DNA of 64,000 bases from a virus: the IMG/VR virus record IMGVR_UViG_3300010373_000005, positions 1 to 64,000 of that record; one strand, given 5' to 3'. Made by a program: the position numbers and the translations under genes. Under the pieces are notes generated by a model that saw nothing but the letters and a program-made list of their open reading frames with translations, was not told the origin of the DNA and did not search any database. Below, piece after piece: positions 1 to 64,000 of this stretch (the stretch's first letter is position 1; each line of letters begins with the position of its first letter).

Positions 1-206
1 GCGTCGGCGCTGGACCTCGCCATCGTCTCGTAGAACTGGTCGACCCTCTTCTTCTGGTTCTTAGGCAGCCCGCGGAAGCCGCTGAGGGCCATGGCCGCGC
101 AGTCTGAGGCGACTGACTCCCACAGGTCTGCGTCGCGCAGCTCGCCCTCGCGGGAGAAGCTGAGCCCGCGCGACAGGAACCTGCGGACGAGGACTGTGTC
201 ACTCAT
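1..206 (-). CDS. hypothetical protein (partial, 3' end outside window)
   Basis: My own minus-strand translation from the ATG at 206..204 gives MSDTVLVRRFLSRGLSFSREGELRDADLW... and stays open to the window edge. It is missing from the ORF track because it is truncated. No clear RBS. Confidence 0.4.
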   Translation of the reverse strand, partial: MSDTVLVRRFLSRGLSFSREGELRDADLWESVASDCAAMALSGFRGLPKNQKKRVDQFYETMARSSAD

Positions 207-229
207 CGGGTGAGACATTCTTGACACCA

Positions 230-856
230 TCACGGGAAGAACTGAGGTATCGGACCTGGCCACTCGATGCCTGGCACGCCCCATCCCGGATCGTCGAAGA
301 ACCACGTGTCGAACGCGGGGAACGGGTACTGTCCCGCTATCAGGTACTGGAAGTTGAGACCCTCCCCGAACGGGAGACCCCACCACTCCTGCTGCAGGTG
401 GGCGCCCATGAGCCCGTCAGAGCTGACGTCGCACGTGGCAGGAGACATCGTCGTCTGCGTGACCCCTGCGAGCCTGATCTGACCGGCGCACACCTTGTTG
501 ATCCAAGTCTCGGCCTGCTTCTTGTGCCACGACATCCTGTTGGCGCCGCCCTCGTCGGACGTGTCCTTCACACCCTTCCCGGTATACAGTATCACTGCGG
601 CGAGCCTGGTGACCTGTAGGCGCAGCATGGGAGGAGTCACTAAAATTGGCCCGCACGGTGCACCCAGAAGCCGGGATTTCGCGTCATCGGTAGCTGCCGC
701 TACCGCTGTCGCTATGGTAGCGTCCTGCTGGGACTGGGTGTTGGTGCCTTCCAAGTCTGCCCACCGCCGCGTGGCGGTCTGACCGAAGAGGGCGAAGATC
801 TCTCCAGCAGAGGTCCACATCCCAGAAGAGACGTAGCTACTACCAATTATGCTCAT
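230..856 (-). CDS. hypothetical virion/tail-associated protein
   Basis: 208-aa ORF. The ATG at 856 overlaps the stop of 853..2040 (ATGA). No recognisable catalytic motif. Lies in the tail-fibre block. Confidence 0.65.
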   Translation of the reverse strand: MSIIGSSYVSSGMWTSAGEIFALFGQTATRRWADLEGTNTQSQQDATIATAVAAATDDAKSRLLGAPCGPILVTPPMLRLQVTRLAAVILYTGKGVKDTSDEGGANRMSWHKKQAETWINKVCAGQIRLAGVTQTTMSPATCDVSSDGLMGAHLQQEWWGLPFGEGLNFQYLIAGQYPFPAFDTWFFDDPGWGVPGIEWPGPIPQFFP

Positions 857-2040
857 GGAACCGAAATGGTCGAAGGGTTAGTGAAGTTTATCTGCGAGGA
901 ATCCGCCCAGGCGTAGTACACGCCGGCGTCAAGCATGAACGTGACTTGCCCGAGATCGTTGGTGCTCAACGTACCAGCTATCACGTTTATCCCCGCCACG
1001 TCCGTGCTAATCCACACCCTGACGTTAGCTGCTGGTACTATTCCACCTGGTTGATATATGGTCAATGTCTTGCTCAAAGACCCTGGACCGACGAGCGAAC
1101 CACTCGATACCTGTATGTTCGGGAGCACGTCAAACGTGGAAGTATTATCCGGAGCCACCGTCCAACTGGGGTCTACCGTGGCTACCTTGGTAGAGCCCGC
1201 GTAGCTCGACATCTGCCGAGTCTGCCCTGCTCCTGTGCCTCCGGTAAGAACGATGAACTCCCACTGGTACAGATTGTCTACCGCGGAAGCCCCCGCGTCA
1301 AGAGTGATGGAACCCGTCGTTCCTGCTTGAGCCGTGCCTGCGTGAATCACTGGTACACCAGTCAACGACATCGCCTGCTGAGACATCTTCGTCGCGTCGT
1401 ACGTTCCTCCACTCGTGTTCACCTCCGCTAGGGCGGTCGCGTCGGGCGCCGAGTTGCATAGCGTCAGTCTAAGCCAGTTAGCGAGCGACGTGATGCCACT
1501 GAGGACAGCAGCTATCGCGGCCACTGCTGCAGATGACGCGGCCGTCTTCGCCGCGTCATATGCCGACGTCAACGTCATTGCGTCGCCAGCTTTAGACGGC
1601 GCGTAGTTCGGTTGCGAAGCAGCCAAGGTAACTGCAGTTCCTGCTTGAAACGGATCTCCGATGGCTGCTAGCAGTAGAGTCTCGTCGGCGATGTTGTTCG
1701 CGGGGAGCTTCCCGGCGATTACTGACGCCTTGTTATTTGTGTCCCAGTCGAACTTACCCGCCTGGATAACACAAATGTTCGTGCTGGCGACCATCTCGAC
1801 AAATCCACCGTCGACCATTCCGCCAGTCAGCACAGCCCAATACAACCCCGCCAGCCCGGCCGACGACGTGGCTTCGTAAATGCCAATCCCATTCGATGCC
1901 GCGTCGGTCAGCTCTGTGAGCGTGATCGTGTCGGCAACAGCCTGCGCGGCAATTGGGTCAACCGCGTACAGCTTGCAGGTGATGCTCCCGAGGCCGCTCA
2001 AGCCAGCATAGTAGTACACGGGTGTCGCCGGGTTGGGCAT
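853..2040 (-). CDS. putative tail fibre / receptor-binding protein
   Basis: 395 aa with Ala/Gly/Thr/Ser-rich composition typical of fibre proteins and no enzymatic motifs. Adjacent to the larger fibre-like gene. Confidence 0.6.
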   Translation of the reverse strand: MPNPATPVYYYAGLSGLGSITCKLYAVDPIAAQAVADTITLTELTDAASNGIGIYEATSSAGLAGLYWAVLTGGMVDGGFVEMVASTNICVIQAGKFDWDTNNKASVIAGKLPANNIADETLLLAAIGDPFQAGTAVTLAASQPNYAPSKAGDAMTLTSAYDAAKTAASSAAVAAIAAVLSGITSLANWLRLTLCNSAPDATALAEVNTSGGTYDATKMSQQAMSLTGVPVIHAGTAQAGTTGSITLDAGASAVDNLYQWEFIVLTGGTGAGQTRQMSSYAGSTKVATVDPSWTVAPDNTSTFDVLPNIQVSSGSLVGPGSLSKTLTIYQPGGIVPAANVRVWISTDVAGINVIAGTLSTNDLGQVTFMLDAGVYYAWADSSQINFTNPSTISVP

Positions 2041-2043
2041 CTC

Positions 2044-2226
2044 TTATTCTTTCGGGGTGTTGATCTGCACGAGAGCATCGTTGTACCGCTGTTCCGCTTC
2101 TTGCCAGCGGTGCGTGAGCACGGCGATTCTGGTATTGAGCACGGCCAGCTCTTTAGCGTGCTGGGCCTTCAGTTCGTCGATCGTCGGCTCCGGCTTTTCC
2201 GGTTTCTTATCTTCGGTCGCTTCCAA
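2044..2226 (-). CDS. small charged coiled-coil protein
   Basis: 60 aa. TTG start with an AGGAG RBS 7 nt upstream. Sequence EDKKPEKPEPTIDELKAQHAKELAVLNTRIAVL is heptad-like. Confidence 0.5.
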   Translation of the reverse strand: MEATEDKKPEKPEPTIDELKAQHAKELAVLNTRIAVLTHRWQEAEQRYNDALVQINTPKE

Positions 2227-2235
2227 GATTCACTC

Positions 2236-2676
2236 CTATTGCACAACTGGTTGAACCGCCGCTACTGTCGTCACCATCGCGGCGGCCTGCTCTTGTGCTG
2301 CCGCAACCGCAGGGGCGCAGATTGCCGCCGCTCCCTGCTTCGCGAGACTATTGACGTAATCACGCAGGTGGATCATCAACGCCTCGCCCGGCGATTGCGT
2401 CTGCGGTACGGTCGGCTGCCAGGACGGGTCCGGTATCATTGCCTGATAATCCGGAGTCGGAGGATTCGTGTCTGGCGTCGGGTTTGGGATCATTGGTTGC
2501 GGAGTCGGATTCGGAATCACATTGCGATAGTTGATCGCATAGAGCACGGCCGCGATATAGGCCGCGCCATCCGCTGTCGTCTCATCGACTGACGCGGAGT
2601 TGCTGCCCTGCTGGCCGGCGTTCGGCAAGCCGGGCGGATTCGTCGGCACGGGGCCGGTAACTGTGATTGTGGTCAT
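2236..2676 (-). CDS. proline-rich hypothetical protein
   Basis: 146 aa with an ATG start. Central PNPTPQPMIPNPTPDTNPPTPD low-complexity segment. Confidence 0.6.
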   Translation of the reverse strand: MTTITVTGPVPTNPPGLPNAGQQGSNSASVDETTADGAAYIAAVLYAINYRNVIPNPTPQPMIPNPTPDTNPPTPDYQAMIPDPSWQPTVPQTQSPGEALMIHLRDYVNSLAKQGAAAICAPAVAAAQEQAAAMVTTVAAVQPVVQ

Positions 2677-2684
2677 GGTGATTC

Positions 2685-4265
2685 CTACTGAATTGCGATC
2701 GCCTGCTGTCCAAGATTTTCAATAGAGTAAGTGATTCGCGGGTAGCCGGCAGAAGGCGTCAGGCTGCTGTTCGCATTCACGGAAATTACAGCCGGATTCG
2801 CGTTGCTGATAGCGAACGTCACGGCTAGCGTTCCGGCCGTTTTGTTCTGCACTTCCGTCCCTTCCAGTGTGATCGTGTTGCTCTGCGTGCCGGCCTTGTT
2901 CGTGCCATTGAACACGTAGATTCCAGAATAGACCTGGAAGTCAGTTCCGTCAGTCACCTCGACGGTATATGTTATTTTTCCGCCAATCGTCGATCCGTTA
3001 GCTTCCGTGCAATTGACAATCGCGATTGCCGAATTGTTCGTGAGAACCTTTGACGCGCCAGAGACCAGCCGGTCAACGAGGGTTTGTGCCGTCGTGCCGG
3101 ACGATCCGCCGAGTGCCCCGGACTGCAAATGAACCTTCGCAGGCACGGCAGAGCCGGTGCTGATGCCGGCCGCAATGATGACCCTTGCGCCGGCGATGTT
3201 TGTTCCAGTGCCCCCGGTTCCATGATAGACGATGTTCTGCGGCGTCGCGTGGACGGGACCATTGCCAATATAAACGTCGGTGATGTAGCCGCCCTGCAAT
3301 GTCGGGCCACCCACGACGAACTGATTGGCGGCCGTGTCGCTGGCGTTCCTCCCCAATACGATGCTGCCTGCATTTGAGACGGTGACGTTTGTGCCGATTG
3401 CAATTGTGTTCGTAGCCGTCACCGATGATGTGCGGCCAACAACGACGGAAAAATTACTAGTAGTGCTGCATAAGTATCCGACAACGGTGCCACCCTGACT
3501 GCTAGAAGATGATCCGTTACCGACGACGGTAGATTCCGCGGCACTTACAGTCGAGCCAGCCCCGAACACTTCTGCATGGGCTATTCCCTGTGAATTTGAA
3601 AATGCGGCCGACGACCCATTCAGTGAAAGCACGGCCCCGCTGCTCAGCGTCATCATATCCGTAAAGCTACCGCTTCCCGCTGCACTGATGCGTGACGACC
3701 AGACCATGCTGCCGCTAGGTGAGCTTCCCGCTGTTGTACGAACTTGGCGAAGGAACTCGACGTAGTTGTCCGCAGGAGTTCCCGACGTGTTCCAGGCGTG
3801 GCCTATGTCGTGGTCGCAGGGGACGTACTGGTTCTGGACCGAGACGGTTGAAGCGGTGGCGTTCTGATTTACACGCGAGTCGGTCTGCGTCGTCGTGATG
3901 TTGTTCTGTTGCCAGATGTGTTTTCCGGTCCACCTTGGAGCAATCGTCTGATCCAATGCCGGAGCTCCGTCCGATCGCATGAACGTCGCGGCTGAGCCGT
4001 TGACGGCGGTGAGTCCGACAGAGGCAGTGGGATTGCCGGCGGATGGGCCCGTCACTGCGGACCATGACGTATTGCCGCTGCCATCGCTCTTGAGGTAGCC
4101 CGACGCGTCGGCTGTCGGCATCTTCCAGACGACAGACGGTCCCACTGACGGCGACACCCATCCTGCGTATCCCGACGTGGCCCCGAGCGTGACAAGCCCA
4201 GTACCTTTGGCCGATGCTGGCTTCAGGTTGCCGTTTCCGTCAGGGATCATCAGCTTTATGGACAC
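2685..4265 (-). CDS. tail fibre protein
   Basis: 526 aa with a GTG start. The N-terminal SDGSGNTSWSAVTG...FMRSDGAPALDQ...WTGKHIWQ pattern is typical of phage fibre N-termini (from recall). A long Ser/Gly/Thr/Asn-rich beta region follows. Confidence 0.7.
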   Translation of the reverse strand: MSIKLMIPDGNGNLKPASAKGTGLVTLGATSGYAGWVSPSVGPSVVWKMPTADASGYLKSDGSGNTSWSAVTGPSAGNPTASVGLTAVNGSAATFMRSDGAPALDQTIAPRWTGKHIWQQNNITTTQTDSRVNQNATASTVSVQNQYVPCDHDIGHAWNTSGTPADNYVEFLRQVRTTAGSSPSGSMVWSSRISAAGSGSFTDMMTLSSGAVLSLNGSSAAFSNSQGIAHAEVFGAGSTVSAAESTVVGNGSSSSSQGGTVVGYLCSTTSNFSVVVGRTSSVTATNTIAIGTNVTVSNAGSIVLGRNASDTAANQFVVGGPTLQGGYITDVYIGNGPVHATPQNIVYHGTGGTGTNIAGARVIIAAGISTGSAVPAKVHLQSGALGGSSGTTAQTLVDRLVSGASKVLTNNSAIAIVNCTEANGSTIGGKITYTVEVTDGTDFQVYSGIYVFNGTNKAGTQSNTITLEGTEVQNKTAGTLAVTFAISNANPAVISVNANSSLTPSAGYPRITYSIENLGQQAIAIQ

Positions 4266-4383
4266 TGCGGATAACTCTCGATCGGACGGTTATTTGTGCT
4301 CGAAAAAACGCGGGAAATTGCTCACAGTAGAAGCTCTGCATAAAACGACACGAGCCGGGTCGCGTGGGTGGGTCAAATACCCC

Positions 4384-4457
4384 AGCGAGCACCGGCTCGA
4401 GCGCCTCCGTGAGAAGGACGCGAGATACGCGACATTTCACGGAGGCGCGTGCTCGCT
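4384..4457 (-). other. long imperfect hairpin in the fibre-upstream intergenic region
   Basis: The outer arms AGCGAGCAC/GTGCTCGCT enclose the 12-bp arms GCGCCTCCGTGA/TCACGGAGGCGC. T-runs follow on the minus strand near 4301-4310. Confidence 0.5.
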
Positions 4458-4472
4458 GTACCAGAACTTACC

Positions 4473-4835
4473 CTACTTCGCGACTGGAGTGCCCAGTGTC
4501 GCGTCGAGGCTGGTCGGATCACCGCCCTGGACCGTGACGTTGAAGTCCAGCTCGAGAGCGTCGACGCCTGGCGTGACGTCGCCCTCGGCCGTGATCTTGA
4601 CCGTGGCCACTCCAGGCTTGCCTGAGACGAGCCAGCCGCTCATGCCGTCCGTGACTGGCGTGGTGCCGTCCTCAGCGACCGCGGACACCGAGACGACCGA
4701 GTCGTCGCTCGAGGTCCAGACCGGCACGCCGTGCAGCTGCCCGGGCTGCCCGCCCGCGTCCGCGCCGGGCGCGAGCTTCACGAACACCTTCTGGTTGTCG
4801 ACCAGTGTGACTGCCTCGACTGTGGGAGCTCCCAT
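4473..4835 (-). CDS. Ig-like (Big_2-type) domain protein
   Basis: Internal ATG at 4835 preceded by AAAGGAAAG. VPVWTSSDDSVVSVS...GVATVKITAEGD resembles bacterial Ig-like group 2 domains. The longer track ORF overlaps the upstream gene. Confidence 0.65.
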   Translation of the reverse strand: MGAPTVEAVTLVDNQKVFVKLAPGADAGGQPGQLHGVPVWTSSDDSVVSVSAVAEDGTTPVTDGMSGWLVSGKPGVATVKITAEGDVTPGVDALELDFNVTVQGGDPTSLDATLGTPVAK

Positions 4836-4954
4836 GAGATTCTTTCCTTTGGCCCTCACGGGGCCTAACGAGACTTCGAGGCCTCGCGTCCCAGCTGGTG
4901 CCGGGAACCACGCGATGAGCCACCTCAAGAACGTCTTGAACAGCGGGTCCTGCG

Positions 4955-5353
4955 TCATCTCCTGCGACCCTTCCTTCCAGGCGCGGGGCAACCGCCCGGA
5001 GGGCAGCTGCTGCCACTGCTATACGAGGAGGTCTTGCGACCCTCCTCCGCGTCGTGTATCGCGTCATGAGTGGCGAGCATCTGCGCCCGCGACATGCCGG
5101 ACACGTCGACGCCGTGATCGCTGCGCAAGTGATCCGCGATCTTCCGGTCTGACGGCGACCAGTCTCCACTGATGTTCCAACGCATCCGGTAGGAGTAAGA
5201 TACGCTGGACGACACGGACGCGGGACGAGCCTTCGCCGCGACGGCCTTGCCGACCCTCACGAGGTCCCCGTCCGCGTCGGAGTACCAGGTGTCGGCACTG
5301 CACAGTCGAGTCGAGAGCATTAGTACTGCGACGACGTAGGTGCTGATCCTCAT
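4955..5353 (-). CDS. small secreted protein
   Basis: The ATG at 5353 overlaps the stop of 5350..6207 (ATGA). MRISTYVVAVLMLSTRLCSADTWY looks like a signal peptide. The upstream part of track ORF 4955..5788 is Arg-rich out-of-frame sequence. Confidence 0.55.
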   Translation of the reverse strand: MRISTYVVAVLMLSTRLCSADTWYSDADGDLVRVGKAVAAKARPASVSSSVSYSYRMRWNISGDWSPSDRKIADHLRSDHGVDVSGMSRAQMLATHDAIHDAEEGRKTSSYSSGSSCPPGGCPAPGRKGRRR

Positions 5354-6207
5354 CCCGCCTCCTGCGCGCCAGAGTCCACTGCGGCGACCACAATGATGTA
5401 CGCGTCGTTCTTCGTGGCGGCGTACTGTACGGAGCGCTCCTTGGCTATGAAACGGCCGTTCTTCTTGAGGCCCCAGGTCTTCGACCAGTCGTTCACGCCG
5501 TCGAGCATCCACTCGCTGCCAGACCAGATGAGCCCGTCTGCAGTCACCGAGTGATTGCTGATCCCCTGCACCGCGTTTACCGCGCCGTCGGCGTCGTAGC
5601 GCTCCCAGTTCCTGTCGACCCCGACCGGGTACACCGGCATCTTGCCGAGCTGTATCGCGAGGCAGATGTCGTCGAAGCTGTCTGCCGTGAGCGCCTCGGC
5701 TACCAGCCGGGTCTTGGCGGACGCCACGGCGGCAGCCGACATCTGGCTCACGAAGATGTTCGGGTAGTCGAACTCCGAGTGCAGGCACGCGCCGAACTGC
5801 ATGAGCCCCGTGGTCACCGCGTCGACGATGACAGCCCCGCGGTCCCGGTTCCCGTTGATGCGCGCGTAGATGCTCGCGCCGCTGAGCACCTCGAAGACGC
5901 CGGTCGCGAACCAGCGCGCCCTCATGAACGCGCCTGCCGAGGAACCTCCGACGCAGCCCGACGTCTGCATCTGGTTGAGGAACCAGTCAGACGTGAACAC
6001 GGTCTGGTTGTTGACTGGCTTCCACTCGCTGCGCGGAGGACGCTTGATCTGGTTCGCGTCGAGGTACTCCGAGAACGAGCGCAGCCCAGCGCGCATCTGG
6101 AGGTGGTTGTCCTCGACTGGATTCAACCCCACGAAGCGCTTCGTGCCGTCGAGCAGCTCGATGACGTGGCCAGCGTCGAACGGGTCGTTGCTGAGTTCTT
6201 CGCTCAT
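5350..6207 (-). CDS. papain-like (C1 family) cysteine peptidase
   Basis: The catalytic triad context can be read directly: Q..SGCVGGSSAGAF (Cys), ISNHSVTADGL (His), VNDWSKTWGLKKNGRF (Asn-x-Trp...WG..G). No signal peptide. Confidence 0.75.
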   Translation of the reverse strand: MSEELSNDPFDAGHVIELLDGTKRFVGLNPVEDNHLQMRAGLRSFSEYLDANQIKRPPRSEWKPVNNQTVFTSDWFLNQMQTSGCVGGSSAGAFMRARWFATGVFEVLSGASIYARINGNRDRGAVIVDAVTTGLMQFGACLHSEFDYPNIFVSQMSAAAVASAKTRLVAEALTADSFDDICLAIQLGKMPVYPVGVDRNWERYDADGAVNAVQGISNHSVTADGLIWSGSEWMLDGVNDWSKTWGLKKNGRFIAKERSVQYAATKNDAYIIVVAAVDSGAQEAG

Positions 6208-7211
6208 TGGCAGTACTTCCCTAGCAGGGCGTTCATGCCGACCTCGGTCGGCGGGAGCTTGAGCTCAGTGACGTTGTCGTTGAGCACGGTCCACGGCTTC
6301 GTCCTCGAGTCCATGACAAGGACGATCGGCAGTCCGCCGGCCTTGGTGACGAACTTCGCGTACAGCGTCGCCTCAGGGCTGTTCTTGTCCGCGACGGCCA
6401 TCTCCTTGACCTGCGTCCTGACGTTGTTGATCGACACCGCGCTCGCCAGCCAGTGACCGATGGGCCGCCTTGCCCAGTCGTCGATCGTGACCACGAACAC
6501 ACTCTTGAGCGGCACCTTGGTGACGACCGGTGCCGGCGGCGTGGGCCCGACCGGTGCCGGCGGCGTGGGCCCGACCGGCGCCGGCGGCGTGGGCCCGACC
6601 GGCGCCGGCGCCGGCGCGACTCCGGTAACCACCACGACGGTGATGACCGGCCTGGTCACGCCGACGCTGTTTCCAGTGTAGCCCAGCAGCCTGTAGCTGC
6701 CAGGCACGTGGGCCCACACGATGGCGGACTTCACGTCGGAATTGACTAGCTTGTGCGACTGGAACAGCCTGAGACCCGCGTCGATCGGATACCACTGGAC
6801 CACGTCGCAGTTGGTATCGGCAGTCACCTCCAGCGGCTCTCCGATCTCTCCGTCGACCTCGGCAGGCAGCGACAGGGTCGGCGCCACGCCCGGCGCTGGG
6901 GGGTTGACAGGCGCAGGCGGGTTGACCGGCAGCGGGTCAGCTCGCATCGTCCTGAGCGCCGACTTGAGGTCCGTCGCGTCGATCTTGAAGTCCACCTTGA
7001 CGGGTTGCACCTCGACGGGCGCGACGCTCACCGGCTCGGACTTGACGACCGGCGCGGAATCGGCAGCCTTGACCGGCTCGGCGACCTTCGCGGGCGCGGT
7101 CTCGACCTGCTCGGCTCGCGGCGTGCCGAACAGCGCCCGAGACGCAGCCGGATTGCCGTTGCATCCGGCGAGCATCACGCAGAACGACAGTAGCAGCGTG
7201 AATCTCTTCAT
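6204..7211 (-). CDS. lipoprotein with proline-rich tandem repeats
   Basis: MKRFTLLLSFCVMLAGC has a lipobox (LAGC). Contains PTPPAPVG x3 and PPAPVN x2 repeats. The start overlaps the upstream stop. Confidence 0.75.
   Translation of the reverse strand: MKRFTLLLSFCVMLAGCNGNPAASRALFGTPRAEQVETAPAKVAEPVKAADSAPVVKSEPVSVAPVEVQPVKVDFKIDATDLKSALRTMRADPLPVNPPAPVNPPAPGVAPTLSLPAEVDGEIGEPLEVTADTNCDVVQWYPIDAGLRLFQSHKLVNSDVKSAIVWAHVPGSYRLLGYTGNSVGVTRPVITVVVVTGVAPAPAPVGPTPPAPVGPTPPAPVGPTPPAPVVTKVPLKSVFVVTIDDWARRPIGHWLASAVSINNVRTQVKEMAVADKNSPEATLYAKFVTKAGGLPIVLVMDSRTKPWTVLNDNVTELKLPPTEVGMNALLGKYCQ
6525..6620. repeat. 24-bp tandem repeat, about 3.5-4 copies
   Basis: GACCGGTGCCGGCGGCGTGGGCCC occurs at 6525, 6549 and 6573 (the last with 1 mismatch), plus a partial copy. 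It encodes the PTPPAPVG repeats of the lipoprotein. Confidence 0.9.
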
Positions 7212-7588
7212 CACTTGCCTCCTGTCAGCTCTTCAGCGTGAGTCTCGGCGACAGTGTTCAGGGCGGTCACCAACTTCGTGTGACCGTTGAGCGACGCACT
7301 GGTGAGGGCCCGCGTCAGGTACATCCCGGCCTCTGTGGGCACGGTACCGTCGTCACGCGGAGCGACCGGAGGAGGCGCGTTGTGCGCCTTGTTCTGGTTA
7401 GTGTAGTTCTTGACGCACCCGCAGACGTAGGCCACGAGGGCCAGACCACCTGCAGAGATACCTAACGAGGTCGGCAGCGTAGGATCGTTCAGCATCGTCG
7501 TGCAGACCACCCCGCCGATGACGGCGAGCGAGTTGAGCACTGACGGCGTAACGGTCTCCACGGCCGAGGGAGCTTTGGCCGGGGTCAT
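7211..7588 (-). CDS. two-TM membrane protein (holin-like topology only)
   Basis: The ATG at 7588 overlaps the upstream stop (ATGA). Hydrophobic segments are LNSLAVIGGVVCTTML and LGISAGGLALVAYVCGCV. Confidence 0.55.
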   Translation of the reverse strand: MTPAKAPSAVETVTPSVLNSLAVIGGVVCTTMLNDPTLPTSLGISAGGLALVAYVCGCVKNYTNQNKAHNAPPPVAPRDDGTVPTEAGMYLTRALTSASLNGHTKLVTALNTVAETHAEELTGGK

Positions 7589-7809
7589 GGCTTGGGCGCC
7601 TCCGCGACGGCGGCGGGCGCGACCGGGGGCGGCACCTGGAGCGGCGGGAAGAACGCGTCCAGCAGTGCCACGACTGCGGGAAGCATCGGACCGAGCTCTG
7701 ATAAAAAACTGACGACCGGCGTGATGCCGGGCCACTTGCCCTCCAGCCACTTGGCTACCTGAGGGTCGTTGAGCAGCGCCTGGAGCGCCTGTACTTGCGC
7801 CTGGTTCAT
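7585..7809 (-). CDS. small hypothetical protein with hydrophobic C-terminal half
   Basis: ATG at 7809 with an AAAGGGA RBS. Sequence MNQAQVQALQALLNDPQVAKWLEGKWPGITPVVSFLSELGPMLPAVVALL. Confidence 0.5.
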   Translation of the reverse strand: MNQAQVQALQALLNDPQVAKWLEGKWPGITPVVSFLSELGPMLPAVVALLDAFFPPLQVPPPVAPAAVAEAPKP

Positions 7810-7858
7810 GTCGGTCCCTTTCACGGAGTAAGACCTGCTACCAGACTCTTACATACCC

Positions 7859-8143
7859 TCAGCGCAGCTCCACCGTGTGCGTGTGCACCGTGTGACGCCG
7901 CACCCGAACTCGGTGCTTGACGACCACAGGATCAGACGGTGCCGCGTAGACTCTCTGCACTGAGTACACCCTGGGCGCAGAGTAGACATGCACCCCGTAC
8001 GCCGGCAGCGAGTACTGCTGCACTGCGACGGGCGCCGCGCCGTAGTAGTTGTGCTCGACCCTGACGTTAGGACCCAGCAGCCAGCCTGCCTGGCACAGGC
8101 AGGGCGTGAGCAGCGTGACGAGAAGCGTGCTAACCAATCTCAT
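7859..8143 (-). CDS. small secreted protein
   Basis: MRLVSTLLVTLLTPCLCQAG has an N-terminal signal-like segment. The mature part is Tyr/Val-rich and repetitive (VYSAPRVYSVQRVYAAP). Confidence 0.55.
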   Translation of the reverse strand: MRLVSTLLVTLLTPCLCQAGWLLGPNVRVEHNYYGAAPVAVQQYSLPAYGVHVYSAPRVYSVQRVYAAPSDPVVVKHRVRVRRHTVHTHTVELR

Positions 8144-8504
8144 GTCTCTCCTCCTTTACGGTACTGATGATAGAACTGTTGAGCGTCACCTTCTCTCCGA
8201 CGTCAACTTCCATGGTGAGCAGCGGCGGCCACAACGTCGCAGCCTGAGGCTTCGTCAGGGCCTGCGCGCGCTGTATGAGGTCCTCGACGCGCATTCCGAG
8301 TTCCGGTCCGAGCACGATCGGCTTCTCGACCTGCTTGGCGTTGAGCAGAAGCGGGGTCTTGTGCTCCCCTGGGAACATGGGTTCCACGGTCTCGCACTCT
8401 ATGTTGTAGAACTCTGGAATCATGTCTATCTTGACCACGACGGCTGGCACGTATACCACGTCCCCGACCTTGAGCTCGTTGCCGTTCCTGTCGTGGTTAG
8501 GCAT
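8130..8504 (-). CDS. hypothetical protein
   Basis: ATG at 8504 with an AGGAGG RBS 8 nt upstream. 124 aa with no motif recognised. Confidence 0.55.
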   Translation of the reverse strand: MPNHDRNGNELKVGDVVYVPAVVVKIDMIPEFYNIECETVEPMFPGEHKTPLLLNAKQVEKPIVLGPELGMRVEDLIQRAQALTKPQAATLWPPLLTMEVDVGEKVTLNSSIISTVKEERHEIG

Positions 8505-8994
8505 GTCCTGTTCCTCCTGGCCCGAGATACCTGCAGCCACCTTCCTCTATGTTCTCTGCCAGCCTCTGGAGCGCGAGCGCCATCTTGTTGTCGTCCTCAC
8601 GCCTAAAAGATGCCTGGTTCTTGTCGTCCTCCCTCTTGACGTCCCACATGGTCTTGACGTCTTGTCGGTAGTTCATGATAAGCGTCTGCACCTGCTCGAA
8701 GTGCTGCTTGCGGGCCTCTGACAGGTGCTCGAAGTGCTGCTTCCTCATCTCTGTGAGCTGCTCAGTGTGAGACTTCTCTATGGCAGGTATCCTGCTCGTG
8801 GTCATGTACCACGCGTACCAGATGGCGAAGCAGGGCCCACCCAGCATCCCTATCACCACCCCTGTGCCTGCCGCCCAGGGCGGCACGCTCTCCATCGCGG
8901 CCCCTCCTGAGGCAGCGCCCTCTGCGGCGAACACCAGTACGGGCCAGAAGATGAGAGTCAGTAGCGGCACTACCGGGTTAGCCCACCTAGTCAT
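8497..8994 (-). CDS. membrane protein with C-terminal coiled coil
   Basis: Two hydrophobic segments (PLLTLIFWPVLVFA, VVIGMLGGPCFAIWYAWY). These are followed by the duplicated EMRKQHFEHLSEARKQHFEQ charged helix. Confidence 0.6.
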   Translation of the reverse strand: MTRWANPVVPLLTLIFWPVLVFAAEGAASGGAAMESVPPWAAGTGVVIGMLGGPCFAIWYAWYMTTSRIPAIEKSHTEQLTEMRKQHFEHLSEARKQHFEQVQTLIMNYRQDVKTMWDVKREDDKNQASFRREDDNKMALALQRLAENIEEGGCRYLGPGGTGHA

Positions 8995-9007
8995 CTGTGA
9001 GACCTCC

Positions 9008-10423
9008 TCAGTGCGATCCGTGCCCGTTGGTAGCCTCTATCCCCGCGGATCCGGCCGGAACCTGCAGGCGACCCTCGCCGGGCGGGGCCTCCTCCTGCAC
9101 CGCCTGCCGCGGGTCAGGATTCCGCAGCGGGCCGCCCGAAGGATCGTACCTCCCGCGGTGCAGCGTCTGCTGCGTGGTGCGCGTCGGCAGCTCCAGGACG
9201 TCCCTGATGGCCGGCATGTCGAGCACGTCGGCCTCCTCTGCCTGACCTCCCTCGTTCCCGAGGTGAGCCATGTACACCTGCTTGAAGAACGCGCGCTTCT
9301 CGCTGCTGAGTGGGGCAGCCTTTATCTTCACCATCCCGACGTACTCTTCGCCGCAATTGGTCTCCAGCAGCGGGTCGACCCCCTGCGAGTTTACCTGCGA
9401 CACCACGTCCCTGTGCGCCATCTCCTGGTTGTCGATGGCGAAATCCGCGTGCTCTCCGGCCTCAGCCTTGGTTCCGAACTGCCCCTCCGTGACCGCGCGC
9501 TCAGGAATGCCGAACGCCCTGCACTTGAGCGAGTCGAGGTATCTGCCGCGCTCCACGAAGTTGGCCTGCGTGCTCGCTGCGGACACGAGCTGCACCGACC
9601 AGGTCACCTTGTCCTGGCCTATGGAATTCAGGTCCTCGATCTGCTTGGCCACCGTCAGCGGGATGGTGATCACGCCCGACGACTGCAGCGTGTGTCCGAG
9701 CGCGCTCGCGATCCTCGCGTTGTCGGTCTCGACACCGTTGAGCATCGTGGTGCCTACAGGGTACTGGATCACCCAGCTGGCGCCAGCCACCTTGTTATCG
9801 AACCTCCTGGCAGCGAGCTCAGACTCGTAGTGCCCGTCGTACGGCACCTCGGCGCGCTTCATCAACGGCTCGCCGTACCAGTTCGTGCCCTCCGCGTCGT
9901 GGTAGAGTACCAGCGACTCCCCTCGCCAGAGTCTCGTAGGCTCGTGGTACTGGTGCGACCAGTACGGGGTGTTCAGGAGTCCTAAGATCTCGCCGTGCTC
10001 GTTGACGACGATCTCGGTGATGTCGTGCAGCAGGGACTTCATCTTGGTGATCTGCAGCGTGCAGTCAGGCAGCTGCCTGCGCACCAGCTCGAACCCCGCC
10101 CAGCCGTAGTCCAGCAGGCCCCTGAACGCGTCTCTGAGGAACTTCTGCCTGTGCGGCAGGAAGGACTTCTTTACCATATCCACGGCACTCTTGTACCGCT
10201 CTTCCTCAGCCTCTACCGTCCACTCACTGGCCAGGGCAGGCGCCATGAAGATGTCGCGCAGGAACCCGATCGTCGGGTCCCTGCGCATGATGCGAGCCTT
10301 GCGGTACCAGACTGACCGGTCCAGCACCGTCGCCGCCAGGATCTTTGCGCCCGGCGGCAGGTAGGTGCTGATGCCCGAGACGCGTGTCGTCTGGGCAGCA
10401 GTCTTGCTCTGGTGAGTTGACAT
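9008..10423 (-). CDS. portal protein (candidate)
   Basis: 471 aa. The size, the position in the TerL operon and the acidic/aromatic composition fit a portal. No database check was possible. Confidence 0.6.
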   Translation of the reverse strand: MSTHQSKTAAQTTRVSGISTYLPPGAKILAATVLDRSVWYRKARIMRRDPTIGFLRDIFMAPALASEWTVEAEEERYKSAVDMVKKSFLPHRQKFLRDAFRGLLDYGWAGFELVRRQLPDCTLQITKMKSLLHDITEIVVNEHGEILGLLNTPYWSHQYHEPTRLWRGESLVLYHDAEGTNWYGEPLMKRAEVPYDGHYESELAARRFDNKVAGASWVIQYPVGTTMLNGVETDNARIASALGHTLQSSGVITIPLTVAKQIEDLNSIGQDKVTWSVQLVSAASTQANFVERGRYLDSLKCRAFGIPERAVTEGQFGTKAEAGEHADFAIDNQEMAHRDVVSQVNSQGVDPLLETNCGEEYVGMVKIKAAPLSSEKRAFFKQVYMAHLGNEGGQAEEADVLDMPAIRDVLELPTRTTQQTLHRGRYDPSGGPLRNPDPRQAVQEEAPPGEGRLQVPAGSAGIEATNGHGSH

Positions 10424-10444
10424 CAGGACGTCTTTCCAGTAGTA

Positions 10445-12772
10445 CTACCGGCGAGACGCCAGGTATCGGTCCCTGCGCGACTGCGCCCCACCAGTGACGA
10501 CGACGCGGCCCTTGAGGGACGCGGCGACCTCCCTGACGAGCTGAGAGTCTGCTCCCTGCTCCACGTCGATCGAGTCTGCGTTCGCGTCGCACGAGAGCCC
10601 GAAGCCCGTGAGGGTCTGGACGCACTGAGTCATCGCGCGGTCGCTCAAGCCCATGATCGACATCATCGGACCGCTGATCCCACGCGCCAGCTTGTCCAGC
10701 GCCTTGCAGACGGACTCTGAGGCCGGCTCCTGCGTGCGGACAGTCCCGTCGGGAAGCACGCGCAGCTGGACGTTGTCCCACTCGGGGTTGAACTGCGCGG
10801 CCAGCTCGGCGTTCTCCCTGCGCACCTTCGCGTGGAACGCCACGGCCTCAGCCTTCGTCGGGAACTTGTAACTCCATGGTCGCTTATCCTGCTCGAGGTA
10901 GTGCGTCTCGACCGGGTCGTCGAGACGAGGGTCGACGACCGCGTCGTCGTCCGCGAAAGCTGCAGCCTGGCGCGCCAGATACCTGTCCCGTCGTGATGTT
11001 CCCATGCTGAATCTCCTGCCGAAACTCGCGAATTTCCCTGAGTCGTCGCGCTGGTGCTTGGACTCGTCGTAATGTCCCGCGACTGATCTCTGCCCGACGC
11101 GACCGATGACGTGCTCGCCGTACTTCTTGGTGATGCGCCTGTTGTACGGAGTATCCCGCACACGCTTGCCGCCCGTGAGCGACCTGCCGTACTCGTCCGT
11201 GTGCCGACCACCCGTGAGGTTCAGCAGCCCGGAGATGAGTCCCATGGATGCCGGCTTGAGGCCGACGGCCTTGCCAATCACCCTGGACGGATTCACCGCG
11301 TCGTTGACCCTGCCCAGCAGGCTGCCTGGCTTCTTCATCCGCGGTTTTTTGGGCTTCTTGGGCTGCGGAGGTTTCTTAGACCCAGACACTAGATTCTTGA
11401 CTCCCTTAGCCACACTACCTATCGGACCATGCCAATTGTCAATGTTCAGCGGGTTAAGATGAGTGAGTATTCCCATAGCCACTTCACGACGAGCTAGGTA
11501 TCGCAACTGTCGGTTGCCTGGACCGTATTCATTAAAACTCGCGAATTTTCCCTCATTATCCCTCTGATACTTACGAGCCGCTGCCTCGTGCTTGGCTTGA
11601 TCGCTCACTCTCATCTCACCTTTTTGCGTGCTGTGATACTCACCGTTCGCACGATAGCGGGCGGCCCGACCCTTGTGAATGTTTGCCATCAATTTGGCAC
11701 CAGGGATACTCGATTTCTCCCAGGATTTCTGATCAGCCTCATGCTTGTCCGCCAGTCCGTGATAGAACTTCGAGATGTCAGCATGCTTCATGGCACTGAC
11801 ACCTTCTGAATTCACGTACTGCCTGGGAGCACCCATCCTCCCTTTACCAAGAGTATTATGCCATGCCGTAGTCAAGTGATGTATAGGAGTCATCAAACCC
11901 AACGCGTGACCACGACTATCACATGCGAACGCGAAGTGCGTGGAGGGCGCCCTCTTGGACTTGATCAGCGACTCGTGGTAGTTGGCGTGCGCTGCGTGGG
12001 TCACGGCCTTGTCGCCGATGTCCTTGATCTTCGCCATGTAAGCCCGCTGCTCCTGGCGGTGGTGTTCGGCCTCCTCCTTCTGGTACTCCGGAGAGTTCTC
12101 CAGGTTCTCGTACCGACGCTTCAGGTACGCGTGCTTCTGCACCATCTCGTCGTGAAACTTCGCCTTCTTCTCGTTTGGCCCGAAGAACCTCCCGCCCTTA
12201 CGGGCGGCGGCGGCCTGCTCTGCGTGGTAGCGCATCCGGTTCGCGTGATGGTTCGCCCGGTCCTTGTTGTGGTGCGGGTCGTGCTTCAGGTTCGTGTGAA
12301 ATACGAGGTCCTCCGGGTCCTGCGCCATGGCAATTCCTCGCTGGTGCGTGGCGCCTGCCACGAATCTCCCCTGGTTGTATCGCGCCCTGTCGAGCAGCTG
12401 TCCCCTCCGGGCGAACAGCTCGTCAGCCTCGTCCTCGTGGTGAGTCCTGAGGTGAGGGTCGCGCTCCTGGGCCGCCCGCTCCCTGGCATGCTGGATGTCA
12501 GCGCCGATCCGGTTGAGCCTATCTGCCCCGTGCGCCTCGTGCTGCTCGTACTCGTTCCGTACCTTGCCGCCCAGGAACTGGGACACGTGCTCGACCCTCT
12601 TCTTCTGCCCAGGCGACAGGGCGTGATCGAGCACCACCACTCCACCGATGACGGCAGCGTGCATCCCGTACTTACGCAGCATGCTGACTGCCTTGGCGGC
12701 CGCCGCCTTGCTCAGGCCTATCACCGAGGTCTTGAACGTCGCCGTGAAGATGTCGCAGGCTACGTCTGTCAT
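10445..12772 (-). CDS. His-rich 775-aa virion/ejection-type protein
   Basis: Tightly packed between TerL and the portal. Many His-rich helices. Duplicated QRD(N/D)(E/S)GKFASF and RDRYLA motifs, and a lysine/proline linker KKPPQPKKPKKPRMKKP. Confidence 0.65.
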   Translation of the reverse strand: MTDVACDIFTATFKTSVIGLSKAAAAKAVSMLRKYGMHAAVIGGVVVLDHALSPGQKKRVEHVSQFLGGKVRNEYEQHEAHGADRLNRIGADIQHARERAAQERDPHLRTHHEDEADELFARRGQLLDRARYNQGRFVAGATHQRGIAMAQDPEDLVFHTNLKHDPHHNKDRANHHANRMRYHAEQAAAARKGGRFFGPNEKKAKFHDEMVQKHAYLKRRYENLENSPEYQKEEAEHHRQEQRAYMAKIKDIGDKAVTHAAHANYHESLIKSKRAPSTHFAFACDSRGHALGLMTPIHHLTTAWHNTLGKGRMGAPRQYVNSEGVSAMKHADISKFYHGLADKHEADQKSWEKSSIPGAKLMANIHKGRAARYRANGEYHSTQKGEMRVSDQAKHEAAARKYQRDNEGKFASFNEYGPGNRQLRYLARREVAMGILTHLNPLNIDNWHGPIGSVAKGVKNLVSGSKKPPQPKKPKKPRMKKPGSLLGRVNDAVNPSRVIGKAVGLKPASMGLISGLLNLTGGRHTDEYGRSLTGGKRVRDTPYNRRITKKYGEHVIGRVGQRSVAGHYDESKHQRDDSGKFASFGRRFSMGTSRRDRYLARQAAAFADDDAVVDPRLDDPVETHYLEQDKRPWSYKFPTKAEAVAFHAKVRRENAELAAQFNPEWDNVQLRVLPDGTVRTQEPASESVCKALDKLARGISGPMMSIMGLSDRAMTQCVQTLTGFGLSCDANADSIDVEQGADSQLVREVAASLKGRVVVTGGAQSRRDRYLASRR

Positions 12773-12774
12773 AG

Positions 12775-14121
12775 CTAGACTGGCACTGGTTCTGGGAGCG
12801 GCGGCGGAGCGTCCACCCCGGAGGTGAACACCTGCGGAACGGCGTCCGTGGTGACGACCACGGGCCTCAGGTAGTGTATTACATACCCTAGCGCGTCCGT
12901 GATGTGCCCCGCGTCTGGGGCGGAGTCATCGGGAGCCCTGGTACCCTCCTCGTATGCCCTCGTTCCCAGGTCGGCTATCAGGTTGGTGCACTTCGGGTTC
13001 ACGAACAGCGTGCGCTTCTCCGCGGCATCACAGAACGCCCGGTTGCATGCCGCGAACCTGTTCACCACCGCCGGGTTGGACTTGGGATAGAACACTCCGG
13101 AGCCCACGAACCGCTTGTCGTTGACGATCTGCACGTAGTCGCTCGTCGTGGCGCTCGTCTTCCTTGCCTTAGCGGTGGCGTCACCGAAGAACAGCCACTT
13201 GGCCTGGTGTCGAGTGCCGTACAGCTCGTAGAGCTTGTTGAGCGCTGCCTGAGTGTTGGTGTTCCTGATCCACAGCTCGTCGACGACGTGCAGCTCCTGC
13301 GTGCCAGGCTTCTGCTGCAGCAGCACCCACGCCATCGGATTGACGTTGAAGTCGGAACCGACCAGCAGGGGGATGTGCGGGCAGTACTTGAAGTCGCTCA
13401 GGTTGAGCTTCTCGTCGAACGCGTGGAAGATGAGGCCCGACGTGTCCTGCCAGTTGGCGCCGAACTGCTCGTCGAAGTCCTTCTTGTCCATCGACGCCAT
13501 CGCCAGCTCGATCTCCTGCTGCGTCAGGATGTCGTGCGACGGCCAGGTGTACGCCTCGTGGTCTGGCAGCGTGCCGGAGCCCCAGAGCGCGCACGCGTCC
13601 CTGAAGTCCTTCGCTCCTGGGCCCCACCTCTTGGGAACTCCGATCCGCCAGCACCGACCCTTGCGCTCGGTCAGGGCGGGTCTCACCGACCTGTCGAAAG
13701 ATCCCGGCTTGTGGTCGCATGACTCGTCAATGACGCCGAAGTCCCACTGAATGCCCTCGATGCGCGCGGGAATATCCATCCCGACTACCCAGAGCTGAGA
13801 CCCGAACACCGTCTTGATGCTCATGTCACTCAAGGAGATGCCGCCGTTGCGCGCCACCCAGCCGTCAGGGATGAGCGCCCGCAGCTTGTTCCACGCGACG
13901 CGCTTGGCCTGGTCGCGCGTGGGCAGCGCGTAGAAGAGCATCGGGTCAGACCACGGCCTGCGTATGGGCAGCTGCCGGATGACTCTTCTTCTTGAAAGAA
14001 GAGTCTTGCCGCTGCCTCGCCCGCAGGCGCACGCCACGAACCTCGCAGACGTCCGCCACAGGCGGTGCTGCTGCTCGTGGTAGAACATCTTGGGGTAGTC
14101 CCAGTCGGGCGTGAGTCCCAT
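12775..14121 (-). CDS. terminase large subunit
   Basis: Walker A CGRGSGKT and Walker B FGVIDESCD. Nuclease-type acidic motifs LVGSDFNVNP and DAGHITDALGY. The ATG at 14121 lies 1 nt after the upstream stop. Confidence 0.85.
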   Translation of the reverse strand: MGLTPDWDYPKMFYHEQQHRLWRTSARFVACACGRGSGKTLLSRRRVIRQLPIRRPWSDPMLFYALPTRDQAKRVAWNKLRALIPDGWVARNGGISLSDMSIKTVFGSQLWVVGMDIPARIEGIQWDFGVIDESCDHKPGSFDRSVRPALTERKGRCWRIGVPKRWGPGAKDFRDACALWGSGTLPDHEAYTWPSHDILTQQEIELAMASMDKKDFDEQFGANWQDTSGLIFHAFDEKLNLSDFKYCPHIPLLVGSDFNVNPMAWVLLQQKPGTQELHVVDELWIRNTNTQAALNKLYELYGTRHQAKWLFFGDATAKARKTSATTSDYVQIVNDKRFVGSGVFYPKSNPAVVNRFAACNRAFCDAAEKRTLFVNPKCTNLIADLGTRAYEEGTRAPDDSAPDAGHITDALGYVIHYLRPVVVTTDAVPQVFTSGVDAPPPLPEPVPV

Positions 14122-14122
14122 G

Positions 14123-17100
14123 TCAGTTCGCGCTCGGCTGCGGAGTCTCCCTGGCAGGCGCCGACGACACCACGCGCCCACCCAGCTTCCTGACGAGCCT
14201 CATCCCGGCCTTCGTCATCTTCTTCGCGACGACGTACGTGCCCTGCGCGGCGAGCGTGGCGACGACGCCCATGCCGACGAGACCTGCCACCGCGGCAGCG
14301 GCTGCAGGCATCGACATGAACTGGATGGTCACCGCGCCGGCGAGGGCCGAGGCACCCATGTCCATCTCGTACGAGGCGCCCCTGCCTGCCCGGATCTTCC
14401 CGCACACCCTGCGCGCGGCCTTGACAGACCCGTAGCGCCTCTGGGCATCAGCAACGCACTTATTCCAAGGATACCTCTTCTTTTTCTTCGCGAGGCCTAC
14501 GGCGAGCTTGGGGTGCCTGCGCGAGACGACCTTGGGCTTCGGACCGTCGCACTCTGCGCCGCAGAACTCTGCAAAAGAATAGTACGCGTCGTGCGACCTG
14601 TCTCGCTCGGCCATCTGCTCCGCGACATTGCCGGTGGCCTGCACCTTGCCTCCGAGCTTGCTGAACACGCTCCTGAGCTTGCCCATCAGCGCGCTCGTCA
14701 CCCCGTAGACGACCAGCACCGTGCCGGCGCCCGCGGCTCCGACCGCGACGCCTGCCGCAGGCACCGCGAGGGTAGCAGTGAGCCCCAGGGCGATCAGCAT
14801 CCTCATGGCGGTGCGCGCGACGATGCCAGAGCCGAACTTCACGGCAACTGCCGTGCCGGCACCCTTAGCTATCGCGGTGCCCGCAGAGAACGACGCGGCG
14901 CGCCACTCCCCGTGGCTGTCTCGCGGGTGCTGGCTCTCGTTCCAGCCGCCGTGACCTCCGCCGGGGCGCGCGCCCGATCCGGGCGGCCTGCCGGGACCCC
15001 GCCTCACCTGGGGCCCCTCGCTGTCGTAGCGAGGTTCCACCGCGTGCTGCGGGACCCCGCGGGCCTCGTGCTCCCTGCGGGCGGTCTCCCGGGCCCTGTC
15101 CTGGTGGTAGTCCTGCGCATGGTCGTCCTCGATAACGCGGTTCACCTCGTTCGCGTGCGTGATCCTCGTGATCGGGCCCTTGGGCACCGGCGCGGGCTTG
15201 CCCTTGAACGCCCGGGCGAGGCCCTGCACGATCTTGTACGAGGCGTAGCTCGACACCCCGAACACGAGGATGGCGGTGCCGACGCCGGTCGCCACGCCCG
15301 CTGCGGCTAGTCCTGCGGTCAGTCCGAGCTGCAGCGCCCTCCGAACGACATGTCCCGCGACGCCCTTGGCGACCGAGATCGCGACCTTACCCCCGGAGAT
15401 CATGCCGAACTCGCACGCGTCGAAGTACTCCACGTCGTCGAACGACAGGTGTCGCCACTCTCCGTGCTCGTCCCTCGGGTGTCGCTCCTCCTCCCAGCGG
15501 ATCGCGTGCGCGCCGTGGTGCCTGGCGATGGCGTACACGTGCTGCGGAGGGTGGGCGTGCTGGACGTGAACCTCGTGCTCGCCCTCGTGGTCCCCCTTGG
15601 CGTGCACCATGGCCTTAAAGCCCTTGGACGCCAGGTGCTCGATCGCGGCGAGGGCCGCCACCTTGCCCGCGAAGTGCAGCACGGCCTTGCCGACGAACTT
15701 GGCGGCCGGCATGCTGATGCCGAACGCGTAGGACGCGCCCTTGCCCTTGGGCTTACTCTTCGTAGCCTGACGCGCAGCCTTACGAGCCTCCTTCGTCTTC
15801 TTGGCCCTGTCTGCGGGTGTCTCGGGCCGGAACCCGGGATGTGATTGGATCGCGTCCCACCCCGTGGGAGGCTTGGTCGCGTTTGCCGCCACGTCGTAGA
15901 TGTCGTGCAGCGGGTGCTGCGGACCCGTCTCCTGGTTTGTTCCCGGCCCGCTCGGCATGAGCTGCCGGGCGTTGCGAGCCTCGCGCGCTGCTACTCTTAC
16001 CTTACGCAATTGGCGCCCGTGGTAGTGCTGCACTATCGACTCGAAGACCTTCGCTAGTACTGCGGAGAGTCCCGCGGTCATGTGCCCGTACTGGTCGGTG
16101 TTCGCGTCGACGATACCCGCGTCCCTCGCGGCCTGCAGCGCCTTCTTGGCGACCACTGCTGAGCCGAAGTCGATGGCATACATCACCGCCGCGCCCTTGG
16201 CCGACACGTCCTTCTGCTGGTACTTGCTCTGGCTCTTGGGCGAGAACGACCCTGGCATCGGGATGATGGGTCCCGACGTCTTGTACATGATGGGGACGTG
16301 GTCTACGTGCTTCTTGTCCTTAGGATCGACCGCCTCCATGATCGTGTGGTGCACGATCTCGTTGGCCTGCTCGTGAGTCATGCCCGAGAGGATGAACCCG
16401 TTGCCGATCATTGTCGGCGTGATGCCGTGCTGGTTCCTGACTGCAGTGAATGCCGCCTTGGCCCACGTCGGATAGTTGAACATCACCTTGAAGTCATAGG
16501 TGGCATCAGCGCCGTTGAGGGCGAAGGCGTGGGACATCGCCTTCACCGGCGAGCCCCTGTACTTCAGGATGGCGTAGTTCACGGCCTTCATTGGGCCTCT
16601 GACGAGCATGCGTCGCTTCTTGTCCTGTCGCGCCACGGTGCACCCCTGGTTCTCGAGGAACTTCTGCGCGTCCTCGGCGTCCTCGAGCTGCTCGAAGTAG
16701 AGCCTCAGCTTGCGCTCGGATGGTTCCTGCCGCGTCCCGTGAGGCGGATTCCGCGACTGCGAGATCTCGGAGTGCGGCTGCTGCGGAGGTGCTTGAGGCT
16801 GAGTCGCGGTATCCATGCTCATGTCCCTACCTGTTGACCCCAAGAAACGAAGTGCGGCCCTGCGCACTGTTGCCTCGTCGTTCACCGCATCGCACTGTAC
16901 TGTCCATATGCCGTTCACCTTGCGATGCCAATCAAGGTCGCAGGGTGGAGACTCTTGCTTCAAGACCCATCTCACGAAAGCTTCCGCTGCCACTTGAGAA
17001 GGAAAGTGCAGCACCACTTTTCGCTCCACTCCGAACGAGTACCAGAAGTGCGACGAATCCTCCTTCTTGCGCTTGTCAAGACCTCGAGACACTCTGAACC

Positions 17101-18304
17101 CGTGACCCGCCGAAGTGTGTGGAGTCTCGTTCGGTCCGATAGAGTACCCCAGAGTTCGCAGGCGATTCATGATCGCGGACATCATACCTTTATTTCGTTG
17201 CTCTTCGGCTACCGCAATACGAATGGGCGTGAGGATCTTAGATCCAGGCTTCTGCCCGAACTCAGAATGGGCCATTGCCATTCTGTCTTCGTCATTAGGA
17301 TCCTCAATATATGCTATGAGCTTACCGGGCTCTTTCTGGATCTTAACATGCTTCTCCCACTCAGCTCCGTTGAGATTGGACTTGAAACTCATGCTCCATA
17401 GTCTTCGTACGTTCTTGCCGGGCCTGAACCTCACGATCGCCCGCTGGTGACTCAGCGTCTCGACGCCGTTCTGCGGGTTTGTAGTTATTTTAGGCTGTCG
17501 ATTGACAGCTTCAAATACTCCAAAATTGCGAAACTCCACGCGCTTGCCGTCGTTCAGGTGGTACACGATCATGTTAAGGACGTGATCCAGGGCCATTGCC
17601 GCGCGACCCTGCGTGATACCTGTGGCAGATGCCAGAGACTTCAGGACATCGTTCTTGGTGATAGTGTTGGACTTGAGGGCCATGCTGATAGACTTATCCT
17701 GCGCCATGTACGCGTGTCTCGCCGGATCGTCGTCAGGCCCGGGCCGCCCGGGCCTGTGAACTACGCACCGGTTCAGCTGCCTGAGCGTGGCGACCTTGCA
17801 CATAACGTGGTTGGCGTGTTGCTCTAGGCGCTTCACTATTCTGTGGCGCCCGTCCAGCACGTCGTCGTGAGGGCTCAGGATGATCGGCGTGTCCGGGTGC
17901 GCCCTGGCGACACGCTCCTCGCTGTAGCCTGTCTTAGGGTCCTTGTTGATCTTGTGCAGGAAGTCGCTCAGCGGGCGCTCGACCAGGGGGTTCTTCTCCG
18001 TCTCAAGCTTGAGACGGGCCACGTCGATGACAGGTACGACGCCCCTGCGTGCCTTCACCTTGTAGTGCGGCGGGACACCCACTGTCTCCGGCTCAGCGGA
18101 TGCCTCGCCCCCGCGGTGCCTGAGCTGCCTTACGCGGTACCTGTCGCCGTATGCCGCCGCGACAGCCCTCCGGGCCCGGCGTCGCCTGCGAGCCGCTCGC
18201 TCAGGGAGCTTCTTTCCCTTGGGTGTGTGCTTCTCCCAGCGGGCCGCCATCTCGGGATGAGTGGCGTGCATCCACCGGCGCTGCGCCTGACTGACCAGCG
18301 GCAT
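14123..18304 (-). CDS. polyvalent virion protein: ParB-like nuclease + HU/IHF + GNAT + three HPRD/Gly-zipper TM repeats
   Basis: Start at the ATG at 18304 (MPLVSQAQRRWMHA). DGRHR ParB/Srx motif at about 17780-18043. Full HU/IHF domain (FRNFGVFEAVNRQPKITTNPQNGVE) at about 17405-17683. GNAT Q/RxxGxG/A-like EEQRNKGMMSAIM at about 17120-17377. The C-terminus has 2x HPRD.HGEW and 3 Gly/Ala-rich TM segments. Confidence 0.8.
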   Translation of the reverse strand: MPLVSQAQRRWMHATHPEMAARWEKHTPKGKKLPERAARRRRRARRAVAAAYGDRYRVRQLRHRGGEASAEPETVGVPPHYKVKARRGVVPVIDVARLKLETEKNPLVERPLSDFLHKINKDPKTGYSEERVARAHPDTPIILSPHDDVLDGRHRIVKRLEQHANHVMCKVATLRQLNRCVVHRPGRPGPDDDPARHAYMAQDKSISMALKSNTITKNDVLKSLASATGITQGRAAMALDHVLNMIVYHLNDGKRVEFRNFGVFEAVNRQPKITTNPQNGVETLSHQRAIVRFRPGKNVRRLWSMSFKSNLNGAEWEKHVKIQKEPGKLIAYIEDPNDEDRMAMAHSEFGQKPGSKILTPIRIAVAEEQRNKGMMSAIMNRLRTLGYSIGPNETPHTSAGHGFRVSRGLDKRKKEDSSHFWYSFGVERKVVLHFPSQVAAEAFVRWVLKQESPPCDLDWHRKVNGIWTVQCDAVNDEATVRRAALRFLGSTGRDMSMDTATQPQAPPQQPHSEISQSRNPPHGTRQEPSERKLRLYFEQLEDAEDAQKFLENQGCTVARQDKKRRMLVRGPMKAVNYAILKYRGSPVKAMSHAFALNGADATYDFKVMFNYPTWAKAAFTAVRNQHGITPTMIGNGFILSGMTHEQANEIVHHTIMEAVDPKDKKHVDHVPIMYKTSGPIIPMPGSFSPKSQSKYQQKDVSAKGAAVMYAIDFGSAVVAKKALQAARDAGIVDANTDQYGHMTAGLSAVLAKVFESIVQHYHGRQLRKVRVAAREARNARQLMPSGPGTNQETGPQHPLHDIYDVAANATKPPTGWDAIQSHPGFRPETPADRAKKTKEARKAARQATKSKPKGKGASYAFGISMPAAKFVGKAVLHFAGKVAALAAIEHLASKGFKAMVHAKGDHEGEHEVHVQHAHPPQHVYAIARHHGAHAIRWEEERHPRDEHGEWRHLSFDDVEYFDACEFGMISGGKVAISVAKGVAGHVVRRALQLGLTAGLAAAGVATGVGTAILVFGVSSYASYKIVQGLARAFKGKPAPVPKGPITRITHANEVNRVIEDDHAQDYHQDRARETARREHEARGVPQHAVEPRYDSEGPQVRRGPGRPPGSGARPGGGHGGWNESQHPRDSHGEWRAASFSAGTAIAKGAGTAVAVKFGSGIVARTAMRMLIALGLTATLAVPAAGVAVGAAGAGTVLVVYGVTSALMGKLRSVFSKLGGKVQATGNVAEQMAERDRSHDAYYSFAEFCGAECDGPKPKVVSRRHPKLAVGLAKKKKRYPWNKCVADAQRRYGSVKAARRVCGKIRAGRGASYEMDMGASALAGAVTIQFMSMPAAAAAVAGLVGMGVVATLAAQGTYVVAKKMTKAGMRLVRKLGGRVVSSAPARETPQPSAN

Positions 18305-18305
18305 T

Positions 18306-18722
18306 CTACGCCCCCTGCTGGGCCGCGCAGGCCGCGAAGCACTCCTGGGCCGCGTCGGCGCTGCCGTCTCGCACGGCGTCGAGCGAGTGCAGGGCGAGCG
18401 CCTGGGCCTGGGCCCGGCCGTCCTTGCCGAGGTTGCGCACGTGCCTGTCACGTCGGAGCTGCTTCTTGGACTCGACCACCGCGGGTCCCAGCACGCTGTC
18501 GTCGTAGCTGCTGGTGTCCTCGTGGAAGGCAGCCTGCACGTGCTCCTGGGTCGTCTCGGCGGTAGCCTGAGCGGGAGCGCACTTCGAGAAGATCGACTGG
18601 AGCGCGGCAATCACCGCGCTCACCATGCCGAGGATCGTGAGTGGGTCGATGCCCGCGAGCTGGGGGTCAGCTGACGCGTTGCTCGCGGCTGCCTGACAGA
18701 TCTGAGTATCCTGCACGTTCAT
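18306..18722 (-). CDS. hypothetical protein
   Basis: The ATG at 18722 overlaps the stop of 18719..18916 (ATGA). 138 aa, MNVQDTQICQAAASNAS... The track ORF N-terminus is Arg-rich shadow sequence. Confidence 0.55.
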   Translation of the reverse strand: MNVQDTQICQAAASNASADPQLAGIDPLTILGMVSAVIAALQSIFSKCAPAQATAETTQEHVQAAFHEDTSSYDDSVLGPAVVESKKQLRRDRHVRNLGKDGRAQAQALALHSLDAVRDGSADAAQECFAACAAQQGA

Positions 18723-18916
18723 ATGCTCCCCTTTCTCACGTAGGCTAGCACGAACTCTTCTGGCACCGGCATCTCGACGCTGCTGTCCTTCGGTATTACC
18801 TGCAGCTCGCTCGGCGCGCCGTCCTCGAATCTGTCGGTGATCCTCAGCGTCACGGCCTCGAAGAGCTCTCCGTTGGGCATCGTGACTTCCAGCGGCAGGT
18901 GCTTCTGTCTGGCCAT
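18719..18916 (-). CDS. small hypothetical protein
   Basis: 65 aa with an ATG start, translationally coupled to the downstream gene. Confidence 0.5.
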   Translation of the reverse strand: MARQKHLPLEVTMPNGELFEAVTLRITDRFEDGAPSELQVIPKDSSVEMPVPEEFVLAYVRKGSI

Positions 18917-18946
18917 GTCTCACTCCCTCGAGAACGGTGGCCCTCA

Positions 18947-19360
18947 CTACATCTTGAACAGGCCCGACACTGCCGGTGTTCCCGACTGCTCGTCCCTGAT
19001 CGGTGCGGACAGCGAGACGTCGACTCCGGTGTCGACCTCGCCTCGGTCGTCCGGGTACTCGATCCGCTCGGGGCCCAGCGGCGGGAGCGGCATGCGCCGC
19101 TTGCCCTTAGGATCCAGTCCGGCTGGCTCGGCGACCATCACGTGGACTACAGCCACGTCGTCGCCGCACTCGAAGTTCACCGAGACCTGCCCCGCGTTCA
19201 GCGCGGTGACCCAGCCGGAGCGACCCCTCGATCCTCCCTCGACGGTGACGGCGACGACGCCGGGCTCGTCGAGAGCCGCCAGCTTCGGGTCGACGGGCGA
19301 CCTGAGCTCGAAGTGCACCTTCTCGCCGGGATACAGCCTCACTCCGCACTCGTGTAGCAT
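18947..19360 (-). CDS. Ig-like domain protein
   Basis: ATG at 19360 with a GGAGAA RBS. GVVAVTVEGGSRGRSGWVTALNAGQVSVNFECGDDVAVVHV is a Big_2-like pattern. Confidence 0.55.
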   Translation of the reverse strand: MLHECGVRLYPGEKVHFELRSPVDPKLAALDEPGVVAVTVEGGSRGRSGWVTALNAGQVSVNFECGDDVAVVHVMVAEPAGLDPKGKRRMPLPPLGPERIEYPDDRGEVDTGVDVSLSAPIRDEQSGTPAVSGLFKM

Positions 19361-19411
19361 GTCGTTCTCCAAGATTGCGAGACTACATTGACGATCGTCA
19401 AATGCGGTCTC

Positions 19412-19810
19412 TTACTTCTGCAGCAAGAGCATCTTCACCAGGCAACTGGCCGTGTTGGCCAGCAACCAGTAGGTGACTCCGGGCTCCATGTCGAGCGTCT
19501 GGGGCGCGCCGCCCACCCCTGCCGCTGGTCCGGGAGGCAGCCTGATCACCGGCTGGAACGCGGCGCTGACGACTATGCCCAGCTGGACGTAGTTCGTCGG
19601 GTCCATGTTCTGCAGAGACAGCCTGCCCTCTGAGCCGCCGGCTACCGCGCCGATGGGCATCTGGGTGCCGGTGCCCGTCGTGACGGCCGTCACCTCGTCA
19701 GGGTGCTCTACCGCTGTCGTCTGGTTGTACTGCCCAGACGAGTGGAAGGAGTCGTTGAGGGCTCCATTCAGGACCGAGACGTTGACGGATATGGTGATCT
19801 CGTTGGCCAT
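19412..19810 (-). CDS. small virion structural protein (candidate)
   Basis: 132 aa with beta-rich composition (ITISVNVSVLNGALNDSF...). Own RBS. Located in the virion block. Confidence 0.55.
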   Translation of the reverse strand: MANEITISVNVSVLNGALNDSFHSSGQYNQTTAVEHPDEVTAVTTGTGTQMPIGAVAGGSEGRLSLQNMDPTNYVQLGIVVSAAFQPVIRLPPGPAAGVGGAPQTLDMEPGVTYWLLANTASCLVKMLLLQK

Positions 19811-19850
19811 ATGATTTCCTACGAGGACTACGACCTCATAGCAGTCTTAC

Positions 19851-20372
19851 TTACCCACCGCTTACCTGCGTGATGTTCACCTGGTCGTGCCCGCCCGTGC
19901 GCCTGCCGGCCCTGCCGCCGCTGCGCGACCCTCCCAGGTAGTCGCCCAGCATGCTGCGCACGTCGCGCATGCCCTTGAAGGTCCGGAGCTCCCTGACCTG
20001 GATGATCGGGCTCTTGGTGAGGTCTGTGACCTGCCCGAGGAATCTCAGGCGCGCGTCGATCAGCTTGTCTATGACTGGGTCGGAGTCCCACGTGATCACG
20101 TAGACCTTCTGGACGTCCCGACCGGGGCCTCCTGAGCCTTTTCCAGGGCCCTGGGGCCTGTTGGCCCGCGCGTGCTCCTTCTTGGAGATGATGCTCCCGT
20201 CCGGCTGCAGGTAGCCGGTGTCGCCGTGCTCGTACCAGTAGCGTCGGTTCCCGCCGGAGCCTGGCCCGCCGAGGGCCACGATATGGGGCGGCAGGCCGAA
20301 CGCCCGCGCGAACTCCATAGCGACCTTGCGCGCCAGGGCCTTGCCCTGCCTGCGTGACGACTGATACAGCAT
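19851..20372 (-). CDS. hypothetical protein
   Basis: ATG at 20372, directly after the stop of 20375..20587. 173 aa with a Gly/Arg-rich C-terminus. Confidence 0.55.
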   Translation of the reverse strand: MLYQSSRRQGKALARKVAMEFARAFGLPPHIVALGGPGSGGNRRYWYEHGDTGYLQPDGSIISKKEHARANRPQGPGKGSGGPGRDVQKVYVITWDSDPVIDKLIDARLRFLGQVTDLTKSPIIQVRELRTFKGMRDVRSMLGDYLGGSRSGGRAGRRTGGHDQVNITQVSGG

Positions 20373-20374
20373 TC

Positions 20375-20587
20375 CTAGTTCCTCTGCGCCATGGCCTGCT
20401 GGAGCACCCCCGACAATATGCCCATCTCTCGCTTGCCGGTCTCGAACTCCTCCGGGGTGAGGTCTGACTCTCTCGGAGAGATGCCTCCGCCCTGGCACAG
20501 CATCACCAGGATCAGCAGGTGTGACGTCGGCTCGTCGATCACCTCGATGGCTTTTCGTAACACCGCGCAGCAGGCCTTGCCGTCCAT
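20375..20587 (-). CDS. small hypothetical protein
   Basis: 70 aa with an ATG start. First gene after the 240-nt intergenic region. Confidence 0.5.
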   Translation of the reverse strand: MDGKACCAVLRKAIEVIDEPTSHLLILVMLCQGGGISPRESDLTPEEFETGKREMGILSGVLQQAMAQRN

Positions 20588-20704
20588 GAATCCCTCGATT
20601 TCTGAGTGATCTCCCGTAGTGAGATCATTCTGTAAAACGCGCGTCCCCCGGTAGTTAGGCCCCGCCGGGACGCGGGAGCGGGCGAAGTGTACCCTGAGCT
20701 TAGG

Positions 20705-20713
20705 TTGTTAAGG
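20705..20713 (-). promoter_or_regulatory. CCTTAACAA motif copy (minus sense)
   Basis: Intergenic, about 120 nt upstream of the ATG at 20587. Shares the CTTAACA core with the copies at 33357, 33426 and 38478. Confidence 0.25.
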
Positions 20714-20776
20714 AGTTACCGCGACGAGCGGCAGGGATTCGCCTTTAGACCCGACTTCCGGTACGGGCCCCAGAGA

Positions 20777-20813
20777 GAGGCGCCTCGCTCGCAGTCGTGC
20801 AGCGAGGCGCCTC
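20777..20813 (-). terminator. 13-bp perfect stem-loop, terminator-like
   Basis: GAGGCGCCTCGCT, an 11-nt loop, then AGCGAGGCGCCTC. It lies 14 nt downstream of the stop at 20827. No U-tract follows. Confidence 0.5.
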
Positions 20814-20826
20814 CCTGCTGGCATGG

Positions 20827-21342
20827 CTACAGCTCAGTTGTCTCCACGAACCAGTGCCCGTCCAGCTGCCTGGCCGCGTCCTCGCGCACCTCGCGCGCAG
20901 GACCCCATGTCCCGTCGGGTCGCAGCACGCTCAGGTTGAGCGACCCCGCCCGCCTGCCGGAGCTCTCGGGCCACACGTGCGACACCATCGCAGGCATGGG
21001 ATCGGGATGCCCAGACGCCTTGAACCAGACCAGGGTGCCGACCGCGGGTGAGATACCCGAGGTCGTCGCCTTCGGGTTGACGATCCCGGTCGTCTGCTCG
21101 ATCGTGGGGATCACCAGCTCGACGGTCTGGTGTCCCGCGGGGTGCGGGGTCTTGACCAGATGCGTCTCGTGCGGGATACCGAACCTGGGGTCCGGAGGTT
21201 CCGGAGCGTCGTCCTGCCCGATGTACGGCGCCGGCTCGGGACGGGTGGCCCTGCCGACGCGCACGCTCTGCTGGAGGAACTGGTCCACGCTCACCGTGCC
21301 GGCGCCAGGACCGACGACTTCTGCGACTTCAACTGTGCTCAT
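20827..21342 (-). CDS. hypothetical protein
   Basis: 171 aa with an ATG start, followed by the strong hairpin. Confidence 0.6.
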   Translation of the reverse strand: MSTVEVAEVVGPGAGTVSVDQFLQQSVRVGRATRPEPAPYIGQDDAPEPPDPRFGIPHETHLVKTPHPAGHQTVELVIPTIEQTTGIVNPKATTSGISPAVGTLVWFKASGHPDPMPAMVSHVWPESSGRRAGSLNLSVLRPDGTWGPAREVREDAARQLDGHWFVETTEL

Positions 21343-21427
21343 TCTTGATCTTCTCCGTTGCGGCCTTCACCAGCTCGGTTAGGGCCTCGAATAGCTCTTG
21401 GAGAGCTTTCTGGGTTGCCTCGTTCAT
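21329..21427 (-). CDS. possible 32-aa microprotein
   Basis: The ATG at 21427 overlaps the stop of 21424..21645 (ATGA). MNEATQKALQELFEALTELVKAATEKIKNEHS is a clean amphipathic helix. Confidence 0.35.
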   Translation of the reverse strand: MNEATQKALQELFEALTELVKAATEKIKNEHS

Positions 21428-21645
21428 TGATCGAATCCTGGAAATGCCTTGTCCCTTGCGAAGACGATCAGGAACTCTGGTCGCTCCATTCCGGGCAAAT
21501 AATACGCGTCGTCTTTGGTCTCCTGACACTGCAGCTCGGAGGGCTGACCGTTCGGGTGCTTGCAGACGACGCTCAGCACCACCGGAATATAGCGATCCTC
21601 ACCTATCCGTATCTCTCGCGGCAGCCGACGCTTCTTCTTGCTCAC
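21424..21645 (-). CDS. small hypothetical protein
   Basis: 73 aa with a GTG start and a basic N-terminus (SKKKRRLPREIRIGEDRY). Confidence 0.5.
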   Translation of the reverse strand: MSKKKRRLPREIRIGEDRYIPVVLSVVCKHPNGQPSELQCQETKDDAYYLPGMERPEFLIVFARDKAFPGFDQ

Positions 21646-21656
21646 TAGACGAGTTC

Positions 21657-22331
21657 CTAGGGAATTGCGGCGTCCATCTCCGTGACCTGCTTGTCCAGCT
21701 CCTCAGGCGTAAGGTCCGTGCCGAGGCGCTCCCTCTGCTGCTCTACCAGCTCTAGCCTGGCGCGCAGCGAGCGCTCGAACTCCGGCACCCTGTGGTCGTC
21801 GCCGAACGCCTCCGCGGCAGCCTGCATGACCTGCGTCACCAGGTGCCCCACCGCGGTGGTGAACGAGTCGATGATCTTGGCCTTCGTCTCCTCGACGGTG
21901 GCGGCGGCCTTCACGATTTCCGACACCTCTTTCATGGAAGACTTGAGCAGCTCCGCGGCGAGCAGCTGGGCCTCGGGCTTACCAGACGCCACTGCCTCGT
22001 CGTACTGCTGCACGCTGTGCGACGCCGCGTGCCTGACGAGCAGCACCTCGTCGAGCAGCGACAGCTGCTCCGTGATGGGCGCGTCGCGCACGGCTCCCTC
22101 CACTGCCTCCAGCAGTGTCGGCCTCAGTTTCGCCAGGTAGAACTTATGCATGAAGTTCTTCCCCCGTATGTCCATGAGCCCCAGGTGCCTGTCGCAGCGG
22201 TCCTCTCCCGGCACGCAGTCCCTGGTGCACCTGTTGCCGCGCTTCGAGGGCGACTTCATGGCCTGGCACTGCCCGTTCGGGTAGCGCGACTGGCCAGGCA
22301 CCCATGTGTCGTTGACGTGGTCCCATGACAT
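21657..22331 (-). CDS. zinc-ribbon-like N-terminus + coiled-coil protein
   Basis: 224 aa. GQCQAMKSPSKRGNRCTRDCVPGEDRCDRH is a Cys cluster, followed by a long helical region. Confidence 0.6.
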   Translation of the reverse strand: MSWDHVNDTWVPGQSRYPNGQCQAMKSPSKRGNRCTRDCVPGEDRCDRHLGLMDIRGKNFMHKFYLAKLRPTLLEAVEGAVRDAPITEQLSLLDEVLLVRHAASHSVQQYDEAVASGKPEAQLLAAELLKSSMKEVSEIVKAAATVEETKAKIIDSFTTAVGHLVTQVMQAAAEAFGDDHRVPEFERSLRARLELVEQQRERLGTDLTPEELDKQVTEMDAAIP

Positions 22332-22355
22332 CGCTGTCTCGTTCTACGAGTTCCC

Positions 22356-22604
22356 TCAGCCTCTCTGGGCTAGGAACTCCAGGATGGTTGTGTTCGCGGC
22401 CTTGAGGATCTCGGGCGAGAGCTTGCCGCTGTCGGCCTTCCAGTTCTCACCGTCGAGCGCGAACTGGTCGTAGCCACTCGTCATGCGCAGGATGTCTAGG
22501 GACACCTCGACGCGTTTGAACTCGCGGTCCTTGGCGTTGTTCGCCTCGCACTTCTTGAGGTCCGCCTCGATCTCAGCCTTCTTCATCTCCTGCTCTGGGT
22601 TCAT
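22356..22604 (-). CDS. small hypothetical protein
   Basis: The ATG at 22604 overlaps the upstream stop by 1 nt (TGATG). 82 aa and charged. Confidence 0.5.
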   Translation of the reverse strand: MNPEQEMKKAEIEADLKKCEANNAKDREFKRVEVSLDILRMTSGYDQFALDGENWKADSGKLSPEILKAANTTILEFLAQRG

Positions 22605-22789
22605 CACCAGCTCCCGTAAGAGTCGTAGTACTTCGCGGCCAGGGCGACGAGCTCCGACCAGTGATCCCTCGCGTACAGGGCACCCCACAGGACGTTCGAC
22701 GCCAGCGAGATGATCAGCATCATCGTGCGCCTCACGAGGGCCTTCTCGTATGCTATCTCGTCAGCCATCCGCTGCGTATAGGTGCTCAT
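22604..22789 (-). CDS. small membrane protein
   Basis: The ATG at 22789 overlaps the stop of the sigma gene (ATGA). TM segment RRTMMLIISLASNVLWGALY. Confidence 0.5.
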   Translation of the reverse strand: MSTYTQRMADEIAYEKALVRRTMMLIISLASNVLWGALYARDHWSELVALAAKYYDSYGSW

Positions 22790-23388
22790 TCGATTATCCC
22801 TTCCCCGTAGCTCGCCCACTGCGTCCCGTCGCCGTCCAGTCCGTCCGCCGCCCTCTGCGCCTGCGCGAGCGCTTCCTCCCTGAGGCGCTTAGCCTCTCCC
22901 CGGCGTATGCCGAGGTGCTTCGCTATCTCCGAGTCGTCGCACCCGTGGAGGAACGTCCACCTGAGGATGTCCGCCAGCGAGGATGGCATCCTCTCGAGAA
23001 CCATACTTACCCGCAGGTGTCCCTGGTAGTCCCTCGTGCACGTGAGCTCGTCGCGGATAGTATCCTCGCCTTCGATCGAAGGTGAGGATACGACCGTGAG
23101 AGGTACAGTCGGCACTTTCTTCTTGTACTTCCTGTCGAGCGCCCACTCGAGCGCGTACCACCCGACGTTCCTCAGCAGGAAGCTGATCGGCAGCACGGGC
23201 TGCCCGGTCTTGCTGCTGACGTGCGCCGGGTCGTAGTTCCGCATGATGTCCTGGCACCGCGCCAGCACCACGTCCCCGTAGGCGTCGTCGAGCTCACGCA
23301 GGCGGTGCCTCGGCAGGTAGTCCCGCACCTTCTGCCTGAGAAACTTCTGGTTCTGCACGACCAGCTCCCACACCTCTGCCTGCGTCAT
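22786..23388 (-). CDS. sigma-70 family (ECF-like) sigma factor
   Basis: 200 aa. The region 4 HTH can be read directly: ERMPSSLADILRWTFLHGCDDSEIAKHLGIRRGEAKRLREEALAQ. The N-terminal half has region-2-like length and composition. Confidence 0.7.
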   Translation of the reverse strand: MTQAEVWELVVQNQKFLRQKVRDYLPRHRLRELDDAYGDVVLARCQDIMRNYDPAHVSSKTGQPVLPISFLLRNVGWYALEWALDRKYKKKVPTVPLTVVSSPSIEGEDTIRDELTCTRDYQGHLRVSMVLERMPSSLADILRWTFLHGCDDSEIAKHLGIRRGEAKRLREEALAQAQRAADGLDGDGTQWASYGEGIIE

Positions 23389-24898
23389 CTTGACTCCTGT
23401 CGTCTTGACAGGCCTCCGTGATCATGTCCCGTAGTACTGTGAACTCCGCCACCGACACCGTGTGCATCCTGAGCTGCCCACGAGACCTGAGCATGTCGCC
23501 CACGTCGTGCACCGGCTGGAACGCGTGCTTGAACAGGTTCTGGTACCACGCGTCGAAGCCCTCCTGCGCGCGTGCGGACTTGCCTGGCAGCTTTACCGCG
23601 CTGCTCGTGAGCCAGCGGGAGAGGCCCTCGAGCATCCGGCGCTGGGACTCGACACCGTTCTCGACGCGAGCGAGCCTGAGATCTAGACTGAGCGGCACCT
23701 TACGCGAATCGTCATGGTCGATGACGACTACTCTGTCCGGCTGGAGCCGCTTCCCGTTCCTCGTGAAGTACACGCCCAGCAGCCTGCTGTCCTCCTCGCA
23801 CTTCCACACGTCCTCGGCCGTGGCGAAGCCCTTGATCAGTGACGGCCCCTGCTGCGAGAGCCAGTTCGCGAGCCTTGCGCCCAGTGACTTCTCGTCGCCC
23901 CTCTTATAGTCGCCCTTGAATTCTCGCTCGTCGCGCGCCCACGTGTAGACGTCGCACCAGGACTGCACGCAGTGATGTATCTCCTCCATGACGTCCGGCA
24001 CCTGGTAGCTCAGCAGGTCCTCCTCGAGCACCGGCGCGAGCTGGTCCAGCAGCGTGCACCACGCGGCCGCCAGGTCGATCTGAGCGACCACCGCGTCAGA
24101 CCACTCGTCGGCGAGCATGGCCTTCGGTCCCAGCTGTCCCTGGCGCGGGAGCTTGGACGTGACGCGCCCCACCGCGCGCATCCAGGCGTCGCGGTCTGAC
24201 GCGACCTCAGCGGGCAGCGAGCGCGAGCCACGCAGCACCATCCCGAGCTTGTCGATGACGTGGTCCTGGTGATCGCGCACGTCGAAGCCCACCTCTGCGA
24301 GGATCTTCTTGACACGACTCCATGCGGCGTGTCCCGCGGCCATCTCGTGTCGGTAGCGCTTGGCGCTCTCGACCCGCTGCGCCTCGCCCGCCGGGTCGCA
24401 GCTCTTGCACCCGCCGTCGCAGCCACTGCACCGCGAACCGTTGAGCAGCTCCTGCACGCGGCGCTCTAGACTCTGAGCGCATCGCTCCAGCTCTGCGATG
24501 CGTGCGTCCTTCTGCGCTATCGCGGTGTCACGCTCCGCGAGCGCGCGCTCGAGGCCCGCGATCTTCTGCGCCTGCGCCTCCCTGTCCTGCCTGAGCCCAT
24601 TGATCACCGCGTCGCAGTCGGCTCCCAGCGACTCCTCCTGGGCCATCTCGTCGTACGGAAACACCGCGGCCCGGAGCCGCTGGTACTGCTCGGCCCTGGC
24701 GACGAGCGTCTCAGTAGCACGATACGAGCAGATCTTCCTGATCCTCTCGACCAGGTCGCTCAGCCTCACGAGTATCGACAGCCCGCGCAGCTCGTTGTGC
24801 TCCTGCGAGAGGTGCGCGAGGAGCGAGTCCCATGCGTCGGCCTTGTCCAGCGAGCTGGTAATGATAACAGAAAGCTTCTGTCGCTCAGTCATGGTCAT
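23294..24898 (-). CDS. large coiled-coil/Cys-cluster hypothetical protein
   Basis: ATG at 24898 with a TAGGAG RBS. 534 aa. Coiled coil (AQKIAGLERALAERDTAIAQKDARIAELE) and a CSGCDGGCKSCD cluster. The 3' end overlaps the sigma gene by 95 nt. Confidence 0.6.
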   Translation of the reverse strand: MTMTERQKLSVIITSSLDKADAWDSLLAHLSQEHNELRGLSILVRLSDLVERIRKICSYRATETLVARAEQYQRLRAAVFPYDEMAQEESLGADCDAVINGLRQDREAQAQKIAGLERALAERDTAIAQKDARIAELERCAQSLERRVQELLNGSRCSGCDGGCKSCDPAGEAQRVESAKRYRHEMAAGHAAWSRVKKILAEVGFDVRDHQDHVIDKLGMVLRGSRSLPAEVASDRDAWMRAVGRVTSKLPRQGQLGPKAMLADEWSDAVVAQIDLAAAWCTLLDQLAPVLEEDLLSYQVPDVMEEIHHCVQSWCDVYTWARDEREFKGDYKRGDEKSLGARLANWLSQQGPSLIKGFATAEDVWKCEEDSRLLGVYFTRNGKRLQPDRVVVIDHDDSRKVPLSLDLRLARVENGVESQRRMLEGLSRWLTSSAVKLPGKSARAQEGFDAWYQNLFKHAFQPVHDVGDMLRSRGQLRMHTVSVAEFTVLRDMITEACQDDRSQDDAGRGVGAGRAEPEVSQAEGAGLPAEAPPA

Positions 24899-25082
24899 AC
24901 TCGGAACTCCTATTATCATCGGTGGTAGCACCGACACCCTCAGGAGGCAGGAACACGCACCTGCGCATCGCCTCCTCGATGACGCGCACGCGGATTAACA
25001 GTCGAGACAGGAGCCGCATCACGGCGACGCACCACAACAGCCAGCCGACGATCCCGAAGATTACCAGTGCCCTGATGATCAT
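24885..25082 (-). CDS. small single-TM protein
   Basis: The ATG at 25082 overlaps the GNAT stop (ATGA). MIIRALVIFGIVGWLLWCVAVMRLL. Confidence 0.5.
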   Translation of the reverse strand: MIIRALVIFGIVGWLLWCVAVMRLLSRLLIRVRVIEEAMRRCVFLPPEGVGATTDDNRSSEYDHD

Positions 25083-25471
25083 CTGTGTATGCTCCTGAAG
25101 TATCCGTCGCCGCCGGCAGACTTGACGAAGCCGAGCTTCTGAAAGGCAGGAAGAGCGGTATCTGACACCGCGTCCGTGACGAAGCTGCGCGCCTGGGGCC
25201 ACTGCGTGGAGATCTCCTCGAGGAGCTTGCGCAGCAGCCCGCACCCGCGGTACTTCTCGTCGGTGTAGCAGTTCAGTATGTCGACCTCGGTGGCGTTGTG
25301 CACGAAGCGGAACCACACCATGGCGACCGGGTAGCACAGGTGTCCGCTCCACGCCTCCATGCAGTACGTGCCGTACGTGGCGCGCTCGTGCAGCGAGACG
25401 ACCAGCGACCTACCGGCCCTGAGCTCCTCGCGCAGGACGCGGGTGCCCTCCGCTATCTCATCGTCGGTCAT
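25079..25471 (-). CDS. GNAT family N-acetyltransferase
   Basis: ATG at 25471 with an AAGGAG RBS. Acetyl-CoA motif YRGCGLLRKLLEEI and C-terminal AFQKLGF. Confidence 0.75.
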   Translation of the reverse strand: MTDDEIAEGTRVLREELRAGRSLVVSLHERATYGTYCMEAWSGHLCYPVAMVWFRFVHNATEVDILNCYTDEKYRGCGLLRKLLEEISTQWPQARSFVTDAVSDTALPAFQKLGFVKSAGGDGYFRSIHR

Positions 25472-25514
25472 CGTGACTCCTTGCGTGTATGAGCATCGTG
25501 ATAGACCTATTATA

Positions 25515-25838
25515 TCACGCGCCGGCCTGCTTGTCCATAGACTTCCTGACAATTTTCTTCCTTCCGAAGATTACCCTATAGATCCGCTCGCGGGCGTCGC
25601 CCGCGTGAGCCTCTGGCACGAACGCGTAGAGCTCGCCGGGGACGCCGCGGGCCTTCTCGAGCATGCGCGCGGCTGCCTCACGCCAGTCGGGACCCTCCGG
25701 GCCGTCGAGCGCGTCCCACATGCGCTGCGCGTCGCGTATAGGGTCGGTGAAGGTGAGCCGCACGCGCCGGCGCTCGGGCTCGACCAGCTCGACCTCGACG
25801 TATGTCATGAACTGCGGGAAGGTGACGTCGATCCTCAC
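25515..25838 (-). CDS. hypothetical protein
   Basis: 107 aa. The GTG start overlaps the upstream stop (GTGA). Confidence 0.55.
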   Translation of the reverse strand: MRIDVTFPQFMTYVEVELVEPERRRVRLTFTDPIRDAQRMWDALDGPEGPDWREAAARMLEKARGVPGELYAFVPEAHAGDARERIYRVIFGRKKIVRKSMDKQAGA

Positions 25839-26635
25839 GGGTTCTCCCTCCGGTCGGCGCGCGTCATCGCGGTGTCGAGCATGATCTTGATCTGCGAGAT
25901 GTCCCTGCGCACGAGCGCGAGGTCTCGCTTAGTCCACTTGAGCGTCTGCTTGTACTCCTTGAGCAGTCGCCGGTTACGAGCGTTCTCCACCGGCGAGTTC
26001 TTGCGCGACGCGCGGACTCGCTTGGTCTTGGGCGCGAGCTCCTCCTCGTCCATCTCGAGCTGCCGCCGCTGGGAGTCGAGTCGCCTGAAGATGTCGATCA
26101 TCGAGTCCTCAGGGTCGCTCACGACCAGCTGGAGCTGCTTCACGTCGGCGATCAGTTCTTTAACGCGGGAGTACTGCTCCTTCGCCTTCATCCGGTGGTA
26201 GTCGCGTCGCTGCGTCTCGTCGCGAGGCTCTGCGCCCGCGCCGCCGTTGAGCACCATGGGCGACTTGCGACTGTTGAAGAACGCGAGCGACGCTATCTCA
26301 GCGAGCACGCGAGAGCGCCCGTCGAGCTCCGAGTGCTCGTCGACGTGCTTCTGCATTTCCTCGACGAGCGGCGCCATCAGCGCGACCTGGCGACCACACT
26401 GGAGCGACCGCTGCGAGAAGTACGTGCGGTTGCCTCCCAGCTGACGCGCGCAGTCCGCGAGCTTGGCGAAGAGCACCTCGTCTTCTCTCAGTTGTCGTGC
26501 TCTCATCTTCTTTAAGATGAGAGCTTCCGACAAGACGAGGGCCCCTCGCTCCAACACTTCCTGGATCTCCGGGTCGAGCTCCCCGTGCCTGACGCGGCGC
26601 CTCTGCATCTCGTACTTCTGCGCGAGATCACTCAT
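25835..26635 (-). CDS. hypothetical charged helical protein
   Basis: 266 aa with an ATG start. First gene downstream of the inverted-repeat segment. Confidence 0.6.
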   Translation of the reverse strand: MSDLAQKYEMQRRRVRHGELDPEIQEVLERGALVLSEALILKKMRARQLREDEVLFAKLADCARQLGGNRTYFSQRSLQCGRQVALMAPLVEEMQKHVDEHSELDGRSRVLAEIASLAFFNSRKSPMVLNGGAGAEPRDETQRRDYHRMKAKEQYSRVKELIADVKQLQLVVSDPEDSMIDIFRRLDSQRRQLEMDEEELAPKTKRVRASRKNSPVENARNRRLLKEYKQTLKWTKRDLALVRRDISQIKIMLDTAMTRADRRENP

Positions 26636-26672
26636 GATTCGACTCCTCGGGTCTTCTGCGGGCTGCGAGACT

Positions 26673-26924
26673 TTAGTTATTATCTGAACCGCTATTCTGC
26701 TCTAGGACTAGACTAGGTCGAGACCGGTTATAATAATCGACCTGTTATAAGAACCTGACCTGATTTCTCTCTCTGTTTCTCTGTAACTCTCTGAGATTTG
26801 AGAAGATCAAAGCTCAGTGAAAGTTCAAATTTAGTATAACTGTAGTTTGTAACATATCCTTTATAATAACTGGTTATCTACCTGTCCAGTGCTAGAGCAG
26901 AATAGCGGTTCAGATAATAACTAA
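26673..26924. repeat. perfect 33-bp inverted repeat flanking a 186-bp AT-rich spacer
   Basis: Left arm 26673..26705 TTAGTTATTATCTGAACCGCTATTCTGCTCTAG. Right arm 26892..26924 is its exact reverse complement. The spacer is visibly AT-rich and carries TATAAT-like strings. Confidence 0.95.
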
Positions 26925-26981
26925 GTTTTACCTGAACTCTCACGTGTTTTTGCCCCACTCTCGCACAGAAACTCACCACTC

Positions 26982-27278
26982 TCAGCAGTTCTCTGCGTCG
27001 TCGCAGGGTCTCACCTCGTCGCCGAGGTCCATCTCATTGAAGTTGACCAGTCTGGTCGGACCTCCCCCGAACGTCGGGTCCCCGACCGCGCGCTCGCACC
27101 ACGCGAGACCCACGCAGAGCTTGTCGCTGCCGCTGCGATAGACCGAGAGCACCTCCCAGCTGTCCGGGGGCGCGCCCCACAGTGGGTAGGCGTTGCGCGT
27201 GCCGATCAGTCGCTCGAGACGCCGGTACCTCCGGCGGTCCCACGGCTGCGCCAGGGTCATCGTGTGTCGTAGGTTCAT
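26982..27278 (-). CDS. hypothetical protein
   Basis: 98 aa. The ATG overlaps the upstream stop (ATGA). Confidence 0.55.
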   Translation of the reverse strand: MNLRHTMTLAQPWDRRRYRRLERLIGTRNAYPLWGAPPDSWEVLSVYRSGSDKLCVGLAWCERAVGDPTFGGGPTRLVNFNEMDLGDEVRPCDDAENC

Positions 27279-27529
27279 CGAGGCACCTCGCTCCCAGTCG
27301 GGTGCGAGGAGCCTCCATCACCTAGAAGTCTCTTGCTCGCCTCTCGCTGCGCTATGACGTTGATCGCGTCCTCGCAGTGCACCGCGCCGCAGACCACCTT
27401 GTCGCCGTCGCGGATCACCATGACCTCCCCTCGGGTCTGGTTGTCGCGCAGCACCTTCACGAAGTGGTCGTAGGCGCTGGCAGAAGTGAATAACTTCTTC
27501 CAGCGCTCTAGGTTCAGTGTCGTTACCAT
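27275..27529 (-). CDS. hypothetical protein
   Basis: 84 aa with an ATG start. Confidence 0.55.
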   Translation of the reverse strand: MVTTLNLERWKKLFTSASAYDHFVKVLRDNQTRGEVMVIRDGDKVVCGAVHCEDAINVIAQREASKRLLGDGGSSHPTGSEVPR

Positions 27530-27541
27530 TGTCGTTTGTCC

Positions 27542-27793
27542 TCAAAGAGTGTCGATGACGTCTGCCGCCTTCATGCTGAGGGCGTCGCATATCGTGATGA
27601 ACCGCTGTACTGAGCACCTCACCCGACCGAGCTCTATGAAGCCCAGAGTTGACTTGTCTATGCCGGTCAGCTCGGCGAGTCTCTGTTGAGAGACTCCTCG
27701 TGCGTCACGCAGCAAGAATATCTTCTCTCCGAGAACCTCGTCAAACGGAGAGTGAGCCGTTCGTCGTCTTACAGTGTCGGGCTTATCGCTCAT
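27542..27793 (-). CDS. XRE-family HTH transcriptional regulator
   Basis: ATG at 27793 with an AAGGAGG RBS. LRDARGVSQQRLAELTGIDKSTLGFIELGR is a classic HTH_3 pattern. Confidence 0.75.
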   Translation of the reverse strand: MSDKPDTVRRRTAHSPFDEVLGEKIFLLRDARGVSQQRLAELTGIDKSTLGFIELGRVRCSVQRFITICDALSMKAADVIDTL

Positions 27794-27810
27794 CCTGTCA
27801 CCCCTCCTTT

Positions 27811-28752
27811 CTATTCCGGCGCGCACTCGTTCTGGAACGTCTTCCTGTACTGCCGCCAGCCGCGGAAGTTGCCGGACTGCTCCACAGACCCGTCGCTCCG
27901 GCGGCTGCTGGCAGGCATCGCCTGCGCCACGTGCTCCGTGGGAGCCCAGTGCCCGAAGCCTGAGCCCCTCCTGAGCTTGTCGGCCAGTTCCAAGTCCTTC
28001 CTCCAGTCACGCTTGCCATCGTGCGTGAGGTAGCTGACGCGGGCCACGCGGGCGGCGCTGATGGCGTTGAGCATCTCCGTCATGCCCTGTCCTGTGGCCA
28101 AGCCACTCCATGGCGCCCCAGCTCTGAATTTATTCACCAGCTCGTCGCAAGGGTCTTGCAGCGCGACTCGCAATTCGCGAGAAAGTTCCTCCTTGTCGTT
28201 CCCCGTCACGTACGGCCTGTGCCACTCGCCCTCCTTCCTGGGCGTCGGTACGCTCGCCTCCATCGCATCTCGCCACATGTAGGCTATCTTCTGTATGTGA
28301 GGCTCCGCGTCCGGGTGGCACCTCAGCCTGAAGAAGTTCTGCCAGTCTGTAGCAGTCACGATCACGGTTATCCACATCCACGGCTCGACGAGACGATTAC
28401 ATAGGCTCTTATGTAATCCACTCTTAGCAAGCGCCCTAGCTTGTGACACCGCCATGTCCCGCGCCGCCAGCCACTCGCACTGGCAGATCACCCTGTCGGG
28501 AGCTTCCAGCTCCGCGCCCTGCTGCATCCCCCTCGCCTCTGAGCCCCACCTGATCGGGATCACCGGGTCGTCCAGTACCGCCGCGAGCATCTTCGCCAGC
28601 GGGATCGCCCGGCTCGACGCTGAGCTCCTGCTCAGCGCCCTGTGCGTCAGCAGCTCGCTGTGGACGAACCTGGGATAGGTGAGGACTCCCGTAGTCAATC
28701 TGACTCCTGTGGGCCCTATGCTGTCCAGCAATACCTCAGCCTTGTACGCCAT
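27811..28752 (-). CDS. thyX: FAD-dependent thymidylate synthase ThyX
   Basis: ThyX signature RHRxxSxxxxSxR read as LTHRALSRSSASSRAIP. Also FFRLRCHPDAEPHIQKIA. The ATG at 28752 overlaps the upstream stop by 1 nt. Confidence 0.8.
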   Translation of the reverse strand: MAYKAEVLLDSIGPTGVRLTTGVLTYPRFVHSELLTHRALSRSSASSRAIPLAKMLAAVLDDPVIPIRWGSEARGMQQGAELEAPDRVICQCEWLAARDMAVSQARALAKSGLHKSLCNRLVEPWMWITVIVTATDWQNFFRLRCHPDAEPHIQKIAYMWRDAMEASVPTPRKEGEWHRPYVTGNDKEELSRELRVALQDPCDELVNKFRAGAPWSGLATGQGMTEMLNAISAARVARVSYLTHDGKRDWRKDLELADKLRRGSGFGHWAPTEHVAQAMPASSRRSDGSVEQSGNFRGWRQYRKTFQNECAPE

Positions 28753-29000
28753 CACTCGCTCCTCCTGTAGTAGAGAAAAGTATGCCTCGACACCTCGTAG
28801 AACCACCCTCCCGCGTCCCTGAACCAGCCCTCGAACGGCGGCTGGTCCTCTCCCCCGCCGAACGCGTAGTGCACCTCGACGACTTCGCCGGACTCCAGCA
28901 TCACGTCGTAGTGCACCACGCGGGTGTCCCTGCCCTCAGGCATGGCCTCCGCGAACCACCAGTGGTCGGGACCGCACGGAGATGTGTCGCTCCAGGGCAT
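28752..29000 (-). CDS. hypothetical protein
   Basis: 82 aa with an ATG start. Trp-rich. Confidence 0.55.
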   Translation of the reverse strand: MPWSDTSPCGPDHWWFAEAMPEGRDTRVVHYDVMLESGEVVEVHYAFGGGEDQPPFEGWFRDAGGWFYEVSRHTFLYYRRSE

Positions 29001-29024
29001 GGGGTCAAGCTCTCTTGAACGATA

Positions 29025-29309
29025 CTAAACTCGCTTGAACCACAGCTGGACGTGCCCGTTGCCGCACTTGATCTCGACGTGCAGCCGCGACTCCCTGCAC
29101 CAGTCGAGCAGCAGCTCGAGCCGCTTCGCGCCGAGCTCCCCGTACCACGGCAGGCAGAGATTATCTCCAGAATCCCACCGCACGGCGGCTCTCAGCCACG
29201 ACTGAGGTGTCAGCTCCTCGCAGTCCGTGAGCCAGCTCTCGGTCATGCTGGCCACCTGCCGTCCCAGACTGCTGGGCTCGGCTGGTCCCTTCCACAGTGT
29301 CAAGTTCAT
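29025..29309 (-). CDS. hypothetical protein
   Basis: The ATG at 29309 overlaps the upstream stop (ATGA). 94 aa. Confidence 0.55.
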   Translation of the reverse strand: MNLTLWKGPAEPSSLGRQVASMTESWLTDCEELTPQSWLRAAVRWDSGDNLCLPWYGELGAKRLELLLDWCRESRLHVEIKCGNGHVQLWFKRV

Positions 29310-29719
29310 GATCTCACTCCTCGTTCTAGCGTGGTAGACCACGCGCTGAGTACCTTCAGTAGGTTGGCCAGGTCGGTGAGCTGACACGCCCACTGCCACT
29401 GGTCCCTGTCGTCCACATACGACACGCTGCATGCAGACGTGCCGCGCATGGGTGAGTCTTCAGCCTCCCACGGCACGCGCCGGACCAGCACCGCGTGTCT
29501 GGGCCACCTCCTGTGGAGCTGCGATAGCCTATGCTCCTGCAGTTCCTCCACGGCCGTGTCCGCGTCCTTGCACTCTATCAGGCCGGACCACAGCGGATGC
29601 ACAACCAGCCTGTCGGGCCAGCCCGGCTCGGTGTAGACACTGGCCTGCATGACCTGGACCATGGCGCCCTGTGAGCGCAGCACTCTCGTGAGCTCCGCGG
29701 TGAACTTGTTCTCAGCCAT
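29306..29719 (-). CDS. VRR-NUC-like nuclease
   Basis: GWPDRLVVHP....GLIECK matches the VRR-NUC G.PD...hE.K core. 137 aa. Confidence 0.6.
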   Translation of the reverse strand: MAENKFTAELTRVLRSQGAMVQVMQASVYTEPGWPDRLVVHPLWSGLIECKDADTAVEELQEHRLSQLHRRWPRHAVLVRRVPWEAEDSPMRGTSACSVSYVDDRDQWQWACQLTDLANLLKVLSAWSTTLERGVRS

Positions 29720-30113
29720 GTGATCTCCTCTCAGGAGTCATTCCCAGCTTCCTCTCCCAGTCTAGGTCGAACGTCCGGTAGTCGCACGTGAGTTCGTCGC
29801 CCGGGACGAGGTCCCTGACGGCGACGTCGCGGTGAGCATGATCACTTATCAGTGAACATGCTCCCCCTTCCGCGTGGTTCATGTACCGGGCGTCGTCCAT
29901 GCACAGCACGTAGTACTTGCCGGTGCGGTACGCGTAGCGCAGCACCATGTCCTGCCACAGCGGGTTCATCGCCGCCAGCTCGTCCTCGGTTATCATCTTG
30001 TCGAGCTTGTACGTTATCCCCCACACGACTGAGCCCTTCGCGACCGGCTCGAGCAGGAAGCACCCCAGGCCGTGTATGGGCGAGGGTCGCACCTCGGTCT
30101 TGTACATTAACAA
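29712..30113 (-). CDS. SET-domain protein (putative lysine methyltransferase)
   Basis: SPIHGLGCFLLEPVAKGSVV, ARYMNHAEGGAC and VRDLVPGDELTCDY match the SET N-, NH- and ELxxDY motifs. TTG start with a GGAG RBS 6 nt upstream. Confidence 0.75.
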   Translation of the reverse strand: MLMYKTEVRPSPIHGLGCFLLEPVAKGSVVWGITYKLDKMITEDELAAMNPLWQDMVLRYAYRTGKYYVLCMDDARYMNHAEGGACSLISDHAHRDVAVRDLVPGDELTCDYRTFDLDWERKLGMTPERRSHG

Positions 30114-30116
30114 GGT

Positions 30117-30350
30117 TCACTCCTTCTTGTCTGACAGGATTCGCTCGTAGCACTCGTGACAGATCGGCTCTAGGCGCTCCGTCACGCCGTGAACGACGAT
30201 CTGGTAGTCCCTCGTCTCCCCGAACTTCAGCTGCCTGCCGCACCGGTGGCACCTGTCGGTCACTGGCGGACCCTTGCCGAACGCTAGCCAGACGAACAGC
30301 GCCAGGGACATCACCCCGAAGAGCGCGAAGGCGTATACTACGTATATCAC
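30117..30350 (-). CDS. TM + zinc-ribbon small protein
   Basis: GTG at 30350 preceded by AGGAGG. FALFGVMSLALFVWLAF is a TM segment, followed by CHRC...CHEC. The long track ORF 30117..30845 is an alternative-frame artefact. Confidence 0.5.
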   Translation of the reverse strand: MIYVVYAFALFGVMSLALFVWLAFGKGPPVTDRCHRCGRQLKFGETRDYQIVVHGVTERLEPICHECYERILSDKKE

Positions 30351-30370
30351 GCGAACCTCCTGTATGAAAT

Positions 30371-31510
30371 TCAGACGAAGCGTCTCACTACGTACTGCCA
30401 CGTGTTCATGCTCGCCGCGGTGTCGGCCAGGAAGCAGCCCTCGCCGGCGGTGAAGACCTTCCTGTCGCCCGAGATCACGTGCAGCCAGTACGCGAGCGAG
30501 TCGTAGGCCTCGAGCATCGTCTTGTGCCTGCCTCCCAGGTCGACGCTCGTCAGGAGCGGCATCAGCTTCTCGATCAGCCTGATTCCCGGCAGCTCTGCCT
30601 GCAGGTCCGACAGCAGGTCGTGCTGCGTGCGCATGTGCTCCACGACCGGCGTGCCGAATCGCGCCGTCTTGCCGACAGCCTTCGCGCACTTCAGCGTGAA
30701 GTAACCGGCAAGGATGTCGCCGAACCGGTTCACCGAATCGCTCCCCGACTCTCCGCTGACACCTTTCCCTTCCATCCGCACGTACCAGTACGTGAGCGCA
30801 GCCTCGCGCGTCATGGCAGTGTTCTGGCTGTTGATCGGCGCCCACGTCTCAGTCGCCAGTCGCACTCCGCCGTGCGCATACTGGCCGTTCGACACCGGCC
30901 TTAGTGCCAGCCTAGTGACGGCGTCCACGTCGGGGTCTCCGGTCCACAGACCGGCGTTGATAACCACTGGCTGGTCGACGGCTTCTCGCAGCACGACGTG
31001 CCTGTAGGCTTCACGCGCCGCGTATGGCACGCCGCGGGCGAAGCATAGCCCGCACCCGTGGAGCTGGTGGACCGGGTCGAACCACGGACCCTCGGTGCCT
31101 CCGTCGAGGAGCACGGAGTCTCGACTCGACGAGACTCCCTGCAGGTGTCCCGCGAGCCACCCCGGCGTGCAGTAGTTGTCGTCGTCTATGTGTATCACGA
31201 TGTCGCAGCCGTCGGCGAGAGCCATGAGCGTGCCGACATTCCTCCGATTGTCGCTGTCAAACGGGATGAAACCATCCGGCACGCCGGCGTTTATCAGGAA
31301 CTCCTCCTGCTCCTGCAGGGACGGGGACCTCAGCTGGTCCCTCAGCCCGCCCTGCCCGCGCAGGTACGAGCACGCGTTCACGGTCTCGGGCGGCGTCTTC
31401 CTGTCGCAGATGAGGTACATTGTCGCGTCGGGATGAGTTCTCAACTCATCCACGTAGCACGGCAGGAAGTCGGGCCTGTTGATCGTGGTGACTACTATCG
31501 CGGTCTTCAT
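30371..31510 (-). CDS. glycosyltransferase-like protein resembling the RGP/GT75 family
   Basis: IVVTTINRPDFL, IHIDDDNYC (DDD motif) and CFARGVPYAAREAY recall the reversibly-glycosylated-polypeptide / UDP-arabinopyranose mutase family. This assignment is recall-level only. Confidence 0.55.
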   Translation of the reverse strand: MKTAIVVTTINRPDFLPCYVDELRTHPDATMYLICDRKTPPETVNACSYLRGQGGLRDQLRSPSLQEQEEFLINAGVPDGFIPFDSDNRRNVGTLMALADGCDIVIHIDDDNYCTPGWLAGHLQGVSSSRDSVLLDGGTEGPWFDPVHQLHGCGLCFARGVPYAAREAYRHVVLREAVDQPVVINAGLWTGDPDVDAVTRLALRPVSNGQYAHGGVRLATETWAPINSQNTAMTREAALTYWYVRMEGKGVSGESGSDSVNRFGDILAGYFTLKCAKAVGKTARFGTPVVEHMRTQHDLLSDLQAELPGIRLIEKLMPLLTSVDLGGRHKTMLEAYDSLAYWLHVISGDRKVFTAGEGCFLADTAASMNTWQYVVRRFV

Positions 31511-31809
31511 CAGAAGTCTCCTCCAGGGTTCCTGTGGATCGCGGCGAGGCCGTCGGCCACGTAGTCAGGTCTATCTTTCTTCGGCCTCTCCAGCACTCTG
31601 GTCTGGAGCGCCCGCCTGACACACTCGGCGCACACGTCCAGGTGCTCGCCCTCGTCCGACTGGACGACTATGACGACGTCTTCCCTCTGGTACTCGTCGC
31701 GGGTCCTGCGCGGGATCACGACACCGAACCCGTTGAACTCGCGGTTCGACTGGAGCTTCTCGCGCTCCACGACCCTGTCGCACACGTCGCAGTGCTGCTT
31801 GATGGCCAT
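31510..31809 (-). CDS. zinc-ribbon protein
   Basis: 99 aa with CDVC...CAEC pairs. The stop overlaps the downstream start by 1 nt. Confidence 0.55.
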   Translation of the reverse strand: MAIKQHCDVCDRVVEREKLQSNREFNGFGVVIPRRTRDEYQREDVVIVVQSDEGEHLDVCAECVRRALQTRVLERPKKDRPDYVADGLAAIHRNPGGDF

Positions 31810-31846
31810 TTCTTCGTTCCTCCGATACGAGTGATGATACTTCCAG

Positions 31847-31953
31847 CACGGACGCCAGGAATCGAACCTGGTCTTCGGGTCTTAGCCGCGTGCGCTCTCG
31901 CAGACTTCTGACGTCATCGCCTGCGCAGTCTTGTCCAGCCACACCGCGTCCGT
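31847..31953 (-). ncRNA. tRNA-like element (canonical T-arm + 7-bp acceptor helix, non-canonical 106-nt body)
   Basis: The minus strand reads ACGGACG...CCAGG-TTCGATT-CCTGG-CGTCCGT. The T-arm has G53/C61 and a TTCGATT loop. The acceptor pairs 7/7. I could not fold a 5-bp anticodon arm. Confidence 0.35.
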
Positions 31954-31975
31954 GTACGCTCTTATTATACCAGAC

Positions 31976-33346
31976 CTATCGCCTCTTGTCCATATCCAGT
32001 GCCTGCAATAGCGCCTCGCACGTCAGCCGCGGGTGGTTGTGCTTCACGAGCATCTCGCGGTTGTGCTGCACGAGCTCCTGTGTTCGCATGTCATAGGCCC
32101 TGGTGACGCACGCATGGAGCAGGCGACATCGGGCCTCTGCCATTGGATCGCTCCCGGGGTCGAGGCCGTTCTTCCCGTCCTCCCACTGCACGCCGCCCTG
32201 GTGACCGTCGAGGGGAGGTTCAAATATCTCAATTTGAAATTGATCACAGTACCACGGTGTGAACGCCCTCGCCGTTATGGGTGCGCAGCCCGCGTCCATG
32301 GCCTCGAGCGTCGAGTACTCGAACAGGCCACCCGAGTAGTCGCTGGTCGTCACGGCCACGTGTACGTCGACGCCACTGAGGACCTCCAGCGGGTCCTCGT
32401 AGAGTCCCAGGAACGCCGCGCTCGCGTCCCAGCCGTGGAACTCCCACGGCAGCGCCCTGATCACGTCCATCGGGTCGTCGTCGGGACCGCCGCGGGTCGC
32501 GGTCCAGTGCCACAGGGCCTTGACGTGAGGGTCCTCGTCGGGTGCGGGTCGGCCCCACTGCACCTCTGCCTTCCTCACCAGCATCTCGTACATCAGGTAC
32601 GTCTCGCTGGGCGCCCTGCTCTGCGCGGAGCCTCCCGCTATGACTACGTCCCAGCCGGGAAGCAGTCCCTGCGTGATCAGCCACAGCAGGTAGTGCTGGT
32701 GCTTCTGCGTGGTGACCCGGCCGATCATTCCGACCGACGGCCGAGCCCGCATGGAGAACTCTCCAAGCGGGTTCCGGACGGCGTACGGCAGCCCCACGTG
32801 CACGTGGTGGCATGCCCGCAGTCGCTCGCTGTTGCAAGTCATCACGCCCGGCGTGGCGTTGTTCACTACCAGCCCGCTGAAGCTCTTCGTGCTAAGGAGC
32901 TCGCCCAGGTAGGGCGAGCCGCGCTCGCGGGACCAGCCCTTCGGGATCTCGCGCTCCTCGAAGAAATATCGGCCCCCGAGCGTGCACGTCCACGGCGTCC
33001 GGGTCGCCATCAGCACCTCGACGTACCGCGGGAAGTCGACCAGCCCCTTGTCCGCCTCGCGGTCATGGCTGTTGCACTTCGGCTCGGGGAGCACGATTAG
33101 ATCGAACTGATCTAGTACTTCTCCCCCTTCCTCGTACGAGAACGTGACGTCAGGAGCGACAAGGCTCGACATCCCGTTGCCCTTGTCCCGGACGATGCGG
33201 CCCCACTTGACCTTAGGTTTACCACTCTTAGTAAATCCTACTATATAGCACTCGTGGCCCATGGCCCTGAAGCCGTCGCGCACCTGGTTCACCCACGTGG
33301 AGATGCCGCACACGCGCGGCTCGGGGTCGTATATGGCGATTCGCAT
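31976..33346 (-). CDS. GT-B fold glycosyltransferase (GT4-like)
   Basis: 456 aa. N-terminal MRIAIYDPEPRVCGISTWV...GHECYIV. C-terminal GGLFEYSTLEAMDAGCAPI matches the E-x7-E sugar-donor motif. Confidence 0.7.
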   Translation of the reverse strand: MRIAIYDPEPRVCGISTWVNQVRDGFRAMGHECYIVGFTKSGKPKVKWGRIVRDKGNGMSSLVAPDVTFSYEEGGEVLDQFDLIVLPEPKCNSHDREADKGLVDFPRYVEVLMATRTPWTCTLGGRYFFEEREIPKGWSRERGSPYLGELLSTKSFSGLVVNNATPGVMTCNSERLRACHHVHVGLPYAVRNPLGEFSMRARPSVGMIGRVTTQKHQHYLLWLITQGLLPGWDVVIAGGSAQSRAPSETYLMYEMLVRKAEVQWGRPAPDEDPHVKALWHWTATRGGPDDDPMDVIRALPWEFHGWDASAAFLGLYEDPLEVLSGVDVHVAVTTSDYSGGLFEYSTLEAMDAGCAPITARAFTPWYCDQFQIEIFEPPLDGHQGGVQWEDGKNGLDPGSDPMAEARCRLLHACVTRAYDMRTQELVQHNREMLVKHNHPRLTCEALLQALDMDKRR

Positions 33347-33356
33347 GATCCTGCCT

Positions 33357-33369
33357 TGTTAAGATAGGT
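33357..33369 (-). promoter_or_regulatory. ACCTATCTTAACA motif copy 1
   Basis: 13-mer identical to 38478..38490. It ends 10 nt upstream of the ATG at 33346. Confidence 0.3.
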
Positions 33370-33425
33370 TAATTAGGGTCAGTTGGTAATGTCTCTCGAT
33401 CACCTCGGCACGTCTAGGATCACCC

Positions 33426-33436
33426 TGTTAAGATGG
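33426..33436 (-). promoter_or_regulatory. CCATCTTAACA motif copy 2
   Basis: Same intergenic region, 69 nt from copy 1. Shares the 9-mer ATCTTAACA. Confidence 0.3.
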
Positions 33437-33469
33437 ACCTGTTCTACCAGGTAGGTCATCGGCAGTCAG

Positions 33470-33955
33470 TCAGGCATCAGGCTCGGCTTCCTCAGATTCA
33501 TCCTGGAGCCTGGCCAGCTCGGACCTCAGGAACTCGATCTGCTCCAGCTTCGTCCGCCCGCCTATCGCGTAGCTCTCCATCCTCCACGCGAGATTGACGA
33601 GCGCGCAGTTATCCTCGTCGCCGTCGAGGTGGAACGCGAAGTGATCGTCAGGCCGCGGGCCAACGAACGTCTCGAGCATGAGCTCGTCGAGCCTCACGTT
33701 GTGGTACAGGTCTACCATTCCGTCGTCAGTAGGCTCGACGCGCTCGAGCGAGTTCACTCGCTGCTTTTGCCTGCGCGAGCCTCGTCCCTCCCAGGAGGTG
33801 TAGAGGTGACCGTCGACGTGAAGCCAGAAGCCGGGCAGGTCAGGCACCCTGACGAGTTCAGGTCGACGCTCGTTGCGCTTGACTCGCCTGAGCATCCGGC
33901 CCTCGAGCAGACACTCCCACTGGTCTCCGTGCTGATCGTAGAAGAGGTTTCTCAC
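33470..33955 (-). CDS. HNH homing endonuclease
   Basis: FHLDGDEDNCALVNLAW is an HNH_3-type motif with a NUMOD4-like N-terminus. The GTG start overlaps the upstream stop (GTGA). Confidence 0.75.
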   Translation of the reverse strand: MRNLFYDQHGDQWECLLEGRMLRRVKRNERRPELVRVPDLPGFWLHVDGHLYTSWEGRGSRRQKQRVNSLERVEPTDDGMVDLYHNVRLDELMLETFVGPRPDDHFAFHLDGDEDNCALVNLAWRMESYAIGGRTKLEQIEFLRSELARLQDESEEAEPDA

Positions 33956-34197
33956 GCCCTTGACCTCCTCTGCGCCGAGTGCGTCACCGACAGCTCGTCG
34001 AGCATACTGCCCGTGTCGAATGCGTCCTCCGGCCTGGGCGTGGGCTGCCGCCCGGCCGCGCGCTCGAGCTGGGACGCCAGGGTCCTCGCCTCCTCCCTGG
34101 AGAGCATGGCGCCCAGCACCTCTCTGTGCTCGTGGTTCGTTACCTGCACCAGCACCTCAGGTCCGATGTTCTGCACCGTCACCGTCGTGGTCCTCAT
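33952..34197 (-). CDS. hypothetical protein
   Basis: 81 aa with an ATG start. Confidence 0.5.
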   Translation of the reverse strand: MRTTTVTVQNIGPEVLVQVTNHEHREVLGAMLSREEARTLASQLERAAGRQPTPRPEDAFDTGSMLDELSVTHSAQRRSRA

Positions 34198-34342
34198 TCC
34201 AAGCCCTCCTGAGCTTCTCTAGGGCCCGCTTCTCCGCCAGCTGCACCGTGCGCCGGGTCATCGGGTGGCCCCTCCTCGTCATCTCCGCGGCCACGTCCGC
34301 ATGGGACATAGCATAGTGTCGCTCGTCCAGCGAGCCGCTCAT
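34157..34342 (-). CDS. stand-alone sigma-70 region-4-like HTH protein
   Basis: 61 aa. LDERHYAMSHADVAAEMTRRGHPMTRRTVQLAEKRALEKLRRA matches the region 4.2 pattern. Confidence 0.5.
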   Translation of the reverse strand: MSGSLDERHYAMSHADVAAEMTRRGHPMTRRTVQLAEKRALEKLRRAWNEDHDGDGAEHRT

Positions 34343-34674
34343 CCCTGCTTCTCCAGTCTGGCTATGGCGCGCTCGATTCGTTTCTTCTCGACCCGCCTGC
34401 GCATCTCCGGGGTCAGGAGGTTCGACGACTCCGCGTCCAGCCTCACCGTGCCGTCCTGGTTAATGAGCGGGGCCGGCAGGTCAACGCTGACTCGGGATGG
34501 GTCTAGCACTGCCAGTGCGCGGTGAGCATAGAACGATGACATGTCGTCGTAGAACTTAGACAGTCTCCCACGAGTCTCCGCGAGCAGCTGCTCCTCTGTG
34601 AGGTCGCTCTCTCGCATCAGGCGGCGGATCTCCGCCTGGTGCTCCGACCAGTCAGGCCACTCGATCGAGGTCAT
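34339..34674 (-). CDS. hypothetical protein
   Basis: 111 aa with an ATG start. The stop overlaps the next start (ATGA). Confidence 0.55.
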   Translation of the reverse strand: MTSIEWPDWSEHQAEIRRLMRESDLTEEQLLAETRGRLSKFYDDMSSFYAHRALAVLDPSRVSVDLPAPLINQDGTVRLDAESSNLLTPEMRRRVEKKRIERAIARLEKQG

Positions 34675-34675
34675 G

Positions 34676-34816
34676 TCAGCAGCCCCACTTGCAGATGTCG
34701 ATCTCGTGTCTCAGCAGACCTTCGACCTCAACCGGATGCTGGCACCACACCGCGTACAGCATCTTCATGGCCATTAACTGGTTAAGTATCTGGCGCATGG
34801 TGCTCTTGCTTATCAT
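34676..34816 (-). CDS. possible 46-aa protein
   Basis: My own translation gives MISKSTMRQILNQLMAMKMLYAVWCQHPVEVEGLLRHEIDICKWGC. GAGGAAGAGG RBS. Below the cut-off of the ORF track. Confidence 0.35.
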   Translation of the reverse strand: MISKSTMRQILNQLMAMKMLYAVWCQHPVEVEGLLRHEIDICKWGC

Positions 34817-34892
34817 GCCTCTTCCTCTATACGAGTGATGACTAGTGACGTCTACCTATTATACCTACTCTTGGTCCTCCTGTCCAGCCTGA

Positions 34893-36947
34893 TCAGCCTT
34901 CCTGGCTGTCAGTTCCCTTGGAGTCTCCGCCCAGCAGCTTGCCGAGGATGCTTCTCAGGTCGCCGATGTCGTTGGCCATGCGGCGCTTGTCGATGACTCG
35001 CTCCCTGACCTCCTGGTCGATGGTCCCCATGATGATGAGGTCGGTGCATCTCACCGGGCGCCTGGTGCCTCGCCGGTGGGCCCTGTCCTCCGCCTGGGAC
35101 CTCAGCACTGACGACCAGCCCTGGCTGAAGAAGATCACGCGGGTCACGTCTGTGGGGATCGACTCGTCGCCGGGCGGGTGGCCGATGAGGTTAAGGCCGG
35201 TGCCGCCCGCGGCTGGGTTGCCGAGGAAGACGCGACACTGAGGGTCATTATTAAATGACCACTCAGCGGCGCGTCTGTCATCGTCGCCCGTGTTCCCCGT
35301 GAACACCACGTGCCCGATGGATTCTTGCGACAATCTCTCGGAGATCGTCGCGATGTCCTCCATGAAGCATGCCCACACGATCATCTTCTCGTCCTCGCCG
35401 AGCGGCTCGATCAGGTCGTCGTCGTCCTCGAACCCCTTGATCTGCTGGACGAGCGCCTCCACCTTCGGGTTGGGCGTGATCCGCTGTATCGTCTTGGGCA
35501 CCACCATCTCGCCGGTGTCGAGGTCCACGATCGGGTCGAAGCTGACGAAGCCTGACGTGATCTGCGCTAGGCGCAGGAGCTTCACGAGGATATTGTTGGC
35601 GTTAACTGTCTTGGTCTGGTCCGCCATGTCGTCCTCGATCTCGATCAGTAGCTTGTTCTTCATCATCTGGTAGAACTGCCGCTGCTCGGTTGTCATCTCC
35701 ACGTCGACGAAGTCGTAGGTCTTCTTCGGCAGGTCGGGCAACGCCTCTGCCTTCGTGACGATGAACGACATGCGTGCTAACCTGTCTCTCAGGAACGGCA
35801 AGTTCTGGACGTCGACCATCCGCCGCCCACCGTCCGCCGAGATCTGGAACACGCCGTAGAAGTTCTTGAAAGCCTCGAAGTTGCTGAACCCCGAGCCGCC
35901 CTCGCGCATGAACTCGAACAGTGAGTACAGGTCGACCGGCGTGTTACACACTGGCGTGCCGGTCAGCACGCGTCTCCTCTCGGAGACGTCGCGCAGCTTG
36001 AAGGCGAACCTGGCCCGCTTCGTCTTGGGCCACTTGATGAAGTGTCCCTCGTCCAGACCTGCCAGGTGCCACTTGATGATGGACAGGTACTGCCACATGT
36101 TGCTGAGTAATTCATATGACGAGATGAACGTGGTGTAGCGCTGGCCGGGCCGCGCCTGGATGCCCTCCAGCAATAATCTGACGCGCTCCCCCTCCCATCC
36201 CTCGAGGACGATCACCCTGCCGTCGACCTGCGAGAACCGCTGGATCTCCGACGCCCAGTTGTGCCTCACGTTCTTCGGGGCGATCAGCAGTGACTTGAAC
36301 AGCTGCTGCTTCTTGGGCAGGTGGGAGCGGTCCTTCGAGGCCTCTCGGTCGATCTCCTCGACGACGCACAAGGTCTTCCCGGTGCCTGGCACCATGAAGT
36401 ACCCGTAGCCGTCTGCACGCCTGGAGTTCATGGTGGCGACGACCTGGTGGAGCATCATGGGATTCTCGCCCATAGTGAGCCTCGGGACGTCGCAGTACTC
36501 GAAGCCGTCGCCGAGAGCTTCCAACTCGTCCTGGAGGGAGAGGTCACCTTCGGTGATCCTCTTCCTCAGGTCGTTCCGTCTCTCGCAGTACTCGTGGTAC
36601 TTCGCCGCGCGCTCCATGTCCTTACGCTGCTGCTCCATGGTCTTCGACCAGTAGTCGAGGGCGATCCTCGCCTCGTCACTCGCCTCGAGTTGACTCGCGG
36701 GCCACAGTCCCGTGATCACCATCACGACGGCGTCAGTCACCGGTACGTGGTAGTGATTACCGAGCGAGCCGATCTCCTTCTTCTGCGGCAGCCGCTTGAC
36801 GATCGCCTTCGCAGCTCCCGACACGTTCCACGCGGGGTCTCGGTAACTGAGTAAGAGATCGAAGTCCTTACCGTCGTCCGTCAGTTTGAGGCTCATCCTG
36901 TCTGTCGCCGGTATCCTCGGGGCGTTCTCCAGTACCTTGTCGATCAT
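34893..36947 (-). CDS. SNF2/RAD54-family helicase
   Basis: Motif I VPGTGKT. Motif II LDEGHFIK. Motif III LTGTPVCNTPVDLYSLFEF. Helicase C GNPAAGGTGLNL. Motif VI QAEDRAHRRG. Confidence 0.9.
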   Translation of the reverse strand: MIDKVLENAPRIPATDRMSLKLTDDGKDFDLLLSYRDPAWNVSGAAKAIVKRLPQKKEIGSLGNHYHVPVTDAVVMVITGLWPASQLEASDEARIALDYWSKTMEQQRKDMERAAKYHEYCERRNDLRKRITEGDLSLQDELEALGDGFEYCDVPRLTMGENPMMLHQVVATMNSRRADGYGYFMVPGTGKTLCVVEEIDREASKDRSHLPKKQQLFKSLLIAPKNVRHNWASEIQRFSQVDGRVIVLEGWEGERVRLLLEGIQARPGQRYTTFISSYELLSNMWQYLSIIKWHLAGLDEGHFIKWPKTKRARFAFKLRDVSERRRVLTGTPVCNTPVDLYSLFEFMREGGSGFSNFEAFKNFYGVFQISADGGRRMVDVQNLPFLRDRLARMSFIVTKAEALPDLPKKTYDFVDVEMTTEQRQFYQMMKNKLLIEIEDDMADQTKTVNANNILVKLLRLAQITSGFVSFDPIVDLDTGEMVVPKTIQRITPNPKVEALVQQIKGFEDDDDLIEPLGEDEKMIVWACFMEDIATISERLSQESIGHVVFTGNTGDDDRRAAEWSFNNDPQCRVFLGNPAAGGTGLNLIGHPPGDESIPTDVTRVIFFSQGWSSVLRSQAEDRAHRRGTRRPVRCTDLIIMGTIDQEVRERVIDKRRMANDIGDLRSILGKLLGGDSKGTDSQEG

Positions 36948-37004
36948 GATCTTTGGTCTCCATTCGAGTGATAGTGATTGGTCACTGAGCTCGCGACGAG
37001 CGGC

Positions 37005-37748
37005 TCAGGTGGCATTGCCACTGAGCTGCTCTCGCAGCTCCGGGTCCAGCTCGGACATGAGCTGCTCCATCTCCTCTAGTATCGCGTCCTTCCTCTGCGT
37101 GACGTGCTCGCCGTCCGGTCCCATGTCCCGAGCTAGAACTCTCAACTCATTGAGCTGAGAGTTCAAGTCGTCCAGTAGGTCGTAGCCCCCGGCTACGTTG
37201 TCTAGGGTGTCGAAGAACTGACGGTGCGACGACTGGAGCGCCAGCAGCAGTGGCTTCTCCTCGACCTCGAAGAACTGCTCCTCAGACAGTCGCTTGAGCC
37301 GGTGGACCGCGTCCACCTCGTGCCTGAGAGCCTTCATGAGGTTCTTCGCGTCAGTGTACTTCTCCGACGTGAGCTGGATCTTGCTCAGGCGCTCGTGGGC
37401 CTCGCCCTCCCTGACGATGCGCTCCTCGTTGTCGACGGAGGCGCCGAGCTTGTTCAGCTTCTGGACGAGCATCTTCATCCTGACGATGCGCTCGTGCTCC
37501 TTGGCGGCCCTGGCCACCTCACCGAGCTCCTCGATGCGGAGCTGCATCTGGAGCATCTCCCTGTCGCCGTTGGTGCGCTTGGCGCGGAGCCGGTCTAACT
37601 TAGCAGTTAGTCTGGCTCTCTCCTCGCGGTACTGCCTCCACTTCCTGCGGAGCCATGGCATGCCTCCCGCCATGTCGCTCCTTATCACCTTGATCCTCAT
37701 CTCCAGCTTCGTCATCTCCTCCTTCACCTGACCGTACGTCCTCGCCAT
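37005..37748 (-). CDS. coiled-coil protein
   Basis: ATG at 37748 with an AGGAGG RBS. 247 aa, almost entirely heptad-type charged helix. Confidence 0.6.
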   Translation of the reverse strand: MARTYGQVKEEMTKLEMRIKVIRSDMAGGMPWLRRKWRQYREERARLTAKLDRLRAKRTNGDREMLQMQLRIEELGEVARAAKEHERIVRMKMLVQKLNKLGASVDNEERIVREGEAHERLSKIQLTSEKYTDAKNLMKALRHEVDAVHRLKRLSEEQFFEVEEKPLLLALQSSHRQFFDTLDNVAGGYDLLDDLNSQLNELRVLARDMGPDGEHVTQRKDAILEEMEQLMSELDPELREQLSGNAT

Positions 37749-37781
37749 GAGGTGCCTCCTGCTGTGGGTAACATGCGAATG

Positions 37782-37821
37782 ATAAAAAGAGAGGGGAGAC
37801 AACACTTCGTTGTCTCCCCTC
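37782..37821 (-). terminator. rho-independent terminator
   Basis: Minus sense: GAGGGGAGACAAC, a 5-nt loop, GTTGTCTCCCCTC, then TCTTTTTATC. It lies 34 nt after the stop at 37855. Confidence 0.8.
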
Positions 37822-37854
37822 GCGGAGTCTCGCGACTTACGCGTCTGCAGGAAT

Positions 37855-38304
37855 TCAAGCCGCCGGTGCGGCTGTGCCCTCGGTCGAGGGTGCCGCCTCA
37901 CCCGCAGCCGGAGCCTCGTCGTCGCCCTCGGCCTCGAGCTTGGCCAGCATCTCCTTCAGGCGGGCGATGCGCTTGAGCTTCGCGCGCTGGGTGGCCGAGC
38001 CGCTCTTGCGGCAGATCTCGGCCTCGGCGCGGAGCTTGACGACGCGCTCCGCCATCTGGTCCGCCATCTTCTCGAGCAGGACCGCCTCGTTCTCGAAGTC
38101 GTTCCGGCGCAGCGGCAGGTGCAGCTTCGGGTCATAGTCCGCGGGCCAGTCCTTCAGCTTGACCGTGCCCTTGTTGTCGGCGCCGGCCATGATGCCGGGA
38201 TACGCCTTGCGCTCGACCTTCTCCTTCTTCGGCTTGCCGGTCGGAGCTCCCGGCTTCGTGGACTGTGCGGGCTTCGCTGCGGCGGGGGATTTCACGTGCG
38301 ACAT
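37855..38304 (-). CDS. Lys/Pro-rich N-terminus + coiled-coil protein, paralog A
   Basis: ATG at 38304. 149 aa. Shares KLHLPLR..DFENE...AEIC(R/K).SGSA..RAK.KRI..LKEMLAKLEAE with 42385..42861. Confidence 0.65.
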   Translation of the reverse strand: MSHVKSPAAAKPAQSTKPGAPTGKPKKEKVERKAYPGIMAGADNKGTVKLKDWPADYDPKLHLPLRRNDFENEAVLLEKMADQMAERVVKLRAEAEICRKSGSATQRAKLKRIARLKEMLAKLEAEGDDEAPAAGEAAPSTEGTAAPAA

Positions 38305-38385
38305 GGTAGTGTCTCTTTCTGTGTGTGAGTGGTGAAGTGGTAACATCAATCGCGTTTCACGGAGGATTTTCCCGTGTCCTGGTCC

Positions 38386-38414
38386 ATTATACCGAGGACA
38401 GGACAGTCTGTACA
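38386..38414 (-). promoter_or_regulatory. sigma-70-like promoter candidate
   Basis: Minus sense: TGTACA, 17 nt, TATAAT, about 82 nt upstream of the ATG at 38304. The -10 box sits inside the 7-bp inverted repeat TGTCCTG/CAGGACA (38375-38381 / 38399-38405). Confidence 0.4.
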
Positions 38415-38477
38415 CCCTGAATCTGGGTTTTTCTGGGTTTTCTGGGACCTTTCCTGAAAGAACTAGGGACTTGGAAA

Positions 38478-38490
38478 TGTTAAGATAGGT
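38478..38490 (-). promoter_or_regulatory. ACCTATCTTAACA motif copy 3
   Basis: 13-mer identical to 33357..33369. It follows the stop at 38497 after a 6-nt gap. Confidence 0.3.
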
Positions 38491-38496
38491 AAGATG

Positions 38497-38802
38497 CTAC
38501 TCGATCTTCTGGTACGCGTACAGGTCGAAACCCTCACCGTGCAGGACTCCTGATGGTGATGCGTCGACGATCAGTCGCACGGGCGCAGCCATGCACTGGC
38601 TGCCGCAGTCCGGGCACTTCTCCAGTACACGGTCAATCGCGTGCTGCGCGTGCAGCGCGTTGACCATCCAGGCCCAGTGACCGTCCGTGACCAAGTAAGG
38701 CTCGACCCGTGACTCAGTCGTTCGCCTGAGTGCGTTCACCGCCTCGATCCGGACGCGGACGTCTGAGCTGTCGAGCGGGTCGATCTTAGGTCTTCGTGTC
38801 AT
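38497..38802 (-). CDS. hypothetical protein
   Basis: 101 aa with an ATG start. CPDCGSQC motif. Confidence 0.55.
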   Translation of the reverse strand: MTRRPKIDPLDSSDVRVRIEAVNALRRTTESRVEPYLVTDGHWAWMVNALHAQHAIDRVLEKCPDCGSQCMAAPVRLIVDASPSGVLHGEGFDLYAYQKIE

Positions 38803-38815
38803 GAGGTTCTCCTTG

Positions 38816-39202
38816 CTAGTCGGTTGACTTTACGATAGTAACGTCCATACGTCTCTGAATCTCCCTGTTCATCGACTCGTACGAATCCATCAGCATCCGC
38901 TTGCCGCGGATGACTCGCAGATCCTCGACGAGAGCCTGCAGCTGATCAATGGTCACGTGCTGAAGCAGCACGTCGAGCAGGTCACTGGTCGTTCGTCGCT
39001 CCTCCTTGTATGGGTTAAGCGGCAGAGAGGTCTCCTCGGCCCGGATGTCGGCCAGCACCACTGGAGACCTAGTCTTGCTCGTATAGTAGCGAATGGCCGC
39101 GCACACCTGCTTAGCCGACACTCCGCGTGCGTGCTGCCAGAATTTCCACTCGCCGTCAGGATGCCTCTTGTACACAGTGAAGGTCTTCTTTACACTGGCC
39201 AT
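38816..39202 (-). CDS. hypothetical protein
   Basis: ATG at 39202 with a GAGGAGGAG RBS. 128 aa. Confidence 0.55.
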   Translation of the reverse strand: MASVKKTFTVYKRHPDGEWKFWQHARGVSAKQVCAAIRYYTSKTRSPVVLADIRAEETSLPLNPYKEERRTTSDLLDVLLQHVTIDQLQALVEDLRVIRGKRMLMDSYESMNREIQRRMDVTIVKSTD

Positions 39203-40008
39203 TCTCTCCTCCTCACCTTCTCTTCTAGAGTCGGGTTGTCGAGACACGTCTTCCAGTCTCTCCAGTCTATCTGCACCAGCTTGAGCGTGTCAGTAAGGAA
39301 CTCGTACCTGCGCGGGCACTTCTCCTGCAGCAGGTACGGGTTGGTGATGAACAGGCGGATCGCCTCGGCGAAGTCCTCGTCGTTCTCGGTGCGCGCGTAC
39401 ACCGACACCGGTTGTTCCACGCTACAACGACAATCGTAAAAGAGTCTATCTACTCTTTTACGTTTGAGCTCCTGGTGCACGTGGTGCCCGTACTCATGGG
39501 CCAGCACGCCGAGAGGTGAGTAGTCCCGCAGCCAGCGCGGCCACGACTGGTCGCTGTTCACGGGGCATCCGACCGAGTAGATCTGCACGGTCTTGCTGGA
39601 CCATTTGTAGAGTCCCTCGTGCTGCCGCGCTCCCTCGGGACGATGGTCGAGCACCTCTACAGTTGGGAGTGCGATGTTGTTCAGCAGGCACCACGAGTTC
39701 ACCTGACGGTGCGCGCAGGCCACCACGTCCTCCAGGACGTCGCCGCGCTCCATCGGCTCGACCACCATGACCGGGCCCTTCGGCCCTGTCGACTCGCGCA
39801 CCACGCGGATGTCGACGGGCTGCGGAGGGTTGCCAGGTCCGGGTGGTCCGCCCTCCGGGTTCGTCCACCCGAGCTTGACGCTGAGGACGTCAGCTGTGTG
39901 CTGTAATCCGACCACATGCGCCGTCACGCCGGTCTGCCCGGCGAACAGCATCGGCCGGTCGTCTGGCCAGCCGTGGATCATGTCCAGGAACTCTCGCTTA
40001 GTCATCAT
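39190..40008 (-). CDS. zinc metallopeptidase-like protein (HExxH)
   Basis: GVLAHEYGHHVHQE contains HExxH. The start was chosen at the ATG at 40008, downstream of AGGAGG. 272 aa. Confidence 0.6.
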   Translation of the reverse strand: MMTKREFLDMIHGWPDDRPMLFAGQTGVTAHVVGLQHTADVLSVKLGWTNPEGGPPGPGNPPQPVDIRVVRESTGPKGPVMVVEPMERGDVLEDVVACAHRQVNSWCLLNNIALPTVEVLDHRPEGARQHEGLYKWSSKTVQIYSVGCPVNSDQSWPRWLRDYSPLGVLAHEYGHHVHQELKRKRVDRLFYDCRCSVEQPVSVYARTENDEDFAEAIRLFITNPYLLQEKCPRRYEFLTDTLKLVQIDWRDWKTCLDNPTLEEKVRRREWPV

Positions 40009-40015
40009 ATGAGCA

Positions 40016-40237
40016 TCACCTCCTGTCAATCGGTTTCATCTTGCGAATGTCCTGCCAGTCTCGGCCCTCGCACTGCCGGTCGAGGGCGACCAGCGCGTCG
40101 TGGATCGTGGGACCGCAGCCCTCCAGCATCACTGCCGAGTCGTCCCACGAGAGCAATTTGGCGCAGTAGTGATCCACGAGGTACGTGACCTCGATCTCCT
40201 CGTGGAGCTGGACGCAGTTGTCAAGGTTCTCTAGCAT
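40016..40237 (-). CDS. small hypothetical protein
   Basis: 73 aa with an ATG start. Confidence 0.5.
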   Translation of the reverse strand: MLENLDNCVQLHEEIEVTYLVDHYCAKLLSWDDSAVMLEGCGPTIHDALVALDRQCEGRDWQDIRKMKPIDRR

Positions 40238-40439
40238 GTCGTTTCCTTTCGTAGTGCCTGCACGCGCAGTGCACCGAGCACCTGCCGCACAGGCTGCACG
40301 CGTCGCCCGAGCACGTCCTGACGCTGGTCGACGGCCCGAGCGCCCTGATAGCGCACGGCGGCGCAGGCGGCCCTAATTCGTTCACGAGCGTCTCGTACAG
40401 CGAGCGCTCCCAGTCGAGGTACCTCTGGTCACGGCTCAT
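40221..40439 (-). CDS. small Cys-rich hypothetical protein
   Basis: The ATG at 40439 overlaps the upstream stop (ATGA). CSGDACSLCGRCSVHCAC cluster. Confidence 0.45.
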   Translation of the reverse strand: MSRDQRYLDWERSLYETLVNELGPPAPPCAIRALGPSTSVRTCSGDACSLCGRCSVHCACRHYERKRHAREP

Positions 40440-40843
40440 TCCCACACCTCGTAGAACTGGTAGTCAGCCCAGCCCATCTCCCTGAGACCATCCGCGTCGT
40501 CGGGTCCGCGGTCCTCAGGGATGACACAGACAGTCATGATCTCAGGGTGACCCTCCTGGCCGACCTCGAGCACGTCGCAGCGCTCGCGAGGATTGCCCTC
40601 GCCGTCAGAGGGCAGCACGATCTTGTCGCCTGCCCTGAGCTCTGAGGCACGCTTGCCGCGCGGCCACGTGGCCCCGTGCACTCCGCCACTCGGCTTATAC
40701 AGCACGTCGAGCGGCTGGTCCTCGAGCGCGGCCCGCTGCTGTGCCACCTTGACCTCGTGGTCGAAGGCGCCCTCTGACTTCATGCGCTCCCTCAGCAGGG
40801 AGTAGCTCTGCCACCTGTGCTTGCTCACGACGCACCTCCTCAT
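40436..40843 (-). CDS. hypothetical protein (start uncertain)
   Basis: The ORF is open to 40954, but its N-terminal 37 codons look non-protein-like. The ATG at 40843 has no RBS. Confidence 0.45.
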   Translation of the reverse strand: MRRCVVSKHRWQSYSLLRERMKSEGAFDHEVKVAQQRAALEDQPLDVLYKPSGGVHGATWPRGKRASELRAGDKIVLPSDGEGNPRERCDVLEVGQEGHPEIMTVCVIPEDRGPDDADGLREMGWADYQFYEVWE

Positions 40844-40961
40844 GCAGTTAGGCTGAACTGCGTACAGGACCACCGTCGCGGGAGGCCGCGTGCCGGCTAC
40901 GAGCCGGTCGCTGCACCTCCCGCTCGGGCGGTCATGGCTGACTTGGTATACCAAACCTTCC

Positions 40962-41351
40962 TCAAGCGTTGTCCAGATCGGCCTCGTCGAGCCCGTACCT
41001 GGCGGCTATCTCCAGCACTCCCTTGACAGCGTCAGATCCGAGGAAGAACCTTCGGTCTTTCTCGTCCGGCTCGTCTGGATAACCTCGGTGATACTTGAAT
41101 GAATTAGCCTTGAGCCAGCCTTCGAACTGATCAGCGAGCTGCCAGTCGCGGTTCGTAGAGGGCGGATCACCGAGGTCTTTGTCGCAGCCGCTCCCGTAGA
41201 ACTTGATGTAACCTGGGAGGCCCTCGTACTCTGGAGGTCCCTCGTCTACATGCCACAGCGTGGCTCGACACTCAGACGTGACGCCCACTGCGGCCAGGAA
41301 GTTTTTGAAGCTCTTCGACAGAGGTTCTATTTCGTCTTCTTCGTATGCCAT
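40962..41351 (-). CDS. hypothetical acidic protein
   Basis: 129 aa with an ATG start. Confidence 0.6.
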   Translation of the reverse strand: MAYEEDEIEPLSKSFKNFLAAVGVTSECRATLWHVDEGPPEYEGLPGYIKFYGSGCDKDLGDPPSTNRDWQLADQFEGWLKANSFKYHRGYPDEPDEKDRRFFLGSDAVKGVLEIAARYGLDEADLDNA

Positions 41352-41391
41352 GACTGTGTCTCCTCTGAAATGATAGTGACGCGTACTCCTC

Positions 41392-41793
41392 CTAGTAGCA
41401 CAGGTCCAGCAGCGCGATCACGAGGTACTTCAGCTTTATCGCGCTCGGGTGCTCCCTGGCGACGTACTCCTCGATGAGCCGCTGGGCCTCGAACGACACG
41501 TTCTGATCAGCGGCTAGGTCGATCGCGCGCTGCAGGTGCGAGGCCTTCGTCTGCTTCTCCCTGACGTGCAGCCGCCGCATGTCCTCCCTGGTCGACGCGC
41601 CATCGTGGTAGTGGCTCATCAAGAAATTCAGAAGGTCGTCGGTCTCGCCCTCGTACCTGACGACCGGATTGCCGCCTCCCGGGCCGCAGGGGTCGACCAG
41701 TGACGCCTTGAGGTCATGGTCTCCAGCGGAGCCCCACAGTGCCGTCAGCTGCTCGAAGTTCTCTACTGACGTGTCCATGTCCGCGTGCGCCAT
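41392..41793 (-). CDS. hypothetical protein
   Basis: ATG at 41793 with a GAAAGAGA RBS-like string. 133 aa. Confidence 0.55.
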   Translation of the reverse strand: MAHADMDTSVENFEQLTALWGSAGDHDLKASLVDPCGPGGGNPVVRYEGETDDLLNFLMSHYHDGASTREDMRRLHVREKQTKASHLQRAIDLAADQNVSFEAQRLIEEYVAREHPSAIKLKYLVIALLDLCY

Positions 41794-41906
41794 GACGTGT
41801 CTCTTTCGTTCGAGTGATGTGGATAAGTATGTCATACTCTCGCCTAGCCTACGGGCTCGCCCGCCGCGGCGATACACAGTGCCTGCCGGGCGGACGGTCC
41901 CGGGTG

Positions 41907-42206
41907 CTAGACCGCGGACTCACTCGTCGGGGCGGGCTGCTCGGCCCGGAGGGCCTCCAGCTGCTTCTCGAGGAAGGCGATCCTGCGCTTCTTCTGCAGG
42001 GCCTTCTCGTCGCCGGTGGACTCCAGCGTGTCGGCGTCCTCCGTGAGCTTCTGCGCCAGGGCGCTGAACCTAGCAGCGTCCGCGCGCATCTTAGCGATCC
42101 GCTCCGGCAGCGGCAGCGGAGCGGGCCGCTCCTTCTTGGCTTTCTCCTTCTTGGCCGGGGCCTTCTTCGCGGGCTTGGCAGGTGCGTCTGTCATGTCGGT
42201 ACTCAT
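41907..42206 (-). CDS. Lys/Ala-rich (histone H1-like composition) + coiled-coil protein
   Basis: 99 aa. APAKPAKKAPAKKEKAKKERP at the N-terminus. The C-terminal KKRRIAFLEKQLEALRAE resembles the tails of paralogs A and B. Confidence 0.6.
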   Translation of the reverse strand: MSTDMTDAPAKPAKKAPAKKEKAKKERPAPLPLPERIAKMRADAARFSALAQKLTEDADTLESTGDEKALQKKRRIAFLEKQLEALRAEQPAPTSESAV

Positions 42207-42337
42207 GTCTTGTCTCCTTCGATTGATGTGAACTCGATCAGCGTAAGGCCGCTACGCGCGGCACAGAAACGATGAGGAGCTTCGCCCACCCCTCTTGAGG
42301 GCCTGCCGGCAGCAGCAGGGAAGGCCCAGGGCGTGAT

Positions 42338-42369
42338 GATACTGCTCACACAATTGTGTGAGCAGTATC
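42338..42369. repeat. perfect 32-bp palindrome
   Basis: GATACTGCTCACACAATTGTGTGAGCAGTATC, 16 nt downstream of the stop at 42385. No U-tract follows. Confidence 0.9.
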
Positions 42370-42384
42370 AGTCACTCACTGACA

Positions 42385-42861
42385 CTACTCCTCGTCGTCG
42401 CTCTCGGCCTCCAGCTTCGCCAGCATCTCCTTCAGGTGGTTGATGCGCTTCTTCTTGGCGCGCTCCTTGGCCGACCCGGAGGTCTTGCAGATCTCGGCGT
42501 CCTTGCGGAGCTTGGCCGCCGCGCGCTCATAGCGCTCGGCTCTCCAGACGAGGAGGGGCCACTCGTTCTCGAAGTCCTGCGGCCTCAGCGGGAGGTGCAG
42601 CTTCTCGTCGTAGTCTGAAGGGATCGCGTCGACCAGCTTGACGGTCGCCCGCTGCTCCTGGTCGACCTGCAGGCCCGGGTAGTACACTCGCTCCTTCTTC
42701 GGCTTCTTGCCCTTCCCCTCCGGCGGCAGCTCCGTGCCCTGACGGGCGGCGAGCTGCTCCGGGGTGAGGTTGGCCAGTGCGGCCTGACGGCGCGAAGTTT
42801 GAGGGCGATCGCCCTCAGCCTTCGCTCTCACTTGTTCATGCTGCAACACGTTCTTTGCCAT
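42385..42861 (-). CDS. Lys/Pro-rich + coiled-coil protein, paralog B
   Basis: ATG at 42861, 7 nt after AAGGAGA. 158 aa. By-eye alignment to 37855..38304 gives roughly half identical residues over about 110 aa. Confidence 0.65.
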   Translation of the reverse strand: MAKNVLQHEQVRAKAEGDRPQTSRRQAALANLTPEQLAARQGTELPPEGKGKKPKKERVYYPGLQVDQEQRATVKLVDAIPSDYDEKLHLPLRPQDFENEWPLLVWRAERYERAAAKLRKDAEICKTSGSAKERAKKKRINHLKEMLAKLEAESDDEE

Positions 42862-42946
42862 GATCATATCTCCTTACCAGACTAGTGATGCTCGGCTGGT
42901 ACGAGCGATGAGTTTGAAGAGGTACTCATCAGACCTCGTTGAACTG

Positions 42947-43210
42947 TCAGCCGTCGCCGTAGCCGTCGCCGTAGCCAGAGCCGGAGCCGGAGCCGTCGCC
43001 GGAGCTGTCGCCGGAGCCGTCGCCGTAGCCGTCGCCGTAGCCGGAGCCGTCGCCGTAGCCGTCGCCGTAGCCGTAGCCGGAGCCGGAGCCGTCGCCGGAG
43101 CCGAAGCCGGAGCCGTCGCCGTAGCCGGAGCCGGAGCCGTAGCCGTCGCCGTCGCCGGAGCCGTCGCCGTAGCCGTCGCCGTAGCCGGAGCCGTCACTTA
43201 TTCCCGCCAT
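42947..43210 (-). CDS. Gly-Tyr-Asp-Ser repeat protein
   Basis: 87 aa, almost entirely (G[YSDF])n: GYGDGYGDGSGDGDGYGSGSGYGDGSGFGSG... The ATG at 43210 overlaps the upstream gene by 13 nt. Frame chosen because the ATG at 43210 is coupled to the upstream gene; the strand follows that of all other genes. Confidence 0.45.
   Translation of the reverse strand: MAGISDGSGYGDGYGDGSGDGDGYGSGSGYGDGSGFGSGDGSGSGYGYGDGYGDGSGYGDGYGDGSGDSSGDGSGSGSGYGDGYGDG
42950..43200. repeat. triplet-based low-complexity repeat (GCC-GTA/GGA/GTC units)
   Basis: Three of the six frames are open across it in the ORF track. The units GCCGTAGCCGTC and GCCGGAGCCGTC recur irregularly. Confidence 0.85.
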
Positions 43211-43503
43211 ACCGGCACCTCCTCGATGCTCTTCCTAGCCTTAGCCGTAGTGTAAATGACCTCGATGACCTCAGTCAGTTCGTGTTTTGGCGTCGGGGTA
43301 GGAAACTTACATTCAGTGGGCTTAGACGTTCCGTCCACTGCCAGCTGGGATAACGTGGCAGCCCCCGCCCAGTACCACAGTCGTCGGCAGTTAATGAGCT
43401 CTGCCTCCTTGCCTTCTCGCCTCACGAGCAGGCCCGCGAAGCATCCCGCTGAGTAGGTGCGAATGATCACGTAAGGGTACTTAACTTTCTTGGATTTCGT
43501 CAT
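43198..43503 (-). CDS. conserved-looking hypothetical phage protein
   Basis: 101 aa. YVIIRTYSAGCFAGLL...NCRRLWYWAGAATLSQLA. I recall similar small phage proteins of unknown function. Confidence 0.6.
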   Translation of the reverse strand: MTKSKKVKYPYVIIRTYSAGCFAGLLVRREGKEAELINCRRLWYWAGAATLSQLAVDGTSKPTECKFPTPTPKHELTEVIEVIYTTAKARKSIEEVPVWRE

Positions 43504-43544
43504 GTCACATGTCTCCTTGTGTTAGAGTTAGCGTGAATGTGGAT

Positions 43545-43724
43545 CTATTCTCCTAGCGCGTCCTCCATCTCCTTCATGATCTCCTCGCGCGTGAGCTTGC
43601 GCTCCGTCGCGCACACGTCCATCGCCTCGAGGCCGGCACCGTGCAGCGCCTCCTCGATCTCTGGCACCACGTCCACGTCGTCGTCGACCGTCACCTCGAG
43701 CGTCACCGTGTATCTCTTCGACAT
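43545..43724 (-). CDS. 59-aa acidic protein
   Basis: My own translation gives MSKRYTVTLEVTVDDDVDVVPEIEEALHGAGLEAMDVCATERKLTREEIMKEMEDALGE. GGAAGGGAG RBS. Just below the track cut-off. Confidence 0.5.
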   Translation of the reverse strand: MSKRYTVTLEVTVDDDVDVVPEIEEALHGAGLEAMDVCATERKLTREEIMKEMEDALGE

Positions 43725-43806
43725 CGCGTCTCCCTTCCTGTAGGAACTTCAGTAAACGAACAGTCCTTACTATAACAACTCCCTCAGGTCTCGTCCAGCT
43801 TGAATC

Positions 43807-44034
43807 CTAGTCGTCGATGTCTCCCTCGTACGGGAGGTCGTCATCATCAGGCAGGAACTGGTCCGGGTCGTCGGGGTCCCTGAGGCAGCCCTCGCAGAGC
43901 GAGCTCGGGTTGTCGATCGGGAGCACAGCCCCGCACACGCACTTCATGTTGAGCTGCCGTCCGGTGTCTTCGTCGTAGTCCGGGCAGCACCCGGGCTCGT
44001 GCCCGCAGCAGGGAAAGTCTTCGCATCGTGACAT
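43807..44034 (-). CDS. small Cys-rich acidic protein
   Basis: ATG at 44034 with a GAGGAGG RBS. MSRCEDFPCCGHEPGCCPDYDED...CVCG...CEGC. Confidence 0.55.
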   Translation of the reverse strand: MSRCEDFPCCGHEPGCCPDYDEDTGRQLNMKCVCGAVLPIDNPSSLCEGCLRDPDDPDQFLPDDDDLPYEGDIDD

Positions 44035-44183
44035 GATTCTTCGTACCTCCTCGCCTGCTCCTTGTAGTAGGGCACCTCGGCCCTGGTGAGGCCGGTCACG
44101 AAGACTCGGCCGTCCACCCTGACGACGTAGCAGTATCCGTCGTCGCCTCCCTCCTGCCTCGCGGTGATTTTTGGCTTGCGCAT
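43944..44183 (-). CDS. small hypothetical protein
   Basis: 79 aa with an ATG start. The last 30 or so codons overlap the next gene out of frame. Confidence 0.45.
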   Translation of the reverse strand: MRKPKITARQEGGDDGYCYVVRVDGRVFVTGLTRAEVPYYKEQARRYEESCHDAKTFPAAGTSPGAARTTTKTPDGSST

Positions 44184-44186
44184 GGG

Positions 44187-44729
44187 TCACCATCCAGTCG
44201 GTTCTGACAAGTTCTTGCCGTCAGGATGATGCTCGTAGAGTATCGACGCGAGTCGACCCTCGAACTCACAGGTGTCATGCCCGTCGCCGGAATAAGCGTA
44301 CATCACCTCCCCGACAGAGTCGAATCTCGAGCGCATGCTGCTCATGTCTACGTCGGCGAGTAACTCTACCAGCTCTCGGCGCACGTCGCCCGGCACCTCG
44401 CCCTTGACCACATAGTCATACACCTCCTGCGAGTCCTCGCCAAAGATCACCGCCAGACGACAGTAAGCTCTGATGAGGTCTTCTCCGTACGGTCCGCTGA
44501 GGTATCCCAACCACGTCGTCTCGTATTCGTGCCTCTCGCAGGAGTACTTCGTCGTCACCACGGGCACGCCGTTGAGTATCAGCACGAGGCAGGGCTCGGT
44601 CCTGTCTACTCTGGTGAAGACTATCTGTATGAACTCCCCGTCGTCGCTGACGTAGTTGCGACCAAACTGCGTGACTGAGCCTGGGCATAGGCCGAACTTA
44701 TACGCATCAAAGTCTGCTGGGGGTCTCAT
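44187..44729 (-). CDS. hypothetical protein
   Basis: 180 aa. The ATG overlaps the upstream stop (ATGA). Confidence 0.6.
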   Translation of the reverse strand: MRPPADFDAYKFGLCPGSVTQFGRNYVSDDGEFIQIVFTRVDRTEPCLVLILNGVPVVTTKYSCERHEYETTWLGYLSGPYGEDLIRAYCRLAVIFGEDSQEVYDYVVKGEVPGDVRRELVELLADVDMSSMRSRFDSVGEVMYAYSGDGHDTCEFEGRLASILYEHHPDGKNLSEPTGW

Positions 44730-45019
44730 GCTCTCCTCTCCTTCTTGTGAAGTGACAGCTTGATGGTCCTGCGCTCCACCTTGACGTCGAGCCCGACGGC
44801 GCGGCAGAGCTTCACGATCGAGTAGAACTGCGGGAGTCGCGTCCGGTGACTTCGCAGGTTGTACAGAGTCCCGACGCCGAGCCGGGCCTCCTTGGACAGT
44901 TCGTCTACGGAGTCGAACGCCTCCTCCGCGAGGGCGAACGCGAGGTCCACCGTCGCGTGCAGCTCGCCCAGGTACTGTCTGTCTACGATGCGTCTCACAG
45001 ACGACACTTTCTTCGCCAT
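44726..45019 (-). CDS. HTH DNA-binding protein (XRE-like)
   Basis: ATG at 45019 with a GAGGAGAAG RBS. ELSKEARLGVGTLYNLRSHRTRLPQFYSIVKLCRAVGL. Confidence 0.55.
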   Translation of the reverse strand: MAKKVSSVRRIVDRQYLGELHATVDLAFALAEEAFDSVDELSKEARLGVGTLYNLRSHRTRLPQFYSIVKLCRAVGLDVKVERRTIKLSLHKKERRA

Positions 45020-45039
45020 GATCTTCTTCTCCTCATCAG

Positions 45040-45345
45040 TTAGTACAGTGGTACGTGCCAGTAGCGCCCACAACGAGCGCAGGCGTGATCCATGTTGCCT
45101 GAGTCTGGACCGGCCGACGAGCAGTCCACTATCAGGTGCTCGCCGAGCATCTCACACAGCGCTTCGCCGTTGGTGGCGAAGCAGCCCGAGACGTGGCAGT
45201 CGACTCGCGTCTCGTCCGGCTCCCTGGGATAGTCTGCCTCAGAGTCACCGTAGAGCTGGTCGTAGTACTGCCACTCGCCGAAGTTCTGAGCTGCGTCCTC
45301 GAGGGCCTCGATCGAGATGAAGTCTGCGGAGGTGCGGACGCTCAT
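45040..45345 (-). CDS. hypothetical acidic protein
   Basis: 101 aa. The ATG overlaps the upstream stop. Confidence 0.55.
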   Translation of the reverse strand: MSVRTSADFISIEALEDAAQNFGEWQYYDQLYGDSEADYPREPDETRVDCHVSGCFATNGEALCEMLGEHLIVDCSSAGPDSGNMDHACARCGRYWHVPLY

Positions 45346-45722
45346 GGTATGAACACCGCCTCGAGCGCCTCACGCTGCTCGAGCGTCAGCGACACGCTGA
45401 GGTCCTTCGCCAGTTCGTGCAGCTGCTCCAGCTTCTTGAGGCGCGCTGCCCGACAACCGCGTGGGTCGTTGCACCTCGGGTTGATGCCGTCTCCCGGCAT
45501 CCATCTGCAGCCCGGGCACGCGTCGGGGTGCTGGAGCACCGACACCTCGAACTTCACGACGTTGTCGCCGTCGTTCCTGTCCTGCAGGGCCTCCTGCACG
45601 TCGTCGTTCGTGAGCGTCTCCTGCACCCAGTCGAGCACCGCGTCGAGCTCGCCCGCGAACTCCCTGAACGCGGTCTCGTCGCCGAGCATGCGGGCCGTCA
45701 CCCTGTACTGTATCTTCGCCAT
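45342..45722 (-). CDS. hypothetical protein
   Basis: ATG at 45722 with an AGGAGGAGAAG RBS. 126 aa. Confidence 0.55.
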   Translation of the reverse strand: MAKIQYRVTARMLGDETAFREFAGELDAVLDWVQETLTNDDVQEALQDRNDGDNVVKFEVSVLQHPDACPGCRWMPGDGINPRCNDPRGCRAARLKKLEQLHELAKDLSVSLTLEQREALEAVFIP

Positions 45723-45840
45723 GATCTTCTCCTCCTGATGGTCATAGACCACCTCCTGGTAGACTATGAGCCACCTCCGGCGGAATTGCCGGCGGCCCGC
45801 GCCGCTGTACGACGCGGGGCACCGGGGACTCAACCCGAGG

Positions 45841-46122
45841 TCATCTCACACCTCCCTCCATCCTCTCCTTCCATTCATGGAAGGTGTACTGCCTCTGACA
45901 GCCGATGGCAGCATGCCCACCGTATCCGACGAGGTACATGCTGAAATCGGCCGGCCACATCATCACACTGGCTGCATGTCGCAGGTCATCGAGCCCGATG
46001 AACGTCGACTCGTCTTCAGGCACGCGATACTCCCGACGCATGACCTTTCTCACGTAGTTGACGTCGATAGAGTCCGCTATCTTGCGCCAGAACACTGCCG
46101 GCTCGGTACGTACATACGTCAT
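45841..46122 (-). CDS. hypothetical protein
   Basis: ATG at 46122 with an AGAGGAGAG RBS. 93 aa. Confidence 0.5.
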   Translation of the reverse strand: MTYVRTEPAVFWRKIADSIDVNYVRKVMRREYRVPEDESTFIGLDDLRHAASVMMWPADFSMYLVGYGGHAAIGCQRQYTFHEWKERMEGGVR

Positions 46123-46142
46123 GATCTCTCCTCTTGTTAGGA

Positions 46143-46397
46143 CTACTCCGAGCAGGTCCTGCGAAGGTCGGGACAGCTGCTGTACCCCGCGCACTGGCGC
46201 GGCTTCCAGCAGAACGACGGGCAGCTGGACTGCGGGCCGAGGCGCGGCTCGGCGGGGTACGGCAGGCGCTCTACCGTTGCCTGTGACACGACCCGTCCAC
46301 CTCCTTGCTGCTGCGCGATGACCCTCGCGGAGCTCGGATCATCGGCCTCCACGCAGGCCCCTGATCCGTCTGTGAAACTCACCCAGTATGGCGTCAT
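46143..46397 (-). CDS. hypothetical protein
   Basis: The ATG at 46397 overlaps the upstream stop (ATGA). 84 aa. Confidence 0.5.
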   Translation of the reverse strand: MTPYWVSFTDGSGACVEADDPSSARVIAQQQGGGRVVSQATVERLPYPAEPRLGPQSSCPSFCWKPRQCAGYSSCPDLRRTCSE

Positions 46398-46903
46398 GGT
46401 TCGTTCTCCTTGAGGTAGTTGATGATCTGTTCGTCGTCTCCGACCAGCTCGACCTGACCATCGGGCATGTGCCTGGCGGTGATCCCCCAGTCCCACAACG
46501 AGTTAAGCAGCTCGAGCCCGCCGATCGATATGAGGAGCTCCTCTGTGTCGACCTCAGTTCCGTCGGGCTGCTTGAGAGGCAACTCGCCCTCCTTGACGAT
46601 CTTGCGCGTTGGCTCGCTGGTGCCCTCCACGCCCCACTCCTCGCTGAGCGCGAAGTTCCACAGCTTGCGCTCGGCTTCCTCGAGGCTCGTGAAGCAGTCT
46701 AGCCAGGGGTACCCCTGGCTAGACTGCGTGTCGAACACGCCCTCACCGATGAGGATGGCGACCCTGACGGGCTGCCTGTCGTTGTCGTACTTCGACTTCA
46801 GCCAGTACTGGAACCTCGGCTCGTTGTGGCTCGCGTCGCCCTCCCAGTCCTCCATGGGACCAGTGCAGAGCTTGCGACTCTTCTGGAACTCTTCGAACGT
46901 CAT
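46394..46903 (-). CDS. hypothetical protein
   Basis: The ATG at 46903 overlaps the upstream stop (ATGA). 169 aa. Confidence 0.55.
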   Translation of the reverse strand: MTFEEFQKSRKLCTGPMEDWEGDASHNEPRFQYWLKSKYDNDRQPVRVAILIGEGVFDTQSSQGYPWLDCFTSLEEAERKLWNFALSEEWGVEGTSEPTRKIVKEGELPLKQPDGTEVDTEELLISIGGLELLNSLWDWGITARHMPDGQVELVGDDEQIINYLKENEP

Positions 46904-47286
46904 CTCCACTCCTCCTCTGCATACACATTGCATTGCAGCGGGCAGACTGTCGCCGGCGGCGGGTCTCCCGCTGCGTGATCAGCGGCAGCATCCAGTATAC
47001 CAGACGGCTGCCGCGGTGTCCAGCCCTCTATGATTAGGGGGATGCGGATCGAGTACTTCGATTGGTCGTCCCACGTGCTCATGATGCTGTGCACCTCATG
47101 GATCGTGTTCCTCGCCGTGTTGAACACTCGGACGCGGCGTCCGTTCTTCAGCGGCAGGTACACGCAGTAGTACTCGTCGTTGTCCTCCCACTCCCTGGAC
47201 ACTGAGTCGAACGCGTCCCATACGTCCTTCCTGGTACCTGACACGACCAACCCCTTCTTGGGCAGCTCCTTGTAGACTGCGACCAT
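46900..47286 (-). CDS. hypothetical protein
   Basis: 128 aa with an ATG start. Confidence 0.55.
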   Translation of the reverse strand: MVAVYKELPKKGLVVSGTRKDVWDAFDSVSREWEDNDEYYCVYLPLKNGRRVRVFNTARNTIHEVHSIMSTWDDQSKYSIRIPLIIEGWTPRQPSGILDAAADHAAGDPPPATVCPLQCNVYAEEEWR

Positions 47287-47287
47287 G

Positions 47288-47506
47288 CTACTCGCTCACT
47301 TTCGTCAGGTACTCCTCGGCCACGAACACGAACTCCCAGCTGCGGGCTCCGGCCCTGTTGCTCACTTTGTAGAGCACGCTGCCGCAGTCCACCTCGGCGC
47401 CCTTGATCACGCCCAGGTAGCTGTGCTGTCCCGGTACCCTGATGAGGACGCGGTCGCCCTCCGAGAACTTGAAGCCCTTCACCTCACGCATCGTCTGCGT
47501 CGCCAT
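47288..47506 (-). CDS. small hypothetical protein
   Basis: 72 aa with an ATG start. SH3/Tudor-like beta composition (GDRVLIRVPGQHSYLGVIKG). Confidence 0.5.
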   Translation of the reverse strand: MATQTMREVKGFKFSEGDRVLIRVPGQHSYLGVIKGAEVDCGSVLYKVSNRAGARSWEFVFVAEEYLTKVSE

Positions 47507-47657
47507 GACACTTCCTCCTCACCGCAGTAGCGGCTCTCGCGGAATTGCGGCCGTCGGGCAAGCAGAGCTGCTTCACGCCCTCCGAGCTCACGACTCGGTT
47601 TGGGCCTCCACAGATGATTGCCCTCAGGCCGTCACTCGACGGTGCTGACGACGAGGA

Positions 47658-48212
47658 TCAGATGCTCACCCCGGCGCCAGTCTTGCTGTACACCACCGTG
47701 AGGCTGAACCCGATCTGCAGGTTGCAGTGCTCCCTCAGCGTGTCCTCGTCACCGAGCTTCTTGCTGTTGGTGATCGACAGGTTGAGTCCGGCCTGGACCA
47801 GGCACTTGTGGGTGCCGACCGGCAGGTCCACCTTGGTGCTGAGATTCCAGATGCACGAGCCCTGGCTGCTGAACGTCGGCCACGCGGCGTAGTTCCGCCC
47901 GGCGATCTGCACCTCGATCGGTCCGGCGTTCGCCAGGAAGTCCTTCTTGGCGCACTGGGCGCTCAGCTTGTGGCCCATCTGTCCGTTGAGGTACCATCCG
48001 AACGAGCCGCTGTTGAAGTCCGTCTTCACGTACGCCACCATCGGGACGCCGTTGATCTTGACGTCCACGGGCTGGGCGTTCTCCTCGAAGTACTGCCTGG
48101 AGGTCTCGTTGGACGTGCGCTCCAGCTTGTCCTGCAGCTGCGGCGCCGTGGCGGCGTGGGCGACTGCGACGGACGCGAGACGAGCGACGGTGGTCTTGAC
48201 TTGCTTCGCCAT
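47658..48212 (-). CDS. hypothetical protein with internal duplication
   Basis: 184 aa with a GGAGAAG RBS. The two halves share an NSGSFGWYLNG / SQGSCIWNLS type pattern. Confidence 0.6.
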   Translation of the reverse strand: MAKQVKTTVARLASVAVAHAATAPQLQDKLERTSNETSRQYFEENAQPVDVKINGVPMVAYVKTDFNSGSFGWYLNGQMGHKLSAQCAKKDFLANAGPIEVQIAGRNYAAWPTFSSQGSCIWNLSTKVDLPVGTHKCLVQAGLNLSITNSKKLGDEDTLREHCNLQIGFSLTVVYSKTGAGVSI

Positions 48213-48640
48213 GATACTACTTCTCCACGGATTACCGGCTCCGCTGGGCCGTTCCGTCTACCGCACTGGCTGATACCAGTGTACGGCAGCGCGGGCCAGA
48301 GGAGCCTCAGTCCTTGTGGCTGAGGCCCCGTCGTGGTTCGCGCTCCCTGTGAGTCGCTGAGGTCACCCCCTGCCGGGCGCTGTACCGGTCCACCCGTCGT
48401 GCCGACGGGCCAGGGTCGCCGTCTCAGCCATCCGCCCCGGTACGCCTCACGGCGTTCCTCTCGCGGTCATGGCCTCCACGGCCGTCTACCAGGTTGTCCC
48501 TCCAGAGCGTGGCGTGCACCGCGGCCAGGTCTCCCTGTTGGTGGCTTACCGCCGCCGGTCTCTCGTGCCAGTCACCGGGGACGGCGGCTCGGGTCCCCAC
48601 CGCCAGGTGCCTGGGGTGGCGGGCCGCCGTTCTGAAAATA
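48213..48640 (-). ncRNA. candidate structured leader / ncRNA (unclassified)
   Basis: No minus-strand ORF of 60 aa or more appears in the ORF track across about 430 nt of GC-rich sequence. Several clean hairpins: 48304-48326 (7 bp), 48393-48409 (7 bp), 48442-48455 (ACGCC-GUGA-GGCGU in minus sense, a GNRA loop). Confidence 0.35.
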
Positions 48641-48783
48641 TTTTAACATGTCTGCACTGAATAAAAATTCAAAACAGGTTTCTGCGTAAGTGGCGGTCGG
48701 TCCGATGGTTACATAGTGAACATTTGCTAACTAAGTTCAATAATTATTTAATTATTAACTCAGTTTTTAATTTTAACGCCTTC

Positions 48784-49335
48784 TTAGAGCTGGGATGCCT
48801 CAATTAGAGCCTTACACCTAATGATAATCAGGCGCACCCCACCGAGGCTCAGGTTATAGTATTCCGCGAGAGACCTCATGGAGAACTTGTTCGTAGCGTA
48901 GTAGTTGTAGAGTTCAAGTTCTTCTTCCGGAGTGAGCTTGTGAGGGCGACCCTTCCCAGTAGTATACATATGCCCGGCCGCTATCGCATCTTTCATATTT
49001 GAGAGATGAGTGTCCCATCTCAAGTTGGTGATAGCGCAATTCATGGAATCACTGTCATTGTGGCAGGCTTCTAGTCCCGCAGGACATAAGCCCCTAAACG
49101 CCCTCAGCACTGCTACATGAACTCGAAGAGGGTTGGCAGAGTACATCCTGGCCGCTCTGTATTTTCCAATAGTGCTCTCCTCCACTCGTACTAACTCGTC
49201 GCCTTGCTCCCAGTCTACCCAGCTGCGACCGGCGACGCGGTTGTTCCAGATGGTCCACAACGTGCCGTCAGCACGCGCAAAGAATCCTAGCTCCCCGGGT
49301 ATGGGTCTTATTTCTACTCCGTCGTGCGTCAGCAT
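48784..49335 (-). CDS. HNH homing endonuclease
   Basis: CHNDSDSMNCAITNLRWDTHLSN (HNH_3), a NUMOD4-like N-terminus and a C-terminal HTH. Visibly lower GC than its neighbours. Confidence 0.8.
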   Translation of the reverse strand: MLTHDGVEIRPIPGELGFFARADGTLWTIWNNRVAGRSWVDWEQGDELVRVEESTIGKYRAARMYSANPLRVHVAVLRAFRGLCPAGLEACHNDSDSMNCAITNLRWDTHLSNMKDAIAAGHMYTTGKGRPHKLTPEEELELYNYYATNKFSMRSLAEYYNLSLGGVRLIIIRCKALIEASQL

Positions 49336-49349
49336 CTCGTTCTCCTACC

Positions 49350-51239
49350 TCAAACAAACTTTCGCTTAGCGTCATCAGATTTAGCAATAGCCCAGTTGGG
49401 ACCCCAGCCGATGGCCGCCTTGATAGGCACCCTGAACGGCCGCGACGGGCTCTCGAGCACCTTCACTATCTTGCGCAGGAAGCGCTCGTCCTGGCAGAGC
49501 TCGAGCGGGGCGTAGCCCGCCACCTCGTCGTGCACCTGCGCGAACATCTCGAACTCCGGCACCTCCTCGGCGAGGGCGACCATCCGCTCCCGGCAGAGCT
49601 CTCCCGCCGTGGACTGGCACAGGCTCGGCAGGGCCGTGTGTGCTGCCTGCTCCGGCAGGTGCCTGAGCGCGCCGTAGTGGTTGCGCACCGAGCCCCTGGC
49701 CCTGCACGCGGCGGCCGCGCGCTCCCTGACCGAGCGCAGCTCCGGCAGGTCCGCGTGATACTTGTCGAATACAGCGGTGGCGCGGTACGCGCAGGCACGC
49801 TCGACCGCGGCACGTCGGGCCTCAGGTGGGATTGTACTGTCATTGACAATTTCATCCCAGATGGTCCCGACGAACTTCTTGTTGATGGCCAGGGCGGCGA
49901 TCGTCTTCTTCTTTCCCTGCCCGAACCCGATGGCGAAGTTCAGCGTCTTGGCCGCGTCGCGGCTGCACGGTATCGAGTCGGCGATCATCTGGTGGAAGTC
50001 GGTCCACGGGTCGTCCTGGTACATCTGGATGCACCGCCGGTTCTCCAGGTAGTGCACCAGCACCCTGTACTCAACCTGCGAATAATCCGCGCAGATGATC
50101 CCGTAGCCCTCGGGAGCCTCGACCAGCGACTTGGCCGCGGTGTCGAACTGCTGCGGGTTGGGCTCGCTCGCGCTCAGCCGGCCCGTGCGCACCCTGCCGT
50201 TGAACGTCGGGTGCAGCCTGCTGTCGTCGGAGATGTGGCCCTTCTTCTCCCACGCCCCGACGAACAGCGACTGGAACGTGGACAGCTTCCTGTAGTCCAG
50301 GATGCCCTGCACGATCTCCGTGGGCGCGTCTGGGTGGTCCAGGTAGAGCGCGAGCGCGTCAGCGTCGAACGACGGCCCTGGCTTCGACATCGTGCCGTCC
50401 GCCCTCTCGCTCGGCTCGGTCCAGGCCAGCACCGGCAGGCCGAACTGGTTGCAGAGCACGTCGTAGCAGTCCTTGTTCGAGGTGGCCGAGAAGACCCGCC
50501 CGATGAGCTTCTCTAGCTCGTAGTCCTTCTCGAGCATCTTCTTGATCGTGTCAATGTGCGCTCGCTTGACCTTCTTCCGGTCGATGAGCATCCCGCGGCG
50601 CTCCATGTCGAAGAGCACGCGTTCGAACTTCTTCGACGTCTCCCAGACCTCGTCGGAGACCGCCGGGAAGTGCTGCTCCTGCCAGACGTCTAGCTTGATG
50701 TTCGTCCTCACGTCGACGCACGCGTACTCTGCCAGGATGTCCAGCGGCACGTCGCCGTAGTCCTTGGAGTCCTCGAGGTACGGGAGCATCGCGCGCCCGT
50801 ACTTGTCGATGTTCTCCTCGAGCAGCTGCTCGGAGAGGACGTCGAGCCCGTAGCCTCCCTTGTAGATCCTGTCAGAGTCGATGAGCTTCGCCCGCGTGAG
50901 CGTGCAGCGCATCTCCCTCTGGAAGACCTCATTCAGGTCGTTGGCCGACACGTGCGCGTCGTACTTGACGTGATGGTTGGTCCAGGCGGCGGATGCCCTG
51001 AGCACGTCGCCCCACCAGCCTGACATGAGCCGCTTCGGCACGAACCAGATAGGACTGTCGCGCCCGAACGCCACCGCGACGCCTATGGCTGAGCAGTGGT
51101 GCCAGGGATTGGTCGACTTGAGCTTCGGGTCTCCAGACGAGGTCTCAAAATCACAGTATAAGTTTGGTATTATACTTGGAACTGATGGAAGATCTCCATG
51201 AGTTTCACAAAGCATCCCACCAGATTCAAACTTTATCAC
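49350..51239 (-). CDS. family A DNA polymerase with 3'-5' exonuclease domain
   Basis: Exo I LYCDFETSS. Exo II NHHVKYDAH. Exo III YACVDV. Motif A ICADYSQVEYRV. Motif B RDAAKTLNFAIGFG. Motif C FAQVHDEV. The GTG start overlaps the HNH stop. Confidence 0.9.
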   Translation of the reverse strand: MIKFESGGMLCETHGDLPSVPSIIPNLYCDFETSSGDPKLKSTNPWHHCSAIGVAVAFGRDSPIWFVPKRLMSGWWGDVLRASAAWTNHHVKYDAHVSANDLNEVFQREMRCTLTRAKLIDSDRIYKGGYGLDVLSEQLLEENIDKYGRAMLPYLEDSKDYGDVPLDILAEYACVDVRTNIKLDVWQEQHFPAVSDEVWETSKKFERVLFDMERRGMLIDRKKVKRAHIDTIKKMLEKDYELEKLIGRVFSATSNKDCYDVLCNQFGLPVLAWTEPSERADGTMSKPGPSFDADALALYLDHPDAPTEIVQGILDYRKLSTFQSLFVGAWEKKGHISDDSRLHPTFNGRVRTGRLSASEPNPQQFDTAAKSLVEAPEGYGIICADYSQVEYRVLVHYLENRRCIQMYQDDPWTDFHQMIADSIPCSRDAAKTLNFAIGFGQGKKKTIAALAINKKFVGTIWDEIVNDSTIPPEARRAAVERACAYRATAVFDKYHADLPELRSVRERAAAACRARGSVRNHYGALRHLPEQAAHTALPSLCQSTAGELCRERMVALAEEVPEFEMFAQVHDEVAGYAPLELCQDERFLRKIVKVLESPSRPFRVPIKAAIGWGPNWAIAKSDDAKRKFV

Positions 51240-51787
51240 GGAAACACCAAATGAGTATACGATTGTCTACGAACTAGCTTATAAATAACTATGGGCAACA
51301 CGTTGTATTCTTCAGCAAGTCGTGTAATATCGTCACCTGCGGCGTGACGTTGGAGTATTCGCAATGCATCTGAGTCATGAAATAGAGCTCTCCAATGTCT
51401 ACCGCCTTGATTAGAAGTGCCGCATCGACGTTTGTCAAGCTCATTTGAACTATGGGTATCCCATCTCAAATTTTGAATGCTGCAGTTAGTCTCGTCACCA
51501 TCGTAGTGACAGCACTCTAAACCTGGAGGCTTGGGACCAACAAAGGCCTCTAACATCACGTGGTGTAAGTACGGTTGAACACCGTACATTGATACTACTA
51601 ATCTATCTGAAGCCTTGTTGTATACCGTAACACACGAGTGAAATTCTTCTCCAAGCTTCCAATCTCTTTGTGGTTGAGCTCTCCATCGTTTATACCATAA
51701 CGTCCATACTGAACCTTCTTCCCTAGCGAAATAGTGAGGGAATCTGGGGATCTCTCGTATCTCAAGCCCCTCGTGCAGCTCGATCAT
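51236..51787 (-). CDS. HNH homing endonuclease
   Basis: CHYDGDETNCSIQNLRWDTHSSN. The ATG at 51787 overlaps the kinase stop (ATGA). The gene is markedly AT-rich. Confidence 0.8.
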   Translation of the reverse strand: MIELHEGLEIREIPRFPHYFAREEGSVWTLWYKRWRAQPQRDWKLGEEFHSCVTVYNKASDRLVVSMYGVQPYLHHVMLEAFVGPKPPGLECCHYDGDETNCSIQNLRWDTHSSNELDKRRCGTSNQGGRHWRALFHDSDALRILQRHAAGDDITRLAEEYNVLPIVIYKLVRRQSYTHLVFP

Positions 51788-52344
51788 CCGACCAGCTCCC
51801 TCCATTCCTCGAACCTCGAGACGTACGCGTCGATGACGTCCTTCCAGCATGACTGGTCGGACACGACTGCGTCGATCCTGTACCTGAACTGCATGTCGCG
51901 CATGACGAAGGTCCCGTCGAGGTCCTCAGCCATCTGGTTGAACACGCTGTTCACCATGACGATGTGCTCGATGTCGTACATGTCGTCGCCCCTCTGGGCG
52001 TGCCTCTCGCGCACGGTCGCCTCGTCCGCAGTGACCAGCACGATGAATCCGCACGCCTCCCTGATCGCAGCGTCGACCAGGTCATACTTCAGAGGAGTCA
52101 GGCTCGACTCGTGGTCGTCGCACTTCCTGTACGCGAGCGCGTCGAGGTGGAACCTGTCGTACACCACGTGCGGTCGGATCATCTCCAGGTACCCGCCGTA
52201 GTAGTCGAAGCACGCGGGCGGCCGTGACAGGTGCGCCGCCATGTGCGGCAGCCCGCAGTCGTTTATCGCGGCCAGGGCCGCCCTGCAGAACGTGGACTTC
52301 CCGACTAAATCCCCACCACTGACTATAAGTATGATTTTACCCAT
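51784..52344 (-). CDS. P-loop kinase (dNMP kinase or DNA-base kinase candidate)
   Basis: ATG at 52344 with a GAAAGG RBS. Walker A IVSGGDLVGKST. 186 aa. Sits in the nucleotide-metabolism cluster. Confidence 0.65.
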   Translation of the reverse strand: MGKIILIVSGGDLVGKSTFCRAALAAINDCGLPHMAAHLSRPPACFDYYGGYLEMIRPHVVYDRFHLDALAYRKCDDHESSLTPLKYDLVDAAIREACGFIVLVTADEATVRERHAQRGDDMYDIEHIVMVNSVFNQMAEDLDGTFVMRDMQFRYRIDAVVSDQSCWKDVIDAYVSRFEEWRELVG

Positions 52345-52393
52345 CCTTTCAAACCAGAAACTGTTAGTTGAAGCTCTATTCCAGTTGGAGAGA

Positions 52394-52612
52394 CTAACAT
52401 GTCGGGTCTTCTCCTTCGTTAGTGACATTCTCGTCTGGTACCACGTCGCACGACGACGGGTCCACCCACCTCCACTTCCCGGCCGCGTCCTTGAAGTGAC
52501 CGCGACCGTCCTTGGACACGAACTGCACGCGCACCTTGGTGGGCCTGACGGCCCGATCCTCTATCTGCGTGGCCACGTACCACGTGCGCTCACTTAGCAT
52601 CAGTACAGGCAT
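52394..52612 (-). CDS. small hypothetical protein
   Basis: 72 aa. Overlaps the 3' end of the ThyA-like gene by 23 nt. Confidence 0.45.
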   Translation of the reverse strand: MPVLMLSERTWYVATQIEDRAVRPTKVRVQFVSKDGRGHFKDAAGKWRWVDPSSCDVVPDENVTNEGEDPTC

Positions 52613-53576
52613 TGCTTCTCCTCTGCATCAGGGGTGACCGTGGCGACCACTCCAGCGCGGGCCTGAGCTTGTTGCAGCACGCCCTGAGCAGGTCGGTCCC
52701 CATGCCGCCGAGCGCCTGCGCGCGAGCCTCGACCTCGAGCGGGTTGCCACCGTGGCGCAGGAGTGACTCCAGCTCGACCGCAAGCTTGACCGAGTCGAGC
52801 GTGTCGTCGAGCTGCCAGCCGTGTGGGACCTCTGTTGAGGTTCCGCTCGCCAGGGCCTCCCGAGCTCTCGTCTCGTTCCGCGCGTACAGGTGCATGCTGC
52901 CGACCTGGTGGTGGTACTCTCCCACCTGGAGGCCAAGCTCGCAGGCCACGACCCGCTGCAGGCACGTAAAGGCAAACACGTCGTACGGGAACCCGAGCCA
53001 CGCGTCGTTCGAGCGCATGGTCGTGACGATGTGGAGTGCCCCGTCGCGGGCCAAGAACTGCAGGCCGAGCGTACACGGCACGTCCGCGCACCCGCCTGAC
53101 TCAGCGACTGACAAGTCGTGTGGGTCCCAGAACTGGAGCACAGCCTGCCTGGAGAGCGAGGACTTCCTGAGCATGTCGACGATCCGCTCGAGCGCGGGTC
53201 GGTCGTCAGGCACCTGCGACGTGCCACTGAAGTCAGTGGTCACGTCCCAGGCCGCGAACATCCGCGGGCCGTACGCGCCGTACGCCGTGCCGTCCTGCCT
53301 GCGGTACTTGACATAGCTGGGGGCGTATTTCTCGATCATCTCCGTGCTGCCCTCGCCCGACATGTACCAGAGGAACTCTGCCGCCGCGTACGACGGCGAG
53401 AGGTTCCTGACATCGTTCGTGAGGAACGTCCGCTGCTTGCTGGCGTCCAGCACGCCCTTGTACCCGACGACCTCACCGCACACTGGGCCGTCACGAGAGT
53501 CTCTATTATTTGCGCAGTTCAGGAGCACGAACAGTAGGTGCTCCCACATGTTGTCGATGCTGTCGTAGATGCTCAT
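52590..53576 (-). CDS. ThyA-family pyrimidine C5 methylase/hydroxymethylase, predicted cytosine-specific
   Basis: The ATG at 53576 overlaps the upstream stop. Catalytic DVPCTLGLQF (Cys168), then RSNDAWLGFPYDVFAF and HLY. Asp199 (GAC at 52982..52980) sits where ThyA has the Asn of PFN. Confidence 0.75.
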   Translation of the reverse strand: MSIYDSIDNMWEHLLFVLLNCANNRDSRDGPVCGEVVGYKGVLDASKQRTFLTNDVRNLSPSYAAAEFLWYMSGEGSTEMIEKYAPSYVKYRRQDGTAYGAYGPRMFAAWDVTTDFSGTSQVPDDRPALERIVDMLRKSSLSRQAVLQFWDPHDLSVAESGGCADVPCTLGLQFLARDGALHIVTTMRSNDAWLGFPYDVFAFTCLQRVVACELGLQVGEYHHQVGSMHLYARNETRAREALASGTSTEVPHGWQLDDTLDSVKLAVELESLLRHGGNPLEVEARAQALGGMGTDLLRACCNKLRPALEWSPRSPLMQRRSNACTDAK

Positions 53577-54850
53577 GCTATCTCCTTCCACTTCCTGATG
53601 AGCCGGCCCGTCTTCGGGTCGACGTTGAACCTATGACACTGCTCCTGGCACTCTGCCGGGAACCTACCGATGTCGAAGTCTCGCGGGTAGTACTGCGTGA
53701 CGTCGATAACCTTCTCGTCCTGACCAGACGTGTCCTCGCCCTCGAACACACCGCGTACGTGATCGTACCGGGTGGACCAGTCCTCGGTAGGCCCACCCCA
53801 CTCGTCCTCCAGGCACTTCCTGCACATCTCCGCGATCCAGGTGGCCACGTCCGGCACGACGCCCTTGGCGATCTGGCTGAACGGGTCTGGCCCTACCGGT
53901 ATCTCGCCCCTCCATCCCATGATGTCGGCCAGCTCGCCGACCGTGCAGGGCCGGTGCCACCACGGGTGGAGCAGCCTGCAGCAGGAGTTGGTGAGCGTCG
54001 GGGCCGCGCACATCCACGCCGGTCGGTGCACCCCGTGCATGCTGAACGGCATGTCTGACATCCGCTCGTCCCACTTCGCCTTGAAGGCCGGTGACAGCTT
54101 TTCGTAGTCGTACTGCGCCAGCGTGTTGGCGTCCCACCCGCTGGCCATGTGCGGCAGCGAGTGCCACTCGTCCGCGGTCAGTTGCAGGTACGAGTCCTGA
54201 TCGTACCCCCCGTCCCTGATCATCGGCAGCGGGTCGACGACATTGCACTCCCGGTGTCGCCTCTCGGAGATCGCGTCCCACAGCATCGGAGCGTGCTCCA
54301 GCATCGGCGGCAGGTCGACGTTGAACTGCCTGTCTCTGGGGTAGGCCACCTGGAAGTACCGCTTGCGATTCTGCGCGTTACCGAAAGTCCGGGCGTTCAC
54401 GAACACGTGCGCGACCCGGTAGCCGTTCTCGATGAATCTTCTAGTAAAAGAATCCACGAGGGGCTTCCCTGTGCGGTAGGCCTGCTGGACAGACTCCCAC
54501 ACGATGAGCGAGAACTCGTAGGCCAGCCCGTAGTCGACCAGCTCCTTGACGTCCTGGCACTGCCTCGCCTCGGGGCCGTGACCGGTAGAGGACAACCCCG
54601 CCGTCACGTTCGAGAACGCGGTACATCTTGGATTGCCGTAGAGCACGTCGATCCTGCCGTGACCCAGTGCCACTGGCGCGGGCCACGCGCAGGCTCCATC
54701 AGCCGGTCGGATCACTGGCACCTTCCAGACCTTCTCCACTGTGTCGTCGCCCAGCCCGTGCACCTCCAGCTGGGCCTTCACGTCGAACACGTCCTTGAAA
54801 CCTGCGGTCATCCCGCCGGCGAACACGTGGCATCCTAGTGCCTTGATCAT
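53573..54850 (-). CDS. C5 cytosine methyltransferase-fold protein
   Basis: Motif I CHVFAGGMTAGF. Motif IV GNPRCTAFS (P-R-C instead of P-C). Motif VI VWESV. Motif VIII QNRKRYF. Motif IX RPCTVGELADIMGW. Motif X IAKGVVPDVA. Confidence 0.7.
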   Translation of the reverse strand: MIKALGCHVFAGGMTAGFKDVFDVKAQLEVHGLGDDTVEKVWKVPVIRPADGACAWPAPVALGHGRIDVLYGNPRCTAFSNVTAGLSSTGHGPEARQCQDVKELVDYGLAYEFSLIVWESVQQAYRTGKPLVDSFTRRFIENGYRVAHVFVNARTFGNAQNRKRYFQVAYPRDRQFNVDLPPMLEHAPMLWDAISERRHRECNVVDPLPMIRDGGYDQDSYLQLTADEWHSLPHMASGWDANTLAQYDYEKLSPAFKAKWDERMSDMPFSMHGVHRPAWMCAAPTLTNSCCRLLHPWWHRPCTVGELADIMGWRGEIPVGPDPFSQIAKGVVPDVATWIAEMCRKCLEDEWGGPTEDWSTRYDHVRGVFEGEDTSGQDEKVIDVTQYYPRDFDIGRFPAECQEQCHRFNVDPKTGRLIRKWKEIA

Positions 54851-55479
54851 GCCAGTCTCACTCCCCGGCAGTGCGACCTGCCGTGCTCGTCGAACTGCCT
54901 GAGGGCCCTGTGCAGTGACTCACCGCACAGCGCGCACTCGTCTGTGGACCTGAAGTCATGAGGACTCAACTGAAATTGACGATAGTCTGTCAGCACTCGC
55001 AAAAAGTTCGCAGGAATGTAATTGGGTCCTTTGCGACGCACACGAGCTTTTGAAGGATCATCTTCTTGTTTGGTCTTCGTCATGTTCGACTCGTGAGCTT
55101 CTACGAAGCCCTCGGCGAGCGGCAGGTCGAGCGTCACGGCCGTGCCCTTGATGACGTACAGGGCGTCGGCCAGGGCGTCGAGCGTCTCCACCTCGTCTCG
55201 CTCGGAGAGAGCCATCAATAGCTCCTCGATCTCCTCGACGACGAGCTGGGCACGGGCCACGCGCTCGTCGTCGCTATGCTCAACCAGCATGCGCTCGAAC
55301 TTGTCGGCCAGGCCCTTCAGGCTCAGCGCCGACTGGTACAGCTGCTCGTCCACCACCTCCTTGAGCCTCGGGTCGGACAGCCTCTGGGTCGGACACACCT
55401 GTAGCTTCGTGTGGAAGCCCTTCACGCAGGCCATGGCGCTGTTGATACCGGTTACTATCTCGTTTCTGAGCTCCCTCAC
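54847..55479 (-). CDS. MazG-like all-alpha NTP pyrophosphohydrolase
   Basis: VVEEIEELLMAL....ETLDALADALYVIKG.......FVEAHESNMTK is the MazG/HisE-type metal-binding pattern. The GTG start overlaps the upstream stop. Confidence 0.7.
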   Translation of the reverse strand: MRELRNEIVTGINSAMACVKGFHTKLQVCPTQRLSDPRLKEVVDEQLYQSALSLKGLADKFERMLVEHSDDERVARAQLVVEEIEELLMALSERDEVETLDALADALYVIKGTAVTLDLPLAEGFVEAHESNMTKTKQEDDPSKARVRRKGPNYIPANFLRVLTDYRQFQLSPHDFRSTDECALCGESLHRALRQFDEHGRSHCRGVRLA

Positions 55480-55727
55480 GGTGTCACCTCCCCTCTGTAC
55501 TCGCTGGTCTGCCTCTCGCAGAACTCAGCTATGGTGAACAGGCAGTCGGCATCGAACGTCGACTGCTGTGCTGGAAAGAAGTTATACCTTCGCCAAGAAG
55601 CATACCACTTCACCTCTCCTAAGAAGTGACCGGTCACAGCTTCGACGTGCCAGGTCTTGGTCTTCTTACCTGCATTCTCGTTGGCATGACTCACGTCCCT
55701 GAACAGTATGTGATCGCTCGTCTTCAT
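55476..55727 (-). CDS. hypothetical protein
   Basis: 83 aa with an ATG start, 1 nt after the helicase stop. Confidence 0.5.
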   Translation of the reverse strand: MKTSDHILFRDVSHANENAGKKTKTWHVEAVTGHFLGEVKWYASWRRYNFFPAQQSTFDADCLFTIAEFCERQTSEYRGEVTP

Positions 55728-55728
55728 G

Positions 55729-58578
55729 TCAGAACTTCTTCTCCTTTCCGTCCTTGTCGGTCTCCTTCTTGAGGTGGTCGGGACGATCGACGATCGTCGT
55801 CCTGTTCAACCACTCGATGAACTCCGGTGTCTTCACGTACGTGCGCCCGATCTTCTTGAGCGCCTGCTTCCTCACCAGCACCGACAGCAGGTTGCCGGCT
55901 ATGCCGTAGTCACCTCCCACCCAGTCCCGCAGGTCATGCTGGTCCACGTAGTCGGAGAACAGCAGGTGCTGGTGCAGGTCCTTCGGATTGATCGTCGACT
56001 CGATGGCGGACTTGATCTCAGCCGGGTCGCGCAGGACGTGCGTCTGCTGCAGGGCCCTCGAGTAGTACTCGTACCCGAAGATCTTGGACGAGTAGACCCT
56101 GTCGAGGAGCGCCACCACGAACTTGACGTGGCACCTCCTCACGCGCACCTTTGTCTCGTCCTCGTCCTGCGTCGAGAAGGTCCGGCACGCCACTGACGCG
56201 GCGAGCCTCGAGAGCTTCTCAGGCATAGAGCCTGCATCGACCAGTGGTATCTGCGCGCTGTACTTCTTGGACAAACTGACTGCTTCTTCGTGCGCGTGCT
56301 CTGACGCGTCCTCGTCGAACAGCACGTCACCGCGCTTACGAGTCCAGGCCCACAGGATCAGGGAGTGGCACAGCTCGCTAGTGTACACGTGCGGCACGTC
56401 CGGCGGGTTGCGCCTGAGCTCGTCGAGGACTCCCGGATCGACCTCCTCCTTGCTGACTATCAGTGCTGCGTCGAACCTGCGGATGTCCTCGGGCGCACCG
56501 ATCAGGTCCCTGACCGCTTCCACGCCGAACGCGTAGGATGACACGGTCCTGTCGTGCCTGCAGTTCGAAAGACCGACCAGTCTGGTCCTGGCGAGCGTTC
56601 GCTTCTTCTCGATCTTGGTAATCTCAGCCACACCGGACGACCGCATGTCGGTGCACTTGCTGAAAGCCTCTGTAGACATGCCCTTCATCTCCTCGAGCCC
56701 GACGAGTCGCCGGTCGTGGGTCGGTATGACGCCCCAGGAGATGATCCACTGCTCGCCCACCTTCTTGACGCCGCCCAACAGGCCGGCCGGAGTGGCGCCC
56801 TTGCAGACCAGCTTCTCCCCGACGCGGTAGTGCCTCAGTAGGTTGTCGAAGACGTAACTCTTGCCCTGGGCTGAGTCCCCGACAATGAGCGTCTCGACCC
56901 ACCCCTTGACCTCCTTGCCGTCCAGGTCGAGCAGCAGCGGCGAGTGGTACGCCAGGTCGACGAACAGGTGGACGTCGTGCCGCATGAAGATCCTGGTGAC
57001 GTTGCGCTCCAGGTCAGAATAGAGGTGATGGAGCTTCGTCTCGATACCCTCCCTGGACCACTCGTCGGGCCTGAAGACGCGGAGCTTCTCGAGGTCAGTG
57101 GGCACGTACGTGCTGAGGGCATCGTGGGCGGCCTCGGCCTCTGATAGGACCAGCGTCGCCTGTTGGTTCTGCGGGTGCGGGAACATCCTGCCGGTGAACT
57201 CGTAGGACGCGTTCAGCTCTCCTGTGCAGCTGACGCACAGGCCGCGCCTGGCGGACTTGTCCACGTCCTGATTGGAGATCTCGAGTGACGGTGCTATCTG
57301 TACGTCCTCCACGTCGAAGTGGCCGGTCACGTCGAGCTGCGCGTCCTTGCACGCACGCGGGACTCTTATGGCGTCGCGCATGGCGCCGTCGAGGTGCTGA
57401 CTCGCTGCGTGCACCATCTGCAGTATGGAGGGCGACTCTGGGCTCACGTCGAACTCAGTGGCGTCGGACGCGTACACCGCGCACAGCGGGCAGCAGTTCT
57501 GCATCTTCCCACACTTGACCTTGACCCTGCGCGGTACCACGTAGTGACCGACCACCGACGCCGACACCACGCCGCTGAACCTCATCCGGCGCCCGACGTT
57601 GGTCGCTCTCACCGTCTCGTGCAGCCTGCAGGACAGCACCGACTCTTCGCCATTCACCTGATGATCAGGTACGGCATCTGGGAGCCACTGTGGAGTACCG
57701 AGGACGAGGGCGACCAGGTCACCGCTCTCCGCAGCCACGAAGTCGTTGACGTCTCCCTTGGGATGCTTGTCCCTGTCGAGGGGCAGCTGCACCCAACCGA
57801 GCCAAGAGGCGACCAGTCTCAGTCGCATCAGGTGCGCCTCTGCTGCCTTGACTCCCGCGTCATCCACGTCCATCATGACGTAGACCTTCTTGCCCTTGAA
57901 CTCCATAGTCAGCTCGGGCTCCCAGTTGCCCTCGCCTGCCGTGGCACACACCGCGCCTATCCCGTGTGAGTTAAGCAGTCGCGCTGCCAGTATGGCCTTC
58001 ATCTCGCCCGCGCAAAGCACGATCGTCTCGTATTCCATCTGTTCTATCGGGTACAGGCGGGTCTGCCCGCGCCCGCTGAGATTTCGCATCTTCTCAGGAC
58101 CGGGGGCTCCAGGAAGATACTTGCGGATGTTCACGAACAGCCCGTGGGCGTTCTTGACTGGGATGGTGACCCGGCCGTCCTGATACCCGATGCGGTACTT
58201 CCGCAGGTCCTCGTCCGTGATGCCCCGGTCCCTGAGCGCCTTCAGCAGGTGGGGCTGGGACGGGAGCATCTGGAACGCAGTCTCCACCACGCTCACGTCG
58301 ACGGTCTTGACCTCCTCGAGGTCGTACATTGTCGACAGAAACTTGAAGACGGTGGAACGGTTCTTCCCGGTGGCCAGCGAGTAGAACTGGACGAAGTCTC
58401 CCTTAGCAGGACACACCTTACAATTCCACAGACCGCTCTCCACGTTCATCGTGGCCGAGGGGTCCTTGTCATCATGCCCGGGATCTGGACACTGTAGCTT
58501 CACCTCTGAGTCTGACAGTGGTTTGAAGGTCCACTTCAGGCGCTCGAGCTCGGCTAGTACTGAGATCCTTGACGCCAT
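55729..58578 (-). CDS. DnaG-type primase (CHC2 Zn finger + TOPRIM) fused to an MCM-like AAA+ helicase
   Basis: CPDPGHDDKDPS....WNCKVCPAKGD. TOPRIM LCAGEMKA...MMDVDDAG. Walker A GDSAQGKS. Walker B LVGLEEM. LVGLSNCR and IRRFDAAL (Arg-finger-like). Confidence 0.8.
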   Translation of the reverse strand: MASRISVLAELERLKWTFKPLSDSEVKLQCPDPGHDDKDPSATMNVESGLWNCKVCPAKGDFVQFYSLATGKNRSTVFKFLSTMYDLEEVKTVDVSVVETAFQMLPSQPHLLKALRDRGITDEDLRKYRIGYQDGRVTIPVKNAHGLFVNIRKYLPGAPGPEKMRNLSGRGQTRLYPIEQMEYETIVLCAGEMKAILAARLLNSHGIGAVCATAGEGNWEPELTMEFKGKKVYVMMDVDDAGVKAAEAHLMRLRLVASWLGWVQLPLDRDKHPKGDVNDFVAAESGDLVALVLGTPQWLPDAVPDHQVNGEESVLSCRLHETVRATNVGRRMRFSGVVSASVVGHYVVPRRVKVKCGKMQNCCPLCAVYASDATEFDVSPESPSILQMVHAASQHLDGAMRDAIRVPRACKDAQLDVTGHFDVEDVQIAPSLEISNQDVDKSARRGLCVSCTGELNASYEFTGRMFPHPQNQQATLVLSEAEAAHDALSTYVPTDLEKLRVFRPDEWSREGIETKLHHLYSDLERNVTRIFMRHDVHLFVDLAYHSPLLLDLDGKEVKGWVETLIVGDSAQGKSYVFDNLLRHYRVGEKLVCKGATPAGLLGGVKKVGEQWIISWGVIPTHDRRLVGLEEMKGMSTEAFSKCTDMRSSGVAEITKIEKKRTLARTRLVGLSNCRHDRTVSSYAFGVEAVRDLIGAPEDIRRFDAALIVSKEEVDPGVLDELRRNPPDVPHVYTSELCHSLILWAWTRKRGDVLFDEDASEHAHEEAVSLSKKYSAQIPLVDAGSMPEKLSRLAASVACRTFSTQDEDETKVRVRRCHVKFVVALLDRVYSSKIFGYEYYSRALQQTHVLRDPAEIKSAIESTINPKDLHQHLLFSDYVDQHDLRDWVGGDYGIAGNLLSVLVRKQALKKIGRTYVKTPEFIEWLNRTTIVDRPDHLKKETDKDGKEKKF

Positions 58579-58655
58579 CCGAATGATCCTGCTTTGGTTC
58601 TACCAAAAACAGACTACGTCGTGTAGAAATCGAGGGCCGGCAGCTCAGGAGGGTC

Positions 58656-58683
58656 AGTATAATGGGGGCATCCCACTTCGCAA
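58656..58683 (-). promoter_or_regulatory. sigma-70-like promoter candidate
   Basis: Minus sense: TTGCGA, 16 nt, TATACT, about 80 nt upstream of the primase-helicase ATG at 58578. Confidence 0.35.
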
Positions 58684-58727
58684 CCACTGGCCGCCGGCTA
58701 CCTCAAAGAGAAGCCTAGGCAGCTAGC

Positions 58728-59609
58728 CTAGAACTGCGTCTCGTTCGCGCCTGCAGGGGCGAAGTCTTCCTCGTCGGCGAGGTCTGGTCGCAGCTGGTCG
58801 AGCTTAGCCTGGATGACCAGCTCGTCGTGCATCTTCGTCAGGGCAGCGAACTCATCCCTGTTCTGCACGAACTTCGGCACATCGGGACTCGACGGGTTGT
58901 CGACGTCAATGCCGAACCACGCGCCCTCACTGTTGCGCCGCTCGGTCTTGGGCACCCGGCCCTCGAAGATGCAGCCCCACATGGCGCACCCTCGCGCGTC
59001 GACCTTGAGGCCGAAAGACGAGCCGACCTTGTGCTCACCCTTGGCGAACGACACGGTAACCATCATGCCGGTGTACTCCGGGTGACCGACGATCACGATA
59101 ACGTACGTCAGGAACTCGATGTGCTTGAGGTAGCACTCCTTTCCCTTGCTGTCGAGCTTCGGGTTGCCGGCGGGGTCGAGGCACTTGTCGGCATCCCGGA
59201 GATCAGCATCTCTCGCCCTGCGCGCCACGTCGCTGGCCGGGTCCCGCGTACGCGAGCCCTTGACGAACATTGGCAGCTGGTCCTTCAGCGCCCACGGGTT
59301 GGCTGTCGCCCACTCCGGGTAGAACAGCAGCGGGATGAAGTAGAACGGCTCCTCGTTCCTGGCGAACAGCATCGCCTGCGGGGCCAGCACCAGTTCTCCC
59401 GGGTTGAAGTCCTTGTACTTCTCTGTCCTCTGGCCCTGGATCACCTTGAGCCGCGGCGGCGTGATGTACTTCCGCAGCTCGCTCGTGCCGTGGTCCTGCA
59501 CCTCCGCGATGAAGTCTGGGACTTCCTTGTTCGCGGGACGCGACAGCAGCGATATCGCGTTGATCGGGGCGGCCACCTCGGCCAGCTCTGTCGTAGTTGC
59601 CTTACTCAT
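58728..59609 (-). CDS. putative ssDNA-binding / annealing protein
   Basis: 293 aa. The acidic C-terminal tail DLADEEDFAPAGANETQF ends in Phe, as in T7 gp2.5 and bacterial SSB tails. Located in the replication module. The fold itself was not recognised. Confidence 0.4.
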   Translation of the reverse strand: MSKATTTELAEVAAPINAISLLSRPANKEVPDFIAEVQDHGTSELRKYITPPRLKVIQGQRTEKYKDFNPGELVLAPQAMLFARNEEPFYFIPLLFYPEWATANPWALKDQLPMFVKGSRTRDPASDVARRARDADLRDADKCLDPAGNPKLDSKGKECYLKHIEFLTYVIVIVGHPEYTGMMVTVSFAKGEHKVGSSFGLKVDARGCAMWGCIFEGRVPKTERRNSEGAWFGIDVDNPSSPDVPKFVQNRDEFAALTKMHDELVIQAKLDQLRPDLADEEDFAPAGANETQF

Positions 59610-59699
59610 AGTCTCTTTCCTCTTTCATTCTTAAGCTATCAGGGTCACTAGTGAACTGCCGTCGCGAGCGGTGACCGTGCGCGGGGACGGTGGCTTCAG

Positions 59700-60428
59700 C
59701 TAGAAGGGAGCTTCCTCCTGCGCCTCTGTCATGAACGACGGGGCCGCAGACTTCCGTGGTTTCACCTCTTCCTCCTCGACCCGTCGATCCTCGTCGAACG
59801 TGTCCTGCAGGCCAATGACCTCGGGGTAGTCTGCCAGCTCCGGTCTGAGGATGAGATCTCTGACGTAATCGTACATCCGCCGCAGCAGGTCGGGCCTCTG
59901 CACGTCGGGAGCCTCGCCGTCGTCAAGAATTGGTCGCTTCTTTCGGATTACCATCTTCGGCAAGATGTACATCTTGCTCGGGTCGCACCCCTTCGGACAG
60001 GGTTTTCCCTCGGCAAGATCCGCCTCGACTCGTTCTATCATCTTGTTCCAGTCGGGGCTGAACGGCGCGTCCTTCGGCACGCCGAAGTAGTCCATCAGCT
60101 GCTGGTACTCGGGTGAGTCCTTTTTGGGCAGCTTGACCGTCGGCTTGGCGTCAGGAGACGCAGTACAGTACTCTGTCCTGATCGGGTCGCCGTCGCCCGC
60201 CAGCACGTACAGGTGACAGCCTTGTCTGATAAGGTCCTCGGAGATTCCCTTGATCTCCTTGCGCGCGTCCTCGAGGAGCTTCTCCACCTCCTTGAGGGCG
60301 TAGATGTCGTCTGCGATCTCCCTAAGGTCTGCGGACTCCGCGATCCTCTTGAGCTGCACTGCCTTGGTGCAGGCCTCCCAGTGCAGCGCCCTCGCTGCGG
60401 CATAGATCTCCTTAGCTAGTGGCTTCAT
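59700..60428 (-). CDS. hypothetical replication-module protein
   Basis: 242 aa. Coiled-coil N-terminus. The acidic C-terminus EEEEVKPRKSAAPSFMTEAQEEAPF also ends in Phe. Confidence 0.55.
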   Translation of the reverse strand: MKPLAKEIYAAARALHWEACTKAVQLKRIAESADLREIADDIYALKEVEKLLEDARKEIKGISEDLIRQGCHLYVLAGDGDPIRTEYCTASPDAKPTVKLPKKDSPEYQQLMDYFGVPKDAPFSPDWNKMIERVEADLAEGKPCPKGCDPSKMYILPKMVIRKKRPILDDGEAPDVQRPDLLRRMYDYVRDLILRPELADYPEVIGLQDTFDEDRRVEEEEVKPRKSAAPSFMTEAQEEAPF

Positions 60429-60766
60429 GTCATGGCTCCTTCAAGTGATTGTGGGCCCATCTCCACTTCTCTGTAGTCGCGGATGTCGTCCCGCGCGTCC
60501 CAGATCAGGGCACGCGCCGATCCCCACTCTGCCACTACGGCAGCCACCATGGTGATCAGCGCAGTCATCCTGCCAGACAGTATGAGGTAGTCCTCAGAGT
60601 GGTCGAAGCCGAGGTTCTTGAGCTTAGCCACTACCCTCACCTGGAACTCAGCCGAGAAGGGATTCGGGTGCATGCTGACGTGGTCGTACATGAGCACAAT
60701 CTGCCCGAACTTCTCTGCCTTGTCGGTGGGCAGCGACGTTGGTTCTAGTAAGAATGCGCGACTCAT
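60425..60766 (-). CDS. hypothetical protein
   Basis: 113 aa with an ATG start. The stop overlaps the next start (ATGA). Confidence 0.55.
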   Translation of the reverse strand: MSRAFLLEPTSLPTDKAEKFGQIVLMYDHVSMHPNPFSAEFQVRVVAKLKNLGFDHSEDYLILSGRMTALITMVAAVVAEWGSARALIWDARDDIRDYREVEMGPQSLEGAMT

Positions 60767-60802
60767 GAAGACCTCCGAATGATAGGTCTATTATAACAAG
60801 TG

Positions 60803-61708
60803 CTAGGACAGTTGTACACCATCTTCACGTCTTTTTTGAAAATATTCCTGAACTTTCCGCCTGAAGGCCTCCGGCGCTGTCAGCGACCACTTGAGCAGGC
60901 CCTGCTCGTCGTTCTCGACGTGCTCGCGCGGGCTGAAGCCAGGAAGCATGAGCCTGCGCCCGCGAGTGTCTCTGTCCTGAAGAGATCCGTGGTGCATGTG
61001 TACGATCGAGCCCATGACGAACCCGAATGACAGCAACTCGCCGTTCGCCCAGCGGCGCACGTCGTTCTGCACCGTGCTGCCTACCTCCGACGTCCGGAAC
61101 GGGTCGACGCCCGTGAAGGCCCTGAGCATCAGGGTGTCACCGTTGCCTGTGACGGCCCGGTCGTACAGCCTGAAGCCACGCCTGAGGTGACTCGCGCGCA
61201 TCGCCCAGGCCATGCCGGGGTGACTCTGCGCGAAGTCGCACCACATCTTGGCGTACGTCGACCAGTGCCAGCCCGTGGACTTCACGGGCGTCGTGATCCT
61301 CTCGTCAGAGTCCGTCAGTGACGCGTCGCTGAACATCTGCACGACGTCGTATCGTTCCAGCTCCCTGAGCGTGTCGGCCTCCCACCTCGGATTGACGAAG
61401 ATCACGTCCGCGTCGACCCACGCGACGGCCGTGACCTCCGGGTCTCGCAGTGCCTTCGCGAAGCCAACGTTGAGCAATGCCTCCTTCTGCCACATCCAGT
61501 TCTCGGCTCGGGTGCCACGGAGCGTCGTCCAGGCGTGCAGGCCTCGGCTGATGACGTCATTGTCATTGACACTGACGTCATCGTCGAGGACTAGTTCCAC
61601 TATGTGTACCGGCCTGTCGATGACGTGCAGGAACCTCTTCAAGTTCTCGACGGGTCGCCGGTACTGGCACGGGTTGAAGTGACACGCTACCACAGCTAGC
61701 TTCGGCAT
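60803..61708 (-). CDS. nucleotide-diphospho-sugar transferase-like (GT-A fold) protein
   Basis: 301 aa. LAVVACHFNPCQYRRP and AWVDADVIF (DxD-type) patterns. Family assignment is tentative. Confidence 0.5.
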   Translation of the reverse strand: MPKLAVVACHFNPCQYRRPVENLKRFLHVIDRPVHIVELVLDDDVSVNDNDVISRGLHAWTTLRGTRAENWMWQKEALLNVGFAKALRDPEVTAVAWVDADVIFVNPRWEADTLRELERYDVVQMFSDASLTDSDERITTPVKSTGWHWSTYAKMWCDFAQSHPGMAWAMRASHLRRGFRLYDRAVTGNGDTLMLRAFTGVDPFRTSEVGSTVQNDVRRWANGELLSFGFVMGSIVHMHHGSLQDRDTRGRRLMLPGFSPREHVENDEQGLLKWSLTAPEAFRRKVQEYFQKRREDGVQLS

Positions 61709-62340
61709 CGCGCCTCCTGCCAGGAGAGCTTCTCAGGAGAAGTCTCCTCGCCGGGGAGCGACACGAACTTGGCACGTGGGCGCTGGCACTCGTGCGGCAC
61801 TGCCTCCCAGAAGTACACGGCCAGCGACTTCCTGAGCACGCCCGGAGGGCACGGGATGGGTCGTGGCACACCGTGGTAGGAGAAGTCGTTCGTCTGGAAC
61901 GCGACCAGCCTGTTACGCCTGGGCAGCACGCTGGCCTGCTTCTTGCCCTCCCAGAACTCGAGCCCACCGCCCCACTCTGCCGACCACTCGCCGACGAAGA
62001 GCACGAGGTTGAGGGCCCGCCTGAAGCCGGTCCTCGGGTGCACGTCGCAGTCGAGATGCAGGTCGAGCACCCCGCCCGACGGCATCGCGTGCATGCCACC
62101 GCCGTGCAGCGTCTCGTCTGTGGTCAGTCCCGCGGGGCAAAGAAGCTGCAGCTGGGCAAGAAGGGAAGCACATACGGGTGGTACTGCCTTATTAGCCGCG
62201 AGCTTTCGCTCGCCAGGGCTGTCGTACTTGACCCACCCCTCCCAAGACTCGTCCGGAAATTCCTCCGAAGCTTGAGCGACCAGTCCGGCATCGAGCGCCC
62301 CGTCGTAGACATCCCAATAGAAGTCATCGCCTCCCGCCAT
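61696..62340 (-). CDS. 2OG-Fe(II) oxygenase (prolyl-4-hydroxylase-like)
   Basis: ATG at 62340. HxD in VLDLHLDCD, distal His in FSYHGV, and WGGGLEFW...RLVAFQ jelly-roll strands. Confidence 0.7.
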   Translation of the reverse strand: MAGGDDFYWDVYDGALDAGLVAQASEEFPDESWEGWVKYDSPGERKLAANKAVPPVCASLLAQLQLLCPAGLTTDETLHGGGMHAMPSGGVLDLHLDCDVHPRTGFRRALNLVLFVGEWSAEWGGGLEFWEGKKQASVLPRRNRLVAFQTNDFSYHGVPRPIPCPPGVLRKSLAVYFWEAVPHECQRPRAKFVSLPGEETSPEKLSWQEARCRS

Positions 62341-63053
62341 GACTCGAAGAGGGGCCAGACCCGCTCCCTCCAGTATGGCAGGTCGTACGGGTTGCGGTCC
62401 CCCTGCTCGAACAGGCATGCCGTCTCCTTCCTCGTGAAGTGCCTCGAGGGCCATATCTCTACTCCATGTGAGTTCTGATCAATTTCCTCCCAGTCTCGCG
62501 ACCGGACTGCCTCGTTGTCGAACCAGAAGAACGTGCCCGAGTAGTGCCACGGCACCACCTGCTGCACCCCGCTGAAGTAGCACTGCGGGCGTCGGAAACA
62601 CCCGGCCATGTGGTGCTCTTCCATGGCCGCGTCTAGTAATTTAGGCCAGTCCAGGCACACGTGCGTCATGACGTCGACCCACAGCCTGACAGACTCGTAG
62701 CACGCCTGCTGGTGCGTGTGCGTGACTCCCTTCGCGTGACAGTAGAAAGTCCTGCCCGGCTGGTCGACTACGGCGCGCACCAGCGGACGCCACGTCACCA
62801 CCTCCCTGAGCTGCGGGTCGTTGTCGTAGATCTCTATCTCCGCGTCGGGAGGAAGCTCGTCTGCCACCTCCTGCGGGTCGGCCGTCTCGACCGTTATGTC
62901 TTCGGTGACAACCACGGGCTCGGCAGACGTGACCACTGCGACGACCTTCTTCCCGTCGAACTGGTCCCAGCGCTCCGCCAGCATGCGCAGCAGGCGCTGC
63001 CACTCGGAGCTGGTCTTCACCGGCCAGACGTGAACCAGGAGATGACTCTTCAC
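62124..63053 (-). CDS. hypothetical protein of the modification cluster
   Basis: The GTG at 63053 overlaps the MTase stop (GTGA). HLLVHVWPV, FYCHAKGVTH and YSGTFFWF motifs. The last 72 or so codons run out of frame into the oxygenase gene. Confidence 0.5.
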   Translation of the reverse strand: MKSHLLVHVWPVKTSSEWQRLLRMLAERWDQFDGKKVVAVVTSAEPVVVTEDITVETADPQEVADELPPDAEIEIYDNDPQLREVVTWRPLVRAVVDQPGRTFYCHAKGVTHTHQQACYESVRLWVDVMTHVCLDWPKLLDAAMEEHHMAGCFRRPQCYFSGVQQVVPWHYSGTFFWFDNEAVRSRDWEEIDQNSHGVEIWPSRHFTRKETACLFEQGDRNPYDLPYWRERVWPLFESWREAMTSIGMSTTGRSMPDWSLKLRRNFRTSLGRGGSSTTALASESSRLIRQYHPYVLPFLPSCSFFAPRD

Positions 63054-63577
63054 AGGCTGCACTCCTCCACCCGGAGGTGGAACCTGTTCTCGTGCCTCGT
63101 CCTGGGAAGCCACGTCATTATGTCGAGGTCACTCCACTGCCTGAACAGCGGGTTGGCACGCGCCATAGGGAACCAGTAGTCGTCGCAGCCTGGCTCGATG
63201 CGCTCGATGCGCAGCCTGCGCGGGTATCCCCCGAAGAAGATCTGCGGGAATACGTCGCTCATGTGACGAAAGAAGTTGATCGACACGACGCCCTCGTGGC
63301 CGATCACCATGGCCATCTCGCTGGTCGCGTCTGGGCACCGGATCTCGACGGTAGCTCCTACCTTGCAGACGCGGGCCACCTCGCGCAGGAACGTGATAGG
63401 GCACCTGACGTGCTCGATGCAGTGGCTGGAGTACAGCTGGTCGACGGACGCGTCCTCGAACGGCCACGGGGTGTCGTTAAGGTCGTGCACCATGTCGGCG
63501 CACGCCAGCATGTCTACGTTCACGAAGCCCTCGCCCCTGGGCCTGTCACCGCCGCCTATCTCGATCTTGAGTGTCAA
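63050..63577 (-). CDS. class I SAM-dependent methyltransferase
   Basis: TTG start with an AGGAGG RBS 6 nt upstream. LKIEIGGGDRPRGEGFVNVD (motif I) and VDQLYSSHCIEHV. Confidence 0.7.
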   Translation of the reverse strand: MTLKIEIGGGDRPRGEGFVNVDMLACADMVHDLNDTPWPFEDASVDQLYSSHCIEHVRCPITFLREVARVCKVGATVEIRCPDATSEMAMVIGHEGVVSINFFRHMSDVFPQIFFGGYPRRLRIERIEPGCDDYWFPMARANPLFRQWSDLDIMTWLPRTRHENRFHLRVEECSL

Positions 63578-63605
63578 CGCTCACCTCCTGTATATGCTTG
63601 ATCCA

Positions 63606-64000
63606 TCACGGAAACTCCCGATGCCTGGGGCCTTCGACATCCCCTGCCACTATTGCTAATGCTTTATTGAATTCATGAAGACGACAGCAGTGCTGACACT
63701 CCGGTATGACGTCGACGCCGTTCCTGACCATGTCGCACCGGCGCTCTCCGAGCCATATCTCGTCGAACCTCTCGTCGTGCAGGTTACCGAACGTGAAGGC
63801 CTCCTGACCTCGGTGGTACGCGCACACGGATACACTACCATCATGCCAGACAAACGGAATAATCCTATGACCATGACATTTAGGATACTCGTGAGGCTTG
63901 AGATAGTCCTTCCACTTATAAGAAGTAGACTCGATCTCGACTCCGCAATTCACGTACTCCTCCAGCCATGTCGGGAATGTCACTGGCTGCTGCAGCGCGA
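63606..64000 (-). CDS. radical-SAM-type protein, C-terminal (SPASM/twitch-like) part, 5' end outside window
   Basis: The frame stays open to the window edge upstream of the GTG at 63983. Cys-rich C-terminus: CHGH...VCAYH...CDM...ECQHCC. Confidence 0.4.
   Translation of the reverse strand, partial: ALQQPVTFPTWLEEYVNCGVEIESTSYKWKDYLKPHEYPKCHGHRIIPFVWHDGSVSVCAYHRGQEAFTFGNLHDERFDEIWLGERRCDMVRNGVDVIPECQHCCRLHEFNKALAIVAGDVEGPRHREFP

Follow-up and report, generated by a model that had tools for sequence, protein, structure and literature searches.

The window, a stretch of 64,000 nucleotides of viral DNA, ends in five closely packed genes. They make up the 3' two-thirds of a cassette of eight ORFs, which consists of seven enzyme genes and a small Cys-rich ORF. 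We give about even chances to the reading that this is a late, cytoplasmic glycan-building cassette, which would attach a modified sugar chain to a tail protein. Decoration of a tail protein is the likeliest role because the cassette travels with tail-tip genes and not with DNA-modification genes.

Gene content and layout of the cassette

A five-gene modification cluster that continues beyond the window had been proposed in the preliminary description, and all five ORFs were confirmed on the minus strand at the coordinates first assigned (Table 1). The enzyme classes named at that time (GT-A, 2OG-Fe(II) oxygenase, SAM methyltransferase and radical-SAM/SPASM) were correct, and the full contig, L001, does carry the cluster on past position 64000, where a GT2 gene, a paralogue of the 309-aa protein (here GTL) and the small Cys-rich ORF lie upstream. 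The order on L001 is tape measure, tail proteins of 260 and 602 aa, a Cys-rich 248-aa protein, the small Cys-rich DUF6171-like ORF, GTL paralogue, GT2, radical-SAM/SPASM, methyltransferase, GTL, 2OG oxygenase and GT-A. The cluster, with up to four glycosyltransferase-fold proteins, is thereby wedged between tail genes on one side and, on the other, a promoter-like site that marks its 3' boundary ahead of a Pam3_gp32-like gene and the replication genes.

Table 1. Features of the cluster in the window.
Feature	Position	Strand	Basis
Five-gene cluster	60803-64000	minus	open reading frames
Sigma-70-like promoter TGTACA-17-TATAAT, extended -10	60790..60818	minus	10/12 match; consensus match only
GT301, GT-A-fold glycosyltransferase, 301 aa	60803..61708	minus	AF2 model and Foldseek
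2OG-Fe(II) oxygenase, prolyl-4-hydroxylase-like superfamily	61696..62340	minus	PF13640, 6e-12
GTL, nucleotide-diphospho-sugar-transferase-fold enzyme, 309-aa ORF	62124..63053 (conserved core 62318-63053)	minus	AF2 and Foldseek
Small class I SAM-dependent methyltransferase, 175 aa, TTG start	63050..63577	minus	PF08241, 7.5e-7
Radical-SAM protein, C-terminal 131 codons (SPASM-type auxiliary Fe-S domain)	63606..64000	minus	PF13186, 1e-8

The tight coupling described earlier holds for the methyltransferase and GTL genes, which share a GTGA overlap, but the oxygenase and GT-A genes overlap by 13 nt (ATGCCGAAGCTAG) and not by ATGA. A 28-nt gap between the radical-SAM and methyltransferase genes holds the AGGAGG motif that lies upstream of the TTG start. 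No promoter-like site was found on the sense strand inside the cluster by consensus search, and no membrane segment was predicted in any of the seven cluster enzymes (Kyte-Doolittle, 19-residue window, maximum below 1.5).

The 301-aa protein, GT301, had no match in Pfam. However, its AF2 model (pLDDT 87.6) gave 286 Foldseek matches in the PDB at E≤1e-3; the listed ones are all GT-A glycosyltransferases, including 6p61 (2e-8), K4CP, the LH3 GT domain, GalNAc-T2, b4GalT1, SpsA and TarP. The model has a Rossmann-like fold with a DxD motif after beta4 and a C-terminal His, which assigns the predicted structure to GT-A. Conserved motifs are WQKEALLN, WVDADV (containing the DxD), HPGFAWA, GxGD and HxxHG..DR; 14 homologues show no variation at W97-V98-D99-A100, H237, H240 and G241 and almost none at D101. 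In P0036, one of the homologues, the protein is joined to a GT2 domain.

The 309-aa protein, previously said to match nothing recognisable, was likewise without a match to any Pfam, PHROG or NCBIfam model, but AF2 and Foldseek reveal a GT-A-like fold. The model (pLDDT 94.8) matched almost exclusively nucleotide-diphospho-sugar-transferase folds in the PDB (E down to 6e-5, TM 0.4-0.47), among them IspD, GlmU, DPMS, GtrB, GpgS, GlcAT and the LH3 GT domain, and its matches in the viral library include giant-virus and phage GT domains (TM 0.6-0.7). GTL thus has the fold of this superfamily and stands outside every described CAZy or Pfam family. Its own family numbers no fewer than 2,283 representative clusters. 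HAKGVTH and YSGTFFWF, the motifs picked out earlier, are real, being invariant motifs of the family, in which N78, E84, H106, K108, S172, G173 and E199 are invariant residues. At the position equivalent to a canonical DxD, which GTL does not have, lies N78-D-P-x-L-R-E84; for this reason, and given the weak PDB TM-scores, the modelled protein could be a nucleotidyltransferase rather than a glycosyltransferase. Since homologues stop at about residue 245, the last ~65 codons (62124-62318, ~200 nt), which overlap the oxygenase gene, are an unsupported, non-conserved read-through.

The oxygenase scored 46.8 bits against PF13640 (cut-off 27), and its iron triad (HxD...H; H95, D97, H156) and 2OG-binding Arg (R170) are intact and invariant in 35/35 homologues. 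As judged by the N-termini of homologues in three siphophage contigs (L006, L007 and L009), its start is most likely the ATG at 62340, giving 214 aa. The longest ORF reaches 62454, and neither this start nor the 132-aa version of the gene caller fits the homologues. Only PF13640 and PF13661 were matched in Pfam at E≤1, with no AlkB or TET/JBP model, and a sequence search of the PDB gave nothing significant. The enzyme is dispensable: L002, a relative, does without it, as do about 70% of GTL loci.

The methyltransferase scored 30.1 bits against PF08241 (cut-off 21.2) and matched phrog_6636 ('methyltransferase', 1.8e-9), and its 23 homologues all keep G8-G9-G10 of motif I along with other residues. 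The radical-SAM gene crosses the window edge and encodes 319 aa in full (L001 7144-8103). C37xxxC41xxC44 lies on L001 outside the window, and C230, C248, C290 and C294 are conserved; a CxxxCxxC motif followed by a C-terminal Cys-rich auxiliary-cluster domain identifies the protein, on sequence grounds, as a radical-SAM/SPASM enzyme. Its homologues adjoin genes for an NAD-epimerase/dehydratase, a cytidylyltransferase and a GT-like protein. GTL is fused elsewhere to sugar-type methyltransferase domains, as in the methyltransferase-GTL fusion in L040. The earlier proposal that such a set builds a decorated sugar is therefore supported by the glycosyltransferase-fold proteins, the nucleotide-sugar neighbours of the radical-SAM kin and the GTL-methyltransferase fusions.

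Linkage to tail genes and the probable acceptor

Comparative loci extended 10 kb to either side of 127 GTL and 85 GT301 genes, and the statistics are uncorrected for phylogeny. Of the GTL loci, 38 contain the oxygenase and 22 the methyltransferase. In the otherwise unrelated siphophage contigs L006, L007 and L009, GTL and then the methyltransferase and/or oxygenase come directly after tail genes, and in about 40 diverse phage contigs GTL directly follows a Cys-rich last tail gene. The gene immediately 5' of GTL encodes at least 5% Cys in 36/82 loci, whereas only 4.9% of the background ORFs do (odds ratio 15, p=8e-23, without phylogenetic correction). The two genes lie within 20 nt of each other, as gap or overlap, in 23 of 41 unique pairs, eight of which have a 4-nt overlap. 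The Cys-rich proteins hold the position of the last tail gene, and one contains a Laminin_G_3 lectin insert. In the reciprocal search with their motif GGIGCCG, GTL lay directly downstream in three loci (L211, L230 and L253), and a fourth had other GT-like genes, a methyltransferase and a radical-SAM/SPASM gene in its place. No one HMM-detectable family takes in all of these proteins: the best-defined subfamily is confined to 13-16 loci, its profile misses the 248-aa protein of the window phage, and the relatives L015 and L266 have no Cys-rich protein upstream.

An N-terminal extension of ~180 aa, often Cys-rich, is carried by GTL in 26/41 cases after a Cys-rich tail gene vs 3/68 otherwise (p=1.4e-11), and is read as an adaptor domain that co-varies with that gene. 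For the GT301 family, a tail-fibre gene lies ~1.3 kb upstream in 44/85 loci, with terminase genes downstream. Lineage relatives swap one type of GT or methyltransferase for another at this position (GT2, MT24 and DUF6171 in L002; GT9 and MT21 in L266), a pattern typical of glycan loci.

The linkage extends to tail-like particles. Twelve contractile-tail-like eCIS loci (11 in bacterial genome assemblies and one in IMG/VR contig L025) end in a multidomain Glyco_trans_1_2, GTL and Methyltransf_24 protein, preceded by three conserved genes for a 628-aa protein, an AAA ATPase and an eCIS_core protein. In Aquabacterium commune, the one such locus extended further upstream, Baseplate_J and Tail_P2_I genes come before these three. 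To our knowledge, eCIS particles package no DNA.

This synteny points to a virion tail protein as the acceptor, most probably a distal, Cys-rich tail or receptor-binding protein. For the enzymatic steps, we infer that the cassette would be transcribed together with the late tail genes, and that the glycosyltransferase-fold enzymes would transfer sugars stepwise from host nucleotide sugars to the acceptor. The radical-SAM enzyme would tailor a sugar, the methyltransferase may cap the chain by sugar O-methylation, and the oxygenase may hydroxylate either an acceptor residue or a sugar.

The best-known role of SPASM enzymes is the maturation of peptides, and the eCIS_core-domain proteins after which GTL comes in eCIS loci are of a kind often regarded as effectors. 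Another acceptor might hence be considered, namely a free or carrier-bound glycoconjugate, a non-tail cytoplasmic protein, or a RiPP-like cross-linked Cys-rich protein with secondary glycosylation. The Cys-rich protein encoded upstream is compatible with this, as are the best PDB sequence matches of the radical-SAM protein, SkfB (0.028) and CteB (0.14), but these matches are weak and not significant. Furthermore, the radical-SAM homologues lie beside nucleotide-sugar genes and not precursor peptides, and the gene occurs in just 7 of the 127 GTL loci. Of the readings considered, this one was given the least weight.

Host surface glycans and DNA as alternative targets

Remodelling of a host surface glycan, also raised in the preliminary description, would mean that LPS, capsule or a teichoic-acid-like polymer is altered on the cytoplasmic face by soluble enzymes, with the effect of blocking superinfection or preventing cell debris from trapping progeny. 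The site just after the tail-fibre genes is a typical position for cargo genes, sets of glycosyltransferases and methyltransferases with variable GT content look like O-antigen loci, and a serine recombinase in L006 implies that some GTL carriers are temperate. Precedent is provided by TarP, the prophage wall-teichoic-acid glycosyltransferase among the GT301 fold matches, and TarP and the Gtr serotype-conversion systems likewise place phage-borne GT-A enzymes near tail or attachment regions. However, TarP is expressed from the prophage, whereas the stop/start overlaps with the last tail gene and the lack of an internal promoter-like site indicate late co-expression of the cluster. Gtr systems need membrane proteins, and the cluster enzymes are soluble, with no predicted membrane segment and no Pfam match to a flippase, polymerase, polyprenyl-phosphate GT, membrane GT or other GtrA/B/C-like partner. 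In addition, members of the GTL family occur in T4-like, jumbo and polymerase-encoding phages and as the last gene of eCIS loci, and the presence of the putative adaptor domain goes with that of the Cys-rich tail gene. Host-glycan remodelling is accordingly disfavoured, and we regard it as unlikely.

The region downstream of tail fibres is a classic site of cargo (moron) genes, which counts against the tail-protein reading.

Alternatively, the cluster might serve DNA hypermodification, in which MazG and a MilA-like hydroxymethylase would supply 5-hydroxymethyl-dC, the cluster glycosyltransferases would add sugar and the other enzymes would tailor it. The ThyA-like protein of the window matches the CMP 5-hydroxymethylase MilA (3e-31) better than thymidylate synthases (2e-18) and, in our reading of the alignment, has Asp (FPYD) in place of the uracil-specifying Asn of ThyA; genes for MazG and a C5-methylase-like protein lie on either side. 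The phage therefore probably makes, by its sequence, a C5-modified cytosine, and this leaves room for a DNA role. Such a role is also fitted by the retention of GT301 beside the replication block in all seven lineage members seen (window/L001, L002, L015, L266, L268, L269 and L309) and by one GT301 homologue that overlaps a dNMP-kinase gene, and late-expressed DNA modifiers after tail genes exist, such as Mu mom.

The earlier suggestion that the cluster elaborates the modified cytosine nevertheless found no support in comparative genomics. A ThyA-like, MazG or Dcm gene lies within 10 kb in just 3 of the 127 GTL loci (absent from 124) and 4 of the 85 GT301 loci (absent from about 80), and conversely the related phages L257, L259 and L261 have the primase-helicase/MazG/ThyA core with no cluster in the 3.8-6.8 kb retrieved upstream. 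GTL also terminates eCIS loci, whose particles carry no DNA, and the oxygenase is P4H-like, with AlkB and TET/JBP Pfam models unmatched. The DNA-metabolism region of the window has its own RGP-like GT and GT-B-like gene, better placed for a DNA role. In the Shewanella phage Thanatos, the candidate GT genes TH1_060 and TH1_063 flank the hydroxymethylase gene TH1_062 (PMC12838424), whereas the cluster glycosyltransferases and the hydroxymethylase gene are ~7 kb apart here. The window phage does share the upstream half of the T-even and Thanatos systems, a dCTPase-like MazG and a cytosine-type C5 hydroxymethylase homologue, but its cluster is neither adjacent to nor co-inherited with these genes and has four GT-fold proteins plus tailoring enzymes where those phages have one or two GTs. 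The phage collection searched by tblastn includes T-even phages, yet the cluster proteins found nothing in it but one jumbo-phage hypothetical protein. Hypermodification of DNA is thus also unlikely to be the role of the cluster, and less likely than host-glycan remodelling.

Comparison with known virion glycosylation systems

Glycosylation of a tail protein, the reading preferred here, has its nearest functional parallel in mycobacteriophages, of which cluster F members are annotated with virion glycosylation by phage-encoded glycosyltransferases (PMC11256854). Those of Che8, Corndog and Myrna are similarly soluble phage enzymes, sometimes with methyltransferases, that use host nucleotide sugars on structural proteins in the cytoplasm before assembly. 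However, they are reported to act on capsid and tail-tube proteins, their genes are not joined to a tail-tip gene, and there is no sequence similarity to GTL or GT301: by tblastn against 50,697 phage records, GTL had no match and GT301 only the jumbo-phage protein, and no mycobacteriophage was matched. We know of no oxygenase or radical-SAM partner reported for these systems.

Capsid or fibril glycosylation machinery in giant viruses includes the chlorovirus A064R-type multidomain GT-GT-methyltransferase, the PBCV-1 prolyl 4-hydroxylase and the mimivirus hydroxylase-glycosyltransferase L230. Here too, viral GT-A domains occur together with activities of the sugar O-methyltransferase and P4H-like 2OG oxygenase types, and the best viral-library matches of GTL include multidomain annotated glycosyltransferases of Klosneuvirus and CroV (TM 0.54-0.64), a likeness at the fold level only (about 14-20% identity). 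These are, however, eukaryotic viruses, with the major capsid protein and collagen-like fibrils as acceptors.

A P4H-superfamily 2OG oxygenase is also paired with GT-A enzymes where proteins are first hydroxylated and then glycosylated, as in the cytoplasmic Skp1 pathway (P4H1/Gnt1) and in collagen modification by LH3, a lysyl hydroxylase with a GT-A domain. Both GTL and GT301 have the LH3 GT domain among their fold matches. No collagen-like or Skp1-like acceptor is evident in the window phage, and the oxygenase of its cluster, lacking in L002, is dispensable.

The modification cluster and its glycosyltransferase-like proteins

Five minus-strand ORFs are present at 60803-64000, as stated in the preliminary description. 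Pfam searches matched the 2OG-Fe(II) oxygenase to PF13640 (6e-12), the methyltransferase to PF08241 (7.5e-7) and the SPASM fragment to PF13186 (1e-8), and the catalytic signatures of the oxygenase, methyltransferase and radical-SAM enzyme are all retained among homologues. The reported GTGA overlap was confirmed between the methyltransferase gene and the gene for the 309-aa protein. In addition, the oxygenase and GT-A genes overlap by 13 nt, and a 28-nt gap containing an AGGAGG motif separates the radical-SAM stop codon from the TTG start of the methyltransferase gene. Because homologues of the 309-aa protein stop near its residue 245, the last ~65 codons of this ORF are a non-conserved read-through over the oxygenase gene, the start of which is most plausibly ATG 62340, as judged by the N-termini of homologues. 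Membrane segments were not predicted in any of the seven cluster enzymes.

The AlphaFold2 (AF2) model of the 301-aa GT-A protein, designated GT301, has a pLDDT of 87.6. With E≤1e-3 as the limit, it found 286 matches in the PDB, and among the matches listed all were GT-A glycosyltransferases. Its motifs are an invariant WVDAD and HxxHG. The 309-aa protein, designated GTL, had been described as matching nothing recognised. This held for Pfam, PHROGs and NCBIfam, in which neither GTL nor GT301 found a match, but not for structure, as the AF2 model of GTL (pLDDT 94.8) has PDB matches that are nearly all nucleotide-diphospho-sugar transferases, with TM scores of only 0.4-0.47. In a viral structure library, the best TM scores (0.6-0.7) were to uncharacterised phage proteins and to domains of multidomain giant-virus proteins, some of which carry a glycosyltransferase annotation. 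GTL lacks a canonical DxD, and its invariant residues are N78, E84, H106, K108, S172, G173 and E199. By exhaustive profile search, the GTL family includes at least 2,283 representative clusters, and a large enzyme family without a model in any of the three databases is defined here. GTL is fused to Methyltransf_11 in one locus (L040); in bacterial proteins, its fusion partners are Glyco_trans_1_2 and Methyltransf_24. The enzyme identities first proposed are supported, as is the idea that the cluster builds a decorated sugar.

PDB sequence searches with GTL, GT301, the oxygenase, the methyltransferase and the radical-SAM enzyme gave no significant match. Against GenBank phages, megablast of the 55.7-64 kb segment and tblastn of GTL found no match, and tblastn of GT301 found one only, a hypothetical protein of Xanthomonas jumbo phage XaC1, whose neighbouring genes are uninformative.

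Location of the cluster between tail and replication genes

The cluster was proposed to continue past the window edge, and this was borne out by a 78-kb ENA contig (L001) found via an exact-protein look-up. In transcription order, its tail side encodes the tape-measure protein, a 260-aa protein, a 602-aa protein and a 248-aa protein with 19 Cys, followed by an uncalled DUF6171-like ORF, a 252-aa paralogue of GTL, a GT2 (PF00535, 2e-10), the complete radical-SAM/SPASM enzyme (319 aa, CxxxCxxC) and the four complete genes of the window. Next are a Pam3_gp32-like gene and genes for primase-helicase, MazG-like, C5-methylase-like, ThyA-like, HNH and PolA proteins. The uncalled ORF encodes a Cys-rich peptide, CACEKPGYC...GLGDIVAIAITIITL...PGCRCGSRKAWLN, with one hydrophobic stretch, and the corresponding region is fused to the enzyme N-terminus in most GTL homologues. 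A literature search for DUF6171 gave no papers. The 602-aa protein resembles the 1007-aa tail protein of a related contig (L002) at the N-terminus only (E 2e-4). The 248-aa protein was also considered as the detached C-terminus of the latter, and this was rejected as the C-terminal similarity is not significant.

A sigma-70-like site, identified by consensus match only, lies at window 60818-60790 just past the GT-A stop codon and is the sole sense-strand one in the 11.5 kb scanned. Hence, the cluster looks like the tail end of a structural operon.

Six related contigs (L002, L015, L266, L268, L269 and L309) keep a glycosyltransferase/methyltransferase/radical-SAM cluster between tail and replication genes with components swapped, such as a GT2+MT24+DUF6171 fusion without the oxygenase in L002 and GT9+MT21 in L266. 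Inteins interrupt PolA of L002 (19728-20876), and some homologues of the radical-SAM/SPASM enzyme (P0223, P0232) are likewise interrupted (Hint and Intein_splicing domains).

To survey GTL more widely, 80 IMG/VR and 41 GTDB loci were collected and scanned with profiles made in this work, and counts are given for 127 GTL loci. Based on naive ORF calls within 10 kb on either side of the gene, and with statistics that carry no phylogenetic correction, an oxygenase was found in 38 of the 127 loci, a methyltransferase in 22, a GT2 in 10, and a radical-SAM enzyme and GT301 in 7 each. In three unrelated siphophage contigs (L006, L007/8 and L009), the stop codon that ends the last tail gene is also where GTL starts, and next come a small methyltransferase and an oxygenase matching PF13640, with no ThyA or MazG gene nearby. 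The methyltransferase of L006 (11116-11640) is, by eye, about three-quarters identical to that of the window, and the adjoining GTL proteins are only ~30% identical; this suggests that the methyltransferase is strongly constrained or else was exchanged recently. In AT-rich loci carrying peptide deformylase and Fe-S assembly genes, which are carried by T4-like cyanophages, GTL lies beside an NAD-epimerase and a GT2. Relatives of the radical-SAM enzyme (50-62% identical) occur on large phage contigs, adjoining an NAD-epimerase/dehydratase, a cytidylyltransferase and a GT-like gene. GT301 has 383 relatives in IMG/VR. Of the 85 loci analysed, 44 encode a tail-fibre protein with an N-terminus of the 'IKIKRGT...LAAGELAF' type ~1.3 kb upstream and have HNH and terminase genes on the downstream side.

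Modified cytosine as a possible target

The best solved relative of the ThyA-like protein is the CMP 5-hydroxymethylase MilA (3e-31, versus 2e-18 for thymidylate synthases), and our reading of the alignment places Asp (FPYD) at the position of the Asn that specifies uracil in ThyA. It is therefore plausible that the phage has a C5-modified cytosine, and these features suggest that its DNA may contain 5-hydroxymethyl- or 5-methyl-cytosine. Such a base would offer an acceptor for DNA glycosylation by the cluster, the target preferred in the preliminary description, and this is a live rival explanation. However, elaboration of a modified cytosine by the cluster is not supported by gene distribution. 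ThyA, MazG and Dcm were found together in only 3 of the 127 GTL loci, all from the window lineage, and ThyA and MazG in only 4 of the 85 GT301 loci. Co-inheritance with the ThyA-like/MazG core, a test named beforehand, was not found, as three contigs (L257, L259 and L261) have primase-helicase, MazG and ThyA-like genes (the last related, 31-41% identical) and no cluster in the upstream sequence retrieved; in L261, the equivalent place on the upstream side of the gp32-like gene is taken by an SNF2 helicase.

Genes for an RGP-like glycosyltransferase and a GT-B-like protein lie among ThyX, SET, HNH and SNF2 genes at 30-33 kb. A SET-domain protein is unusual in a phage. The two glycosyltransferase-like genes lie inside the DNA-metabolism region, a better setting for a role on DNA than that of the tail-linked cluster. 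The tempting but unsupported assignment of the cluster to DNA hypermodification is corrected here. In phage Thanatos, candidate glycosyltransferase genes are found on either side of the hydroxymethylase gene (PMC12838424).

Coordinates of features in the window and in related loci
Feature	Location	Strand	Remarks
Mu-type portal gene	window 9008-10423		PF06074; near the 1,495-aa ORF
1,495-aa ORF with embedded HU/IHF-type DNA-binding domain	window 14123-18610	-	PF00216, 3.5e-17
ThyX-type thymidylate synthase	window 27811-28806	-	PF02511
SET-domain protein, 133 aa	window 29712-30113	-	PF00856, 2e-5
RGP-family (GT75-like) protein, 379 aa	window 30371-31510	-	PF03214, 3.2e-10
GT-B-like protein, 456 aa	window 31976-33346	-	weak Glyco_trans_1_4 match
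SNF2-family helicase	window 34893-36947	-	
MazG-like (PRA-PH), C5 DNA-methylase-like (425 aa) and ThyA-like trio	window 52590-55479	-	translationally coupled
Small methyltransferase	window 63050-63577	-	
Uncalled ORF	L001 5306-5803	+	between Cys-rich 248-aa gene and GTL paralogue, just outside the window
Dipeptide-repeat tail proteins	L009 8025-10004; L011/L013 8722-9669; L093 8616-9596; L132 5128-8142		
Aquabacterium commune DSM 11901 eCIS locus	L095/L349, NZ_SNXW01000002.1		plus 11 similar loci

Cysteine-rich tail proteins, eCIS loci and the acceptor

In 36 of 82 loci, the gene directly upstream of GTL encodes a Cys-rich protein (5% Cys or more), versus 4.9% of background ORFs, and the gap between the two genes is within 20 nt in either direction in 23 of 41 unique pairs. 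A ~180-aa N-terminal extension of GTL, often itself Cys-rich, is present in 26 of 41 cases when a Cys-rich tail gene precedes, versus 3 of 68. The upstream proteins form several sequence subfamilies that have CC doublets in common. Other shared motifs include CCCxGC, YCCSCVP and, at the terminus, GGIGCCG...TITE. One of the proteins has a Laminin_G_3 lectin insert. A single family for all of them was rejected, as the profile detects only 13-16 loci and misses the 248-aa protein of the window phage. A reciprocal scan for GGIGCCG, as a DNA pattern, found at least three further loci with GTL directly downstream and, among the matches listed, one more with other GT-like genes, a methyltransferase and a radical-SAM/SPASM gene. 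This class of tail proteins is flagged as the likely partner of the GTL family.

Proteins encoded by Cys-rich last tail genes (165-730 aa, 6-10% Cys) occur in L012, L017, L027, L032, L060, L076, L085, L092, L098, L116, L132 and other loci, and neither Pfam nor PHROGs has a family for their core. In the best-defined subfamily, 28 columns of the alignment are invariant, mostly Cys, and CxCxCICxC and NPCPSP occur in addition to the motifs already named. Long Gly-Ser or Ser-Ala dipeptide repeats, resembling O-glycosylated serine-rich repeats, are seen in some tail proteins beside glycosyltransferase genes. As general glycosylation sites these were rejected, since by strict count only 2 of 41 Cys-rich proteins have them.

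GTL is also found in 12 contractile-tail-like (eCIS) loci, 11 in bacterial genome assemblies and one on an IMG/VR contig (L025), where genes for a 628-aa protein, an AAA ATPase and an eCIS_core-domain protein precede the gene for a multidomain GTL protein. In Aquabacterium commune, the sole locus extended further upstream, Baseplate_J and Tail_P2_I genes come first.

The best-supported reading is that the cluster is a late cassette which builds a glycan in the cytoplasm and is tied to a tail-tip or receptor-binding protein, and the closest known kind of system is virus-encoded virion glycosylation. A tail protein is inferred to be the acceptor on the grounds of synteny, coupling between neighbouring genes, an adaptor domain that co-varies with the Cys-rich tail gene, and the link to eCIS. 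Remodelling of a host surface glycan, the alternative target named at the outset, is a live rival to the tail-protein acceptor. A more specific scheme is tentative and on balance unlikely: a widespread undescribed system of tailed phages and eCIS particles. In it, a Cys-rich adaptor domain resembling a zinc ribbon would bring GTL to the distal receptor-binding tail protein, which is itself Cys-rich, and GTL would glycosylate this protein, perhaps at Cys or at a hydroxylated residue. Tailoring by the methyltransferase, 2OG-oxygenase and radical-SAM enzyme would come next, and the glycans that decorate the host-recognition apparatus would thus be programmed by enzymes. If a cassette found repeatedly, in many phage contigs as well as in eCIS loci, does glycosylate tail-tip or receptor-binding proteins, then a modification unseen by genome annotation may influence how the host is recognised, how stable the particle is, and immune or defence recognition. 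This would bear on host-range prediction, on engineering of phages and eCIS delivery particles, and on interpretation of cryo-EM density.

The terminal protein of the eCIS-type loci is 1,000-1,500 aa long and comprises an N-terminal VVCGCG...GVNDVG domain, Glyco_trans_1_2, GTL and Methyltransf_24, with a ConA-like domain in some.
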